Shown in pieces: positions 1 through 64,000 of a stretch of 64,000 nt of DNA. Source of the DNA: Takakia lepidozioides (lineage: Eukaryota; Plantae; Bryophyta); the NCBI GenBank assembly GCA_030704615.1, contig CM060731.1, positions 81,158,001 through 81,222,000 on the forward strand, read 5' to 3'. The notes under the pieces were generated by a model. It was not told the DNA's origin. It saw only the letters and a list, made by a program, of their open reading frames with translations, and ran no database searches. The position numbers and the translations under genes are program-made. The number at the start of each line of letters is the position of its first letter. Within the stretch, counting starts at the first letter, position 1.

Positions 1-367
1 CACAATCAGTGTCCACCTCCTGTGCTATGTCATCTACAAAGATTCTGGCCCCAACACCACGTGTTCTACGAAGGCCATCGCAAGGTGGACTCTGAGTGCC
101 ATGAACGGACATGCTTGCTGCGAGTGCCTCCGCATAGACAGGTAGCACACAAGACCGAGGAGGACTGAAAACAAGTCCAAATAGGTGTGATAGCCCAGGA
201 GGGCAAGTGGAAGCACGCGGACTCCTACACATGTCCACAAAATCCCATTTTTAACACAATGATGCAATGCACAAGTCCAACGAAGAGGATGTCTCCCATG
301 TGCACTTTGCCTCAAGAACAGCGATTCTTGATATTGAAACAACAATGCAAGCATGCACAGGTTCAAC

Positions 368-3300
368 TTACTCACAGGCAAAGTCGGAGTCCAGCTCCTT
401 GTCAGAAGTCTCCTCTGTACCAGTATCAGCGGGACGGGGCTTCGGAAGGACCTGAGAAGTGTGTCCACCCAAACCCATCAGGAGGTTCTTGTAAATCTCA
501 GCATCCCCTTCAATCCCAAAGACATGTCGCGCACTGGCCTTGCAAGCGTGGTACGAAGCACCTGCAGTGGAATAGAATGAAGTAAGCAGACATTGAAGAC
601 ACATTCGGAACGGTGGAAAGTGCTGAAAGTGCAAGCTCAATCAAACCTCATGAAATGTGAATGTTGAAGAGACGAACCTGTGCCCATCGACAAATCCAGA
701 ACTCTGGCGTCTGTGTAGGTGCAGCACTCCACAATCGTTTGAATGAAAGCCGGGCTCCTCTCCCTCGCCCCTCTCCAAGGAACCCCATTCCCCCTTCGCA
801 AGCACACGTTGCTGTCGACGTAGTTGTGATGCATGTCATCCGTGGGAGGATCTGTCCTGTCATCTATGAACTTGCCCCCGTGAGTGATGGCAAACTCCGT
901 AATGCCGGCCGGAGTCGTTGGTGGATGCACCCGGACGAGACAAACAGCTTCAAACAGACGAGTCTGCGAACATGACATCCACAAGGAACTAAGAACCAAA
1001 ATAAAATCGGGCCCCTACATATGAGTTCGAGCGACCTATACAACACAATCCCAGAACAAAAAAGAAGAGGAAGAAGAAGGGAAACTCACCATCTCTCCCG
1101 GACGATCCCCCTTCGTAAGGTACATGCTGTTCACACAATTCCATGTCTTCACGACTCTCATGCCCGAGGCTTTCAAATAGCTGGCAAGGGCACGGCGACA
1201 CCGAACATCGATGGACTGGATGAGAACCAAAACACCTGCATCGGAAAGGAAGAAGTTGCAAAAGGAAAAAACCCACCGCCAGTAGCGCTCATCAAATGCA
1301 TTCCAACCCGGACAAGCACCCGATGGAGGGATATCCGGGACTGCCAACCCATCAGGGATGTCCAAGATGATGAGTTCCGCTGCATATGGCTTCTCCTTCC
1401 CGTTCACCCACGATTTGGTCATTTTAGCCTGCAAACAAAAATACAATGGAATTCTGACAAGTTTATAAACGATCCATGCCCACAGCAGACAAAGAGAGCA
1501 GAAGCCACAGAACCCAAAGAGAACACGCACCGTGCTGAGGAACTCGACAATCCTCTCCCACACTGGTGATGGCTCGCCCTTGTAATCAGATTTCTTCGAC
1601 TCCATCATGGCAAGGAACCCGACGTTGGCAATCTCCAACCTGGTTGGACGAATGACCCTCGTGGGATGTTCCACTGCACGGTACGGGTCCTTGGGATCAA
1701 CCACCCCCTTGTTTTTTCTCCCGGATCCCCTACCATGCGGTGGAGTCTGCTGGACATGCTCCACAGGGCCAATAGCTGCAACACTTCCCTGCCCTTGTGC
1801 CACCTTCCCTCTACCCCTTCCCTTCCCCACAACACCAGCAACATCTTTTCCCTTTGCCTTTCTTCCTCTACCCGGGGTATCCTGAGCGGGAGGCTCCTTC
1901 TCTGCAAGAGTCCTCAGATTACGCTCATGAATGTCGAGGTCCGCTGCTGCGGCAGTGGCTGCAATACGGTCATTCTCTCTCCTCAAAGACAACTCTACAG
2001 CTGGGGTCTCTGAAGGAGGGCAATCCAAATACCAACCACAAGAAGAAAGATGGTCTGGGCCCCAGTCATGCAAGATCCCAGCAGTGAACATGGTCTGGTT
2101 GCCAGCAGGGACAAGCCAAAGGTCCACGAAATCTGGATGTTTGTCCAAGCAATTCTCTTCCAAGAGAACAAACTTAATGTACCTGCAGGAACAGACACAG
2201 CCTCATTTTCCAATGCACATATTGTGTCCCAGCTTTTTCAACACACCAGGAAGACCCCCTTAAACAGTATGCCACACAACACATTGCAACCACAACACAA
2301 GTAAAGAGTGCAAGGGTGTGCACCTGTAAAGGCATCGTTTCCAGGCTTCCTCTCCTTTTTCCTGCTGGTCAAGCTCATTTGTTCGACTGATGCCACCCTC
2401 CTTGCTGAACTCTCTAAAGAAACCAGAGTGCCACACTGTGGCTCTCCATTTCCTCATGTAAGCTTCGAAGGAGACCTTTGGAGTTGTCATAGTGATGCCA
2501 TAGTCAGCCAGCTGAGTATGCAGAACCGATCGGGCCCTTTCTTCCAACTGCAAAACAATTGAAATGGAAGAATGAACCCAAAAACAATCACAGCGAATGT
2601 AAGAGGCAATGGGAAGAGAAGGACAGGAAAAGAGAAAAGAAAGTGAGATACGAGAGGACATCACACCTGGCTCCAGTAAGTGGCCTTGTGAAGCCAGGTG
2701 TCCAGCACATTGTCACTGACAGGAACGACACGCTGGGTCTTCTTCTCTTTCTCTGGCCTTGGGAACATGTGGGTATCCCTAACTGTGGGATCGGAGTTCC
2801 ATATCTGTAGCCACTTCACCTTCTGTTCAGAAGACACGACGGCGGTAGACAACCTGTGCAACTTCTCCTGGGCCATCTCCGGCTTGCCTGGCTTGTTATA
2901 ATGGTTTTTTATCTCCAGGAGAAACTGCGGCCCGAATGATGGGTCGGCCATTCTCAACTGCTTCACAAAAGCACTCATTATTGTCCTTCTTGTAGCGTTC
3001 ATCTCCTTCTGGATGTGACTTTCAACCCCCTTTGCTGTCCGTCTCTCCTCAGGGGTAGAGCTGTAGTATTCCAGTTTGCCACGCTCCCCTGCATCTGCAA
3101 TGTCTTGCTGCAAGGGAATGCAAGAGAGTTGCATCAATCCAAGGTCAAGGGAGACAGACAGAAACAAACATGTGGAAGCAGGAATATGGAAAGGCCAGAT
3201 GAAGGAAGATGTATCTCACCGTGTACATGTACTCCATGAAAGCCTCACGGGTCAACGAGTACCATGTTTCCGAAGTCTTGGAGCTTTCGCATTTCTTATA

Positions 3301-4103
3301 CATCTCTGCCGAAAGGATGGTCTTGAAGTTGGTCAAGGGCATCTGCCCGATCCTTTGTATCATATACAGTGTGTGAACCAGACTCGTTTTGACATGCGAT
3401 GTCTCCGTCCCTCTGCAGAATGATATCTGAATTTCAGAATGTAATTCAAGGACTTGAATCAAGGAAGAACGGAACCAGAAGTGCAACATGTACAATGAGA
3501 AACCAACCTGTTCACATCATTCATTGCCGTCAGAAGACCCATCATGTTGTCGTCACAATCAAGCACCATCGATCGAACAGAGTAATGCCACTCTTCCTCC
3601 TGTGAGTGCAGCCTCCCAATGACAGCCATCCATGCAAACAACCGGTGGTTGCCATCCCAAACGTGAAACATCTTCCCCGAGAATACCTGGGTGGAAGGTT
3701 TCCTGGAGAAAAGAAGTTCGAAGGATTCGTTCACCTGTCTCCAAATGGGGTCCCAGGAGTCGACGATTGACTCATCCACAAGGAGCTCGTTACCTCTAGA
3801 ATCCCTAGTAGAAACGTAAAAGACTGCGGATCCATCCAAATACCCATGAACAAACTCGGCCTCCAGCTTGAGAATGTCTTTGACAAGGGGTGGACGAACG
3901 ACGGGCATGGAAACCAACCTACACAGGGGAATCTTCAACCTCCCACCAGGAGCAAGCATACTTTGAACCACAAGCTGAGAGTTCACCTTTTGACCCCCCA
4001 GCATCTCAGCGGCTTTGCTTTCATAAAACTCATCGTCAACATCAACTATGGTCTCCTTCCCCTGACCCTGAGGGACCTCATCCGCCACACTTTGCATTTT
4101 CTC
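368..4103 (-). CDS. Multi-exon ParB/Srx-like (DGNHR) domain protein fused to a beta-class amino (N4C/N6A) DNA methyltransferase-like domain
   Basis: GT-AG exons at about 4103-3508, 3412-3220, 3108-2668, 2547-2326, 2182-1531, 1428-1090, 963-678 and 561-368. N-terminal IPLCRL..VRP..D..KL..EF...VWDGNHRLFAW is ParB-like. C-terminal ELIILDIPDG (motif IV position), FLSDAGVLVL and ERSPAFIQTIVECCT..DARVLDLSMGTGASYHACKASARHVFGIEGD (SAM-binding motif I after motif IV) give the beta order. The start exon was not resolved. Confidence 0.75.
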
Positions 4104-4264
4104 CTGCAAGGTTGTTCACTCAAATTCTTATAAGAGAGGAATGAAACGTCGACTGATGCATGAAAAAGTGGGATCAAACAGGTAAGTGTTCTTTGAGCTG
4201 CCAGGTAAGTGTTCATTGATCCTCACGGACCTGCCCTATGTTCCCGATTTTCACAGGGAAAGAA

Positions 4265-6597
4265 CATTCAAAAGTACTGCTCAAACAGTGTGCGTTGCCG
4301 CACACTGTTTGAGCTGGCAGTAAAGGATTCATTTCATCCTCAGATATCTGCCCATGAGGGCCGAAGGTTGCGCCCTTCAATATTGATATGTTCTGCCTAA
4401 ACAGTGTGCGGTTCCGCAGATTGTTTGAGCTGACAGTGAAGGGTTCAATTTATCCTCAGAAATGTGCCCCTGAAGACCAAATTTTGCACCCTAAAACATT
4501 GAAATGTTCAGCTCAAACAGTGTGCGTTGCCGCACACTGTTTGGGCTGACAGTGAAGGGTTCATTTCATCCTCACAAAGGTGCCCCTGAAGTTCAAATTT
4601 TGCACCCAGAAACATTGAAATGTTCAGCTCAAACAGTGTGCGTTGCCGCACACAGTTTGGGCTGACAGTGAAGGGTTCATTTCATCCTCACATAGGTGCC
4701 CCTGAAGTTCAAATTTTGCACCCAGAAACATTGAAATGTTCAGCTCAAACAGTGTGCGTTGCCGCACACTATTTGGGCTGACAGTGAAGGGTTCATTTCA
4801 TCCTCACATAGGTGCCCCTGAAGTCCAAATTTTGCACCCTGAAACATTAAAATGTTCGGCTCAAACAGTGTGCGTTGCCGCACACTGTTTGGGCTGACAG
4901 TGAAGGGTTCATTTCATCCTCACATAGGTGCCCCTGAAGTCCAAATTTTGCACCCTGAAACATTGAAATGTTCGGCTCAAACAGTGTGCGTTGCCGCACA
5001 CTGTTTGGGCTGACAGTGAAGGGTTCATTTCATCCTCAGATAGGTGCCCCTGAAGTCCAAATTTTGCACCAAGAAACATTGAAATGTTCAGCTCAAACAG
5101 TGTGCGTTGCCGCACACTATCTGAGCTGGTAGTGAAGGGTTCATTTCACCCTCAGATAACAGACAGCAAGACCAAATTTTGTACCCTAAAACATTGAAAA
5201 AATTTGCTCAAACAGTGTGCGTTGCCGCACACTGTTTGAGCTGGCAGTGAAGGGTTCATTTCAACCTCAGATAACAGACAGCAAGACCAAATTTTACAGC
5301 CTAAAACATTGAAATGTTCAGCTCAAACAGTGTGCGTTGCCGCACACTGTTTGGGCTGACAGTGAAGGGTTCATTTCATCCTAAGATAGGTGCCCATGAA
5401 GTCCAAATTTTGCACCCTGAAACATTGAAATGTTCAGCTCAAACAGTGTGCGTTGCCGCACACTGTTTGGGCTGACAGTGAAGGGTTCATTTCATCCTAA
5501 GATAGGTGGTGAAGTCCAAATTTTGCACCCTGAAACATTGAAATGTTCAGCTCAAACAGTGTGCGTTGCCGCACACTGTCTGAGCAAGCAGTGAAGGGTT
5601 CATTTCACCCTCAGATAACAGACAGCAAGACCAAATTTTGCACCCTAAAACATTGAAAAGATCTGCTCAAACAGTGTGCGTTGCCGCACACTGTTTGAGC
5701 TGGTTGTGAAGGGTTCATTTCAACCTCAGATAACAGACAGCAAGACCAAATTTTGCACCCTAAAACATTGAAATGTTCAGCTCAAACAGTGTGCGTTGCC
5801 GCACACTGTTTGGGCTGACAGTGAAGGGTTCATTTCATCCTAAGATAGGTGCCCCTGAAGTCCAAATTTTGCACCCTGAAACATTGAAATGTTCAGCTCA
5901 AACAGTGTGCGTTGCCGCACACTGTCTGAGCTGGCAGTGAAGGGTTCATTTCACCCTCATATAACAGACAGCAAGACCGAATTTTGCACCCTAAAACATT
6001 GAAAAGATCTGCTCAAACAGTGTGCGTTGCCGCACACTGTTTGAGCTGGTTGTGAAGGGTTCATTTCAACCTCAGATAACAGACAGCAAGACCAAATTTT
6101 GCACCCTAAAACATTGAAATGTTCAGCTCAAACAGTGTGCGTTGCCGCACACTGTTTGAGCTGGTTGTGAAGGGTTCATTTCAACCTCAGATAACAGACA
6201 GCAAGACCAAATTTTGCACCCTAAAACATTGAAATGTTCAGCTCAAACAGTGTGCGTTGCCGCACACTGTTTGGGCTGACAGTGAAGGGTTCATTTCATC
6301 CTCAGATAGGTGCCCCTGAAGTCCAAATTTTGCACCAAGAAACATTGAAATGTTCAGCTCAAACAGTGTGCGTTGCCGCACACTGTCTAAGCTGGCAGTG
6401 AAGGGTTCATTTCACCCTCAGATAACAGACAGCAAGACCAAATTTTGCACCCTAAAACATTAAAATGTTCAGCTCAAACAGTGTGCGTTGCCGCACACTG
6501 TTTGAGCTGGCAGTGAAGGGTTCATTTCAACCTCAGATAACAGACAGCAAGACCAAATTTTGCACCCTAAAACATTGAAATGTTCAGCTCAAACAGT
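4265..6597. repeat. Tandem array of ~20 units of 115-116 bp, each with a 16-18 bp inverted repeat
   Basis: (CA)GCTCAAACAGTGTGCG-TTGC-CGCACACTGTTTG(A/G)GC(TG) recurs every 115-116 bp (e.g. AAACAG at 4515, 4631, 4747). There are two unit variants (..ATAGGTGCCCCTGAAG.. and ..ATAACAGACAGCAAG..). Confidence 0.97.
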
Positions 6598-9533
6598 AGT
6601 GGACTGGCTGGGCTTCTGCAGGGCATGGACAAGAAACATGACGGACATCCTTGGTGCAGGACAACAACGTCGAACATCCATAACGACATTGGCTTGAAAT
6701 TTCGGAGGTCGGTTTGCGTTGGGCATTGCAAGTGCCTGAATATTTCTTGCCCTCGGCTGAGAAACAGCGCTCAGCCAAACGAAAGTGAGTGGGAAGGTGT
6801 GCCCCTGAATCCTTTCACCCCAGGGCTTGCACCTCCCAAGACCAATACTTTTGTGTGCAGGTTCTGCAAACTTTCCCCGTCCTGTGTTTCTGTTTGCCAC
6901 GCTCGTATGTATCAGGTGGCACATCGATGCAAGACAATGACTCGTGCCTGCATTCATATGGGTGCACACGAGCATCCTGTGTCCAAAGGGAGTTGCAGGG
7001 ATAGCGTGGACATCGCTAGAAATCTACTGAAGCAAGAGTTCCACAATGCCCCTTGTGCAACACCTTCTGCTATAGCGCTTGCAGCTAGCAAGGCATTCTT
7101 GGAAAAACACATATTGGGTGAAGGGGATGCGACACAGCCAATGCTGGATGCAGATTCCCTTGAGGCAGTCATGGACCATTTCTCCGTGTTGAGCTCTCCC
7201 AATATTCGAAACCAGGTGAATGCACTCAGAATGGGCAGAGGCACTGCTGGATTCATGGACAACATTATGGACCTCAAACGGAGGAGTCGCTATGAATTCA
7301 TTCAAAACAGTATGTTCCCTGGCCAGGGCTCGTCCAAAGTGTATTTGTTCAAGATGTCCGCTGTGGGCCAAGGCAGTGGTGTGAGCATTGTCCGCCGAAT
7401 GCAACCTGGAGGAGATTTGGCTAAATGTTGGTTAATGTTTGATCACTGCAAACGGGTGAAGGGTTGGACAACCATGGCGTGCCATGTGTATGATCCAGCG
7501 TACCAGCGTGTGCTCTCCATAGCAATTTGTGATATGCAGTCGGAGGACACTGAATCCCAGATGCTCATGTGGAATTCCCTCCTGGCCGTCATGCAGCGCA
7601 ATGGAATACAGAACACAAATTTTGCGGGCTTCATGGCTGATAGTGCACAGGCAAATTTCAATGCAGTGCGGCGCGTGTTTGGTTCGGGGGATCCTAAGGT
7701 CCCAATGGAAAATAGGGAGCGCACATGCCTCTTCCATTGGAGTCAATCTCTGGCACGTCATACAAAGCGCTGCATTCGCCCTGACCTTCAGTTGGAGCAT
7801 AGAAGGCTCTGTCTGAAGTACAAGAATGCCACCTCAATGGGAGAAGCTGAGAGCACTTACCAGGCAATCCGGGCTTGGTGGTTCTCCTCTAGTGCTGCTA
7901 CAGGTATCCACCTGAAGGAGTTGGAGGACTGGTTGGTTTTCTGGCACTTCAGGTACAGACAATGGGGAGCTTTCATGACGACGGTAAGCCTCACAAGTTT
8001 TCCTTAAACACAAATTGCACTTTGCATCGTGCCTGTTCATTTGGGGTTGTTCGATTGTCACTTGCAGAACCTCTACCATTTCTTTTCCTTCCTCACATTT
8101 CCATGCAATGCCTCCTGCAGGACATGTCCTTGGAGGACTTGGCCGACATGCCATCGTGTAATTTGGCAGAGACTGTTCACAACGCCTAGATGCAACAGTC
8201 TACCAAAGCAGGTCGTGACTTGTATGTGGCCACTGCTGATGACATGGTGCGGGCACTTACACAACAAACCAGGTACCGCAATTTTCTGATGGGACGGGGT
8301 GGAGGGAAGGGCCCCGATACGACTTTGTTGATGCTAAGGGCTGCGAGTAGGTCCGGAGACCCGTCAAAGATGGCCAGAGCTCTAAACAGGTGCACTGAAG
8401 GCTCCCCTCTGCAATCCAGGCTCCCCCATTTGGAAGGCGAGGAAAGATTTGGATCATGCAAAAGGAAATTAAACACTCTTCCAGGGTCAGATGGAGATTC
8501 CCATAGGCCAGACAGGGTCAATTTCTCTGTGCCAAAGGTGTCTCCAGTGCAGACTAAGTCCTGTGCCGGCCCCTTCCCAGGTGGGTCCTCCTCCTGTGGA
8601 GCAGGTGCAGAACATGCAAGCATAGCAGCGGAAATCCCATTGGAGGAGGTGGTGGCCATGGTGCAGGAATCTGATTGCATTGATAGTGACTGGCATATAG
8701 AACGCACCCCACCAGGATCTAGAGTGGCTTGCATGGCAATTCGGACCCCCTCATTCAAGAAATGCAAATCAAAAATATGCAAAGGCTCCAGGGGGACTCC
8801 AGCTCCAACATTCACAGGGTTGTTCCGACCTTATCATAGTGGGGAGTCAAAAGAGCACAAGTTTTGGTTCTGCCCAGACGATATGGCACGATGCGTGAAG
8901 GGAACAGTTCGTCCTTCCGTGATAATGAAGCCCCCTCCCCCCGCAATTTGGCCTGTGAAAATTGGGACATCGTTGTCCTCAACCGAGATAAGCATGCTGG
9001 AGGAGGGAGGGTTTTGTCTTGCACGGTCCCGGGTGGTGCCCTTATGCACTGTCGGCACAGATGTGCCACATGCTCCGACAATGCCTCCACCCGGTGCCGA
9101 CTCCCACCCAACAAAAAGAGATGGAAAAACAGTGCGCCGTGTTGCTTCGGGTGCAGATCACGAATGCAAGATGGAATCGGCTAGAATTTTGCAGGCTAGG
9201 GTGACTCGTATCACCGAAGTCCCTTCCCCGGGGTATGGACGGATTTACACAGTGCTGTCAATTGGCTCAGTTCTTCATGCCAAAGAATATCAGGTTACCA
9301 TTGGGAATTTCCCATCGTGCACTTGTCCGGATTTTGTAACGATGCGTGAGGGCGCTCTCGGCATGAGAGGGAAGTGGGTCCCCTGCAAGCATCAATATTA
9401 CATATACCTTGTAATTATGTGTTGCAACGGTAAGAGAGACCAATTCATTCACCAAGCCACACTAGGCTACGGAGAAGTCATCACCCTTCTGCAGCGGGAC
9501 ACCTCGCGTAGAGCTCCGCCAACTTCTCTTTGA
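6598..9533 (+). pseudogene. MULE-type transposase with GCM-like N-terminal zinc domain, DDE core and C-terminal SWIM finger; 5'-truncated, one premature stop
   Basis: GCM-like Cys/His domain (DGHPW..TTTSNI..FRRSVCVGHCKC..C..CRFC..C..H.G.HEHP). Core motifs WLMFDHCKR, FMADSAQANFNAVRRVF, CLFHW and NLAETVH. Intron 7984-8120 (GT..AG, phase 0). In-frame TAG at 8187-8189. SWIM motif YQVTI..PSCTCPDF..PCKH. Confidence 0.85.
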
Positions 9534-9941
9534 ACACATACGAGCCATGCCCGCTTCCCATGCTGGTTTCCACGTTGCCGTGTGAAGACTTTTCATTTTA
9601 TGACAAACATATATATTTCGTTCACGGAACCAGGGCAAATGCACTTGCGATTCATTGTAAGCGTCTCTCTGTGAATTGAAATAAACTGTGTCAATCATTC
9701 TGAGCTCAAATCTGCCATATTTACATATTCCTCTTTTTTGGCACGCATTGCAGACATGGTGCATGGTGGCCTCCTTTGTTTTGTCCACGGTAATAGGCCC
9801 TCTTCCTGCAATCCTCGCCTATAGGACCTGCTTCTCCAGCAGATTCATGCCGCTCACGCTTCAAAGCTTGAACGTGAGCTCAGCTCCCAGGCTCACGGGG
9901 CTGGGCTCACGCCGTAGCTACGCTGCAAATTTTCTTGTGAG

Positions 9942-12900
9942 TTGTATCAAGAAACTGGCGCCTTACGAAAAGGGAGTCAGTTATTGTTCGTGGATGGGAT
10001 AATATCCGGAACTAATGTGTCGTTGTTGGTGGACACAGGAGCGTCGCACTCCTTCATGACACCGGCAACGGCACAAAAGCTGGGACTCCCGACAAGTGAC
10101 GTTGGGGCCTCTATTGAGGTGCGTTCTGCCAAAGGAGAACCACAGTTGGCGACAAGGTTGGCGATTGATGTTCCTCTTCAACTGGGGAGTTGGGAGGGAC
10201 GTGAGAACTTCACCATCTGCGAGATCGATGGAGTGGATCTCATTTTGGGGATGACCTTTTTGAGCAAATCCGGAGCGGTCATAGATGGCCGCAAGAGAGT
10301 AGTCACGCTGCCATGTGGGAATGGTGGCGAGGTATTACGAGTGTCTGAAACGCCCAAATCTGTGGGAGGGCGAATAAACCTTCTATCAGCAAATGAGTGG
10401 GCCGTGGAGGAGGCGCACGAGCCCCAGTTTTTGCTTTACATTAGAGAAGTGAAAGGAGAAGGCGATGGGGAACCGAGCCCAGATTGGATCAAGGGGATTT
10501 TGGAGAAATACCAGGATGTGATGCCGGAGGATTTACCAAGCGGCTTGCCACCGCGAAGAGGAGTTGACCACAAGATTGAGGTGATACCGGGATCGGAACC
10601 GCCTGCCAAGGCGCCCTACCGGTTGAGCCACAGAGAGTTGGTCGAGCTGAAGACTCAGCTCAAGGATCTAATGTCAAAGGGGTACATCCGGCCGAGTAAG
10701 TCACCTTACGGAGCCCCGGTGCTATTCGCAGACAAGAAGGATGGGGCGCTGCGGATGTGTGTCGATTACAGGGCTCTGAATAAGGTGACTATCAAAAACC
10801 GGTACCCTTTGCCAAGGATCGACGACCTCTTCGATCGGTTGGCAGGAGCGAAGTATTTCAGCCGGATCGACTTGCGCTCCGGCTATCACCAAATTCGGGT
10901 GGCGGAAGGAGATGAGGAGAAAACCGCGTGCAGGATAAGGTATGGTTCATATGAGTTCTTGGTGATGCCTTTTGGGCTCACCAATGCACCAGCGACATTT
11001 AGCACGCTGATGAACAGCCTTTTCCAGGAGTGGTTGGATGACTTTGTGATCGTGTACATCGACGACATCTTGGTGTACTCGAAAACAAAGGAGGAGCACC
11101 TGGAGCACCTCAAAAGGGTGTTCCAAAAATTGCGGGAAGGGAAGCTGTATGCCAAAGCTTCAAAGTGCGAATTCGGGGTCACGAAAGTGGAGTTCTTGGG
11201 GCATGTGATTACACAAGATGGGATCAAAATGGATGACAGAAAGGTGAGGGCGATCTTGGACTGGGAGCCTCCGACTTCGGTCCCAGGAGTGCGATCCTTC
11301 CTAGGACTCGCCTCCTATTACCGGAAGTATGTGAGAAATTTCGCCAAGATTGCGGGGCCGCTGTCAGACCTTCTGTGTAAATCTAAAGTCTGGGCATGGA
11401 ACACCTTTTGTGGCCAAGCTTTTGCTGAATTGAAGCAGCGGATGGCGGAAGCTCCAGTCTTGAAAATCCCGGAGTTCGATCGTCCATTTGAGATTCATAT
11501 AGATGCGTCGGACTTTGCGATTGGGGGTGTACTTATGCAAGATGGACGTCCAGTGGCTTACGAAAGTAAGAAACTGAATGAAGTGGAGCGACGGTGGCCG
11601 ACGCACGAAAAAGAGATGAAGGCGGTGGTGCATTGCCTTGAGCTCTGTTGGTTCCAACCCAGTGAAGGTGTTCACGGACAATATCACGGTGAAGTATTTT
11701 GCCACGCAGCCCAAGTTGTCCCCAAAACAACTTACGTGGCAAGATACTTTGGCAGTGTTCGACGTGGATATCCAGTACAAACCGGGACGGGACAATGTGG
11801 TGGCCGATGCTTTAAGTAGAAAGCAGCAGCTCTTGTTGGTGTACAAGGGCGAGACGGCACTCCAAAGGAAGATCCGGAAGGCTTGCCGGAAGGATGAGCT
11901 GGCGAAGTCCGTGATGCAGGACTTGAGGATGGGGGTTAAATCACAGTTCCACTTGCAAAATGGACTGCTCCGGTATAAGCAAAAGCGTCTCTACGTGCCG
12001 AAGGGAGGGATCAGGGATAGCCTCTTGAGAGAATGCCATGATAGCCCGCTTGCGGGCCACGGCGGAGCCAAGCGCACTACGGCACTCTTGAAGAAAGAGT
12101 ATTTCTGGCCCAAACTGAGGGAGGAGGCAGAGGAGTATGTCAAGACATGCACCACATGCCAACAAAACCGGAGCGAGTACAAAAAGCAAGCGGGGCTGTT
12201 ACAACCCTTGCCGATTCCAGAGGGGACTTGGGAAAGCGTCTCGATGGATTTCATGACTGCTATGCCGCTGTCAAAAGGATTCGATGCAATCATGGTGGTG
12301 GTGGATAGGTTCAGTAAAATGGGCCATTTCATCCCCACCAAGGAGACGGCAACGGCGCAGGAGACATGGCGATTTTACTTCGCCCACGTCTTAAAGCATC
12401 ATGGAGTCCCGAAGGATATTGTCTCGGATCGTGATCCAAAGTTTACGAGTAAATTTTGGAGGACACTTTGGAAGAAGATGGGGACGAGGCTGAAGATGAG
12501 CACCGCCTTCCGACCTACGACGGACGGCCAAACGGAAAGAGTGAATTCCGTAGTGAAGCAATTCTTGCGGAATTACGTGTCGGCAGACCAATCAGACTGG
12601 ATGGAACACTTAGACGCGGCAGAGTTCTGTTATAATAACACAGAACACTCCGCAACAGGAGTTTCCCCTTTCGTATTGGTCTATGGAAAAGCACCTCTGG
12701 TGCCGACAAGTTGGGCCGCCCAGGACGTTGAGGAACCGGCAGTAGCGGCGGTACTGGAAGAACGCGAGCGTTTGTTGAAGCTCGCAAAGTACAACATTGC
12801 CAAAGCTAGGAAACGGTATGAAAGGCAGGCGAATCGGAAGCGGAGGGAAGTGAAGTTTGAGGCAGGCACAGAGGTCTGGTTGAACGTCAAGAATTTCCGA

Positions 12901-13311
12901 CTACCTCCGGAAGTGAGTCCGAAGTTCGTACCTCCGTATGCGGGACCCTTTCGCATTCGGAAGGTTATGAATGAGGATGTGTATGAATTGGAGCTGCCAG
13001 CAAACAGCAAGGTGCACCCAGTATTCCATGTCTCCCTTTTGAAGCCTTACTTCAAAGATGAAGCGCGTCCGAATCGGCATCAAGTGTTGCGTCCGCCACC
13101 TATGCTGTTGGATCATGAAAATGAACCTGAGTACGAGGTGGAGGCAATACTTAAGTCAAGGAGGTTCAAGAACCGAGAAACGGAGTATCTCGTCAAATGG
13201 AAGAGCTATCATCATGTGGAGGCATCTTGGGTGCGTGCCTCAAAAATAGGAAACGCATCCGAGGCGGTTGCAGCTTTCGAAGGGCGACCTCAAAAGCGGA
13301 AGAAGCGTTGA
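9942..13311 (+). pseudogene. Gypsy pol polyprotein (aspartic protease, RT, RNase H, integrase, chromodomain), frameshifted at ~11640
   Basis: [10 protein letters not shown] (PR); [10 protein letters not shown] and VYIDDILV (RT); [12 protein letters not shown] (RH); H..H..C..C zinc finger, SMDF, SDRDPKF and DGQTER (INT); YEVEAIL..YLVKWKSY..ASW (chromodomain). The frame changes between ORFs 9942-11819 and 11638-13311. Confidence 0.95.
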
Positions 13312-13928
13312 TGGGGACATCAACCTTGGAGCGTGGGGGAGGAAATGCATGCTTAGCCCGGTTTAGCTAGCTCAGGAATCTGATTGCAAAAACTTGTATT
13401 GTACAAAAATTTGTTATAAATGAAATGGGTTCCAAATATTGTGCGTCCTATTGTGTTTGGAATGGTGATGCATGGTGTGGTTGGCTAGTGTGTAGAATGC
13501 ATGCTAGCTTACAAAAGTGGGAGAGGTAAATTGGGTAATCGTGTGTTTGCGCAGTGCCGAAATCGGGTGACTCCCATCCAAGGGGCAAGGAAACTTGCGC
13601 CTTCTTTGGGAGTTCACGTGCTAGTGCGCACCTGGCGCGTGCGCGTACTATAACTGCGCTACCGAGGGGGTTGCCTTGTAGTGCGGGCTAACGCGGAAGC
13701 TACGTGCTTCCGTTCACGTACTATAATCGTGTAGCCTCGGGACGAAGTCGTAGTGCGGCTTCGGCGTGTTCCCGTACCTCAGGCCAGCATTCCAAGACGG
13801 ACCCAATTGTAGTGATTGGGGCGCACGGTTGGTTCAAGGTTATCTTCCTAGTCAAAGAGGGTTCCAGGTGAACCCTTGCTCAAGGTGATGCCAAAAGCGG
13901 CATCATGAGCGATCGCAGTATGCTCACA
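9956..13928 (+). mobile_element. Ty3/Gypsy chromovirus (Tcn1-like) LTR retrotransposon, 3' part (PR-RT-RH-INT-chromodomain, PPT, 3' LTR)
   Basis: Domain order is Gypsy-type. A purine-rich tract (GTGGGGGAGGAAA) precedes TG at 13346. LINE RT sequence resumes after ..GCTCACA at 13928. Confidence 0.9.
13346..13928 (+). repeat. Probable 3' LTR of the chromovirus
   Basis: Follows the PPT, has TG...CA ends and abuts resumed LINE RT. The partner LTR is not in the window. Confidence 0.65.
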
Positions 13929-14973
13929 CCAAAAGCTGTGTCACTGTTAACGGACATAAGTCCAACTTCTTTGACATAGACCAAGGTGTAGCTCAAGGAT
14001 GTACTCTCTCCCCTCTGCTCTTCAATGTTTTCATCAATCAACTCCTCGAGGATGTGGAAAGTGAAGGATTTGGGTTAAGGGTGGGTGATACCACCATACC
14101 AGCCCTTATGTTTGCGGATGACTTTGCAGGCATAGGGGAGACTCCAACCAATCTCCATGAGTTGATTGATTGCGCGAAGAGATACTTTGATCTTTGGGGG
14201 CTAGAGGCTAATGTCAGCAAATGTGCAGTGGTAGCATTCAACGACAGAGGAGAATCCTTAAGCTCCCGACGAGATGAATTCAAGGTCAGATGGTGGGGTC
14301 AGCTGCAACATATGCCCAACACCAGATATCCTAAGTTAATCGACTCTATATCTTGGAAACAGGACCGCCCTGTCAAGTCCTGGCAGAAGAGAGTAGAAAA
14401 GATTCTCAAGGACCTGGACCTGGATCCGCAAGTCTTGACCCTGCTGGATAAATCTGACTTAGAGGCTGTAGTGTCAGAACCATGTCTGTTGCCATGAGAT
14501 TGTCTGATGAAAATGAAGTTAGGCAGAGAACTTCCCTGAACTTGTTTCCAGTCAGTGACATAGGGGTGGACATCTTGGATGACCTCAAGGGTCTACCCAC
14601 TCTCGGCACTAGACTGAAATTTAAACTCAGTGCAGGAAGCCTACCTTTGAACAGCAAACAGAAGCAGAGAGGAAAGGGAGAGTGCAATTGTCCGCTGTGT
14701 GGGCAATCTGAAGACAGTATTCATTTTCTGATACACTGTCCGGGGTTCTCTCACCAAAGAGACGCTCTCTTCAATTCTATCAAGGGAATTGTGCCTGTAC
14801 CCCTGTTTACCAACTTTGAAAATCTCGAGGCTGAGCCAAAGGCCCAGGCCCTCCTGAGGCCTAGTTTTTGGGCAAATCACACACAACAGATTGATGCTTG
14901 TGTGAAGGGTTTTCTAGAGGATATCTGGAAAAAGAGCCTCAGGTCTGGTCTTTGGGAGGTAAATATGCTCTGA
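13929..14973 (+). mobile_element. Degenerate non-LTR retrotransposon (LINE): RT C-terminal part and zinc-knuckle C-terminus, with internal deletion
   Basis: KSCVTVNG..GVAQGCTLSPLLFNVFI..LMFADDF..EANVSKC (LINE RT) and CPLCGQSEDSIHFLIHC (C-terminal CCHC). Confidence 0.85.
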
Positions 14974-15556
14974 GGTATTGGAATTGGTTCTCTGCTCAAG
15001 GAGAGGTCTTTGAAAGAATCAAACATCGACACACTTCTTCACTAATATAAGCTGGAGACAATGCTGAAAGCTGTGGCCCTCCTGGGTCTGGATGTTGGGT
15101 TGTATCCTCCCATCAAGTCTACAGTTGAGCTATCTCTCTCTGCTCTTCCCTGCCCTTTCTCAAGCAGTGTGTGTCAGGCAGTGCAATCACAGCCACACGT
15201 GTGGCATCTGTGTTGGATTGGGCCCAGAGCAATGTTTGGAATCAACATCATGTCTATTGGCACCTTAGTTCTAAATCCCTGGATCCCGATCATTGTTGGA
15301 TGTGCGAGCACCATATCTTTGGCGGGCTGCAATTCCAGATCCTGGTAGCTACAAACTAGCTCCTATGGGGTTGACACCCTGTGGGGACTATGCCAAAACT
15401 TGCAGGGGATGATCAATGAATACATGTGTCTTTTCCCAGCTCAAATCTTCTGGCAATTTGTGGCCCTGCACTGCAGAAAAGGACCACATCACTGCGTATC
15501 ACATCTGTGGTAACTAGCCCTCTACATTGATGAGGGAGCTCATAATGCTTGCACCT

Positions 15557-16112
15557 CTTAAGCTCCCGACCAGATTAATTCAAGGTCAAATGGTGGGGTC
15601 AGCTGCAACATATGCCCAACACCAGATATCCTAAGTTAATCGACTCCATATCTTGGAAACAGGACCGCCCTGTCAAACAGGCTAAGTCCTGGCAGAAGAG
15701 AGTAGAAGAGATTCTCAAGGACCTGGACCTGGATCCGCAAGCCTTGACCCTGCTGGATAAATCTGACTTAGAGGCTGTAGTGTCCGAAGCCATGTCTGTT
15801 GCCATGAGATTGTCTGATGAAAATGAAGTTAGGCAGAGAACTTCCTTGAACTTGTTTCCAGTCAGTGACATGGGGGTGGACATCTTGGATGACCTCAAGG
15901 GTCTACCCACTCTCGGCACTAGACTGAAATTTAAACTCAGGGCAGGAAGCCTATCTTTGAACAGCAAACAGAAGCAGAGAGGAAAGGGAGAATGCAATTG
16001 TCCGTTGTGTGGGCAATCTGAAGACAGTATTCATTTTCTGATACACTGTCCGGGGTTCTCTCACCAAAGAGACACTCTCTTCAATTCTATCAAGGGAATT
16101 GTGCCTGTACCC
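15557..16112 (+). repeat. Second near-identical copy of the LINE 3' segment (matches ~14257-14800)
   Basis: Direct repeat beginning TTAAGCTCCCGAC.., with the same translation (MPNTRYPKLIDSISWKQDRPVK..CPLCGQSEDSIHF). Confidence 0.9.
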
Positions 16113-17699
16113 CCTAAACCCATTGCACCAGCCACAAAGCACTCCATGTGGAAAGCACAAAGCACTATGTAAATGGCACTCACTGAATTGCGAACGGTTG
16201 CATTGACTGAGCTGCGGTCGCCGGTGACTTGCTCGCGCCCGCCCCGCGCTCCTTGTTGTGCAGTCACCCACCCCATGAATACACAAACAACCAAAAACAA
16301 AAACAAGAAACAAGAAAGAACAAGAATAGAAGGAGATGGATTGAGAGAGATGATGAAAGAGAGGGAGGCAGAGAGGGAGGCAGAGAGAGAGGGAAGAGGG
16401 GCAGGGAGGGAGAAAGGGAGAGATCGCAGGGAAGAGATCGCAGGGAAGGGGAGTCGCTGCATACCTCTGTTGCGCGCAAGATCGACTGCCCGATTTTTAG
16501 TCGGTGACCGCGATTTACCACCTTGGGGGAGGACGTGCTAAATTTCGGAGGAACCCCTACGTCAGCTTTAACAGCAGCTAGGAGCCTGCTAACTAGCGGG
16601 GGTTGTAACGGGCAAGTGCGGCCGTCACCACGCCGTTAACGGCTGGTACCTAGCTTAGCAAGCCGCTTAGCAGCCAGGTGCGGCCGGGGCTTAGAGTCTC
16701 TATAACGGAGGGCCTCAATCTTACTTTGGTGGGCTCTATAAGCAAGCCGCCCGGGCCCTTTGCGAACGCATTCTAAGTAAGATTGCCTTCACCAATGCCT
16801 TCTAAGATTGCCTTCGCTGATAACCGACCTGCCGCACCCTTGTTAATTACTAATTGTCCCCACAACCAAGTTGTAGCCAAGTGATAATGGACACATACCA
16901 CCTCAGAAGAGGTTGTGGGTTCAACCCACGTCCACCTTCTTGCCGGAAGGTAGTACCCGTGGGGGGTGAAGCGACACCATAACTTAGACCTCCTTGTCGA
17001 GGCGTCATAAGTAAATCAATGAATAATATTTGTTGGCCATAGGAGGTCCTGACCGTTCAAAGACGTCGTATCCGTCCTCTCATGAATTAAGTATTTTTGG
17101 GACACTCTATCCATCCAGGGGGAGAGGCCTCTGGCGGGCCCACTTACCTCTAAGTTACACCGGCTAAGATAGAGGTAACTTAGTGGGCTGCTTGTAGATT
17201 AAAACATGAAGAGAGTGAAGTGTGTCTGCAAAGTGGTAGAGTTCGTTCGTATGATAAGGTGGTGTTTTTCCTTGTTTTGTTTTTTGCCTCCTTCTGTTGG
17301 ATCCCTGCTACCTCTTTCCATTTCACTGAATAGTAGGTTTCAGATCTCGCAACTAGCTTTGTTGTTGGAAGAATCCTACCCCTTAAGCCTGACACGTAAA
17401 TATATACCATAACTTTTTACAAAATATTTAATACAGGACAAATCAAGTTAATCAATTGAAAAGAGCGAGAAAACAATAACCTCGCGGAGGGCCATAAGGC
17501 AATATAATCGTGGGAAACCTCCCATAACGCCTCATTGGAGTCATGGTTCACCAAGAGAACAACGGCAACGAACCAAACTTCAAGAAAACACCATGGACAT
17601 AAATCTAGGACCAAGAACCCACCACAAGTACTGAAGTTGTACAGGACCAACAACACTAGCCAGAGCACGACAAATGCACATCAAGAGAGACCAAAATAA

Positions 17700-18245
17700 G
17701 AAGGGACAGAGAGGCAAGTGCTTGGAGGAAAGCTAATGTTTGGAGGAAGGGCCTCAAAATTAAGGTGTGCCTTAATTTTGGTGTTCTATTCTTCCTATGC
17801 TTCCAATATATCTTCCTCCACTTTCAGCGGCGGAAGTAGCTCGGTCAGCTTTTCTTTAGAACATTTTGAATAACTGGAAGCGAAAAATCCCAAGCCTTCC
17901 TCCCCTAAACCCCAAATTCAATAGAAGAAATCTCACGAAGAACTGCCTTCATGCAAGGGAATTCACCCTCGTACCGGTTGGCACATCGAATTTTCCAAAT
18001 GTGCCAAAGAGCAAGTGAACCAGGAGAAGCCCCGACCTGGCACTTATGCCAAATCCTTCTCCCATAGGGGTTGGGCAGATGAATTGACAAAGCCCAACAT
18101 TGACTAATTTTGAAGGAATAAGTAACTTATAAAAAGGTGCAATTGACCAGATCGCCTCAACAAAGTGTAGAAAGCCCATGTTCAATGGTCTCGACAGAAT
18201 TGAAACACATTTTGCAGATAAAAGCGAGGTTGGAAACATGCCCAT
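17700..18245 (-). mobile_element. Fragment of an L1-like LINE ORF2 C-terminus
   Basis: Minus-strand ICKMCFNSVETIEH (zf-RVT-like) and LWHIWKIRC motifs, with stops and frameshifts. Confidence 0.5.
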
Positions 18246-20145
18246 TATTATTATTATTATCTAGTTTCTTAAACATTTTTATTGTGCTTCGTCTAACTCA
18301 CTGTGTATACTTCAACCCTCAACCCTTAGCATTGTTTTGTTTTTTCTTTTCACTTTTCCAAAATGTCATTGGAAAGTGGCTATATAACAGGTGTCACGTT
18401 TTAACAGGTCCACGTGGAAACATCTGCCTCCTGATATTCAATCTGGCACTTTCCGGCAAAATTTTTGATTTTCACTCTCACAATTCCCTTGTAAAAGTAG
18501 CTGACTCGAGGAGGTCGAAAATCTGGCGATTTTCCGCCAGGAAAAAAAACAATGACCTTTAGTAGGATTTTTTATCTTCATACACAGACCCCTGCTTTGC
18601 GCATGAGATCAGTTGATACAGTGGGCGTCAACTCTTTAAAAACTTTAAAATACATTTAAAAAAACCAAAAAAAAAACTCTGTTTCGGTAAGCTACTTCCC
18701 CTTTCTGATAAATAAAATGAAATAAAATGATGCTTAGTGTGACGTGTGGGCCGATTATAGGATACATTTAAAAAGTAGTATTTTCCAAGAAAGAACAATA
18801 AAAAAGTATGGGATAACTGTAAAATACAGGGCCTGGTCATAATGTCCTCTCCCAGCAGGCCATGAGACCCGTTCCAGTAACACGCGTTCAGCCTTCGTAC
18901 AACCACGTCTTCAGCTGAGCATTATGGGCTGAGATGGTCCAGCGGCCACGTCACCACTTGGGCCACGTGCTTACTCCACGCCGTACCCGGCCTTCCAGTC
19001 CGTTCCAACACGTGTGAGACAGACGGACAGCGGCATCGGTGCACGTTAGAGCCCCACCACGTCCGTCCTCCCGGTAGGACCGGGCTTGTGGCGTCAGCCG
19101 TGGTTTAGCCAGGGTATTGCCACAAACCCTAGGCCTAGACAAAGCCGATTATCGTATTTAATTGCCTGCCGTGCCGTGCTGCCAATTTCAGGCTTCATTA
19201 ATAGGGTTCTGGCATAAGGGTGGCCAGGAGTTTAGCCATCAAGCTGGCTTGTGCCAGAGTTGAAGGACGGACGTAACGAGCGGACGCACGGATGGGCCCG
19301 TCCACCGGCTGCCTCCGTCCTAGAGGCTGACACCTGTCCGTCCTGTTGGCGAGTCTGGCTACTTACAATTGTTTTTTAATTTTCCGTTCTCCATTTCGGA
19401 AAACAAAAAAGAAGAAAAAAGAAAAGGAAGCGCGCGCGAGGTAATGGGTACGGTAGGTGTCTGGTCGCTGCGTGCAATCTGCCCCACTGTCCCTGCAACG
19501 GTCATATACGTATGATGTATTTCGTGTAGTACAAATACTCGTATTACTCAGTAGCAGAACGGAATTCGTTTGCGGCAAATAGTTTCGTTTGAAAACGAGA
19601 AAAAATATGTTCCCGTTAGGTAAAGGCGTTCGGTCTCTAGTTTGTTGAATGGGGAGGATGAACGAACGATCATACTAGTTATCCGACGGAAAGATTCTGC
19701 GTCCATACGTGGATGTTTCGTCGATATCTTGTCGAAGTTTCCTTGCACCTCCGCAGCTCCTTAGCTTGTCCGACCTCGTTCCTCTGGAGAGATGGAGTCG
19801 GGGAATTTGGGAAGGGGCGATGAGGGGAAAAATAGAGAGGGAGAGGAAGGATTTCCTCCGCCAAATCTCCGCTTCTACACTCGATAACCTGTGAGTTGGA
19901 GATCTTGTGGTGATAGCCCAAATACGAAGCTCGGCAGCTCGAATTGTTTGTCTGTTTACAGAAACGGATTTGGGGAGGAGTGGGAGGGTTGCAGATGCTC
20001 ATCTAAATAGCTTTGTTTGTTTCGGAAATTTCTGGTTGTCATCGCTCAATGCAACATGGATGTATTCTTATGGAGCTTTCTGCCTTCGGTTGTCCGCTCT
20101 ACACTATCGTTTGAGATGATTATGCAGGTTTAATCGCAGAGGACA

Positions 20146-21393
20146 ATGGCAGCGACACGGCCAAACCTGGCAGATGGTAGCAACGATGATGCTGTAACCA
20201 TGCAAACCGTCAGGGCTCCTGGGCACCTCGAAGCGATACCTGATGACCCACCAACTACGAGTCTTCAAGTGAAAAACCATTCGGTGGTGATGGATCAGAG
20301 GATTTGGAATGAATTTCCAGCAGACTTGGTGGAGATTGTACTGGCTGCCGTCCCTACAGTCACTTTTTTCCAAGCCCGTGTCCTCTGCAAAAGGTTCAAT
20401 GAACTTCTGTTTTCAAGGACATTCCTTCGTGTATGGACCAAACTGCACGCTCCGGAGGACTGGCTCCTTATGGTTTACAGTCAATTCCAAGCTCCGTGGA
20501 TGTCCCTGGCTGCTTACAATCCTTGTCGGCGCAAGTGGTTCTATTTGCCTACGCCACGATCTTTCTTTAGCGGGCAATCCTGTGTTCCAATGGCATCTTC
20601 TCAAGGGCTGATCTGTATGGCTCCGGTTGAAGAGTCACAACATTTGATCTTATGGAATCCTTTGACAAATTCTGCAGAGGTGCTGCGAGGTATGCTCATC
20701 AAGAAGAGCTTGTGTGTAGGTCTGGCTGTGAACCCAGCAACAAAAGCGTACCAAATCGTTCTCCTGGGTTATACGTCAGATTCCTCCGAGGGGTGTGTGA
20801 CAGAGGTCTACGATTCCTCTCTCGGTCACTGGAAGAGAGCGGACACCTCACATGATTCATGGCACGGCTGCTACTCCGATTCCTTGGTGTATTTTAGAGG
20901 TGCCTTCCACGTCATATCAGCAAATCAACATGGGCCGTTCAGGTTATGTCTCATATCGTATGACCTGAAAGAGGGTTTCTGGAGAGAAACATGCAAACTT
21001 CCAACAGTCAGTGGTCTCTCGTTTTGTAGTCCATCTCTCTTCGAAGTTAAGCCAGGGAGACTCTTCCTTGCAGTTAGAAATTCTCCTGATCACAATCAAC
21101 ATTATGCTATTCATTTGTGGGAGCTGCGCGTGTCAGATGCGAGCGTGGACTGGATCATGGTAGCAATCGTGCCCCAAGAAATCATTGAGCTCCTTAGAAA
21201 GGAGCACTGGGGATCACCGTACTTCAGATGCCACGCAATTGGTGACCTTGTTTGCTTCGTCGGAACCAATGATTTCCGGGGTTTTGTGTATGATTTGTCT
21301 TGGGAAGAATGGCACTGGTTGCCCCGGCGCTTGGAACGCTTGTTCGACCATTTGCTTTCCTTTCAGCCCAGACTTGATATGCTAAATTGTTGA
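20146..21393 (+). CDS. Intronless F-box protein with C-terminal beta-propeller (F-box/kelch-type), 415 aa
   Basis: F-box IWNEFPADLVEIVLAAVP..FFQARVLCKRFNELL; propeller repeats AYNP..RKW, ASSQGLIC, LWNPLT, TEVYDS..W, SYDL..W; typical C-terminal F(Q/E)PRL. Confidence 0.93.
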   Translation: MAATRPNLADGSNDDAVTMQTVRAPGHLEAIPDDPPTTSLQVKNHSVVMDQRIWNEFPADLVEIVLAAVPTVTFFQARVLCKRFNELLFSRTFLRVWTKLHAPEDWLLMVYSQFQAPWMSLAAYNPCRRKWFYLPTPRSFFSGQSCVPMASSQGLICMAPVEESQHLILWNPLTNSAEVLRGMLIKKSLCVGLAVNPATKAYQIVLLGYTSDSSEGCVTEVYDSSLGHWKRADTSHDSWHGCYSDSLVYFRGAFHVISANQHGPFRLCLISYDLKEGFWRETCKLPTVSGLSFCSPSLFEVKPGRLFLAVRNSPDHNQHYAIHLWELRVSDASVDWIMVAIVPQEIIELLRKEHWGSPYFRCHAIGDLVCFVGTNDFRGFVYDLSWEEWHWLPRRLERLFDHLLSFQPRLDMLNC

Positions 21394-22773
21394 GTCTGTG
21401 CCCTTATGTAAGTCTTCAAGTTATCTCTTGACCAGTCCCTTCTCTCAATTGCATTGACAGTTTTTCCTGACATAATGTTGATTGGATGGACTCATATCGG
21501 CACTCGATTCGTCTCGAGTCGTTTAGTACTTCCTGCCCTCCTGGTGCGGTGTCCAAGATGGTAAAGTCTCCTTTCTGGAGTGCTGGAGTAATGTGTGCAG
21601 GTTATAATGTGGCAATTCGCGGGCAAATGAGGTCTAACATGTGAACACGGGGGACTACAACAATGTTTATGGTGGTGTTGTCGTCCCCATTGTCTGTAAG
21701 ACAGAAAGGAAGTTATAACTGGTGGCCAACGATTTAGAAGGTACCCATGTTTAGAGTGCCAAAAGCACAAATCTTTCTGTATCTTGCTAAGTAGTTAGGG
21801 GTTGTCATTGTCAGCTACTTGCTCTGAGCCGGAGCATCTACGCATTCATATTGTGAAGAGAAAAGAAAGGATTCTTTACCAGGATCTGTTCCCAAGGAAA
21901 AGTGAGTCAATTGTCCAAAGTGTGGTGCCCATTTCTCCAGCTCCGCAGTCACCTGAAACAACCAACACTGGCCACTATCTGTACTTGGATGCAATCTACT
22001 TTGACTGAACGCTTACATAAGCATACCCATAGCCAGCAGACTTAGCCACTGCATTGAGTTCACCATCAAGTACCTGGGCGCAGCCTAGAAGCGCCACAGA
22101 AAAGTTCCCAAATCCTTTTCCTGAAAAGAGACATTCAATCAGGCAACGACCCTTAGAAAACTGTAACAAGAGTTTAGCGGGAACATTGACAATAAATTAC
22201 TTACAGTTATGAACATCGGTTGCATCTACGTCTGTGCCGATAAGAATAAGAAACAACTGATGAGAGATCACAGCACCATCGTCTGCACAAGATACCTGAA
22301 ATCCGCAGCAAACGATTCTCCAAGCCCCATGAAGACTTTGCATGGAAGTATATCCACACGCAGACACTTCACCGTTCAATCGACATGCTCAGGCCGAGCT
22401 GTTTCCTCCCTTTTCCGAGGCGTGTCTTGGTGAAGTGCGTCAAAAAATATATATATTGTGCCTCCGAACTTCAAAGCCACAGATCGAATGTTGAGCTCAA
22501 GTCTTGCGAGACCGAGAGAAGGAAGGGGCAGGAAGCCCACCTACTCCCTACCAACAACGTGGATGAGAGAGACAGTGTTTCGTACATCCAGTACTCTCTA
22601 ATCATTCATCCGAACCCCCACTTTCAGGACCTCAGTTTGAGGTCCCCGAAACATTTCAAGATCTCATTTGAGGTCTCTGGTCTCGGCCCCGTCGCGATGC
22701 ATGCTTGGTGTGCTGTGATCAGTGCCTGCGATTGTTGGTGCCATCGTTTGCTGGATTGAAGGAGTTGGAGAGG

Positions 22774-25700
22774 ATGGGATCGCCGAAAGCAGCTACACGG
22801 TCACCCTTGGCGCCCATGTTTGATGATGTATGACAAGTTTTGCTACTTCCTTGAGCACCATCTGCGCAGTTAGGTTTAAGATTAGTTTCCAGACATGTTT
22901 CAAAGGAATGCAGTACTGGACTTGATTGTGAAGGGCATCCGCACTTTGGGTTCTCAGCCCCGTAATTCTTTTAAGAATTTATTTTTTAAACCCTGTGATC
23001 ACGACAACCCGTGCGTCTCTACTTCCGCGTTTCCAGTAAGGTGCTGTTCTTTGATGCAGGAGGAATTTGATTTCGAGGGGGATGCAGGGGACGCAAACAG
23101 GCCAGGTACGTTTCTCGATGTGAAGATTGTTTTGATCTACTCCTGTACTATTATTGATCCCGCCAGGCATAGGTGGAGGTGCCAGAATCGGAGGTAAGGT
23201 GGGGAGGAGATAGAGAGGCAGTGGGGTGGTGGGGTTGTTAGCTGGGTGATGATGCACGACGTTGCGGGCTGTGTTCAGCGGTGGACCTCACAAGGTGGTT
23301 TGGATGACGTTCCAGGTGTGAAGAGGGATTTTGGTGACCTTGATGATGACGAAGAAGATCTCTATCCCTCCAAGAAGGTAGGTCTCTCTGCTCTCCAAGA
23401 TCTCTTCTTGGTGCAGAATTGCTGCCCAAAAACCTAGCACTATGTTGACCTGATTTTGCTGTAGCTCTGGGCAGAAATTATTGTGGGATGCGTGGGCCTG
23501 GTAGGTCCATTTTGATGAACGAAATGTGGAATGTAATTCCCATCATTAGTTGCAGAATAGTGCAACTGATGATCACCATCAGTGTGAACCATTTTATCTT
23601 CTACGTTATTCTGAAGTGGATGACATTTGCAGAAGTGGAGAGCAAGGTTCATTAAATCAAATCCTTTGGGCTCTCTGCTTTGAACGACTGCTTAGGAACC
23701 CTAAGTTTCATCACCTGAGAATACTTTTCATCATATACAGGCAGTCTGACACCAACGTGTAGCTTGGTTGTGTGTCAAAAGATATATGGCTCTTCGATCG
23801 GAGCTGGTAGTGATCATGCCACCACCACCATCCTCAACCTACGGGCCAGGTATCTTCTGGAAACACAAGCTTGATCTCTCCCTGGTGATGTGCTACTTTC
23901 TTCGTTTTTGGAGTGTCAAGTGCCCTCACCCTTCTTCTTGGCCCTGAATTTCATTGTGGTCCTTCCAAATGTGCTTGCAAATTGAGGGTGTGCTTGGTCC
24001 TGGAGTCTAGACAATGTTTAAAGATTGATGAAAGATTGATATCATCAGTTTACAGGACTCCACTTGCTGCATGAATCCCGAGTTATATTCACCATACTCT
24101 TCTAATGATTGGGCATAGGTACGGCAGTTTGGTAGCCAGGGGTACCATGTTGACTGTGATATATGTATGTGGGAGTTACATTTTTGAGTCAGCAATGCAG
24201 AACAATTGTGAACTAGATGAATATGGATGACTGGTATTTTGAATGCATGGGGGATGGACAGCTTGGAGGATCGTGACAGCACCATTTCCTCTTTGCAGGT
24301 GCCATTCTGTCCATTGCTGGTTGTTGCAGGGCCTTATTTGGGTTGTGCTGTATACTTTCCTTTTCCCTTCTTTCTGCATTGCAGCTACTTAGCTGCAAAA
24401 ATGTTGTCTTGTCCTGAAAACAGTACAGATGATTGATGCTCGTAACTTATACTTCAATATTTCTATGTTTCCACTAAATCATGTGTAAATATCAAAGGGG
24501 TGATGAGGTTGTCTCTGTTTTGGTGGGGAAGGAGGTGTGATTTGCACTTTTATATCTGATCGCCAACTGGCTCACCTGCTGGATGAGTCTACCCATTGTT
24601 TTCTGCTGTTTTGGGTCAAAGTGAATCCAACCAAAGACTGTGTCCACGCTTGGCTGTTTCAGGCATCTCTTAAGATGGCGAATGAAGAGCTGGAGAAATG
24701 GCACAATGCCTTTAACAATGACTCCCTTCTCCCTGCTGGAACAAGCACTGGTAGGGAACCCTACTGGTCTTTTAGGTTCAGTAGTTTTGTAAATTTGGAT
24801 TGAGACCAGGCCTGTCTGACACTAAAAGACTGACCCCTATCCATTCACTTGACAGTGGCTGGAATAGTTGTTGAAGTAGTTGACACGACAAGCTCACGTT
24901 AGCAAGGCCTGTTGTTGTGAGCTATGGTTGCATCAAGTGACACTGTTTGCTACACTTTCTTAGTGGATGCCAAGCCTGTAGTACGTAATCGCTCCTTTTT
25001 GTGTGAAACTCTGATGGGTTAGTGAATCCAATTGCTCTCATGTATTGCATCCAATGGTCTTGGAACTGAAGGACATCTCATTGAGTTTTCACATGCAAAT
25101 GAGTGGGCCCTGCGAGAGTCCTTATACCACATATATTTTGTGTCTTTGAGTGTGAGTGAGTTTTGACAGAAAAGGTTAGTCCTACCATTCTATGGTTGAT
25201 GTTAACATTCTATATTTTGCCTGACAAGAGGTGGATGTTGGCCCCTTTACAGACCCGGAAGTGGTGTTGCAGGCTGTGCAGAAATTGCAAGCTTCAGAGA
25301 GTCAAATGAAGGATCAGGTACTTGGCCCTCTCCTTCTGTTCTGTACGTGAGGGTTCTGGATTGCCATGGACATGGATTCTGCATGTCTGATAACTGATAG
25401 GATGGGAACTGACATCAGAAAAGTGCCGGGAATGAAGAAAAAGGGCAATGGACACGGGTGCCATTTTCAAATCCATCACAATGTTTATCCAGAGATTGTT
25501 TGGTCCTGCACTTTTGACTTAGTGTGGTTTCTATCTTGGGTTGAAGACGAAGAAGCTGAATGTGTGAAAAAGATATGGAGCTCTGAAAAGATGTGCAAAC
25601 TTGCTATCTAGTAAAAATCGTCCCTTGAGGGTGGTGCTGCAAATGAGAAAGAGATGTCTGGAAAGCACACGAGAGATTAAGCGAAGCCTGAAGTTGACTG

Positions 25701-27958
25701 GGAGTGTTGTTACGTGCAGCTATTGAGTGCAAAGAGGAGGGAAGCTGTGATGCTTGTGAAGCTTGCAACTGCGGAGCAAGATATAGTGGATTTGAAGGTG
25801 AGGCCTGGAGTTTTGAATTGCACATAAAGTGTGACTGTGGTCCTCAAGACGTAATGGATCAGGTGGCATGCTCCCTTCCTTGTTTTGCTAACTTCGTGAC
25901 ACTGTTGCTTATGTGATTGCGGGTGCATGGATGGCACGTGCAGAGTGTGGTGCATGATTTGAAGCTCATGTCAAAGCCACCAATGCAGCAGGTTAGCCTT
26001 TTAAGACATCGTATTTGCACTTCCTCTTCCCAACATTCTTGTCAGAATGGTGAGTCCACCCCATCATGTTTTTATCTGGGACTGCTGCCTGATCATCTAC
26101 CAGATCCACAAGTTTGAAGCAGCATAGTTATGGTTGGACCAATGTGGATCTGGTCAAAACCAAGAATGCACTGTTTCAATAGTCAGCCTTCTCCCCCCAT
26201 TGGACTTGTATTTTGAACGCTGACGTATCCAATATGGATGCTTCGTTTCAACATCCATTGAGAAAATCACTTGCTTTTGTGCAAACCTCTAGTGGCTCAT
26301 AACAGGAATGGGATTCAGATATCTTTCGGAAAGCTATGCACGCTGGGATAGGAGGTTATCAGTATCATCTTTTCAAGTGCCTAATTGTTTTTTTGATAGG
26401 AAGTTTCTGCTTTCATTTTAGCACAAGGATGAGATTAAACATGTTGGATGGGACCTTTTAAATTGCATACAGGCACGGCGATTGCTACTTGATCCGGCTA
26501 TCCATGCTGAATTCACGCGCATGAAGGTAGGAACTGCCTCGTCCATGGACTTTCTCTTTTCTACCTGGGTTCTCTTCTCTGTTCATGCTCTCTGACAAGA
26601 GATGTCCAGGAGACTCGTTTAAGTGCACCTTGTCTAGTTTTTTGCTGACATTGTAGTCATTTTTGGTCTGGCTGTTATAGAAAGAGCTGGAAGCCGCAGA
26701 GAAGAAGGTAAAGGAGCTGCACGATGACCTCGCAGCAGTGCAATTCACTCCACACAGCAAGCATGGCAAGCTTCTCATGGCAAAGTGCCGCACTCTCCAG
26801 GAGGAGAATGCAGACATTGGGCGCGAGGCCACAGAGGGCAAGGTCATCACAAAGCTCTGCCTGGTGTCTTATTCAAACAATTGTTGCAATGCATGTTTTA
26901 TTAACACAAAATTTTATCACAGTGTTGCAGTTGGGCTAGAGTAGCCTAGGAAGATGCTGAAAGATACTCATAACTTCTCAATTTTACATCAGAAGTCTTC
27001 AAAATGTTTTGCTCAGCTGGTTTGGTCCATTCAATGAATTGGTTGAGATTGGGTATTCATCTAAGGCATCATGCAGTTTATCCTGTCGTCCTCACTAGTT
27101 CACAATTTAAATACTAGGCTTGGTGAGGTTTCCTAGATAATCAATGTCAGTTTTCATGGTAGTTATCTAACCGGCTTTGAACTAGTCCCCTTGAATTGGT
27201 CATCTCATCTCCTCATTGTTCTTGTCCAGATTGCTGACTTTGTTTCTAGTCCCTGTGTGCGTGGGCTTGTGCAGTTGCATGAGCTAGGGACCAGACTGGC
27301 GATGCAAAAGTCCCTTAATGTCGAACTTCGTCAAGCATATCGGGGTAGGGGATCAGCCTTTTCAAAACTTTCTCTCTTTTGTCCGCGGGTTATAAAGCTC
27401 CATTTCATTTCATTTCATTCTCTTCTGTCCTATTGCTTCCTCCACAAGAACCGTCAATGAAGTTGTCATCTGGATGCAGAGCTATATGAGAGTGTGGAGG
27501 ATCTCAACGAGGAGGTGGAAAGGTCTCAACAGACAGTATGTTCCATGTTCCCACTTCTCCTGCTTCTGCTGTAGTCATGATCGACATGTCGATTTCTATC
27601 TCTTGCTCTGGAAAGGTAGAGCAACAAAGAGTGATGTAAGGAATCAAGGTTCTGTACCATCCACTTCATGAAACCTCACTCAAAGCCAATTACAGGTTCT
27701 GTACCATCCATTTCGTGGTTTCTAGCTCTGTGGTTTTTCTTGGAGCAGACTAAAGATGGGAGAACATTGCAGGTGTACATTCTGCAGAGACAGCTGCAGC
27801 AGAAAGGGCAGGAGCTGCTTGAGCTTCGCAAGCTGATCGATTTGCAAGAGTCAGCCAGAGATGATGCAAGAAAAGTGGATGATGAAGGTGAGAGGCAGCA
27901 TGTGCCTAAAAAAGAGAGAGAAGATGAGAGAGACCAACAGTCATCTGATAAGAAATAG
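22774..27958 (+). CDS. FIP37: FIP37/WTAP homolog (scaffold of the mRNA m6A writer complex), ~13 exons
   Basis: GT-AG exons translate to KRDFGDLDDDEEDL, TILNLRAS-LEDRD, EELEKWHNAFNNDSLLPAG, LLSAKRREA, ARRLLLDPAIHAEFTRMK, VQFTPHSKHGKLLMAKCRTLQEENADIG..EGK-LHELGTRLAMQKS and EVERSQQT-VYILQ. This is collinear with plant FIP37. The first exon is inferred at 22774-22827. Confidence 0.93.
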
Positions 27959-30498
27959 AAAATGCCAAGTGAAACTCCAACATTCAATTTTTGTGGGATT
28001 CTTGGTAGCTTAGAAAAGAGGGAGGTCTTCCTGTTAGTGTAGAGAAGGGTCTTCCTGGGATGAATTATTCGGCGTGTCGCATAAGGTAATGAGATTTCTT
28101 AATGTGTCAGCTATTATGAGATATTTTTTTCGCTACAAAAGGTACGTGGTTCTTCCCACCAGCTTAAGTTCCGGAGTTTTTAAGTTTTTGAAAACTTGTT
28201 AATTTACAGGCTACTGGTAGCTAAAAGCTTGCCACCTGATTTTAGCCTGAGGTCCAGAGAGGGATAAGACACGGAAATTTGGTTGCGGGTGCAAAAACTT
28301 GTTACTCGGGCCTCTAGCTTGCAATCTTCAGCTTTGCAGTTTTTCCTTCCTGGTGGATCTCCTGAAACAACTGTAGGATACTGTCATCTAAAATTTGACA
28401 GGTACGTCTCCAATCTGTGACTTGGGTTTGTTGTTATGGGAAGGAGGTGACATGGTGGTTCCTTCATTTCCAGAGTGGCCATGAGAAAATGCTTGAGGGC
28501 ATCTTGTCGTCTGAATTTCTGGGGTCAGTTGTCCAAAGACTCTGGATCATTGAACTCACAGGTGACTTCATGGAAGACAATAAAGATCATGATATTTTGT
28601 GGCCCCAACAAGCAGTGCATACGCACAAAAAGGTACCTTGACATCCTTAAACAGTGAGAAAAATGACAGGATGGCCTCCCATTTGAAACAGACGTGGATG
28701 ATGTAAAAGGCTCTGTAGCAGCAAATACCGATGTTGCTCTTCGGAGTGTCACCCCAGCAGACGCCATGCCCGCAGGTGATGTGAGGCCTTCCATCCAAAC
28801 CAAAAGTAGGATGCACCCCTTCAAACTCTCCACCAGTATTTTCCTTGTGATCCCCTTATTTCTCAATGGATGGCCAGCCGCAAACAAAGCCAAGATTTAT
28901 TCAGGTGATGAATATATGACCAAGCAGTAGTGCTCCGCTTGGTTAACTAAGCCAATGGTTCAGAAGGTTGGGTAGAAAGCCTGGAGCTGCTTTGTCGTAG
29001 AATGGTTTGGCCTCACATAAGAACTGAATAGGTCATGCTGCCTCAGCTCATTGAGCTTGTTTTCCACATTCAATCGATCATCCTGCCGTCTTAGCATCCA
29101 GCATTTTTCTTGCCCCAATTGCTAGAGTTCTCTGTGGTTCGCAAGCTGTAGCTGATCATGAGTCAATCCTTTGGGGGGCGTTCTATCCAAATCATCATTT
29201 AAATGGAAGTTCATCTCTTCCATATGTTCTTGCGCAGCAGCAGACAAATACATGTATCTGGAGATTGCCATTGCGCTTGCTTTGCTCCTCACTTGAGCTG
29301 CAAAACACCCGAAAAACCCTGACTATCCCTAGCCGTTAGATCCAGTCGATCAACGATCAAGATCTCACTAAGCAATACTCTAGCACGTACTTGAAGTGCC
29401 CTCCATCTCCACCATATAATCTGCCCTGTGTGATCTCTCTCATCCTATGGATGTGATCTCTCTCATCCTATGGATGTTGCTAGACCTGCAATGCACGATC
29501 GAGGAGATCTATCGCACCACGGGGATTGATTATCGCCGTGTGATCTAATTGAATCGTGCATTGATCATTCGTCCGCATACTTGCTCTTTCAAATCGGCTA
29601 AGTCCCAGCAGCATTCTCCTCAGGAAGTAGAACAGTACAAATACTACATACTCTAATTCTCGCTTGGATGCACCATCAGAATATTCACCAGATTTCGTCA
29701 AGATCATTGTGTCCAGTAGTGGGCCTAGTATCCCTTTACTTATACTTCAAAATGATACTGTTATACATTGAAAGACCTTGTGAGGGAGTATGCCATAAAC
29801 GGTTCCACCCCAACTTCATTGTCCCCTCATTAACTCTTCTAACCACTAAATCTATCGAAGGATAATCAAGCACATTACATGTTGGGGCCTTTACCTTGAG
29901 GGCGGGGGGTCGAGACACAAGAGCGGTTGTCCCTGTGGGTGGGGCAACGGCGGGGACTAAAGAGGGCGGAGGCACTCACCATGTGGAGCCTCGCAACTGG
30001 GTTGTGGTGGTGGCTCCGAGGTGGGGTGATCGTAACTTAGGGAATCGTAGTGGGGGTGGCATAGGACTCACCGCGGGGCTGTGGCCTTGTGGTGGGAGTC
30101 GTGGGGAGTCTTAGGGCACACTGCGGTCCATTAGGGCCATGGTGGGTGGGCCAAGATTCACCGCGACTCATAATGGGGAGTTGAGGGTGACGGTGGTTGT
30201 TCACCAAAAAAAACTTGGTTGTTTATGATAACCTCACCGACACCTACAGAATGAGGTTGGGTAGCGCGTGAGCACAAGGGCATATTTTTTGAATTTCCAG
30301 ATACCTATAGAATATTCCACAACGAAACGAAATTGGCAAAATTCAAAATCTGCGAAACTAACACATAAAGAACAAGTAGCCCTTATACCTGATGAACATG
30401 TTATCCTATAGGCGTGGCATTTTCTCACGTGGTGCATACACGATACCAACCCCTTTTCATAATAGGCGCGAGAGTGGGTAGTGAGGCTTCACCTCAAA

Positions 30499-33244
30499 TG
30501 CAAGGTCCTCGCCAATGGATATGTCAAGGTTTTAGTCATGGTTATCTAGAATTACCTACTTCTAGTTAACTAGGACATTTTAGATATTTATATTTATATT
30601 TTGTGTGTTGGGACTTCATTTGGTCTCACATGCCAAGTGAGGCGTCGAGCCTCACTTAAGACATGGGGATAGGTTTTCCCCTTGTGAGGATGGAGGAGGC
30701 TTATCTTCTTGTAGTTGAGCCTCCATGAGCGTCTCTCACCTCCATAGCTCTAGGTATTGAGAGGGAGTGTGGTGAGGGCTTTGTAGGGTGGATTCCCTTA
30801 GCAAGGGTGCCCTTAGCTTGACTTAGTTTATGTGATTGAGTGGATTCATGAGTGGAGGTTTTCCATTATGTTCACTTCCATTATCACTACAAGAAGATCA
30901 CCTTATGCTTGTGAGTGCGGAGTATAAGGATAGTTTTGCACTTGTATTGGTGTACACCAAGGAGTGAGAGAGCTAGGGAAAGCTCAGGTATCTCACAAGG
31001 CTTGCAAGGTGTTGCAAGAGAGAGTGTGTTTGCATTGCATCAAGCAGGTGGAGAGCTCAAGGAGAGAGCTCTTGAGTTACAAGACTTTGCAAGTATTGCA
31101 GGGAGAAAGTCTTGTGTGTGTGAAAGCAAAGGTTTGAAAGTTTGAGAAGAAGGAGCGTCATCTCTTTTATCTCAAGTGTTGTGACAACCATTTGCCAATG
31201 AAGTGGCTTCTATGGTGAAAAGAATGCATTGAGGGTTTGTAGAAGCATTATTGTGCACCAAGGGTTTTGAGAGCTTGGAAAAGAGCTCTTGCATCACAAG
31301 AGAAGCGTCTTGTATGTGGAGAAGATAGACACTAGGGTTTCAAGAGCAAGCTCTAGTTGTTCATGGTGTGAAAGAGAAGCCAAAGAACGACACATGCTTG
31401 GGTTAGAAACACCATAGAAGGAGTACAACAAGGATAGCTTGAGGAGCATTGAGTAGCTCAAGAGAAGCTAAGAAGTGGTTGTTTTATCCATCGTGAAATG
31501 AAGCCAAGTGGGGTTTCATTTGATTGACAAACAAGCAAGCTAAGGCGCTAGAAGGGAGTGTTTTTGCTAGTCTATGAGTTCTTGGATTGCTCTTGGTGAA
31601 GCAAGTGGTTGACCAAGCAAGTGGCGCATGTGTGGAGCATGCTTTCCAAGTGCGGCTTCCAACTTCAAGCGACAGCTAGAAGGTGAAGGGAACAAGTCAT
31701 TCTTTTGTGTACGAGATGATGCTTACGTGGAGCATGTTTTCAGCCCATTGAGGCTTCTATTTTTAAGCCTTGGAGAGCAAGAAGAAAGAAAAAGGGATGG
31801 TTTCCACTTAGGTGAAGGAAAAGCACTTGTAGCACATGTTGAGTTGGGGTTTCAACCTTAAACTTGAGTAGAGCACGACTCTTGAGCTAGCAAGTGAAGG
31901 GACTTGAATCTTCCTCTTTGCATGAGATGGAGATGTATTGATGCTTGGAGAAGCAACACATAGAAGCCAGGAATGGAGCATGTGTGTGGATGGAAAAGGA
32001 GAGCACATGAATGAGTGCAAGACTTGGTTGATTGTCAAATGAGGTAAAAAGCTTAATTCTTGAGCTCCAGAGAGAAGTGAAGCTTGTTGTGTGGCAAATG
32101 CATTGCTAGGTGAGATGGAATCAAGCTTGGTTGTGGCTTGAGGTGAAGAAGATCAAGGTAGTTTGCCTTGGTAGCTCATAGAAGTCATGGATGCTTGAGG
32201 AGAACAAGCATGAAGCTCAAGGAAGCCCAAACCCTAGCTTGGAATGCACAAACCCTAGCATGAGATGCACATGAAACCCTAGGTGGATGGAAACAGTCAC
32301 CAAAGTGTAGGAACGGTCACTGTAGTCTGGGAACCGTCACCGTAGTCTGGGAACCGTCACCAAGGTGTGGGAACGGTCACTATAGGCTGGGAACATAGTG
32401 ACATATAAAGACAATATAGGGCTTTTGGAGGATTTTCAAGGGCCAAACTCATATGGATCCAATATATCATTTTCTCAGTACCCTGTCAGAAACATTGAAA
32501 CATTCGCAGTTACAAACAGTGCTACAATACATGGCCGGTTTTGTTGAAATGACATTTGTGAGGTTCGAGCGTATGCAATTTATTATTTACAACGGAATTT
32601 CATTTACTCGGGGGACCGGTACTGCTGTTGGAGCGCAACTGATGGTGCGAGTTCTCTATTGATTGGAGCTGTCACAACCAATGTCAACAATCATATTTAC
32701 GGTAAGGGCATGGCCCACCATAAATTGAATGAATTGGAGATTTTGTGCGAACTTTGAAGAGCTCTTGAAGAGGTATTTGGATGACTATTTGGAGGCTTAT
32801 TTGCGGTCCTTGAAGGCCAAGTTTTGGCAAGTTTTTGGAGCCTTTGGAAGGCTAGGGCTGTTTGGGGTCCTTGGAGGCCGATATTTGGCGAGCTTGAGGA
32901 GTCTATGGTGACTTGTTGAAAGACTATTTGGGGTCCTTGAGGGCCGAGATTTGGCAAGCTCTTGGGGCCTTCGTGTACTGTTTGGAGTACCATTGTGTAA
33001 GCTTTGGGAGCCTTAGTGAGATTGTTTGAGGGACATCTTGAGGGCTCTTAGAGAGTGATCTTTGAAAAGTCTTGTCCATTGCTTAAGCAAGAGAGTGTGG
33101 AGATAGGGTAGTGGGATAAGAGCATGTTGTGATAGGAATTGCTTTAGTCTCTCTTCCTTGTCGTCTTCCACTCTCTCTATAGGCCAAAACCTCTCCGTAG
33201 ATGGAGGCAAGAGTCAGTCCGAGTTTGGGCTGGGGTGTCTTGCA
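30499..33244 (+). mobile_element. Possible long LTR or LTR-retrotransposon remnant (non-coding)
   Basis: TGCAAG...CTTGCA inverted ends, strong purine skew, internal 20-bp tandem repeat (GGGAACCGTCACCGTAGTCT, ~32290-32400). No TSD was found. Confidence 0.4.
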
Positions 33245-33775
33245 GGAGCGACACTGTGGAGTGTTTTTTGTGTGGGGGAGTTACTATTTTAATTTTCTTA
33301 TGGTTGGATCCCATCCACACCTGCATGTTTGACTGTGCGCCATGTTAGTTTTTTGTGGGCGCTTGTTTTCATAGGAGGTTGGTCCGGATTTGATCACCGG
33401 TCAATCCTAGAGCGTGCTGTTGGTGGTGAGGCTAGGGTGATGACCAGTCAGACCATCGTTCACTAGAAGAGAAACCGGCTTTTTCCACGGCTCTTTTCAC
33501 ACTTTTTGCCGTGGAATCCGCCCCAGTCCACACCTGCCGTGGGTGTAAGAAACGACTAGTGCTTTCGGACACCCCGTGGACGGCCTGGCTCTCGGGTGGC
33601 CTTGTGGAAAAGTCCACGGGTGGTTGAATCCACGGGTGGCTTTTTTCATGGTGTTCATGGCTTTTTCCACGGGCGACGTGTGCTTTGGCGAACACCGCAA
33701 CGTGGATCCTAGATGTACAAAGGTGTGGACTTGTCCACACCTACGGGAAAACCATGCGACAGCCTGTCACCAGGG

Positions 33776-34114
33776 TGTCAAGTTAAATAAGCACAGTGTG
33801 AAAACAACTAGAATAAAGCTAGTTGGATTTAGATCAAGTGTTAAATCAAGTGTCAAGTTTAGTTTGACACCTGAACCGCCTTATCTTCACGAGAGCGGCA
33901 GTCGCGCAGCTCATCTCTCTCGAGTTGAGCCTGCGCGACCGAGCTCCTGCATCGTTTAGGACTGAGTGTGCTTATGATGGGAGTATAGGTTGTTGTGGGG
34001 TGGAGTCCCCATAGCTTGGGGTGCCCCTGGCTCGACTTCTGTTTTAACGAATGATAGCGATGGATTTCATGTTGTTTCTGGTATGAACAGTGTGTCTCTT
34101 AGCTTGTTCTACCA
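33776..34114 (+). repeat. Repeat A1 (5' terminal repeat, 339 bp)
   Basis: Matches 41332-41687 apart from ~9 substitutions and a 17-bp indel. Confidence 0.95.
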
Positions 34115-34129
34115 CTCGAGAGAGATGAG
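34114..34129 (+). promoter_or_regulatory. Putative self-priming primer-binding site
   Basis: ACTCGAGAGAGATGAG immediately after A1 is the exact reverse complement of CTCATCTCTCTCGAGT (33910-33925) inside A1. There is no TGG-type tRNA PBS. Confidence 0.8.
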
Positions 34130-35589
34130 TTTGCATCTGTGAGTGCAAGATGTGAGCTTAATTAGTTTTTAGCACTTGTGGGTTTTGTGTGAAGATGAGA
34201 GAGAAACACGAGGGTGCAATGGCAAGTTAGGCTTCTGTGTGTTGAAAGCGGTAACACGAAAGTGCATGGGTATTCTCCCTTTATAACGGTCACTGGCTGA
34301 GCGGCAGATTGAGAGCCGAGCATGGTGAAACGATCAGCATTATTGTTGTCTCGCAAGGCTGGGATGCAAGCCTTCATTGTCTTGGTGGTTAGAAGCGGAG
34401 GTGCAGCTGGTTACGCGAGTAGGTGGACCGTGGTCTTCGACTTAAGCTGCAGAGATAAAAATACCATGCTATAGGTAATTCCTGAGTAGACTGATGGTTT
34501 CAGACCTGCACATAGTGAGCAGCCAAGGTGTTGGACTGGTTGATGGGCTCATGTCTACAAGTCATCGTGCCAATGTTATATCGGTACTGATGACAAACGA
34601 TTTGGTGAAGTTGTTGATGGCATATATCATGGTGTGCAATCAGTAAAGGCTGAGTTGAGAAGTTGGCTGGCTATCGTTGGTTTTCTTGGTCAGCGAGCAG
34701 GGACAGGCTGGCATGAAGGCAGATTGTGCCGTCGTTGGCTTTCATGTGGAATAGTTACAGCAAAACCGGTGGGAATATTTGTAGTCAAATAAGATCAACA
34801 AGCAAGTGAGGCTTGGTGATTATGCTTGAGGAATTCGATCTTGGACTTGGACGGGTCTGTAATAATTTTTATAAAAAAACGAGCATGGATGAACTGGCCA
34901 AGTGGCGATGGTGTTGTCCTCGATTAGCTGTGGATTGCAATAGGACAAGGAGAGCAAGAACAGGGTGATGAAGGGGTGCAGACAACGACACCTAGTTCCA
35001 TCAAGGCTTGGTTAAGGTCTCCAAGCCTCTTTGCATCCATCAACTGTGTGGCTAGAGCCCATAAAGCTTGACTATAGCTGATGTTTTGTTAGAAGATATG
35101 GCTCGTAGCCTGCAGAGAACACAAATAACATTGTCATCCACCACTGGGACTGCATGCTAGAAAGCCATGGAGGCGATGGCACCTGCCGTGTAGTTGCCAG
35201 TGCAGAAGAGGTTGAGGGAGAAGCCATGAAGCAGCGTCAGCCACGGTAGTTTGATCATCATCCTTCAACAAGTCGCTACATTCAGTTTCAGGCACTGCAG
35301 CAACTTGGCATCTCCCCCCCCCGGCTCTTGATGCCTACGTATGCATCCAGTAAGCGTCCAAATCTCAGCCTTCGCGAGTTACCCTGCGCGCACACTGAGC
35401 AGCATCCCGTTTCTCGTGTGCAGGCAAGCAGTCTGTGCCAACTTGTGCAACAGTTCGCCCAGTCTGGGTTAACTAGGACAGTTTGCAGTTGAGATGTGGA
35501 TGGAAAAAGGCCCAAGGGAGGGAGGGCCTCAAGGAGGGCCAAAAGGCAAGGCTGTATGTAGGTAGGAGAGATTAGCCAGCTGCCTCTTT

Positions 35590-35860
35590 TACAACATTCG
35601 GACACTCAAAGAAAGGAGTGACTGATACATGCTCATGCCGACAGGCAAGTGAGTTGGCTGAATGGATATCTGTGTCGCCTGAAACGCAAAGTGCAGCTAC
35701 ATCGTCCTTACAAGTGACAACGGCTTGAGCTAGCACACCTCGCACATCCACACACGCCAGCTTGTTTATGCCATGCACCTTGTCATCGCAACCTACACAC
35801 AAAAATGCTGCATCTGCCCTGCAATACATAGTAATGCTTGACACATGACAAGACGTGTCT
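35590..35860 (-). pseudogene. Captured CONSTANS-like (COL) double B-box fragment inside the retrotransposon
   Basis: [31 protein letters not shown], then RVWMCEVC in a shifted frame, then [41 protein letters not shown]. Confidence 0.85.
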
Positions 35861-36311
35861 GTGGTAGCCAGGCTTCCTGAACGAGGGAGAAGGACGCCGG
35901 TGCACGTTTGAGGACAAACAATCCCTGCACAACAACTCCCGAAGTTGAAGATTTCTCCAAAGAACGAGCAACAATGGCCATAGTTACCAAAACGGCTGGT
36001 ACAGTTGTAACGGCCATGCTTGGAAGATCGCATCTCGGATTTAACGAAACAGGTTCGGGATGAACTGACTCCCTTGTCATTCCTTCCAGGATTCTTGCTG
36101 TGAGTGAGATCTTCACATTCTATAAGGGAGGCCGGACGGAGTGGATCGTAGCCCAAGATATTTTCGTGCTGGGAGCTCAAAAATGTTATTTATAGTGGAG
36201 AACTTAGAATTCGCAGGGAACCAGGGAACAGGGAACCAAGACGGATTATTGGAAATAGATTTTTCATTTGAATGACATATATTATGTTTAAAGAGCCTAT
36301 TTGGCCATAAC

Positions 36312-37850
36312 TTGTCATACAAAGGGTTGCTGGAGGGCAATGCCCATGCAGAGGATGTGCCACCTCCAGCAGAGCAGGATGACATGCATGGTATGGCGGA
36401 GTTGCCTGCCATGGTTGCTCACACTCCATTGTGGGGTACGAGCAAGGATTTGCAGCAGGCTGCTGATGGACGGGTGCAACAAGCTTGGGTAGAAGCTTTC
36501 GTACCGTCAGGAGAGGAGGAGAGTGCGGTGATTGCACCAGGACCACCCCAGTTGTCGCCATTGGACACCACACCTCTTGTATGGCAGTGCCCGGATGAAG
36601 GCATATGCCTTCTGGACTTGTTTGGCGGGATCAGCACTGGATTGGCTGCAGTGCTGCAGGCAGGTGTACGAGTTCGACGTTACCTGTATGTAGAGAGGGA
36701 TGAGACTGCACGACGCGTCTCACTGCGCCATGTTGCTCCGTTGGTACAGCAGTACCCTATTTTGTTGCCAGTGTCTACAGTTCGTGGATACCAACAAGCC
36801 TTGCCAGCAGACATTTCGTTGTTGGGGGCGCAGGATTTGGAGCAGGTTGGCTCCATTGATCTGGTAGTGGCAGGTTGGCCCTGCCAAGGGCATTCATCAG
36901 CCGGGCATGGCAATGGATTGCGAGACTCGAGGACGGGTCTGTTTTGAGAGATGATGCGGGTTTTGCGCCACTTGCAGCTTCATCAAGCTGTATCTCCAGC
37001 ATACATCTTGGAGAATGTGCCACTGATGGGTGATTCTCGGGCCAGGGTGATGGCCAGTGTGCATCAAGTCCGGTCGTGGCTTGGGTCAGCAGTGTTGCTG
37101 GATGCAGCTGCAGTGGGGTCACGGGCTCATCGTCCACGGCTTTGGTGGACTAACTTGATGCCACCCGCACTGCTCAAGCGTGCATTTGATGGGGTGCAGC
37201 GGCCAGCATACCTCACCAAGGATGGCATTTTGGACACAGGGAGGCAGTCTCAATGTGTGAGACACGATGACCGTTCGCCTTTGGCAGTGGTCAACAGGAT
37301 GGGTCAACCACGAGCAGCATTACCTACACTGCTCAGCTTCCCAGGATCCCATGCTTTTCGGGATGGTGGACCAAGCCTCTTGTGGGATAGCCAGTTGCAA
37401 CAGTTAGTGGAGCCTAATGCCGACGAGCGAGAGCGGGCTATGGGATTTTCCACTGGGACCACGGCGGTGCCTTCTCTTTCTGAGGCATCACGTCGTCAGG
37501 TGTTGGGGCAAGCAATGGATCTCAATTGCTTGACCTGGATTATCAGCTTGGCTATGGCTGAGCAACGTAGAGTGCAAAGTGCACTTCCCTTGACGGTCTC
37601 TCTGCCTACCGAGACGGTACAGGCAGCGAGTGGGGACGAGCCGGTGAGGACCACGGGGTGTAGACATCCATGGCACATGTGGGAGGTGCTCGAGGTTCAG
37701 AGGGAGTTGGCAGCCAAGGCAGCTGTGATGGATGAGGTTGGGGATTCTTCTCGGGATGAGGAGGTTCTCAATGATGAGATGATGGGGCAGGATGAGGCCT
37801 TGTCATTGACTGAACAGGAAGGGAGTACTGCTCAAGAGGTTGCAGCATAG
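36312..37850 (+). pseudogene. DNA (cytosine-5)-methyltransferase (DNMT3-like) domain in the Gypsy pol region, one premature stop
   Basis: Motif I LLDLFGGISTG, II YVERDE, IV DLVVAGWPCQG (catalytic PC), VI ILENVP, VIII AHRPRLWWTN, IX/X ERERAMGF..RRQVLGQAMD. In-frame TGA at 36945-36947. Confidence 0.92.
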
Positions 37851-37859
37851 CAACCATAG

Positions 37860-39493
37860 GACGCGTCCTCTACCTCTAAGCCCACTGGACTTAAGGTTGC
37901 AGTTACGGAGGACAATTGGGAGCCTGACATTGGACCCATTGTCACCGGAGGAGAGAAACGACGTATACGGCGGTTCCTGAGGGCTTACAGGAATTGCTTT
38001 GCCTTCAGTTTGAAGGACTTGGGAGCACTGAAGGGTCAAGAGATCCGTATTGAGTTGGCCACTGACACGCCAATCTTTCGGAGACCCTATAGATACAGTG
38101 ACATGGAGAGGTCTTTGATTCAGATGAGGACTCAAGATCTCTGGGAGACAGGTTTGGTGGAGCTCTCTGGTGGAGAGTATGCTTCAGCCACAGTGATGCC
38201 AGCCAAGAAGGATGTCTATGGCAATTGGACGGAGAGACGTATGTGCGGTGATTACTGGCCTGTAAATCGTCAGACCAAGTCCGATAGGTATGCCATGCCG
38301 ACACCAGAGGAGATCTTTGATGCCATTGGGCATTCCAAGGTCTTTAGCACGTTGGATTTACGATCCGGATATCACCAGTTGCCGATCAAGGAGGCGGATA
38401 AGCAAAAGACGGCATTCTGGGGGATCAATGAGCACGGGAAGGATTGCCTATACCAGTGGCGGTTCTTACCATTTGGGCTTAAAAATGCTCCCACTGAGTT
38501 TCAAAGAATCATGGACAGGATTCTAGCAGGGGTGGAGTTTGCTCGGTGATACATAGATGAATCATCATCTTTAGTGCTACGGTGGAGGAGCATGAGAGAC
38601 ACCTTCAGGGGGTATTTGAGCGCTTGAGGACGCATGGATTGAAGTTACATCCGGGCAAGTGCAAGTTTTTCCACAACCAGATTGAGTATCTGGGTCACAT
38701 GATATATCCTAGAGGATTGGGGGTACAGCAGACTAAGGTAGAGTCCATTGCACAGGTTCCACGCCCCACAGATGTGAACCGAGTTCGAGCTTTCATGGGG
38801 TTAGCAAACTATTACAGACAGTTTGTTAAGGGATTTAGTGCCATTGCAAATGCTCTAACCAAGCTGACCAAGGTGGACCAGGAGTGGCAGTTGGAAGATG
38901 AGCAAGAACAAGCTTTTCAAGAGCTCAAGGCAAGGTTGACCTCGGCGCCCATCTTGAGACGACCTATCAGGGGGCGTCCTTTTCAGCTGCATACAGATTG
39001 GAGCATGCTGGGGCTTGGAGCGGTGCTCACACAGGTGGATGATGAGGGAAGAGAGTTTGTAGTGGCTTATGCTAGCCGCTCGAACAATGCTGCAGAGTCT
39101 AAGTTTAGCTCATATGAGGGAGAATGCTTAGCTGCAGTGTGGGCCATGGCACACTTCAGGTGCTATCTATACGGCAATCTCTTCAGCCTTGTCACGGATC
39201 ACCAACCACTCAAGTGGTTGATGGAGTTAGACAAGCTTACAGGGAAGCTTGCATGGTGGGCACTCATCCTTGAAGACTATGACTTTCAGGTGGTGCATCG
39301 ACCGGGTTTGGTCAATCGCAATGCAGATGGGTTGAGTCGCAATCCATGCACGAGCCAGCAGGATGATACTGGAGCTCGGTGGCATGGTGAGACGGACGAG
39401 GAGATGGTGCCCGGATGGCATGCATCTGCATTTCTGTGTATCTTGGCAGCGGAAGGTGAGGTTGGACCTGCAACAGGGATGACTGTAGATTAA
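37860..39493 (+). pseudogene. Gypsy reverse transcriptase and RNase H (stops and frameshifts)
   Basis: [27 protein letters not shown], degenerate YIDD, LHTDWSMLGLGAVL, YEGECLAAVW, TDHQPL, NADGLSR. Confidence 0.95.
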
Positions 39494-40984
39494 GTGTCTG
39501 AGGACCCTGAGGCCAGCAATGAGCAAGGTGGCGCCAAAGATATACATGAGGATTCAGTTGTGTTGGACTACCTCCGCACTGGAGACACTGCAGCCACTGT
39601 GACTGCCAAGGAGAGGGATCGGATCCTACAACGAGCCAAGAGGTTCAAGTGGGAGGGGACACACCTGCTCCGAATGTGGGAGGATGGTCGAGTGAGGATT
39701 GTGTCTCACCCAACACAGCGGGCACGGTTAGTGCGGCATGCCCATGAGGAGTTGGGGCATTTTGGGGTGCGACGCACTCATAGTCTACTGCAGGGGCAGT
39801 ATTGGTGGCGTGGTATGCACACAGAGGTGCAACAATTTGTGGTTAGGTGCATGGTGTGTGACAGGGTGCGTGCTTCATTCAACGCCCCTACTCCACAATT
39901 GCACCCTCTTCCGATCATGGGATTGGGCTACAGGTGGAGTCTTGACTTCGCAGGGCCATTGCCACTGACCATGCGTCACAACAAGTATGTGTTGGTGATG
40001 GTGGAGCACTTCTCCAAGTGGATTGAGTTGGTTCCATTGCCTGATAAGGCTAGTGAGGGAGCTGCGGATGCATTCTTGGATTGTGTGCTTAGCCGATTCG
40101 GTGCTCCAGCTGAGGTATTCACGGACCAATGGAGAGAGTTCTTGGAGGAGTTTCAGGCTTTGTGTGACAAGGCCTTGATAGACCACCGCACCACTTCTAG
40201 GGATCATCCTGAGGCTGATGGCTTGGCAGAGAGAGTTGTTCAGACAGTAAAGAGGGGTTTGCGCAAGTATGGCTTGCAAAATGGACACCTAGGAGATTGG
40301 GACCTTCAGTTACCCTGGTTAGCCATGGGCTACAGGTTCAGCAAGCAAGCATCACTTGCCTCCTTCTCACCATATTTTCTTCTCTTTGGCCGAGAGCCGG
40401 ATTTGTCTGCATCCATTCGCAGAGAAGCTGCTGCAGTTCTTAACCTTGACGATCCGGACGTGTGGGCACGTGCATGTGAGCAGCGTGCGGAGTTGTTCAA
40501 GAAAGTCATGCCCATGGCTTTCGAAAACCTTGTCATCGCACAACACCGTGATACGTTGAGGTATGCTACCATACGTGGTGGGGGCTATCGTCCTGGGGTT
40601 CGGAGATTCAACCCTGGTGACTATGTTTACCTGCAGCAAACTGCTCTTACGACCTTGGATGTGACTGCAGGACGTGTTATTTTGAGGGTTCGAGAGGTCT
40701 TGCCCTCAGGCGTCTTGGTCTTGGAGGGTCGGGATGGCATAACTTGGAAGGACCATGTGCGTAATTGTGCGCCATGTCACCTTCCGAATGTCGATGGCAG
40801 GATTGACCCAAACCTGGCAGTGGTATCTGCAGGTTTGAGATGCATGTTGTGTGGGTCTGCTAGAGGGGCAGCCACCATGCTGGTGTGTGATCGATGCTCT
40901 AGAGGTTGGCATATGGGCTGCTTGACTCCACCTCTTGAGATGGTTCCGGATGGGGATTGGTTATGTCCACATTGCATTGGATAG
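39494..40984 (+). CDS. Integrase with C-terminal PHD finger
   Basis: HEELGHFG..CMVC zinc finger; SLDFAGP, TDQ and ADGLAER core; C4HC3 PHD CMLC..LVCDRCSRGWHMGCLTPPL..VPDGDWLCPHC. Confidence 0.93.
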   Translation: MSEDPEASNEQGGAKDIHEDSVVLDYLRTGDTAATVTAKERDRILQRAKRFKWEGTHLLRMWEDGRVRIVSHPTQRARLVRHAHEELGHFGVRRTHSLLQGQYWWRGMHTEVQQFVVRCMVCDRVRASFNAPTPQLHPLPIMGLGYRWSLDFAGPLPLTMRHNKYVLVMVEHFSKWIELVPLPDKASEGAADAFLDCVLSRFGAPAEVFTDQWREFLEEFQALCDKALIDHRTTSRDHPEADGLAERVVQTVKRGLRKYGLQNGHLGDWDLQLPWLAMGYRFSKQASLASFSPYFLLFGREPDLSASIRREAAAVLNLDDPDVWARACEQRAELFKKVMPMAFENLVIAQHRDTLRYATIRGGGYRPGVRRFNPGDYVYLQQTALTTLDVTAGRVILRVREVLPSGVLVLEGRDGITWKDHVRNCAPCHLPNVDGRIDPNLAVVSAGLRCMLCGSARGAATMLVCDRCSRGWHMGCLTPPLEMVPDGDWLCPHCIG

Positions 40985-41243
40985 TGGGAGTGGATAGAAC
41001 CATGGAGGGCTAACAAGAAACGCAAGGCCAAGCTACTAGGGGACCTTGAACACACGAGGTCTTGACTCAAGTTCATAGATTGCAAGACGGCGACTAACGA
41101 TGGGGCTACTCTTGTACCCGGCCTCTTGGTCTATAGAGTTTGAGTACAACAGGGACAGTGATAGAGGACTTAGTACGGCTGTGGCTATTACATCTTGTAA
41201 CTATCTGGAGGTAAAGGGACCTATCCACCAGCTAGGGGGGCGA

Positions 41244-41773
41244 TTGGGGCAGACTACTTTATTGTGCATATATGTGTGGTGTGGTTTGGACAGCGATGTA
41301 GTTATGTAGCGATACGTATGCGCACGACAGCTGTCAAGTTAAATAAGCACAGTGTGAAAACAACTAGAATAAAGCTAGTTATTTGTATTTAACACTTGGA
41401 TTTAGGTCAAGTGTTAAATCAGGAGTCAAGTTTAGTTTGACACCTAAACCGCCTTATCTTCACGAGAGCGGCAGTCGCGCAGCTCATCTCTCTCGAGTTG
41501 AGCTTGCGCGACCGAGCTCCTGCATCGTTTAGGACTGAGTGTGCTTATGATGGGAGTATAGGTTGTTGTGGGGTGGAGTCCCCATAGCTTGGGGTGCCCC
41601 TGGCTCGACTTCTGTTTTAACGAGTGATAGCGATGGATTTCATGTTGTTTCTGGTGTGAACAGTGTCTCTCTTAGCTTGTTCTATCATTGTGGCAGAATA
41701 CTTTATTGTGCATATATGTGTGGTGTGGTTTGGACAGCGATGTAGTTATGTAGCGATACGTATGCGCACGACA
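41244..41773 (+). repeat. 3' terminal repeat block B1-gc-A2-B2
   Basis: B1 (41244-41329) and B2 (41688-41773) are 86 bp with 2 mismatches. A2 lies between them. The B1/A2 junction is the palindrome GACAGCTGTC (41326-41335). Confidence 0.95.
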
Positions 41774-42710
41774 AGGGTTTGACGACATCTGGGCAACGGT
41801 GTGTGCAACACGTGTATTTTTGTGAGGATGACACGTGTATGGACACGAAGAGGCGTTGTGCACGTATGTGGAGCGGACATCTGGCGTGGCATGTGGGTGT
41901 GAAAAAAGCCATTCGGTGTGAGACCATCCACTGGCTGTTTTCACAGCTTCAGCAAGTTTGGAGGCCACGTGTTCTTTGGCAAACACCGCCACGTGGATCC
42001 TAAACGTACAAAGGGTGTGGACTTGTCCACACCTACAGAAAAATGATGCGACACCCTGTCACCTGGGCTTGACGACATGTGGGCAACGATATGGGCAACA
42101 CGTATATTTTGGAGAGGACAGCACGTGGCGTAATCTGCATGGAGTGGGTGTAGTATTTTACTGCCTATACTGTAGGTCATTCCACATAGCTGTGGAGCAT
42201 ACCATAATGGGTGTGAAATATCTACTGCTGATGTTGTAGGTCATTCCACAAAAATGTGGAGGATGCCACAGGCAAGCTGCGGTTGATTTCACATATTTGT
42301 GACGTCATGGTGTGCACAATTAATACACAGGCATCATGATCATATCACAAATCGTGATACTGTCCACACTGTCAGTTTCACAGTCCATGTGAAATATGAC
42401 TCATATACATAAACACAATTCCAAAGCACCACGACAACAACCTGCTCATGACATGTACAATTGACTAAGCATGGCCAGAACAACAGAAAGAATGACCAGA
42501 TGCAAGGGTGCTTCAAAGTTGGGTACGCCCTTCATTGCCCAAATACAGTTTAGTCTGAACATGCAAGTATTGCAGAGTCTGCACTACTGATCACAACCCC
42601 ACAATGTACCCAAATCCTACATTGATGCGCAAAATCACGAAGAAAAGGTGAAATCGATATGAAGTGGCGTTCAGTCAAAATTGCCTTCAAACTGAGGATC
42701 CCCCACAACC

Positions 42711-45700
42711 TCATGTTCGGGTCAGTTTGAGGAACTTGGCAGACCACAGGGCCGTGCTGCCTACAGTGTCACTGAGCATCACAACGGGAGGCCTAACATT
42801 ATTGTTGGGGTATGGTAGAGCAATATCTGCCCCATGTACTGCTTCAACCGAGACAACATGATAATCGGCATGAACGACATAAGCCTGCCAGTCAGTCGAC
42901 ATGCCCAATATATGGCCCACGCCTGCCTTCCGTTTGGGTGCATTGGGGTCAAACATTGTGACCTTGTCACCAACCTGAAACTGGAACAGCCAACACCACC
43001 AATGTGTGCCCTTGTCATTTGTTATGCACATGAAACAGTTATGGACAGGGAAAACGCGAGATGTCATCATATAGCCCTGCAAACAAAATACGGATGTACT
43101 TCCACGAAGGGAAACTTACAATAGGAGCCGGCACTTTAAAGCTTCCCATACAGCTCCCATCAACGTTGCTGGCAGCAAGTCTTGCGGACTTCTTGGTCAT
43201 CTTCACCGCAACAATTTCCTTTGGTGGCTTCTGAATCAATAGAAACCCACACATGTACACAGAATTCATGAACGGCCTGCAGGTATTGCATAATCAACTT
43301 GGAATAGCACAAGAATATAGGAACACGAGTACTTACCTTCCGAACAACGGCCAATTTTGTTGTTGAATCAATGTTCTTCCCTGCCCCAACAATAACCACT
43401 CATGTGCCCTTAGCCCCTGCCCCTATGTCTTGGGCACTCTGTCTAAGTTCACTGCCGGTGTGATCCTCCACTACAGGCACTCCCTTCTCAATAAGGGGGG
43501 ATAGGTCATCATTGGCACCATAATTAAGGCAAGGATCGTCACATGCCATTTTCTGAACTTTATCCTCACATGTGGCATCTTCTTCCACAATACTGCCCCC
43601 TTTCCTTTGTCCACTGCCTCCACTGCTAGGAGGCTGCTCACCTGTACTTGTCATTTCCACAGTAGCCGCAGGTGGGACAACACCATGAACAGGGGGCGAC
43701 AACTCACACACAATGTTTGATGCTGATGGAGATTCATCCCTCGGCAAGTCCAAACCGAGCTTCGCTGCCAATGCCATGTTGAACTTCTCTGTCTTGGATA
43801 CTGCAACGGCAAACATGGATTTCACTACCTGCAATTCCAATTTGTGCTCCATTGAGCTGGTCTCCATTGTATGTTTCCATCCTTCCAAGCCATCAAGCTG
43901 AGAAGCCAATGCTACAAGGCCCTGCCACAAATAGAGTGCAAATACGATTCAATACATCGATCGCACTAGCCATGCGAGGTAATTTATTGGCATATGTACA
44001 AGAAGGCAAAACCATAAATAATTGACAAGCACATCATTGCAACAAATGCAGGTGGGTTAGTTACTTACAGAACGGGTGGCCCCTGCTGAATCAGAACCAT
44101 ACCCCTTGTTGCTATTCTTGCTCCCCGAAATTTCGGATAGAAGTGGAGGACGACCACTTGTCTTAGCCTACACATGGACAGGATATGGGAATATTAGAGC
44201 CATCCTCTAAGAGTAAGATACAAATGACAAGACACCTCGCTACCTGAATATATTGGCAATGTCATGAGACAAGCAGATTTACCAGACATTCCTCAACGCC
44301 GCTAAGGCCACTGTGTCCAGATCTCAAAGGGGCACCAACATGCCCCCGTGCATGCTTGCCATTATCACGACTCTTTTGCCATTCGGGCGTGTTCCAATGC
44401 CTCACTAATTCTGCCCAAGTCTTGTCCGCAACATAGTGGGGCTTAGGTTTGCCACGGGAGTACACTTTTCTAAACAGTTTGATGCGCTGGTATTTAATGA
44501 CGCCTCCAATCTCAATTCGAAGTTGGGCGCCAATTATCCCAGGAGGTAAATATTCCCAATCATCTGCTAATAGTTCACCCACCTCGTCAATCAGACTTTG
44601 AGGTTGAAGATGGATGGGCACATGTTGATTTGCAAGATGCAGTGAGAAAGAAGAAGGGAGTTGCTCCGGCAGGTGTCTTCAACCATCCCTCCCCACGTCT
44701 TCAACCAACCCCGGATGGAAGAGGCCCTCCCTCCTTTCCACCTAACACTGGTGTGTTTTATCCCCCTGACATTCAGAGGTATGCACAGTATCAACAACAG
44801 ACTACTCATGTTCCAGCCGCCCCTGAAATTCACCCGCCCTTTTCTCAGTCCTACAATGCAAACAGCCCGTCAGGGGAGAACCGGTCATGTGCAGGTCCAA
44901 GTAGTCCTGCAGTTCCGTGTGGGGCATTTCAGCAAACTGGGGAAGCACAACATGCTCCTGTTCAGCATGGGCACTACCACGAAGGTGTGTGGTACCCTCA
45001 CCCCAACCCTCCCCCACCTGCGTATCCTCCCCAGGCAACGTATCCCAGAAGCCCCATGTATAGTGCGCCGCTGCATGGCCCTTATTCCACGCAGCCCACA
45101 GCTTCACCCAATTGCACCGCTTTGCGGCCTCTTCAATTTCCAAGCTCACTAGCTCCGAGCACAGGTTATGTTCCTGTCCACCCCACACCCCACGTTGGTG
45201 CGTGGCAGGGTTCATGTCCGCCCGCAGGGCCCCATGTTGCAGGTTGTGAGGGAGGAGAGGAGGCCCGTGATTCCAATATGACTCCAGATGCGCAACATTT
45301 GACTGGCAAGGACAGAGCCAATTTTTTGCGCAAGGCGAGGAGAGTAGCACGGAAAGGGTTGAAGGAAACGGCTTGTGCAAATGTGGCTGCTAAGCAAAAG
45401 AGATTCATAGTTGCCTGTGGCAAAAAGGGCCCATGTGGGGATGCACGGAATGACTGGCTGGCAGCATGTAGGAAGATAAAGCATGAACATCATGTAGGAT
45501 ACATCAACAAAAAACGCGCTCTATAATATACATACACTGAATGCAGCAGAAATCACACCCAAAATGCATTTAGGTCTGATCCATTGAACACGTCAAACGT
45601 CACTGGGGAAGTCCTCCTTGTATGTTTTGACCCTCTTTGGGGGTTCTTTGGGGAATCCCTTGTAGGCACAATCTGGCCCCGATGACCATCGTACATATCA

Positions 45701-48600
45701 ATGAGAGTACAATATGATAATGGCTGATAATGGCTTCACATATTATCAACATATGACAATAGATGGGGCAGGAAGATGGGGGAGGAAGAGTCGTGAGCGC
45801 CCCCTCTCGGACATGGCTGGCTGATGAGGCGGTTAGCATCGTGCTCCTGGGGGTTCCTCCTCTCCCACTACAATTTCTTTCTTGTCTAGACATGACACCA
45901 CAATATGCAGCCCCCTACCTGTCCAGGTCCCTCCCTCCCACAACCCCCTTTGCAATTTTTGGGTATTAAGACAGGCCATCACAAGTTTGAACCTCATGTG
46001 AGGGAGTCAGCAATCTGCAGAGTTGCATTGCATGCATTGCGGGCAAATACGTATACTTCATTAGGCGGAGGGCCAAATGCATCGAGGACAGGATGACAAC
46101 AACATAGTGCACTCACAGGCAATGAAAAAAGTAAGGAAGGAAGAACTTATAAGGGTTTAGGACAGACGCTAATTAGGCCCAACTGGTACCTCGCAATGTA
46201 CAGGAGTGGCTCCCAATGGCTTTTGGGACCAAAGGGGAAAAAAAAAAAAAACAGGAGCCAAAACCATAACCATAAGCAGCCCAAAATGAGGTAAATGGAC
46301 TGGTGCCTTATAATGACTTTGAAATGCATAAAGACCTTACGAGACCAAACCCTAAACTACGAAGCAGATACATTAAAATCAGGGCCATTACCATCTCAAT
46401 TACTGAATGAGACCAAAAGGAAAAAAACAATATTTATGTTTCCTGGGGATCTTTGAGAACAGATTGGGCTGAAAGCGGGAAACTTTACATTAACTGAGAC
46501 AGAGTGGGCCTTCTAATGTCTGTGAAAAGCTCAAAGAGCTTATGGACCAAAAAAGAAAAACCATAACGAAATTGGCACTTCAGCCACTGTGAAAAGCACA
46601 AATAGCTTGTGAGACGAAAAAGAAAGCCACAAGCAAAAGGAGACAAAGCCTCCGCCATTATTGGTCGCCATTAAGAAAAAAACACAAGCAAGAAGAGACA
46701 AAGCCAGTAGCCATGAGCAGCCCATAGGCTCGGCGATGAAGGAAGATGTGCATAAGATTGAAATCCTGCCTTCACAAAAGCTGCCAAGCATGAATGACCT
46801 CGTAGTATAGAGAACAATAAAATTAATGTGGATGGTAGCCAATGGGGAAACTCTGAAGAGGAGAGTAAAGCAGCAAACAAAACATGATATGAAATGAAAC
46901 GGTCCTTCAAAATCATTGTGAAGAGCTCAAAAGCTTATGAGACCAAAGGAAACCCACAAGCAAGAAGAGACAAAACCACAGCCATAAACAGCCCATAAGC
47001 AACTACTGTCTTGCATCCAAACACACACGCACGAGCAGCCCAAAGGTAACCCTCCTAGACATAAGCTCCCAAGCATTTCTCATGGCACAAAATGGAAAAA
47101 GATATAGAAAACTTTTATAACAGATTTGGGTTCCAAGGATAGACAGTAGAATCTCCCTTGTATCATGAGGTATAGAGGGCAAGAAAGTGGTGCTTCATCC
47201 CACTAGTGGAAAATGGAAAGAACTGCTGGGACCAAAAGGAAAAACAAATAAGAAGACGCAAATCCAGAGGCATGAGCAGCCCCAAAATATCGGGGAATGA
47301 CGGGATTCCCCAAGGGTCCACTCCAAATGCACATAAGCTGCCAAGCATTTCTGATGAGACCAAAGTGTACAAAAAATGAAAATAGGAGCCAAACCACATG
47401 CATGAGCACACCAAAAGCAACTACTGCAAAGGCGACGGCCAAAGGATCAAAGCTCCCAAGCATACAAGCATTGCTGGACTTTAAAATAGAATACGTCACT
47501 GACAAATTGGGTTCCAAGTAGTAGACAGGTCAATGTCCCGTGCAACTAGTGAAGTCCTTTCATTCCCCCCACTCATGTGCACCCATTTGAAAACAGAGGG
47601 GAGCACATTGCAGAAGCCCATTGCTTGCCATTGCAACTTCTTTACTTGGAAGATGTGACCCTTATCCCAACCGTGCTTGGGGCATTCTCATATCAAGCAC
47701 ATGAACCCTGCCAAAAACCTAAAAAATCAAAAAGCAAATGCCCACTTACCTCTCGTGGAAGAGGAGCTGGCCGTTTTGGTGCCCTCTGAGCATGCGTTGC
47801 ATTGGGAGGCTCGGTCAGTCCACATGCACCACTGATGTAGTTCTCCAAATCTGATACCTTGTCCACATCATCTCCATCCTCATCCTCCTCTAGGTCCTCG
47901 TCCATTTCCTCCTCCGAATCGTCGTCATCATCTATTTTGTAATCCTCATCGAGCTCCTGATCACGCTCGTCGAGTTCCTCTGCCTCAGAGCCCACCAGCT
48001 GGGGAGTCTCGGGCTCTTCCTCCGCCATCGAAGGTAATGCTAGTTCTTTCAAGCGCCCGCTTCGTCGAGGAGGCCCGTTCCACACAACTTTGGAGCTCCT
48101 AGTCGGCCGTTGTACACTCCTAGCTATGCTGCGCACACATTTCCAAAACCCTGTGAGAATCTTGCCCTAAACAAAAGGCGATCGTGAAAGTGCCATCACC
48201 ATCAAACCTATGGGGGGGGAAAGCAGTAGGGCTAATGTGGTGGGAAACCCCTACTCACTACCTGTGTAGCATGCATACTAACAACAAGGGTGATCTGCTC
48301 ACCTGCACGCAACGCTCCCAAAGTTCAGTTGAGACAACGTCTCCTTGTTGGCTGCTATGCGCCTCTCTCGCTCTTCCTCGTAGGCAGTGCATGGAGGGGT
48401 GTCGGGTGTAGAGGCCTTGGGTGCAGAGGGCTTGGGTGTGGATGTGCGGGAAGCCAGAGCAGTCGGGTAGGGTCTTCTTGCGGAGGTGGTGGGGGCGCGG
48501 GCACTATGCGCTTGGGGGTCTTGCTGCTGCGTGTCCGTGCCATGGCGGGTTCCTCCTCGTCGCTCAAATTGCAGTAATCGACCTCAAACAAGACTACCAT
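42711..48600 (-). pseudogene. CACTA accessory (TnpA/Ptta-like) multi-exon gene, with an internally inverted segment
   Basis: KPKPHYVADKTWAELVRHWNTPEWQKSRDNGKHARG..RSGHSG (Ptta/En-Spm-like) at 44262-44621. Further minus-strand exon-like ORFs at 42711-43930 and 47693-48600. Outer boundaries are uncertain. Confidence 0.6.
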
Positions 48601-48768
48601 GATCTACTGATCAAACAATAGAAGGAGCGCATGTAGGAAACAGAGGGGAGGTGGACCCGCCATACGAATATTCCAACGCCTGCAAGCCAGGCGTAGATTC
48701 CCCACATCCGAGCACTCGCTGACTTCCCACTTCAAAAACTACTCAAACCCAGAAGCGTTTCTTCATAA

Positions 48769-51524
48769 ATGAGAGAGGTCGGAACTAGAAACACCCGGCG
48801 CCACACTACGGTGCCCGACACTGACGCAAGACTTTGGCAAATCTAGGAACGACGTGCAACTAGACTGGGTCTTTCAAAGATAATGTGTCCCTGCAACGAC
48901 TGCCATGGGGGTCGACTCCAATTCGTGGAAACTGCCAAATTGCATTTGCTTGCCAACGACTGGGATCCACTGTTGGGTTATCCCATGGTGAGTGACGTGC
49001 ATCTCTCGCCTCACTTCTCGCAGACATAACTTAGGATGAAGCCCTTAGAATGCTAATGTTGAACGGTCCTCTACTGTACATGTACGGTGGACTACTGTAT
49101 GGAAACTAGCACGGTCAAATAGGAGATTCCATGTTTTATGCAACAAGTTACATTTTGGACAAGACTATACTCTTATACTTTGGAGGTGAACATGCAGGTG
49201 GAGAGTGTCGACTCCGAAGACGAAGACTTTGTGGAAGAACGTAGCCCCCCTAAGGATGATGTTCCGAGACAGATTAGCCCTGTTCCTGTTCGTGGTGGAG
49301 AGAATCTAGACCCCGACGTCGACATCATTCGCATGTTGCAGGAAACGTTTGCAGTTGCAGATAATGTAAAGCACCATTAATGAGGATGAAGGGCTTGGAG
49401 AAGACGAGCGCCATCATGATGGACAAAGTCATGGGGATGGGGATGACGGTGCTGCTTTCCAATTTCAGCATCAAGCAACCACACCTCTGTATGTTGGCTG
49501 CCCCACCAGCTGCTTGAGTGCGACGTTGCTCTTGCTCAATGTTAGTGCTACTCATGGTGTCACAAATGCAACGATGGATGAGCTTCTGAAACTTTTGCAC
49601 GGACATCTATTGCCTAAAGGGAACTTTTTGCCCAAATCTCATTATGAAGCGAAGAAACATATAACAAAAGTTGGGCTTGATTACGATAGCATCCATGCTT
49701 GTGAGAAGGGATGTGTGCTATACAGGGGAGATCTGCAGGATGCACCATCTTGCCCTAAATGTGGGGCGCCTCGGTACATCCCTGGCATGAAGACGTTGGT
49801 TCCACAAAAGGTCTTGCGGCATTTCCCCTTGATTCCCCGACTGTCGCGCATGTACAAGTGCAAGGAGATATCTAAGCTTATGGTGTGGCACACGGAGAAC
49901 CAAAGTCAAGATGGGAAGATGAGACACCCGCCTGACAGCCTTGCATGGAAATACATTGACGATACATGGCCTGCTTTTGCAGCTGAACCTCGCAACTTGC
50001 GACTAGGTCTGGCATGGGATGGTATCAATCCCTTTGGTGATAAATCAACAAAATGGTCTACGTGGCCTGTCTTGCTCATGAACTACAACCTTCCTCCTTG
50101 GCTGAGCACAAAGCCTTTTTTTTATGATGTTGACACTCTTAATTCTAGGGCCGACATCCGTGAAGAAGACCAATGCGGATGTGTTCTTGCAACCTCTGGT
50201 GGATGAGCTGACCGTGTTGTGGGAAGGTGTTAGGGCTAATGATGCATCTCGCAATGAAGGATCAAGGACCTTTGTCATGAGAGCCATTCTGATGTGGTCA
50301 GTACATGACTATCCTGCATATGCCATGCTAGCAGGGTGTGCAGTTGGGGGCTACAAGGCTTGTCCCGGGTGTGCGGGCCCAATCTTGATGCCAGGCACTC
50401 CAGTGCACTGAGCAAAATGGTAAACCAGGGGCACAAAAATTTCTTACCAGCAGGCCATCCATATAGACGCAATCGCAACCACTTCAATGGAGCCTCCGAT
50501 CACAGACCCCCCCCCCCCCCCCCCCCCCCAAGTATCCACTGTGGATCAGCTCCAAAATGCGGAGGAAAACGAGAGGTTCATGGAAACATTCGGCAGACGT
50601 CGCCGGAATGTGTGCCTGCCAAATCCCATGGCATGAGCGAAGGTCGATCCTTTGGAACTGCCATATTGGAAGGTGGGCATGTCTTCATTGTTTGTTTGTC
50701 GGCCGGCTGATTTCATAGTTGCATGGATACAATTGTAAGGATCATCACACACGACTTAGATTTCAGCCTAATGCAAATTGCATGAAGCAAGTTTGGAGTC
50801 GCCTATGTATGGCACATGTAGCAGCAATATGGTTGTTTCCATGAAAATGTCTGGCTTTTGTCTCTCAGGATATTGTCTGCAGCATGCAAGACTGGTTTCT
50901 TCCTTTTCCATTATTAAGATGTCATCTCTTGGCTTTACCATCAAAGTATACCATATTGATGGTGGTTCCATGATTGCAGGATTTGTGATACGGTATACCC
51001 TTGATGTTATGCACTGTGAAAAAAAATTTCTGAAAACATATTGCGCACCATATTGGGGGAAAAGGACACAGTAAAGAGCAAGAAGGACATGGAGAATGAG
51101 GGCATATGACCTCACTTATGGTTAAAACCCCACCCCGGAGATGGCAGGAAGTTGGGAAGCCGCAGAGGGCTCCTTACGTGTTGAATCGACAGGAAAACTA
51201 CTACCTTCTATGCAACTTTGGGTGCTCTAAAGACACCGACAGGGTATGGTGCTTCATTTAAGAAGCATATTGCTAAGAACAAGCTTTCACACATGAAGAG
51301 TCATGACTACCATCTACTGATGCAACAAGTTCTACCTTTGTGCATTCGAGGTTTGCTGGGCAAAGGTCCAAGGCTCGCAATCATGAAGCTATCTCGTGTA
51401 TTTCGCGCATTGTGCATGAAAACAGTGGATCCCGAGGAACTACCAGCCCTGAAGGAGGATGTGGTTTGTAACGCTTTGGTGTTGGAGAAAGAGTTTCCCC
51501 CTCATTCTTCGATCTCATGGCCCA
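48769..51524 (+). pseudogene. CACTA Tnp2/TnpD transposase, frameshifted and truncated by an LTR insertion
   Basis: MCPCNDC, IHACEKGCVLY..CPKC, LRHFPLIPRL, MRHPPDS.AW, RLGLAWDGINPF..STWPV..YNLPPW, DVFLQPLVDEL..LW, WSVHDYPA, LDVMHCEK, MKSHDYH.LMQ, EFPP.FFDLM. Confidence 0.93.
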
Positions 51525-52524
51525 TGTCACGCAACTTTTACTCACCCATCCATTCGCTATCCGAGGCGGAAACTCCAAGATAGAAGAGTTGGAAATCTCT
51601 AAGTACTCAGCCCGCGCAGAACAATCAGTCAGACCTACAGCTAGTGTATCATGGGGGTGTTTCTATTTGTTTCCCTTTCAGCATTCATGTTAGCTACCTT
51701 ACCATTGATAATTAAGTATCAGTTTGCTTCATCAATCTATCGGATTCCATCAACTCATCAATTCATTCCACAGCTTCACTCAGATCTCTCTACACAGTGT
51801 GATTGTATCGTATAAGTATCAGATTATGATTTATCAGGTATCAGGCCGAAGCCATATGTCTCTAATCTGCTCTACAATATCACTACAGCTTTGCATATAA
51901 CAAGCATCTACTGATCATCTCTCCCCTTCACCGTGCTCTCCATCTTTGCTTCCGTTCTTCCTCTCCGCCCGATCCCCTCTCATGCAGAACCAAGAACTCC
52001 CAGAATAATCATCCTCCCCCAAAATCCCTGCTTCTCCCTTCATCCCTACCCGTGGCTCTAACGTTTCCCTCACTAACCGTCGTCCGTGAACTAACATGTT
52101 CCATTTGCAAGTGTTGTTCCCCACAGCGGTTCCCTGTTCTGCTCTCCGTTCCCTATGGTTGTGACAGCTGTGTCAAGCTGTGACTGGCTGTGTGAAACTG
52201 GAAGGGCTGTGACTGATGCTGGCGACTGGTTTGGCTGTGTCGGGCTGTGTGATGGCTGGTGGCTGGTTGCTGTGACGACTGTGACGGGCTGAGTTGAGTT
52301 GTTTGTGTCGGCTGTGACTGGCTGTGGGCCTGTGTTGGCTGTGTCGGCTATGAGACTGCGACGAATGGGACGGCTTTGCGTGTTGGCTGTGACTGGCTGT
52401 GTAACCCTCCTCTACAGTGCGCTGTTGTCACCCATAAGGTCCTGTGGTCTCAGTCTGTGCAAAAAATTAAGGGTACCCTGAGATCCCGATAATAAGGGTC
52501 TAAGTCCCAGACAGTCCTCTAACA
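51525..52524 (-). repeat. 3' LTR (~1000 bp)
   Basis: Minus strand starts TGTTAG right after the PPT and ends GTGACA exactly where Tnp2 is interrupted. Confidence 0.8.
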
Positions 52525-52599
52525 TTACCCCTTCCCCTCTCAAAAAGCCGTCCTCACGGTTTATTGATTGCAAAAAACCTTTGTGAATGAGCACATTTC

Positions 52600-55500
52600 T
52601 GACGTTGAGAGTTCGTGGTGGACTGTGTGTACGAGCCCGAGGTCTGTCACTGGTTGACGGAGATGTTTGAACACTACCTGGATAAGTGAGGCCCTCTGGA
52701 GGCTGATATCGAGGTAATATCTTTCAGGCATAGGAGACCCCCGTCGCTTCTTCTCTGCCATCTGAATTGCATAGTCTTCTCCCATGTCAAAGAATCCGCG
52801 GAAGAAACAGTTGTATCAGAATCCTCATCGCCTCTCAGGTGTTTTAATTTTCGAACTTTTTGTGGAATCCTCTGGGGCATACAATGTTGTCTACCATGTC
52901 TGGAAGTTTATATTTTACAACTTGCTGTAACCGCTGAACAGCAAAATGGTGTAGACACTGAGCTCCTTGGCTGTCCAGGTGAGTGGGGTACCAATTACTT
53001 GTGCAGCGTGCAAGTATTCCATGCCACATGTCCCTTATAGAAAATATCATCAATGCCAAATTTCTGTGTTGACAAATTGTTCCAGGCCGCTTGAAACCAT
53101 GAAACGAATTTGAGAATCCTTTTGTATCATAACTTTTGCCTCATATAGGTACATATGAGGTGGCACTGAAAGTAAGACCCAATGATCCCCCACTAGAATA
53201 ACTCAGAAAGCGCGCTTGCATCTTGTGTTGCTCAATGTGATAACGTACCAGAAAACAAGCAGCGTAGTATAACCCGCATCCCATGACAATACTTGTTACC
53301 TCCTTGGTCTTGGTATAAATGAATCCATGTACAACTTGGAAAGCAATTAATTCCCTCAACATGGTACCTGCTTCGTGCCAGTACTGTGCAAAGTGATGAT
53401 CCTCAATTGGTCGATTGTTCGGAAGAACTTTAGTCTTAGTTCCACTGGCAGCCAAATGCGCATGATTTGGTAGTAATGTGCGAATGACTGCGGAGGACTA
53501 AATTCTTTCCAAGCCAAATCCAACATGATGGGAATTTGGTTGAAGGGCATAATCATAGCCCTACTGTACTCCCTTGCAGCTGGAGTTTTAGGTGGGTTAA
53601 AAGCAGCATTGCCCCATACCTCGGGTGTGGTGGCTGCGGTGTGGTTGTAGTAACAACAGGTTCAGCTACTGTACAGTGACTTGTTGTGGTGTTGTGGTAC
53701 TGGCTCTTGTATCATTGGCATTTTCTGAACCTCCTGTGAAGACTGAAAAGCCAAAGTTCTGGCTTGTAAATAAGAAGCCATTAGCTGTTCCTGAGGAATA
53801 TAGACTCTTTTGTCGATATTTGAAGTGAGGTCCTCCACTTGAGTCTACAATCCATCTACATCCTCCTGTAACTCTGCTATCCTACTATAGACATTGTCTA
53901 CAGTAGTTGTGGCAATGTTCTGCACTTGCAGTCTGAGCTCATTCATCTCGCTTTGGTGAGCTTTCGTGGTGCTTTGCCCTCCACTGGCCCTTGTGCTAAC
54001 CAGACCTGCATAAGGCTGTTATCCACCAAGTTGCTTGTGGTTCCCCTGAGAGTGTGCTCCTCTTTGAGTTTGTACACTTCTAACTGCTGTTGTAAAGCCT
54101 CCATGCGCTTCGCATGAGGTTCAACCAAATTCGCATAGGCAGCAGCCAGATTATTGGCTTCCTTCCAAGCTTTGTTAGCCACAGAGAGTTCATTTCTATT
54201 GGCCATGACCGTTTGTTGTAACTCCAGGATGTGCCTCTTTTGGTCAGCTTCAACCTGCCTGTATTGCTTGAAAGTATCCTACATTGCGACAGATTGTATT
54301 CTTTCATGTCGACAAATGAGTTTCATTTGCTCACATCTCTGCTTCTGCTTCATATTTTTTTCCGCTTGACTGTTTATTTCTATTGTAGATTGGTCAAGGC
54401 ATAGTTGTGAATGTAGCACATTGTATCGCCATCCTGTCATGCACTGTCTGCAACTCCGTATGTAGTGCATTCACTTCTTGCAACTTGCTTTCATGTTGCA
54501 CCTGCATTTGGTATAGCTGTTGCTTATGTGCTTCGTGCAACTGGTCTTGCGCGAGGCCTGCCTCAATCAATTGTTCCTTGGCCAATTGCAAAGCCGCTTC
54601 TGTATTTTCCAAGTCCTGCTGCATCTTGAGAGTGACCTCTTCATCGACCTTGTTTGCACACTCAGTGGCTAGTCGAGCCTCAAACTCCTTCCTGAGTTCC
54701 TCTCTCAAGGCTGTCAATTGGGTAGTTGGAACATGGGATTTGACATAAGTCCCCAACAAATTAAGTGTCCTGCCTATGGAACTCATCAGCATTGCCTGTT
54801 GAGGGTCATCATGGTGAGGTTGCTGCTGTTCCTCCTGATCCTCAACAGTGTGATGTCTCACGAACCACTCAGGCCATTGTCCCACCGGATTTTCTTCCTG
54901 AACCACTTCATCTATCACCGGTGCTGCAGTGTCATGACCTTCTGCCTGTGGTACCTCCGACACAGGTGTGTGTATTATATGCACCTCAGGATTTCCCTTG
55001 GGCAACTGTTGCACCTCTGGAATCTCTGTCTCCTTGACCAGACCAGAATATTCATAGAGAAGGTCCCCCTTCTCAATTTCTGCCACTATCTGTTCTGTAG
55101 TTGGAATATCTAACCCTTCTTTTTCCAAATCAATTATTTCTGGTTGACTGCATGGACAACTTGTGTAACCTTGTGACAAGCCGATCAGCTGGCTGTGATG
55201 TGAAGTAACTTCCTCTTCTCCCTCTCTGAAGGTCCTGCTTCCAGTAATAGCAGTTCTCTGTGCTGCTGTGCCCCTTCCTGCACATGAGCTTGGGAAACAT
55301 TATCATGCGGAATCCGTGAAGCCAGTGGATCCGCCACTACAGTCTTTCCCCGTCTCTGCCTCTTAGTCTCGGGTTGCCCTGCTAGTCCACCCTCACTGTG
55401 TGAAGAGCCTTGCTCTTCCATTGCAGTGGTTTCTGGCTCAAACACTCCCATCTCCTTTCTTTCTTGCGCATCAAGTATGCCAGAATCAAGAATTATTTGA

Positions 55501-56070
55501 GCAATGATTGGGCCAGACACTATGATAGGAGACTTTGCGGTAGTACCTTGTAATCTTTTCATCTCCTCTACCAGTGCGTTGTACATTATGTCCGCCCATT
55601 CTACCTCTTGTCCTTTCAGGGCTTTGAGTATTTCCTCCGTGAAGGATCTGCTCAAATACTGTTGGTTCTGTTTCATGGCAATCAGAACGTTCAATACCTG
55701 GCCTACCTCCTTTAGCCCTGGGTACACGGCCTTGGTACAAGCATAACCCTGAGTTTTAAAGAAACTCCCTTCTTGGAATAAGTCCCCTATTTGCAGTCTT
55801 GCCCTGTGCTCCCACATGCACCTGACCTGCTGGCAATCGAAACAATTGCTGGAGGTATAGGGAGTAATTACTAATTCAACTCCCTTCACCGTTGTTGTTC
55901 CTGTCCTTGGCTCAAAGTTCTGCAAAAATTGTAACATGTACTGTCTATGGTGCAATGTCCAATCTATGCTTGCAATCCTTGCAATCTCAGCTCCTTCAGT
56001 ATCTGTATCGCCTGTGGGGTAGCAATCGTTTGTTTCTGCAGAATTGTGGTGCTCTTCACCCTGATTTCCT
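52600..56070 (-). pseudogene. Extra ORF between integrase and 3' LTR (globular N-terminal domain, coiled coil, C-terminal domain), degenerate
   Basis: Chain of same-strand ORFs at 55185-55955, 54394-55179, 53943-54470, 53141-53556 and 52674-53059, with an E/Q-rich coiled-coil middle. Confidence 0.6.
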
Positions 56071-56784
56071 CCATTCCTCTCACTCTCTTCATTTTAGACC
56101 CACAGAAATGTTTTGGCTGTAACAACTGCAAAAATGCCTGTAGTGCACAAAGCATAAACGTATGGTTGCCACAAAAAGCTATGGGTAATTTCTTGTAAGC
56201 CTGCGGGGCTTGCAAGCATCGCTCAAGAGAAAAGCTCCGCTCTGTTCTTTCGTGTCTATGCCACTGCGTAAGTAATATTGCGAGCGTATAGTCTGTTAGT
56301 TCCTCCATAGTTTCCAAGCTATAGCATTGATGGTCTGTCCCGTCGAGACGCCCGTTACTCAGAACGACGCCGCCTCTTGCGCTTAATTTCCCTCCAATTT
56401 CTTGATCCTTTCTCTGGCTTTCTATTGGCTGTAACCGCTGTGACTGGATTTTAGATTTCATTTTCTTTAGTGGACTTTCCCTGCTGGATAGTCCACTAGG
56501 ATCACACATGTGACAAGAATTTCGCTTTTCTGTACTTGCCGTTCGTTCCGTTCCCCTTTTTCCGTATTCATTAATGGGCCCGCCTTTCATCCCTTTTGAC
56601 GGCCGTTCTTGTCCTCTTTCTTTATGACACCTGTTCTTGCACTTCCTTCTCAGCTGTGTGTCGCGCCCTGACTTCCACGTGTCTATTTTTAAACTGGTTT
56701 CCGTCTTTTCTTCCGTCAGCCATTTTCCTGAAGTTATTATGCGTCCACCTGTCACTGATTCTATGGATCGTGTAACCCTAGTAG

Positions 56785-57056
56785 GCTGTGTTGAGCTGTG
56801 ACAGGCTGTGTCATACTGTGGTACGCTGTGATAGGCTGTGATGCACTGTGGTAAGCTGTGATAGGCTGTGACACGCTGTGGTAGGTTGTGATAGGCTGTG
56901 TTGCGCCGTGCTGGGCTGTGATAGGCTGTGTCACGTCGTGATGGGCTGTGATAGGCTGGGCTTTGCCTTGATGGGCTGTGATAGGCTGTGTCACGTTGTG
57001 ATTGGCTGTGATAGGCTGTGGTTCGCCTTGATGGGCTGTGATAGGCTGTGTCACGC
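56785..57056. repeat. 30-bp tandem repeat (~9 units) read in frame as (TQPITAHxxx)n at the integrase C-terminus
   Basis: GCTGTGATAGGCTGTG core recurs every 30 bp. Confidence 0.9.
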
Positions 57057-59664
57057 TTGTTTTCCCGCCCTGGTCATATATGCTCGGCCTAGCGACAAGT
57101 GCTCCATACTCCGTTCGTAACACTGGTGCAGCCCGTGACTGCTCTTGCGTTTCAACATGCAAATCATGCTGCAATGGTTTGTCATGGATACCACTGTACC
57201 CCTTCAACTTATTGGCATTGACTCTTCCCAGCATTTCTTTGTTAATGGTTTGTAACATGGCGGTGTTGTTATCATACATCTTTTGTATGACATAAGGTCC
57301 TTTCCATGGTGATTTAAGCTTAGAAGCTTTAATCTTTCCTTTTTTCTGCAACCATAGAACCAAATCTCTCGTCTTAAAAGTTTTTAACTTGCCTTCATCA
57401 AACTGTTCCTTCCTCTTCCTCTTCATCTGAATTCTGATCATATTATCAGCTGCATCAGCACGTACTTCTTCCACATGTTATAATTCTGTTTCCTGACCTT
57501 AATGGAATCTTGCAATTCTTCTCTTTTCCCCACTCCGTTCTCATGGTAGGTAACAGGAATTCCACTAGAAGTAAGGCTTCCATACCATAAACTAATGGGG
57601 GTTGCTATTCCATGAGCTCATGAGCGGTGAGCTCATGAGCTCATGAGCGGGCATGGCTCACCCATGAGCCGCAAAGTAACACACTTCGAATTTCGGCAGA
57701 TTTTTTTCGGGCCCAAAACTATAAAATAATCAAAAATCGAAGATTTCCGCGCTCATGCTGGAAGCACTCCGCTCATGAGTACCAGTGTACGCTCATGACT
57801 TGGAGCCCAGGCTCATGGACCGCTAGGCCAGGTCATAGAAAAACTGAATTCTGGGCAATAACGGCACCGAAATTATCCCAGAGGCAGAGACGCAAGCGGA
57901 ATTAGGATCCGGGTTTGCAGACTCCGAAAACGCAATGGCGACCTATAACCGTGGATAGTACTGTTGCAGAAGTGCATGATGGTTGGGTATAACGGCGCCG
58001 TAATTGGGCACAGGAAAAGAAATAGCCGGCTGAAGGCTCGGGAGTGAAGCCAACAACGGTGAAAGTAATTGGGCTCCACCAACCAAATACCCAGAGTGCA
58101 GGCGATAACGGCGCCGAAATGGGCCCCGAAAACCAAATACTCGGTTGAAGCCACCGGAGTGCAGCCGATAACGGCGCCGAAATTGGGTCCAGAAACCAAA
58201 TACCCGGCTGAAGGCTAGGGATTGCAACCAATAACGGCGCCAAATTGACCTGCGGAAACAAAATTCTCGGCTGAAGCTTCCGCACTCCATCCAATAACGG
58301 CGCCAAAATTGGGCTCCGGAGAGCAAATACCCGCCTTACGGTAAGGGAGGCCTTGCTCTCATTTTGCTCTTCACTCTTCTCTGTTGTGCCCATCTCCTCC
58401 CTGCTTTGAGTTTGTGCTATGTCGTGAGGCCATGTCGTGCCCGAATCACATCTATCGACGCCAGACGGGAGTCATTTTCCCGAAAGCACACGACATCATT
58501 GTTTTCCTGGATGTTTACAGGGACGATCCTCGACTTGTCCAGCTGAGAGCAATGGAGTTTCTTCCAGGATTGCACGATTCTCCTGGACCCCGGCTGGGGA
58601 GCAGGTGGTTCCTACGCATCATGGACCTGGACTTTCCGCATGAGTGGGAGCCGAACAGATCACGCACAGCGTTGCTGTATCGCTGGAATTGTTGCGAGTG
58701 GACGTATGATGAGTGCATAGGTGAAAACTTTACGCGTGGACGGACTGGCTCGGAAAGTGGGACATTCTCTTCAGTTATGAGGATGAGGAGAGGGGAACAC
58801 AGGGCCCACTGTGAAAATGTCCTTCTACCAAGGGGGCGCTATCGATAAACACGACATCCTCGTTAGTTTCAACCGGGCGACAGAAACCACTGACATTTTG
58901 TTCAAATATAGGCACCCGGTCACTCAGGAGGTCCTTGAGAGGCCAGTTAGAGTTCCTTCTTCTTGGGCGAGGGGACCATAGGTCTTGCATGCTAGAGTAG
59001 ACATGTTTCGACTCGCCGACACTCATGGCACATACATTTTCATTCAGAAATCAAGCAGCTTCCCTGTGCCATATGGGGAATATACATGCTTGGATAATCT
59101 TCTGTTAAGGTTTTTTGCAATTCACTGCCAGTATGCTGGGACGTGTCTTTGTCGTATGGATTGCTGTTTGCACAAGGTGCAGTATGCAAATGCTGGAATG
59201 TGCAGTAGGACCCTTCCCACTGGGACACAGAACTAGCAATCTTGTAAAGGCATCACATTTGCAGAACAGTAACAATGTATTTGTAGCAAATTGGAGTCTT
59301 CTCATAAAGGTGGACGAAAACGCCAGGATGGGCTGCGAAATCACTACAAATTGAATGAAGAGCAGTAACAAGGAAGCACTATGCAGTACATAGACCATAA
59401 ACGGCGCTGAAATAGGCCTCAATGCCCGTTAATCTCCACACAATGTATGCTTTACTCGGATCCATTTGTAGACAACCAAAATAAAAAAAACATGCGCATG
59501 CCATTCATGGCCAAAAACCACATTCTCATGTATTGCGGCACCGAAATTCACATGTAGCCATGGCGATGCGGCACCACCAAGTGTATAATTCCTCACAAAA
59601 AAAATAGGGTGCAAGAAGATGAATGTAATATAATTGCCACTTTCTCCTTCCCGAATGTGGAATG

Positions 59665-60066
59665 TCAAGCAGTCCGACCAGTGTCCTGCCGTAGGGCCTT
59701 GTGCAGCTCGTTGAAACTCAGTGTTGGAGCATGGATGAAGACGTCCACTGCGGATATGCAACTCATGCGCTTCAGAAAAATGTAATAAAGGTGTTTGCAG
59801 GGGACGTATGCTGCATTCTTCGATTCCATAACAAGGAAGTCCTCACAGTTGCAAGCTGGGTACTGTGAAACCGTGATTGTATACACGACACTGCGCGCAG
59901 CAGACCCGGCTGTTGACAACTGAAATATGCGCCCCATCCCGGGGTGAGGAACATCCCTGCAACCTTGCACTATGCAGGGCATTGCAAGAGCGTTGGCCAT
60001 CCTGGTGTCGTTCGCCTTTGGTGGTGGCCGCCGTCTTTTCAGTTTCCCCACCGATGGGTGAGCCAA
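59665..60066 (-). pseudogene. C-terminal SWIM zinc-finger fragment homologous to the end of the 6598-9533 transposase
   Basis: PGMGRIFQL..YTITVSQYPACNCEDF..YVPCKHLYYIF..DVFIHAPTLSFNE aligns with PGYGRIYTV..YQVTIGNFPSCTCPDF..WVPCKHQYYIY..DQFIHQATLGYGE. Confidence 0.85.
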
Positions 60067-60439
60067 GCTGCGGGGTCACCCACCGGTATGCGGGGCGAAG
60101 AGCTTCTCGTGGGAGGAGGATGACGACTGGGAATTGGATTTCGTGGAACGTATTTTAGCTTTCAGAGAATCAGGATGGAAGTTTACCCAAACACGGGAGT
60201 CCATGTTGAAGACGGGACCTCTCGGTACGCTCCGCAGCGAAGTCCTGCAGTGAGAAGAGTGTGTCCTACCTAATAACACAAATGATTTTCTGGAGGATTC
60301 CGTATCCAACAGGATGGGTGATCGGTGCACGTAAAGATGAAGGTATGTAACGTACGTTACAAAAACGGACGACAACAGCAAGTTCACATCGGATATTTGG
60401 TGCCTGAATTGTAATGTACAACCACTTGGGCTACAATAA

Positions 60440-62135
60440 ATCAGGCCTTCCATGAATTTCGGCACCGAAATCTGGATGAACATCTCTGTCATGTAACAAC
60501 TTTGGAAGCCAGGGGATGAATTCCGGCGACAGAAATAGTAATTTGTTCACCTCATGAAACTGACCAAGCACCCAACGGATGGATTTCGGTGCCGAAATTC
60601 GGATGAACATCTTCTTCATCAAATTGTTTCTGCACATGAGGGTTGAATTTGGATGCCAAAATACGGATGAATGTGTTCCTGATTACAGTCGTGATTCACC
60701 ACGTGTCCGGATATCGGTGCCGACATCCGAATGACAGTAATCCTGAATCGGCAGAATGGATGTATTTCGGCGCCGAAATTCATTCTTCATCTCCTTTTCC
60801 GACCCTAATTCTGCTGCCCTGCGGATGGATTTCAGTGCCAAAATTCATCTGAAGTTTTTTTTTTTTTTTTTTTTTTTTTCTTTGCGACAGATGAACTTCG
60901 GCGCCGAATCTCATCCAAGTACTCCCTTCTAATTTTCCTTTTTCTTCGCGAGCAATGAATTTCGGCGCCGAAATTCATCCGAAGTCCTCCCGAATTTTAT
61001 TTTTTCTCCGCGAGCAATGAATTTCGGCGCCGAAATTCATCCGAAGTCCTCCCGAATTTTATTTTTTCTTCGCGAGCAATGAATTTCGGCGCCGAATTCA
61101 TCCGAAGTCCTCCCGATTTTTTTTTTTTCTTCGCGAGCAATGAATTTCGGCGCCGAAATTCATCCGAAGTCCTCCCGAATTTTTTTTTTCTTCGGGAGCA
61201 ATGAATTTCGGCGCCGAAATTCAACCGACTCCATCCCTCCAAATTCTTTTCAGGGTTTGAGCGCCGGATTTCGGCGCCGAAATTCATCCAATGCCCTCCC
61301 TCCAATATTTTATTTTTCTTTGAAATGGATGAATTTCGGCGCCGAAATTCGTCCAAACCCGACACTTACTATTTGCTTCTAGATGATATAATTTTCGGTA
61401 AATCGTTGGAAATACCCCGTTCCGACGAAGATAACAGGAATATTCTGCATTTAATGGAGAAATCGGCATATTGAACCCCTTCTGTCAAAATTAATTGCAT
61501 TTTAGCCGTTTTTTTCATTTGAAACCGACAGTATCCATTAAGTGGTCTTTTTCGCACGGGACGTTGCCGCACATAAAGTATAATTTCGGCGCCGAAATTA
61601 TAGTTAAATGTCCAGAAATGGCAAGTCCAACAGGCATGGACAGCATCCGTCAGGGGCAATGATGGCGGCAAAGCATAGCATGGTGCCGATTTAGTCTTCG
61701 CTCTGGATGAATTTCGGCGCCGAAATATGGATGATTTCACCTCGTCTACGCGCGGACGGAGATATTCGTAATGAATTTCGGCGCCGAAATATGGATGAAA
61801 TGTGCCCAAGTGCAGCCGTTTCCACTGTCCCGGAATTAATTCCGGCTCCGATATCCCACTGACAGGTTTGCTCATGACGAATGAGGACTTGGGAAGCGAT
61901 GAATTGCGGCGCCGAAATTTGTAAGTTTGTGTACGAAAGCACTTGAATAGGATGAATTTCGGCGCCGAAATTCATCCGTCCGCTGATGAAACGTACCGAC
62001 CTGACTGTTGAATGTCATAGGCAGGGGATTTTCATGGCGGTTGGGTTTCATGATGTGCGGATATTTCATTCAATGTCGGCTGCTCCGGGAACAGCATCCG
62101 GTGAACGGAAGGTATTTCGGTGCCGCAATTCGGAT
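60440..62135. repeat. Array of ~15-20 copies of the perfect palindrome (ATG)AATTTCGGCGCCGAAATT(CAT), partly in ~61-62 bp tandem units
   Basis: Tandem units at ~60890-61350, with scattered copies on both sides. The longest is the 28-bp GGATGAATTTCGGCGCCGAAATTCATCC at ~61950-61977. Confidence 0.95.
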
Positions 62136-62389
62136 AAACCGTCTTGTACTGGTGGCTGGAACTGGCACGCGTCGTGTTCCAGTCGACTTCATCCGTGCGA
62201 ACGTGTCAGGGGTCACAATCTCTTCATCACCCATACGGCAGAAAGTGGTGGACGGTGGCAACGCTTCGGGAGACGTGGCTGCTTACACATCTGCTCGTGC
62301 ATAGTGGTTGCATGTTCCACCGCTTCGCTCTCTCGCTCCTTGCCCTTCTGCAGTGACATTCTCCTGCGTTTCCTCTCCTTATGCGGCAT

Positions 62390-64000
62390 AGTGGTAGCAT
62401 AGAGTTTGTGGAAGGTCAGGCGACTCCGGCAAAGAGAAGGAGGACGCGGGATTTTGGGAAGCCGCCGACGACACGACTTAAGCTCCGTCTCATGCATGAA
62501 ATGCAGACCTCGTTATCCGGAGACTCGGATCGCCCACCAGTGAGAGATTCGTGCTTTGCGGATGTGAAGCACTCCATACGCAATATTCTTTTTACACCTT
62601 TTTTTTGCTTTGCGTGCAGTGTCTCATGTTTTCCTGTTTGTTTGACATGGGAGCTGGGGAGGGATCGCAGGGGGCGAAGCAACACAGTCAACTTTGGATA
62701 CTCCTGCCCGGGTGCTGCGCTCGCAAGGTGGAAGTGCATCGAGGCAGGCGAGTCCTCATTCAACACCTCAGATATCGCCTCAGAAAAGCCCACCTAGAGT
62801 TCGGAAGTCGAGGAAGCAGAAGGAGCCCATGGCTTCGCCAGTAAAACCCCTAGGGAGACTGGAAGCGGAGATATTGGGTTTGCAGTCAATTTCAAAAAAC
62901 ACGGATGCGGTGGAGGCCGCTGGAGATGTGGGAGTTGGATCTGCAGAAGGGCGGCCCATTGAGCTGACAGAAGGAGAGGACGACAACGTGGTACGACTTG
63001 GCGACGATCAGAACCTGCTGGAGCTTGCGGAGGAGCAAAACCTCCAGGACATTTCCTTCTCTGCAGACTCTTATCTTTCAGGCATTTTGCTTCGTGAAGA
63101 AACATTAGAAATTCAAATTACGTGAAACAGGAAGACTTGTTGATTCCACAGTTGATCCACTGGAGTATAACGTCCTGTTCAACCATGTGGGAGAGAAGGA
63201 CATTCTTTGTGATTTGTCGGGCAAGCCATGGAGGTATGGCAGGACCAGGAGTCCTGCATTCATCCCAGACGCTCATGGAAACATGTACGGATGTTGAAGG
63301 CAGGGTCCTCGACATCACTGCAAATACAGGTGAGAACGTTAATTGAATGCGGCACCAAAATTGACACCATTTCCGTTTGTGTATGTTTGCTTGTGCGAGG
63401 AAGCGACTCATTCTTGAGTTTGGTTGTGGTTGTGTCGTATGAATTTGCAGGTGCCTGTATGTGGGCGGGAAGGATGTCGAACCGATTTGTGTTCTCATTT
63501 GAGGGGGATACGGCCTTGTACGATTACAATTTGGCGGGCCTTCAGCGTTTGCCTCCGACTGAGGATCCCAAAAACGCAGAAGATGACGTGGAAGGGGAGG
63601 AGGAAGATGAAGAGGAGGAAGTCCAGGAAATTCGTTCGATGCAGGGGCGCCCGAAGCCGCTTCCCCCAATGCCTGTCTTCGAGTGAGTTGCACCATAGTA
63701 AGTGTATTGGTTTCGGTTGTAGGGACCATGCAACCTGCCGATGATTCCCTGTTTGAATTCTCTAATGTACTTCATTCTATGTTTGTGCGTACACTCAGCC
63801 TTGCAGAGTCGTCCGACGAGGAGAAGCTGGGAGACTTGCCCGAATCGGACCCTGTTGCAGAGGAGGAGACAGAATCGCATCGGCCATTCTTTGCCAGAAA
63901 ATCGTTTCTCGCGAGTCCCCAGAAGCCTTTTTTTCTACCAGCCTATGCAGACACGGCTGCCAGAGAAGCCATCAGGAGGGAGGATAGGCCTACTCGGTTA
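62390..64000 (+). CDS. 5' exons of an unknown spliced cargo gene (acidic, low complexity), running off the window
   Basis: Exon-like ORFs at 62381-62797, 62694-63125 and 63228-63686 with plausible GT/AG borders, divergent from the SWIM gene. Confidence 0.4.

Follow-up and report, generated by a model that had tools for sequence, protein, structure and literature searches.

A Takakia lepidozioides Ty3/Gypsy lineage with split direct repeats and a candidate internal integrase attachment site

The element described here lies in a 64-kb stretch of Takakia lepidozioides DNA (the window) and is Ty3/Gypsy by its proteins, not by canonical terminal structure: it is arranged as A1-internal-PPT-B1-GC-A2-B2 (33776-41773). 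Copies of its lineage end at a palindrome inside their predicted LTR, and from sequence comparison we put at about 0.6 the probability that the cDNA is end-joined to a circle, which integrase then opens at CA^GC-TG. In the textbook account, LTR elements and retroviruses insert their linear cDNA by its two ends, with circles mainly being by-products, and a lineage inserting via an internal palindrome would be a natural instance of circle (or internally cut) integration as the normal route. The split layout itself is known from an alga; an explanation of it did not turn up in the literature examined.

Structure and coding content of the window copy

All features are given in window coordinates on the plus strand, the palindrome being unstranded. 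The repeat alignments bear out the order given in the preliminary description, as the sequence does its 4-bp AGGG target site duplication (TSD; 33772..33775 and 41774..41777). Repeat A1 (33776..34114), the counterpart of promoter and R-U5, carries TGTCA... as the left att end and a terminal CA; its alignment to A2 (41332..41687) has 9 mismatched positions among 339 columns and, in addition, a 17-bp indel. Repeats B1 (41244..41329) and B2 (41688..41773) differ at 2 of 85 columns and both end in ...CGACA, which in B2 forms the right att end. B1, which would form the 5' portion of U3 once copied into cDNA, starts at about 41244, directly 3' of the polypurine tract (PPT; 41234..41243), so that its placement after the PPT holds with the tract read as a G-run plus CGA. 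The palindrome GACA-GC-TGTC (41326..41335) joins B1 to A2, its GC spacer (41330-31) being missing at both element ends, and A2 and B2 meet at 41686..41693, where sister-copy comparison points to a join of two reverse-transcribed DNA ends. The terminal features of Ty3/Gypsy elements that are found comprise a primer binding site (PBS) after the 5' repeat, a PPT before the 3' repeat, TG...CA ends and the 4-bp TSD.

The PBS (34114..34129) abuts the terminal CA of A1, as had been claimed, yet is of the self-priming type rather than a tRNA site: its 16 nt are perfectly complementary to positions 135-150 of A, that is, to the sequence of the predicted self-primer and transcript 5' end inside A1 (33910..33925), and a tRNA primer site was rejected on this ground. 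Self-priming had been missed in the preliminary description. Since a Tf1-like self-primer pairs inside A, the predicted cDNA LTR is B-GC-A, which supports the LTR unit proposed earlier. The self-primer pairing score is at least 11 in 8 of 10 distinct A-PBS junctions, with sequences that differ in four families, and in relatives a TATA-like box precedes the self-primer by about 25-35 nt; loci L003 and L006 yielded no self-primer.

The joined flanks of the insertion are collinear with an uninterrupted paralog of the recipient host repeat outside the element (41963..42140), which holds a single copy of the 4-mer, in agreement with the earlier claim that a nearby host repeat shows the empty site. 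Contigs from three of four runs (two samples) contain the joint 33771->41774, which can stem from host-repeat paralogs and does not require an empty allele. None of the contigs of the runs examined spans the whole locus. Elements are very abundant in contigs of the window's host, and 32 and 19 contigs in two runs of this species exit the element at its B2 end into unlike flanks. The letters of the PBS recur as a loose contig end in run X3.

Pfam domains in the window copy (DNA_methylase, RVT_1, RT_RNaseH, Integrase_H2C2, rve and PHD) define a stop-interrupted, Dnmt3-like C5 cytosine methyltransferase (DNMT; 36546..37571), a reverse transcriptase (RT) with RNase H and a frameshift near 38550-38561 (37911..39280), a DDE integrase with H2C2 zinc finger and rve core and a second D-to-E spacing of 35 (39713..40633), and a C-terminal PHD finger (40841..40975). 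Neither gag nor protease was detected in the window copy; the 5' internal stretch without them (34130..36325) has a contig depth far below that of pol, which points to replacement in a rare sub-lineage, contig depth not being taken as copy number. With stops and a frameshift in pol, the window copy is a broken, non-autonomous member of its Ty3/Gypsy lineage. The intact relative L001 carries protease, DNMT, RT, RNase H, integrase and PHD, in keeping with the PR-RT-RH-INT order of Ty3/Gypsy Pol, and its orthologous DNMT domain has DNMT3A/B/C as best PDB matches. The preliminary description had overlooked the Dnmt3-like domain, the PHD finger and the want of gag and protease in this copy; the DDE integrase it claimed is confirmed by the H2C2 and rve domains, and no tyrosine recombinase domain was found in the two ORFs of L001 or in six scanned window frames. 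A chromodomain had no match in the window copy or L001, which have a PHD finger instead. The predicted integrase fold matches PFV and Ty3 integrases, with PFV intasomes as top fold matches.

Repeat layout and palindrome in related loci

A metagenome scan for related loci confirmed 439 stretches, of which 80, drawn from 30 of its 64 parts, constitute the matches listed. Before counting, L007 was set aside as spurious (31 residues), as were 13 loci that seemed to represent an insertion already included but assembled again. The matches listed hold 73 distinct loci of 42-79% integrase identity, the 3' forms of which are B-xx-A-B (17), a single B followed by host DNA (14) and the palindrome only (13), with one locus deleted and 28 uncalled; 11 uncalled loci with more than 600 bp past the integrase have no convincing palindrome or B repeat. 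Conventional LTRs at other copies, on which the preliminary description had let its reading hinge, occur in 0 of 8 elements with both ends visible among the matches listed, a result in favour of that reading. These same 8 elements all have 4-bp TSDs (5 perfect, 3 with one mismatch), with sequences unrelated to the GC spacer. A...B with a 4-bp TSD, a second common product (single B in 14/73 loci), had been missed in the preliminary description.

The two forms interleave on a quick integrase tree, which was used solely to show this, and branch lengths of A...B and full copies are alike (0.090 vs 0.088, P=0.73), in what is a weak test; A...B copies may equally come from B1 x B2 recombination after insertion. 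Four loci with B-GC-A but no B2 (L001, L003, L006 and L010) were not counted as circles, L001 because its 127-bp terminal overlap is typical of a collapsed assembly loop. Scans of viral contigs gave no related locus, and pattern and DNA searches of four contaminated MAGs no new insertions; further palindrome matches in these MAGs are two inside the RT of another Gypsy element and the rest in bacterial DNA. The closest named matches are from Calypogeia, Riccia, Sphagnum and Marchantia (host bryophyte-like), and the lineage appears widespread across mosses, liverworts and algae.

The palindrome GACAGCTGTC at 41326-35 is unique in the 64-kb window. Among the matches listed it persists down to 42-48% integrase identity, with a constant 2-nt spacer, and exact matches number 23, duplicates counted, against some 0.4 expected in 867 kb of loci. 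It is the probable internal att site of the integrase, in support of the earlier proposal.

Proposed integration route and its alternatives

In the proposed cycle, transcription would start inside A1 at the self-primer and stop in A2, ordinary reverse transcription would yield linear B-GC-A...B-GC-A, and host end joining would link the ragged cDNA ends into a 2-LTR circle, creating A2/B2. Integrase would cut both strands of the upstream palindrome after CA, the 2-nt stagger giving two 3'-processed ends with 5'-GC overhangs that would be lost in repair, and strand transfer would produce the 4-bp TSD and A...B-GC-A-B, the A1-to-A2 transcript of which could restart the cycle. 1-LTR circles, or cuts at both palindromes, would give the dead-end A...B form; speculatively, the upstream palindrome might be preferred since it is double-stranded first after the second strand transfer. 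In the available texts, PFV integrase is reported to cut each strand of its palindromic LTR-LTR junction behind the CA, so that the products have 2-nt 5' overhangs and resemble 3'-processed ends (PMC1180852), opening and integration of 2-LTR circles is possible for HIV (PMC4372172), and Tf1 cDNA ends retain primer copies and untemplated bases (PMC11042837).

In the preliminary description A2/B2 is made by joining of the cDNA ends, and the junction does look newly made in each cycle: among 11 sister copies, indels occur there in 8 and at the B/A palindrome in none (P=0.001), and the inside of B has 11 events in 1688 bp. The junction indels were scored by eye, and slippage at the low-complexity 3' end of A may inflate their number. 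They consist of 1-4 extra bases or of deletions at microhomologies. Divergences of A1/A2 and B1/B2 match in all five full copies (2.7/2.4, 7.7/6.2, 10.4/10.5, 9.6/7.4 and 12.5/12.2%), and L041 has a copy-specific duplication common to A1 and A2; such ageing together of both pairs is as expected if cDNA ends are rejoined each cycle. In one family the junction CA-A-TTGTGG is common to three of four copies (L019, L021 and L075), which could have inherited it, and a recurrent untemplated A fits as well. B2 measures 8 bp in L069 and 7-8 bp in several Chlamydomonas library families. Integrase needs a minimum end length, and a B2 of this size is probably too short to hold as a free end, which favours joining before cutting. 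Of the 2-LTR-circle reading, then, LTR unit, att site and remade junction find support in the sequences. A symmetric circle predicts A-B-GC-A...B too, and this mirror form was seen 0 times vs 5 for A...B-GC-A-B among elements with both ends visible (one-sided P=0.03), so that the ends may be joined before or after integrase binds or cuts.

A rival route, which we regard as possible but doubtful, uses the same internal att sites with no prior covalent circle. Integrase might cut the upstream palindrome of linear cDNA, the leftover A2 end and B start being joined later, even after strand transfer; or RT might jump end to end, from the A end to the B start, to give B-A...B-A-B-A, from which trimming at palindromes 1 and 3 would yield the full form and at 1 and 2 A...B. 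A one-directional jump accounts for both forms and the missing A-B-A...B (0/8), and the added A/AT bases and microhomologies at A2/B2 also fit RT template jumping. Cutting first, however, requires that an 8-13 bp fragment serve as an integrase-bound end in L069, jumping requires that it occur on one strand only and that the middle palindrome be skipped, and neither version has a precedent in the literature examined.

Replication as in PAT, TOC1 and Ngaro, with a full A1-to-B2 transcript, B1/A2 splinting a circle, A2/B2 inherited from the template and the DDE integrase performing insertion, appears improbable. The A...BAB layout is identical (PMC5890265, Fig. 1e and 4c legends) and the one family with a common junction agrees with it, but self-primer and TATA-like box place the transcript 5' end some 135-180 nt inside A, the PPT adjoins B1, A2/B2 varies among sister copies, and A1/A2 and B1/B2 are homogenised simultaneously over their full lengths. 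That an ordinary LTR element was here integrated aberrantly a single time, rearranged after insertion or misassembled, to which the degenerate state of the window copy and the want of a spanning contig might point, has hardly any probability left and is already refuted by the related loci: layout and 4-bp TSDs recur at independent loci from several families, contigs of the same species as the window exit in large number exactly at the B end, and the layout has been published for Klebsormidium (PMC5890265). The identical layout in 17 independent loci rules out assembly artefact, the alternative named in the preliminary description, as its source.

Were the end-joined circle the obligatory substrate, all insertions would be circularly permuted relative to the reverse transcript, and 1-LTR circles would give repeat-less A...B insertions invisible to standard annotation. 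LTR finders and LTR-based dating fail on these elements because their repeats are unequal and 14 of 31 loci with a callable 3' form have no repeat after B. The inferred cut, an integrase opening a short palindrome with a 2-nt stagger, would amount to a restriction-like activity.

Comparison with known systems

The preliminary description knew of no such layout in a Gypsy element, and in this it was wrong: KnitGypsy-Dnmt3 of Klebsormidium nitens is described as combining Gypsy domains with repeats like those of DIRS (de Mendoza et al. 2018, PMC5890265, Fig. 4c legend). It shares with our lineage a Dnmt3-like DNMT inside Gypsy Pol and A-coding-B-A-B repeats (Fig. 1e legend), and neither a TSD nor a palindrome, primer, A...B form or mechanism is mentioned for it in the available text. 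Two K. nitens integrase proteins, known as proteins and not as the published KnitGypsy-Dnmt3, are 55% and 51% identical to the window integrase and, in a quick tree that has a single long outgroup, form the sister branch of the loci as a whole; no K. nitens protein is among 35 longer-protein DNMT matches.

In Chlamydomonas, 14 of 19 entry ends seen for Gypsy-7a_cRei and further Gypsy families read PPT-B-CA-GC before a TG-starting LTR, and families 2, 3, 6, 7, 8 and 9 show this B end once more at the LTR 3' end (Craig et al., PMC9940879, available text, in which no mechanism for the layout is given). The likeness noted is one of repeat signature, read by eye; unlike in the window lineage, B is only 7-8 bp and the PBS is of tRNA type in families 2, 7, 8, 9 and 11 (PMC9940879). 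Because this B-GC signature is found in families with tRNA-type PBSs, the layout is not due to self-priming, and the idea that self-priming drove the internal att site was dropped. We consider the odds evenly balanced that in a green-lineage-wide Ty3/Gypsy clade the end-joined circle is the obligatory integration substrate and the U3 palindrome, a ready-made CA-GC-TG circle junction, the only att site, a clade that may include Gypsy-7a_cRei; should this highly active Chlamydomonas laboratory element belong, the old idea of the circle as precursor becomes directly testable. REM1 may have a related layout. In our literature search, outside which lay subscription journals, theses and Repbase notes, no publication dealt with circle integration or with internal att sites of such elements. 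Chlamyvir is described as algae-specific (PMC6317226, available text).

With Tf1, Sushi and Tcn1 the lineage shares a PBS complementary to its own 5' RNA directly past the terminal CA, here predicted from sequence; those elements are bounded by full LTRs of the conventional kind and possess a chromodomain, whereas the window lineage has PHD and DNMT (PMC6317226, PMC11042837, available texts). With PFV integrase acting on 2-LTR junctions it shares the palindromic CA-NN-TG site and would share the staggered cut after CA and the loss of 2 nt (PMC1180852; for HIV-1, PMC1905944 and PMC4372172). In PFV the palindrome arises only at the circle junction, as a side route (PMC1180852), whereas in the window lineage it lies within the predicted LTR itself and appears to serve as the regular att site.

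The tyrosine-recombinase retrotransposons PAT, TOC1 and Ngaro insert from a circular intermediate at the B/A junction. They have the A...BAB split direct repeats in common with the window lineage (layout in PMC5890265), which differs in its DDE integrase, its unrelated 4-bp TSDs and its PPT and PBS, and which would show a route by which a DDE element converges on the DIRS/PAT layout.

Structure and coding content of the window copy

Sequence reading, repeat search and alignments bear out the split-repeat layout and AGGG TSD proposed in the preliminary description, and establish the order AGGG-A1-internal-PPT-B1-GC-A2-B2-AGGG. The left TSD directly precedes A1 (33776–34114), B1 (41244–41329) follows the PPT, A2 (41332–41687) comes directly after the GC spacer, and B2 (41688–41773) abuts A2 and is followed by the right TSD. 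The uninterrupted host repeat put forward as empty-site reference holds as well, with the element flanks, joined across one AGGG, aligning to an intact paralog at about 41963–42140. Contigs from X1, X2 and X5, sequencing runs labelled with the same species, contain the joint 33771→41774, of which host-repeat paralogs could be the source.

Pfam assigns the element C5 methyltransferase, RT and RNase H domains, an integrase with H2C2 and rve modules, and a PHD finger; stops and one frameshift interrupt the coding frames. The best fold matches of the predicted integrase structure are the PFV and Ty3 intasomes. The intact relative L001 carries a gag-like region, protease, DNMT (best PDB matches DNMT3A/B/C), RT, RH, INT and PHD, and its domain scan returned no recombinase; by comparison, gag and protease are absent from the window copy. 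In their place lies a 2.2-kb stretch (34130–36325) with no match among the related loci, which forms a small sub-family of its own because contigs hold variants of it, such as the joint 35304→35582. Summed contig depth in X1, which is not copy number, is about 300–3000 over this 5′ internal 2.2 kb versus about 1,000,000 over pol. The window copy is a dead member of a rare sub-lineage within an abundant family. Named homologues occur in Calypogeia (81%), Riccia (76%), Klebsormidium (51–55%), Haematococcus (46%), Sphagnum and Marchantia, a spread that makes a bryophyte host probable.

Elsewhere in the window, 10596–13350 holds a Gypsy pol of conventional chromovirus type (38% to L001 in RT, 27% in INT) with a PPT followed directly by TG and, by eye, a chromodomain-like C-terminus; this pol served as outgroup and catalytic-spacing control. 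Among 155 proteins examined, the integrase motif was readable in 102, and every one of these has a second D-to-E spacing of 35 (window core at 40121–40228); the control has 36, the value normal for D,D(35)E. The clade-wide shortening by one residue might relate to palindrome cleavage. The window further contains about 20 tandem copies of a unit of about 115 bp, 85–90% alike (4190–6600), and a 550-bp direct repeat (14257–14803 and 15557–16113, 96%) beside a LINE-like RT fragment recognized by eye.

Layout among related loci

The matches listed gave 87 loci (80 of 439 metagenome stretches plus further loci), of which one spurious hit and 13 re-assemblies were left out before counting. Among the 73 distinct loci kept from these matches, 17 end in PPT-B-xx-A-B-host (xx, any 2-nt spacer) and 14 in PPT-B-host, with a single B; 13 show the palindrome with no callable end, one has an internal deletion and 28 have no call. 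Both ends are visible in eight elements among the matches listed, namely the window copy and seven loci. The expectation that independent insertions would all be A...B-gc-A-B with 4-bp TSDs stood for the TSD, found in all eight (five perfect, three with one mismatch), and in part for the layout, five being A...B-xx-A-B and three A...B. B-GC stands ahead of A1 in none of the eight, and the conventional B-gc-A LTRs that the preliminary description had allowed for in other copies are likewise seen in none.

The two forms are interleaved in the integrase tree. Across related loci B terminates in ACA or TCA. TGT opens A and GC forms the spacer, or else a transition variant of either, and spacer length is constant at 2 nt; in algal-type loci, at 42–48% identity, the palindrome is kept while the remainder of A and B is unalignable. 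DNMT directly precedes the integrase in algal-type L042, L043, L054, L057, L064, L069, L071, L073, L074 and L079, and precedes RT in bryophyte-type L001, L019 and L041, which suggests domain shuffling or two captures. Contigs leaving the element at 41773 number 32 in X1 and 19 in X3, a run under the same species label; their low consensus agreement (0.46 and 0.41) is what many independent flanks would produce. The element type represents a genuine Ty3/Gypsy variant of ancient origin and wide distribution. L001–L006, all eukaryotic Gypsy-DNMT/PHD elements, lie in five contigs of four prokaryotic GTDB MAGs and one more from the same MAG, which indicates contamination of those bins.

Priming, junctions and routes of integration

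Beginning with the final A of A1, a run of 16 bases is perfectly reverse-complementary to A positions 135–150; the A-PBS pairing score is at least 11 in 8 of 10 distinct junctions, with letters that differ among four families, and in relatives the pairing site lies about 25–35 nt below a TATA-like box. This PBS arrangement is that of the self-priming elements Tf1, Sushi and Tcn1, as outlined in PMC6317226. Such pairing predicts an RNA 5′ end inside A1, so that the front of A1 and the whole of B2 could not be copied from their own positions. The PPT abuts B1, and with this self-primer the standard retroviral reverse transcription scheme would yield cDNA with B-GC-A at both ends, with which equal A1/A2 and B1/B2 divergence in 5/5 full copies and a private duplication common to A1 and A2 in L041 agree.

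We favor, at a probability of roughly 0.6 and on sequence grounds, a route in which this cDNA is joined into a circle and then opened at the internal palindrome. If CA-GC-TG were cut behind CA on each strand, the two resulting ends would equal 3′-processed LTR ends, each bearing a 5′ overhang of 2 nt; a 2-LTR circle opened at the upstream palindrome would give A...B-GC-A-B, and a 1-LTR circle, or cutting of both palindromes, would give A...B, a form that B1 × B2 recombination would also produce. PFV integrase is reported to cleave its own LTR-LTR junction after CA on both strands (PMC1180852), HIV-1 integrase to cut the HIV-1 junction palindrome, with 2-LTR circles integrable (PMC1905944, PMC4372172), and much of the LTR cDNA of flies to end up in circles (bioRxiv 2022.09.25.509424).

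In one family, A2|B2 was scored by eye across 11 sister copies: it is precise in three, carries 1–4 added bases in five (A, T, AT, AT and ATTC, the last matching the first letters of the PBS) and shows microhomology deletions in three, versus no indels at the B|A palindrome of the same copies (P = 0.001); background indels inside B amount to 11 events over 1688 bp. Untemplated bases and copies of the primer are described as persisting at Tf1 cDNA ends, and PBS/PPT remnants as persisting in HIV circles (PMC11042837). The sequence evidence points to integration via a palindromic att site inside the LTR, the cDNA ends having been newly joined. Against fresh joining count the slippage-prone A 3′ end and a junction, CA-A-TTGTGG, common to three of four copies of a second family; the latter would suit a templated route like that of PAT, TOC1 and Ngaro, which the indels at A2|B2 (8/11, palindrome 0/11) make very improbable. 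Linear cDNA using the same internal att is a less remote but still doubtful alternative. The mirror form A-B-GC-A...B is absent, 0 against 5 full-form among both-end elements from the matches listed (P = 0.03, one-sided), which a one-way RT jump on linear cDNA would account for, and equally so early integrase loading on the palindrome first to turn double-stranded; the very short B2 of algal-type L069 (8 bp) favors joining before cutting. In the window's family the A end and B start (41680–41697, 34107–34115) form a loose inverted-repeat pair that other families have not kept, and are possibly decayed ancestral att sites.

Comparison with described elements

The preliminary description knew of no such layout in a Gypsy element; the split-repeat layout is, in fact, already published as a passing remark on KnitGypsy-Dnmt3 of Klebsormidium nitens (de Mendoza et al. 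2018, PMC5890265). Our literature search, with incomplete coverage of the relevant papers, returned no account of the palindrome, of the A...B form or of a mechanism, and streptophyte Gypsy-DNMT3 is mentioned without repeat details in the available portion of bioRxiv 10.64898/2026.05.21.726589. The active, PHD-bearing Gypsy-7a_cRei is reported with a left LTR from which the final 8 bp present in the right one are missing (Craig et al., PMC9940879). In the Chlamydomonas library of that work, its entries assigned by file order and read by eye, 14 of 19 Gypsy entry ends finish PPT-B-CA-GC, and the other five are conventional (three), mirrored (one) or unclear (one). Several of these Chlamydomonas families have a tRNA-type PBS.

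Follow-up and report, generated by a model that had tools for sequence, protein, structure and literature searches.

The window, as we call the whole stretch of 64,000 nucleotides of Takakia lepidozioides DNA analysed here (contig CM060731.1), holds between positions 33776 and 41773 a Gypsy element with the order repeat A1, putative primer-binding site (PBS), leader, methyltransferase, stop, reverse transcriptase (RT), RNase H, HHCC, DDE integrase, PHD finger, purine tract, repeat B1, a GC dinucleotide, repeat A2 and repeat B2 (Table 1). Its reading frames are broken and the copy is dead. The RNase H domain is present, the integrase matches rve and H2C2 with the D-D-E residues in place, and no match to a chromodomain, to SH3_Tf2-1 or to a tyrosine recombinase was found in the pol region. 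The intact relatives L082 and L035 carry gag and protease.

Table 1. Features of the element and of its insertion site (positions in the window)
Feature	Position	Strand	Remarks
Left target-site duplication AGGG	33772-33775	+	matches 41774-41777
Repeat A1, left end, starts TGTCA	33776-34113	+	17-bp deletion after 33824 relative to A2
Weak TATA-like word TATCTT	33882-33887	+	31 nt before A33913; canonical TATA at the same distance in relatives
Hairpin across predicted start	33901-33939	+	same geometry in 5/5 folded A2 segments
Self-primer sequence	33910-33925	+	predicted transcript start A33913, predicted cut after 33925, 13-nt primer
U5 motif GGCTCGACT	34029-34037	+	pairs with 33923-33931 across predicted cut (second helix)
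Putative primer-binding site	34114-34129	+	complement of 33910-33925
Broken 3′ part of ORF1, C5 DNA methyltransferase	36276-37850	+	ends TAG 37848-37850
Broken pol	37851-40984	+	RT, RNase H, HHCC, DDE integrase core, PHD finger
Polypurine-tract-like AGGGGGGCG	41234-41242	+	directly before B1
Repeat B1, ends CGACA	41243-41329	+	
B1/A2 joint GACA-GC-TGTC	41326-41335	+	element ends head to tail, 2-nt spacer, palindrome
Repeat A2	41332-41686	+	12-bp hairpin 41387-41419; second primer-sequence copy 41483-41498
Repeat B2, right end, ends CGACA	41687-41773	+	
Right target-site duplication AGGG	41774-41777	+	
Insertion-free paralogue of target repeat	41963-42127	+	matches 33672-33775 + 41775-41837 end to end

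Repeat A1 had been taken in the earlier note for a complete 5′ repeat, a deduction drawn from the 16-nucleotide complement that adjoins it. The repeat does possess both its ends, but it is internally shortened by the 17-bp deletion and, measured against the B-GC-A LTR defined by the priming sites, comprises no more than the A portion. Nor does its completeness follow from the complement; it rests instead on the 4-bp target duplication, on an empty site with a single AGGG in contigs of runs X1 and X5, on boundaries shared family-wide and on contig depth, which rises in a step of about 50-fold at the start of A1 and drops after B2 (the step is used as a boundary, not as a copy number). The 4-bp duplication and the empty site led us to abandon an initial view of B plus A as an ordinary LTR that had suffered a deletion. 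Contigs without the 17-bp deletion of A1 number 22 in run X1 and four in run X5. The insertion host (33500-33775 and 41775-42270) is a repeated element with duplicated subunits, present insertion-free in X1 and X5 as well. Contig depth in the leader that follows the PBS is lower by a factor of some hundred than in the 3′ UTR, in B and in most of A (34130-34500 against 41100-41240), and A has many different 3′ ends; the probable cause is abundant non-autonomous or sister subfamilies with the same primer region.

Between ORF1, which encodes gag, protease and methyltransferase, and pol lies an in-frame stop followed by CA(A/G), whose place is constant in all families examined: 37848-37853 in the window, 3489-3494 in L082, 5083-5088 in L035, and also in L004, L006, L009, L043, L061 and L062. 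This conserved stop is likely read through; the methyltransferase would then be produced in the same amount as Gag.

Elsewhere in the window, a second Gypsy (6571-13311) has protease, RT, RNase H and integrase and matches both the SH3_Tf2-1 and the chromodomain models; neither an LTR pair nor a self-priming signal was found for it. A 115-bp tandem array of palindromic units (4189-6597) lies on its 5′ side. A 557-bp direct repeat, 96% identical (14257-14803 and 15557-16113), is situated within LINE-like sequence, a CACTA-type transposase fragment (Transposase_21) occupies 49370-50206, and an array of units of about 61 bp with perfect palindromes of 24-30 nt extends over 60450-62140.

The element is kin of KnitGypsy-Dnmt3 of Klebsormidium nitens and is not a member of the Tf1/chromovirus group. 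As described in PMC5890265 (de Mendoza et al. 2018), KnitGypsy-Dnmt3 likewise combines a Gypsy RT-RNase H-integrase with a C5 methyltransferase upstream, and the legend of Figure 4 there likens its repeats to those of a DIRS retrotransposon; the element studied here has A-coding-B-A-B repeats too. The window integrase is 55% identical to K. nitens P0029, the pol of L082 is 47% identical over 925 aa to K. nitens P0164, and the protein relatives named belong to Calypogeia, Marchantia, Riccia, Sphagnum, Klebsormidium and Haematococcus. The RT of L082 is only 37% identical to that of the chromodomain element of the window, against 58-67% within the clade. Two differences from KnitGypsy-Dnmt3 are that here the conserved stop parts the methyltransferase ORF1 from pol, and that the relatives reach liverworts and mosses. 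The text of PMC5890265 and its three supplementary text files, figures aside, make no mention of PBS, priming, circular or target-site. In one relative, L088 (3874-8463), the methyltransferase is placed between RNase H and integrase and not before RT, and P0157, P0165 and P0171 look like L088 by their Pfam lists. Contigs L082 to L088 are eukaryote-type retrotransposon contigs binned in prokaryotic genome assemblies, likely as contamination.

The 16 nt that directly follow A1 (ACTCGAGAGAGATGAG) are, as had been claimed, the exact reverse complement of a segment within A1 (CTCATCTCTCTCGAGT); the sequence confirms 100% complementarity over the 16 nt, with 188 nt between the arms, and the first base of the right arm is the last base common to A1 and A2. 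Once two tandem palindromic arrays (4.2-6.6 kb and 60.4-62.1 kb) are set aside, this is the sole exact inverted repeat of at least 16 nt with a spacer of 20-500 nt in the window. When the whole window was resampled 100 times (first order), two of the resamples contained such a repeat anywhere, and a complement of at least 10 nt lying no more than 3 nt from the A end arose in 30 of 20000 resamples. The absence of a TGG-type tRNA PBS also holds, the first TGG 3′ of A1 being at 34179, 65 nt off. ARAGORN found no tRNA gene in the window or in 39 loci, and an Rfam match to snoZ278 over 33970-34075, below the gathering score (E 0.015), was taken as chance. Position 34130 is a C in most family contigs of run X1 (depth 6102/8084, 19 contigs), so that there the pairing reaches 33908 and the length of the arm cannot set the start site.

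Relatives were collected by a metagenome scan, from which 80 of 310 confirmed loci were kept, a genome scan (9 loci) and a viral scan (1 locus, distant). Readable junctions between the A end and the PBS were provided by family F1 (14 distinct loci, L004 being its best copy) and by L035, L082 and L067. In each of them the PBS pairs with a partner inside its own A repeat: over 17/17 positions in L004, 16/16 in L035, 13/13 in L082 and 15/16 in the decayed L067, whose register was set by hand. At the 13 positions next to the cut in the window, L004, L082 and L035, all 52 cells are Watson-Crick pairs while the pair type changes in 9 of the 13 columns, the unchanging ones being the three bases at the cut and column 6 only; L035 and L082 are close kin in this comparison (94% RT identity). 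Covariation across families, which the earlier note had put forward as a check, is thus found, with the pairing kept and the letters changed. Within F1 the target is retained by 12 of the 14 A1 loci, where between 8 and 12 of the first 12 positions form Watson-Crick pairs (mean 10.4), and deleted in the other two; the pairing of L004 extends up to about 22 nt, past the predicted start. A search for self-primers in the two distant elements L084 and L087 and in L088 and L085 gave none above chance, a 12-nt candidate in L084 included. The circular contig L082 and the B-GT-A-PBS arrangement of L035 were not accepted as real circles and were treated as collapsed assemblies of A1 and A2; both contigs were used solely for their A-end/PBS junction.

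Conservation of the pairing with different sequences in four other A-end junctions argues against chance and fits no single tRNA. An origin by chance, or by a local inverted duplication in one dead copy, has nothing else in its favour than the death and decay of the copy; it is refuted by the null counts and by the same feature in other families, and we give it practically no credence. Priming at 34114-34129 by a host RNA (a half-tRNA, a tRNA fragment or a small RNA), with the match in A1 incidental or a relic, would have a parallel in the half-tRNA priming of plant Copia lineages (PMC6317226). It is nevertheless very improbable, because the PBS starts with TGG in none of the five junction types and four unrelated PBS sequences each follow their own A-internal partner, as a fixed host RNA would not.

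Regarding the transcript start, a pyrimidine-A 12-14 nt before the cut, with TAT(A/C/G) 28-31 nt upstream, was found in 7/7 repeats by a permissive motif search that left out L067. Promoter spacing makes A33913 the best-placed start and in this indirect manner supports the claim of a start near 33910. The pairing that runs beyond this position in L004 and in run X1 was counted against A33913, as was the poor TATA-like word of the window, and the true start could be a few bases upstream. The motif GCTYGAC in U5, with which the bases across the predicted cut would form the second helix, is also present in the relatives, and the primer helix together with the second helix forms the minimum-energy fold in the window (z −4.7) and in L035; L004 and L082 contain the motif, but there the second helix is not part of the minimum-energy fold. 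Both hairpins that had been reported are present and fold better than shuffles. The one at the start site has the arms GTCGCGCAG (33901-33909) and CTGCGCGAC (33931-33939) and a z of −4.5; the one in A2 (arms 41387-41398 and 41408-41419, z −5.4) has no left arm in A1 owing to the 17-bp deletion, and is located upstream of the predicted start, outside the priming structure. In all five folded A2 segments the primer sequence lies inside a hairpin whose 5′ arm is upstream of the start. Consequently, formation of the start-site hairpin would be restricted to single-stranded DNA and to the A2 copy in the RNA, where it likely conceals the 3′ primer-sequence copy.

Taking into account that: (i) the complement occupies the position of a PBS; (ii) its partner inside A covaries with it across families, and (iii) a start site can be placed near the beginning of that partner, we propose a self-priming model for the element. 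In the model, transcription would begin at A33913, the first 13 nt of the RNA would pair with 34114-34126, and the second helix would mark the cut after 33925. Minus-strand synthesis would copy A1 backwards, jump to A2 and continue through GC into B1, and the plus strand would begin at the purine tract before B1, giving the linear product B-GC-A-PBS-coding-PPT-B-GC-A. From the sequences it can be predicted, and we consider it likely, that the element and the relatives with this pairing self-prime from their own RNA; that the 16-mer at the PBS position, paired inside A1, lets the element prime from its RNA 5′ end as Tf1 does, taken as a whole explanation, is also held with good confidence.

A further U5 helix beside the cut is a feature of Tf1/sushi elements; here a helix at this place is predicted in the minimum-energy fold of two of four sequences, those of the window and L035. 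In Tf1, Tf2, Tj1 and other Tf1/sushi elements and in plant Tcn1, the PBS abuts the 5′ repeat and complements a segment inside it, as in our element (PMC7175516, PMC4600332, PMC6317226). The Tf1 primer consists of the first 11 bases of its RNA, released by an RNase H cut (PMC7175516, PMC4600332), whereas the primer here would be 12-14 nt. The element differs from the Tf1/sushi group in having a PHD finger and not a chromodomain, in lacking SH3_Tf2-1, and in that its inserted ends are not those defined by PBS and PPT: in place of two full LTRs ending at PBS and PPT, copies have the form A-coding-B-A-B or A-coding-B. The description Tf1-like applies, then, to the way of working and not to membership, which the missing chromodomain and SH3_Tf2-1 and the permuted ends contradict. 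Self-priming has been predicted in plants for Tcn1 and TAR (PMC6317226), although for SM-Tcn1 it was reported as not found (PMC2864245). The Copia lineage TAR (Houba, Osr-1), a plant LTR lineage outside Tf1/sushi with a sequence-based prediction of self-priming (PMC6317226), differs from our element in its Copia domain order and ordinary LTRs, and its case implies that the trait arose more than once.

The PBS base that follows the exact pairing, which faces the nucleotide preceding the predicted start, is often a C in place of the base predicted by the repeat: position 13 of the F1 PBS is C in 5, T in 4 and A in 3 of 12 loci, and position 14 of the L082 PBS is C against G in L035. The recurrent C may be a copied RNA cap, on the strength of two events only. 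The MMLV RT reportedly copies the cap.

The purine tract adjoins B1, not A2, throughout. Given this position and that of the PBS behind A, ordinary reverse transcription yields a cDNA with B-GC-A at either end, whereas the inserted copies are A-coding-B-GC-A-B or A-coding-B with TGTCA...CGACA ends. Their target duplication is of 4 bp, not 5, exact in 8 of 11 two-ended copies and matching at 3/4 positions in two and at 2/4 in one. All 22 intact B/A joints read CA-nn-TG, the spacer being GC in 11, AC in 6, GT in 3 and AT in 2; every spacer, including those of two GC-rich distant elements, can be derived from GC by deamination. At a further locus, L053/L054, the B/A joint was deleted and then interrupted; the counts of joints and forms leave it out, as they do duplicate contigs of one locus and L025, which ends at B. 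The A-coding-B form accounts for 21 of 33 distinct F1 right ends. It could be the product of two cuts in linear or circular cDNA, or of later recombination between B1 and B2; two age proxies gave no difference between the two inserted forms (p 0.12 and 0.47). Decay was too advanced for a possible solo A-B in L021, or for a B-like match in reverse orientation in L065, to be read.

To account for the inserted ends, the ends of the cDNA would be joined, the A end to the B start, and the DDE integrase would then cut the CA^GCTG palindrome; the copy in front of the PBS would be cut in every case, and the second copy in many. A staggered cut at CA^GCTG produces the processed ends of a DDE integrase by established chemistry, and we infer that this chemistry applies to the integrase of the element. 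On balance we lean slightly towards such cleavage at the internal palindrome, with the cDNA ends joined beforehand. For foamy virus, the integrase has been reported to cleave circles at the palindrome that their joined ends form, which yields processed CA ends (PMC1180852). CA ends are likewise found here; however, the foamy-virus palindrome is made by the joining of cDNA ends, while the present one is templated within the LTR and the joined cDNA ends carry no conserved attachment motif. In Tf1, the cDNA frequently still carries tails from the PBS and the purine tract, together with untemplated bases (PMC11042837), a hint at the advantage that attachment sites placed internally would bring. 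None of the 14 A1 copies with an intact start has B in front (p about 0.013-0.024; L052 and L012/L013, with the A1 start missing, are left out). As a symmetric circle predicts A-B-A-coding-B too, either the cut before the PBS is favoured or the route is templated.

The second of these options retains self-priming and has B2 added by RNA-templated strand transfers and not by end joining of free cDNA. The transcript would run into B2 and the A2/B2 joint would serve as the bridge, as proposed for split-repeat tyrosine-recombinase elements. A directed route of this kind suits the A2/B2 joints, precise in 10 of 12 F1 loci, and the lack of any B-A-coding copy among those seen; it is less easily reconciled with the other two joints, which contain extra bases ending like the purine tract, and with the lack of fixed differences between B1 and B2. 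Across 11 elements no column separates the two repeats and a subfamily marker at column 14 agrees within 11/11, as would be expected if B2 is recopied from B1; the B1-B2 transversion distance, 1.7 within elements and 1.8-3.1 between them, was uninformative. Templated addition of B2 is a possibility to be taken seriously, though we put it below an even chance. Far less probable is that the complement acts at the DNA stage, as a bridge aligning cDNA ends or strands for circle formation in the manner of DIRS-1, which has an internal complementary region, with priming achieved otherwise. DIRS, Ngaro and PAT elements are not known to make an integrase-type target duplication. The split repeats, DIRS/Ngaro-like by the Figure 4 legend of PMC5890265, and the pairing that runs upstream of the predicted start are what such a bridge has in its favour. 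Yet the partner is not the end of the element, being 135-195 nt inside A and about 30 nt after the TATA-like word; the complement has the orientation and position of a PBS, mirrored by the purine tract at B1; and no other priming site was seen. Ngaro, PAT and VIPER do have A1-coding-B1-A2-B2 split direct repeats as here (PMC6681497), but our element has a DDE integrase, a 4-bp target duplication, a PBS and a PPT, and no tyrosine recombinase, and its intact relatives have a protease.

Self-priming itself is known elsewhere, and alone it would extend the list of independent origins, now Tf1/sushi, Tcn1 and TAR, by a further one in a Gypsy clade outside the chromoviruses. Its larger value is that the start of reverse transcription becomes fixed so that, with the purine tract, the cDNA ends cannot equal the inserted ends. 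No paper on priming or integration in the KnitGypsy-Dnmt3 clade was found in a search that had subscription papers, Repbase entries and figures outside its reach; in the literature searched the name KnitGypsy occurs in PMC5890265 only, and a 2026 preprint (10.64898/2026.05.21.726589) touches on streptophyte Gypsy-DNMT3 elements in passing. Programs that look for LTRs and PBSs expect two full LTRs and a tRNA match and hence miss or misread the clade.

We give about even chances to a scheme in which a green-lineage Gypsy clade, extending from algae to mosses and liverworts, has uncoupled the ends of reverse transcription from those of integration. Its members would self-prime, the ragged B-GC-A cDNA ends would be joined and the integrase would open the templated CA-GC-TG palindrome; the circle would be obligate, only A-coding-B-A-B copies would breed on, self-priming, which in Tf1 leaves poor ends through retained primers, would be the reason why the attachment sites moved inside, and the recurrent C of the PBS would be a trace left by copying of the RNA cap. 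An unexplained remark in a figure legend, on DIRS-like repeats in a Gypsy element, would thereby be turned into a testable replication scheme, and the clade would offer a natural case for the long-debated role of joined-LTR circles as precursors of integration.
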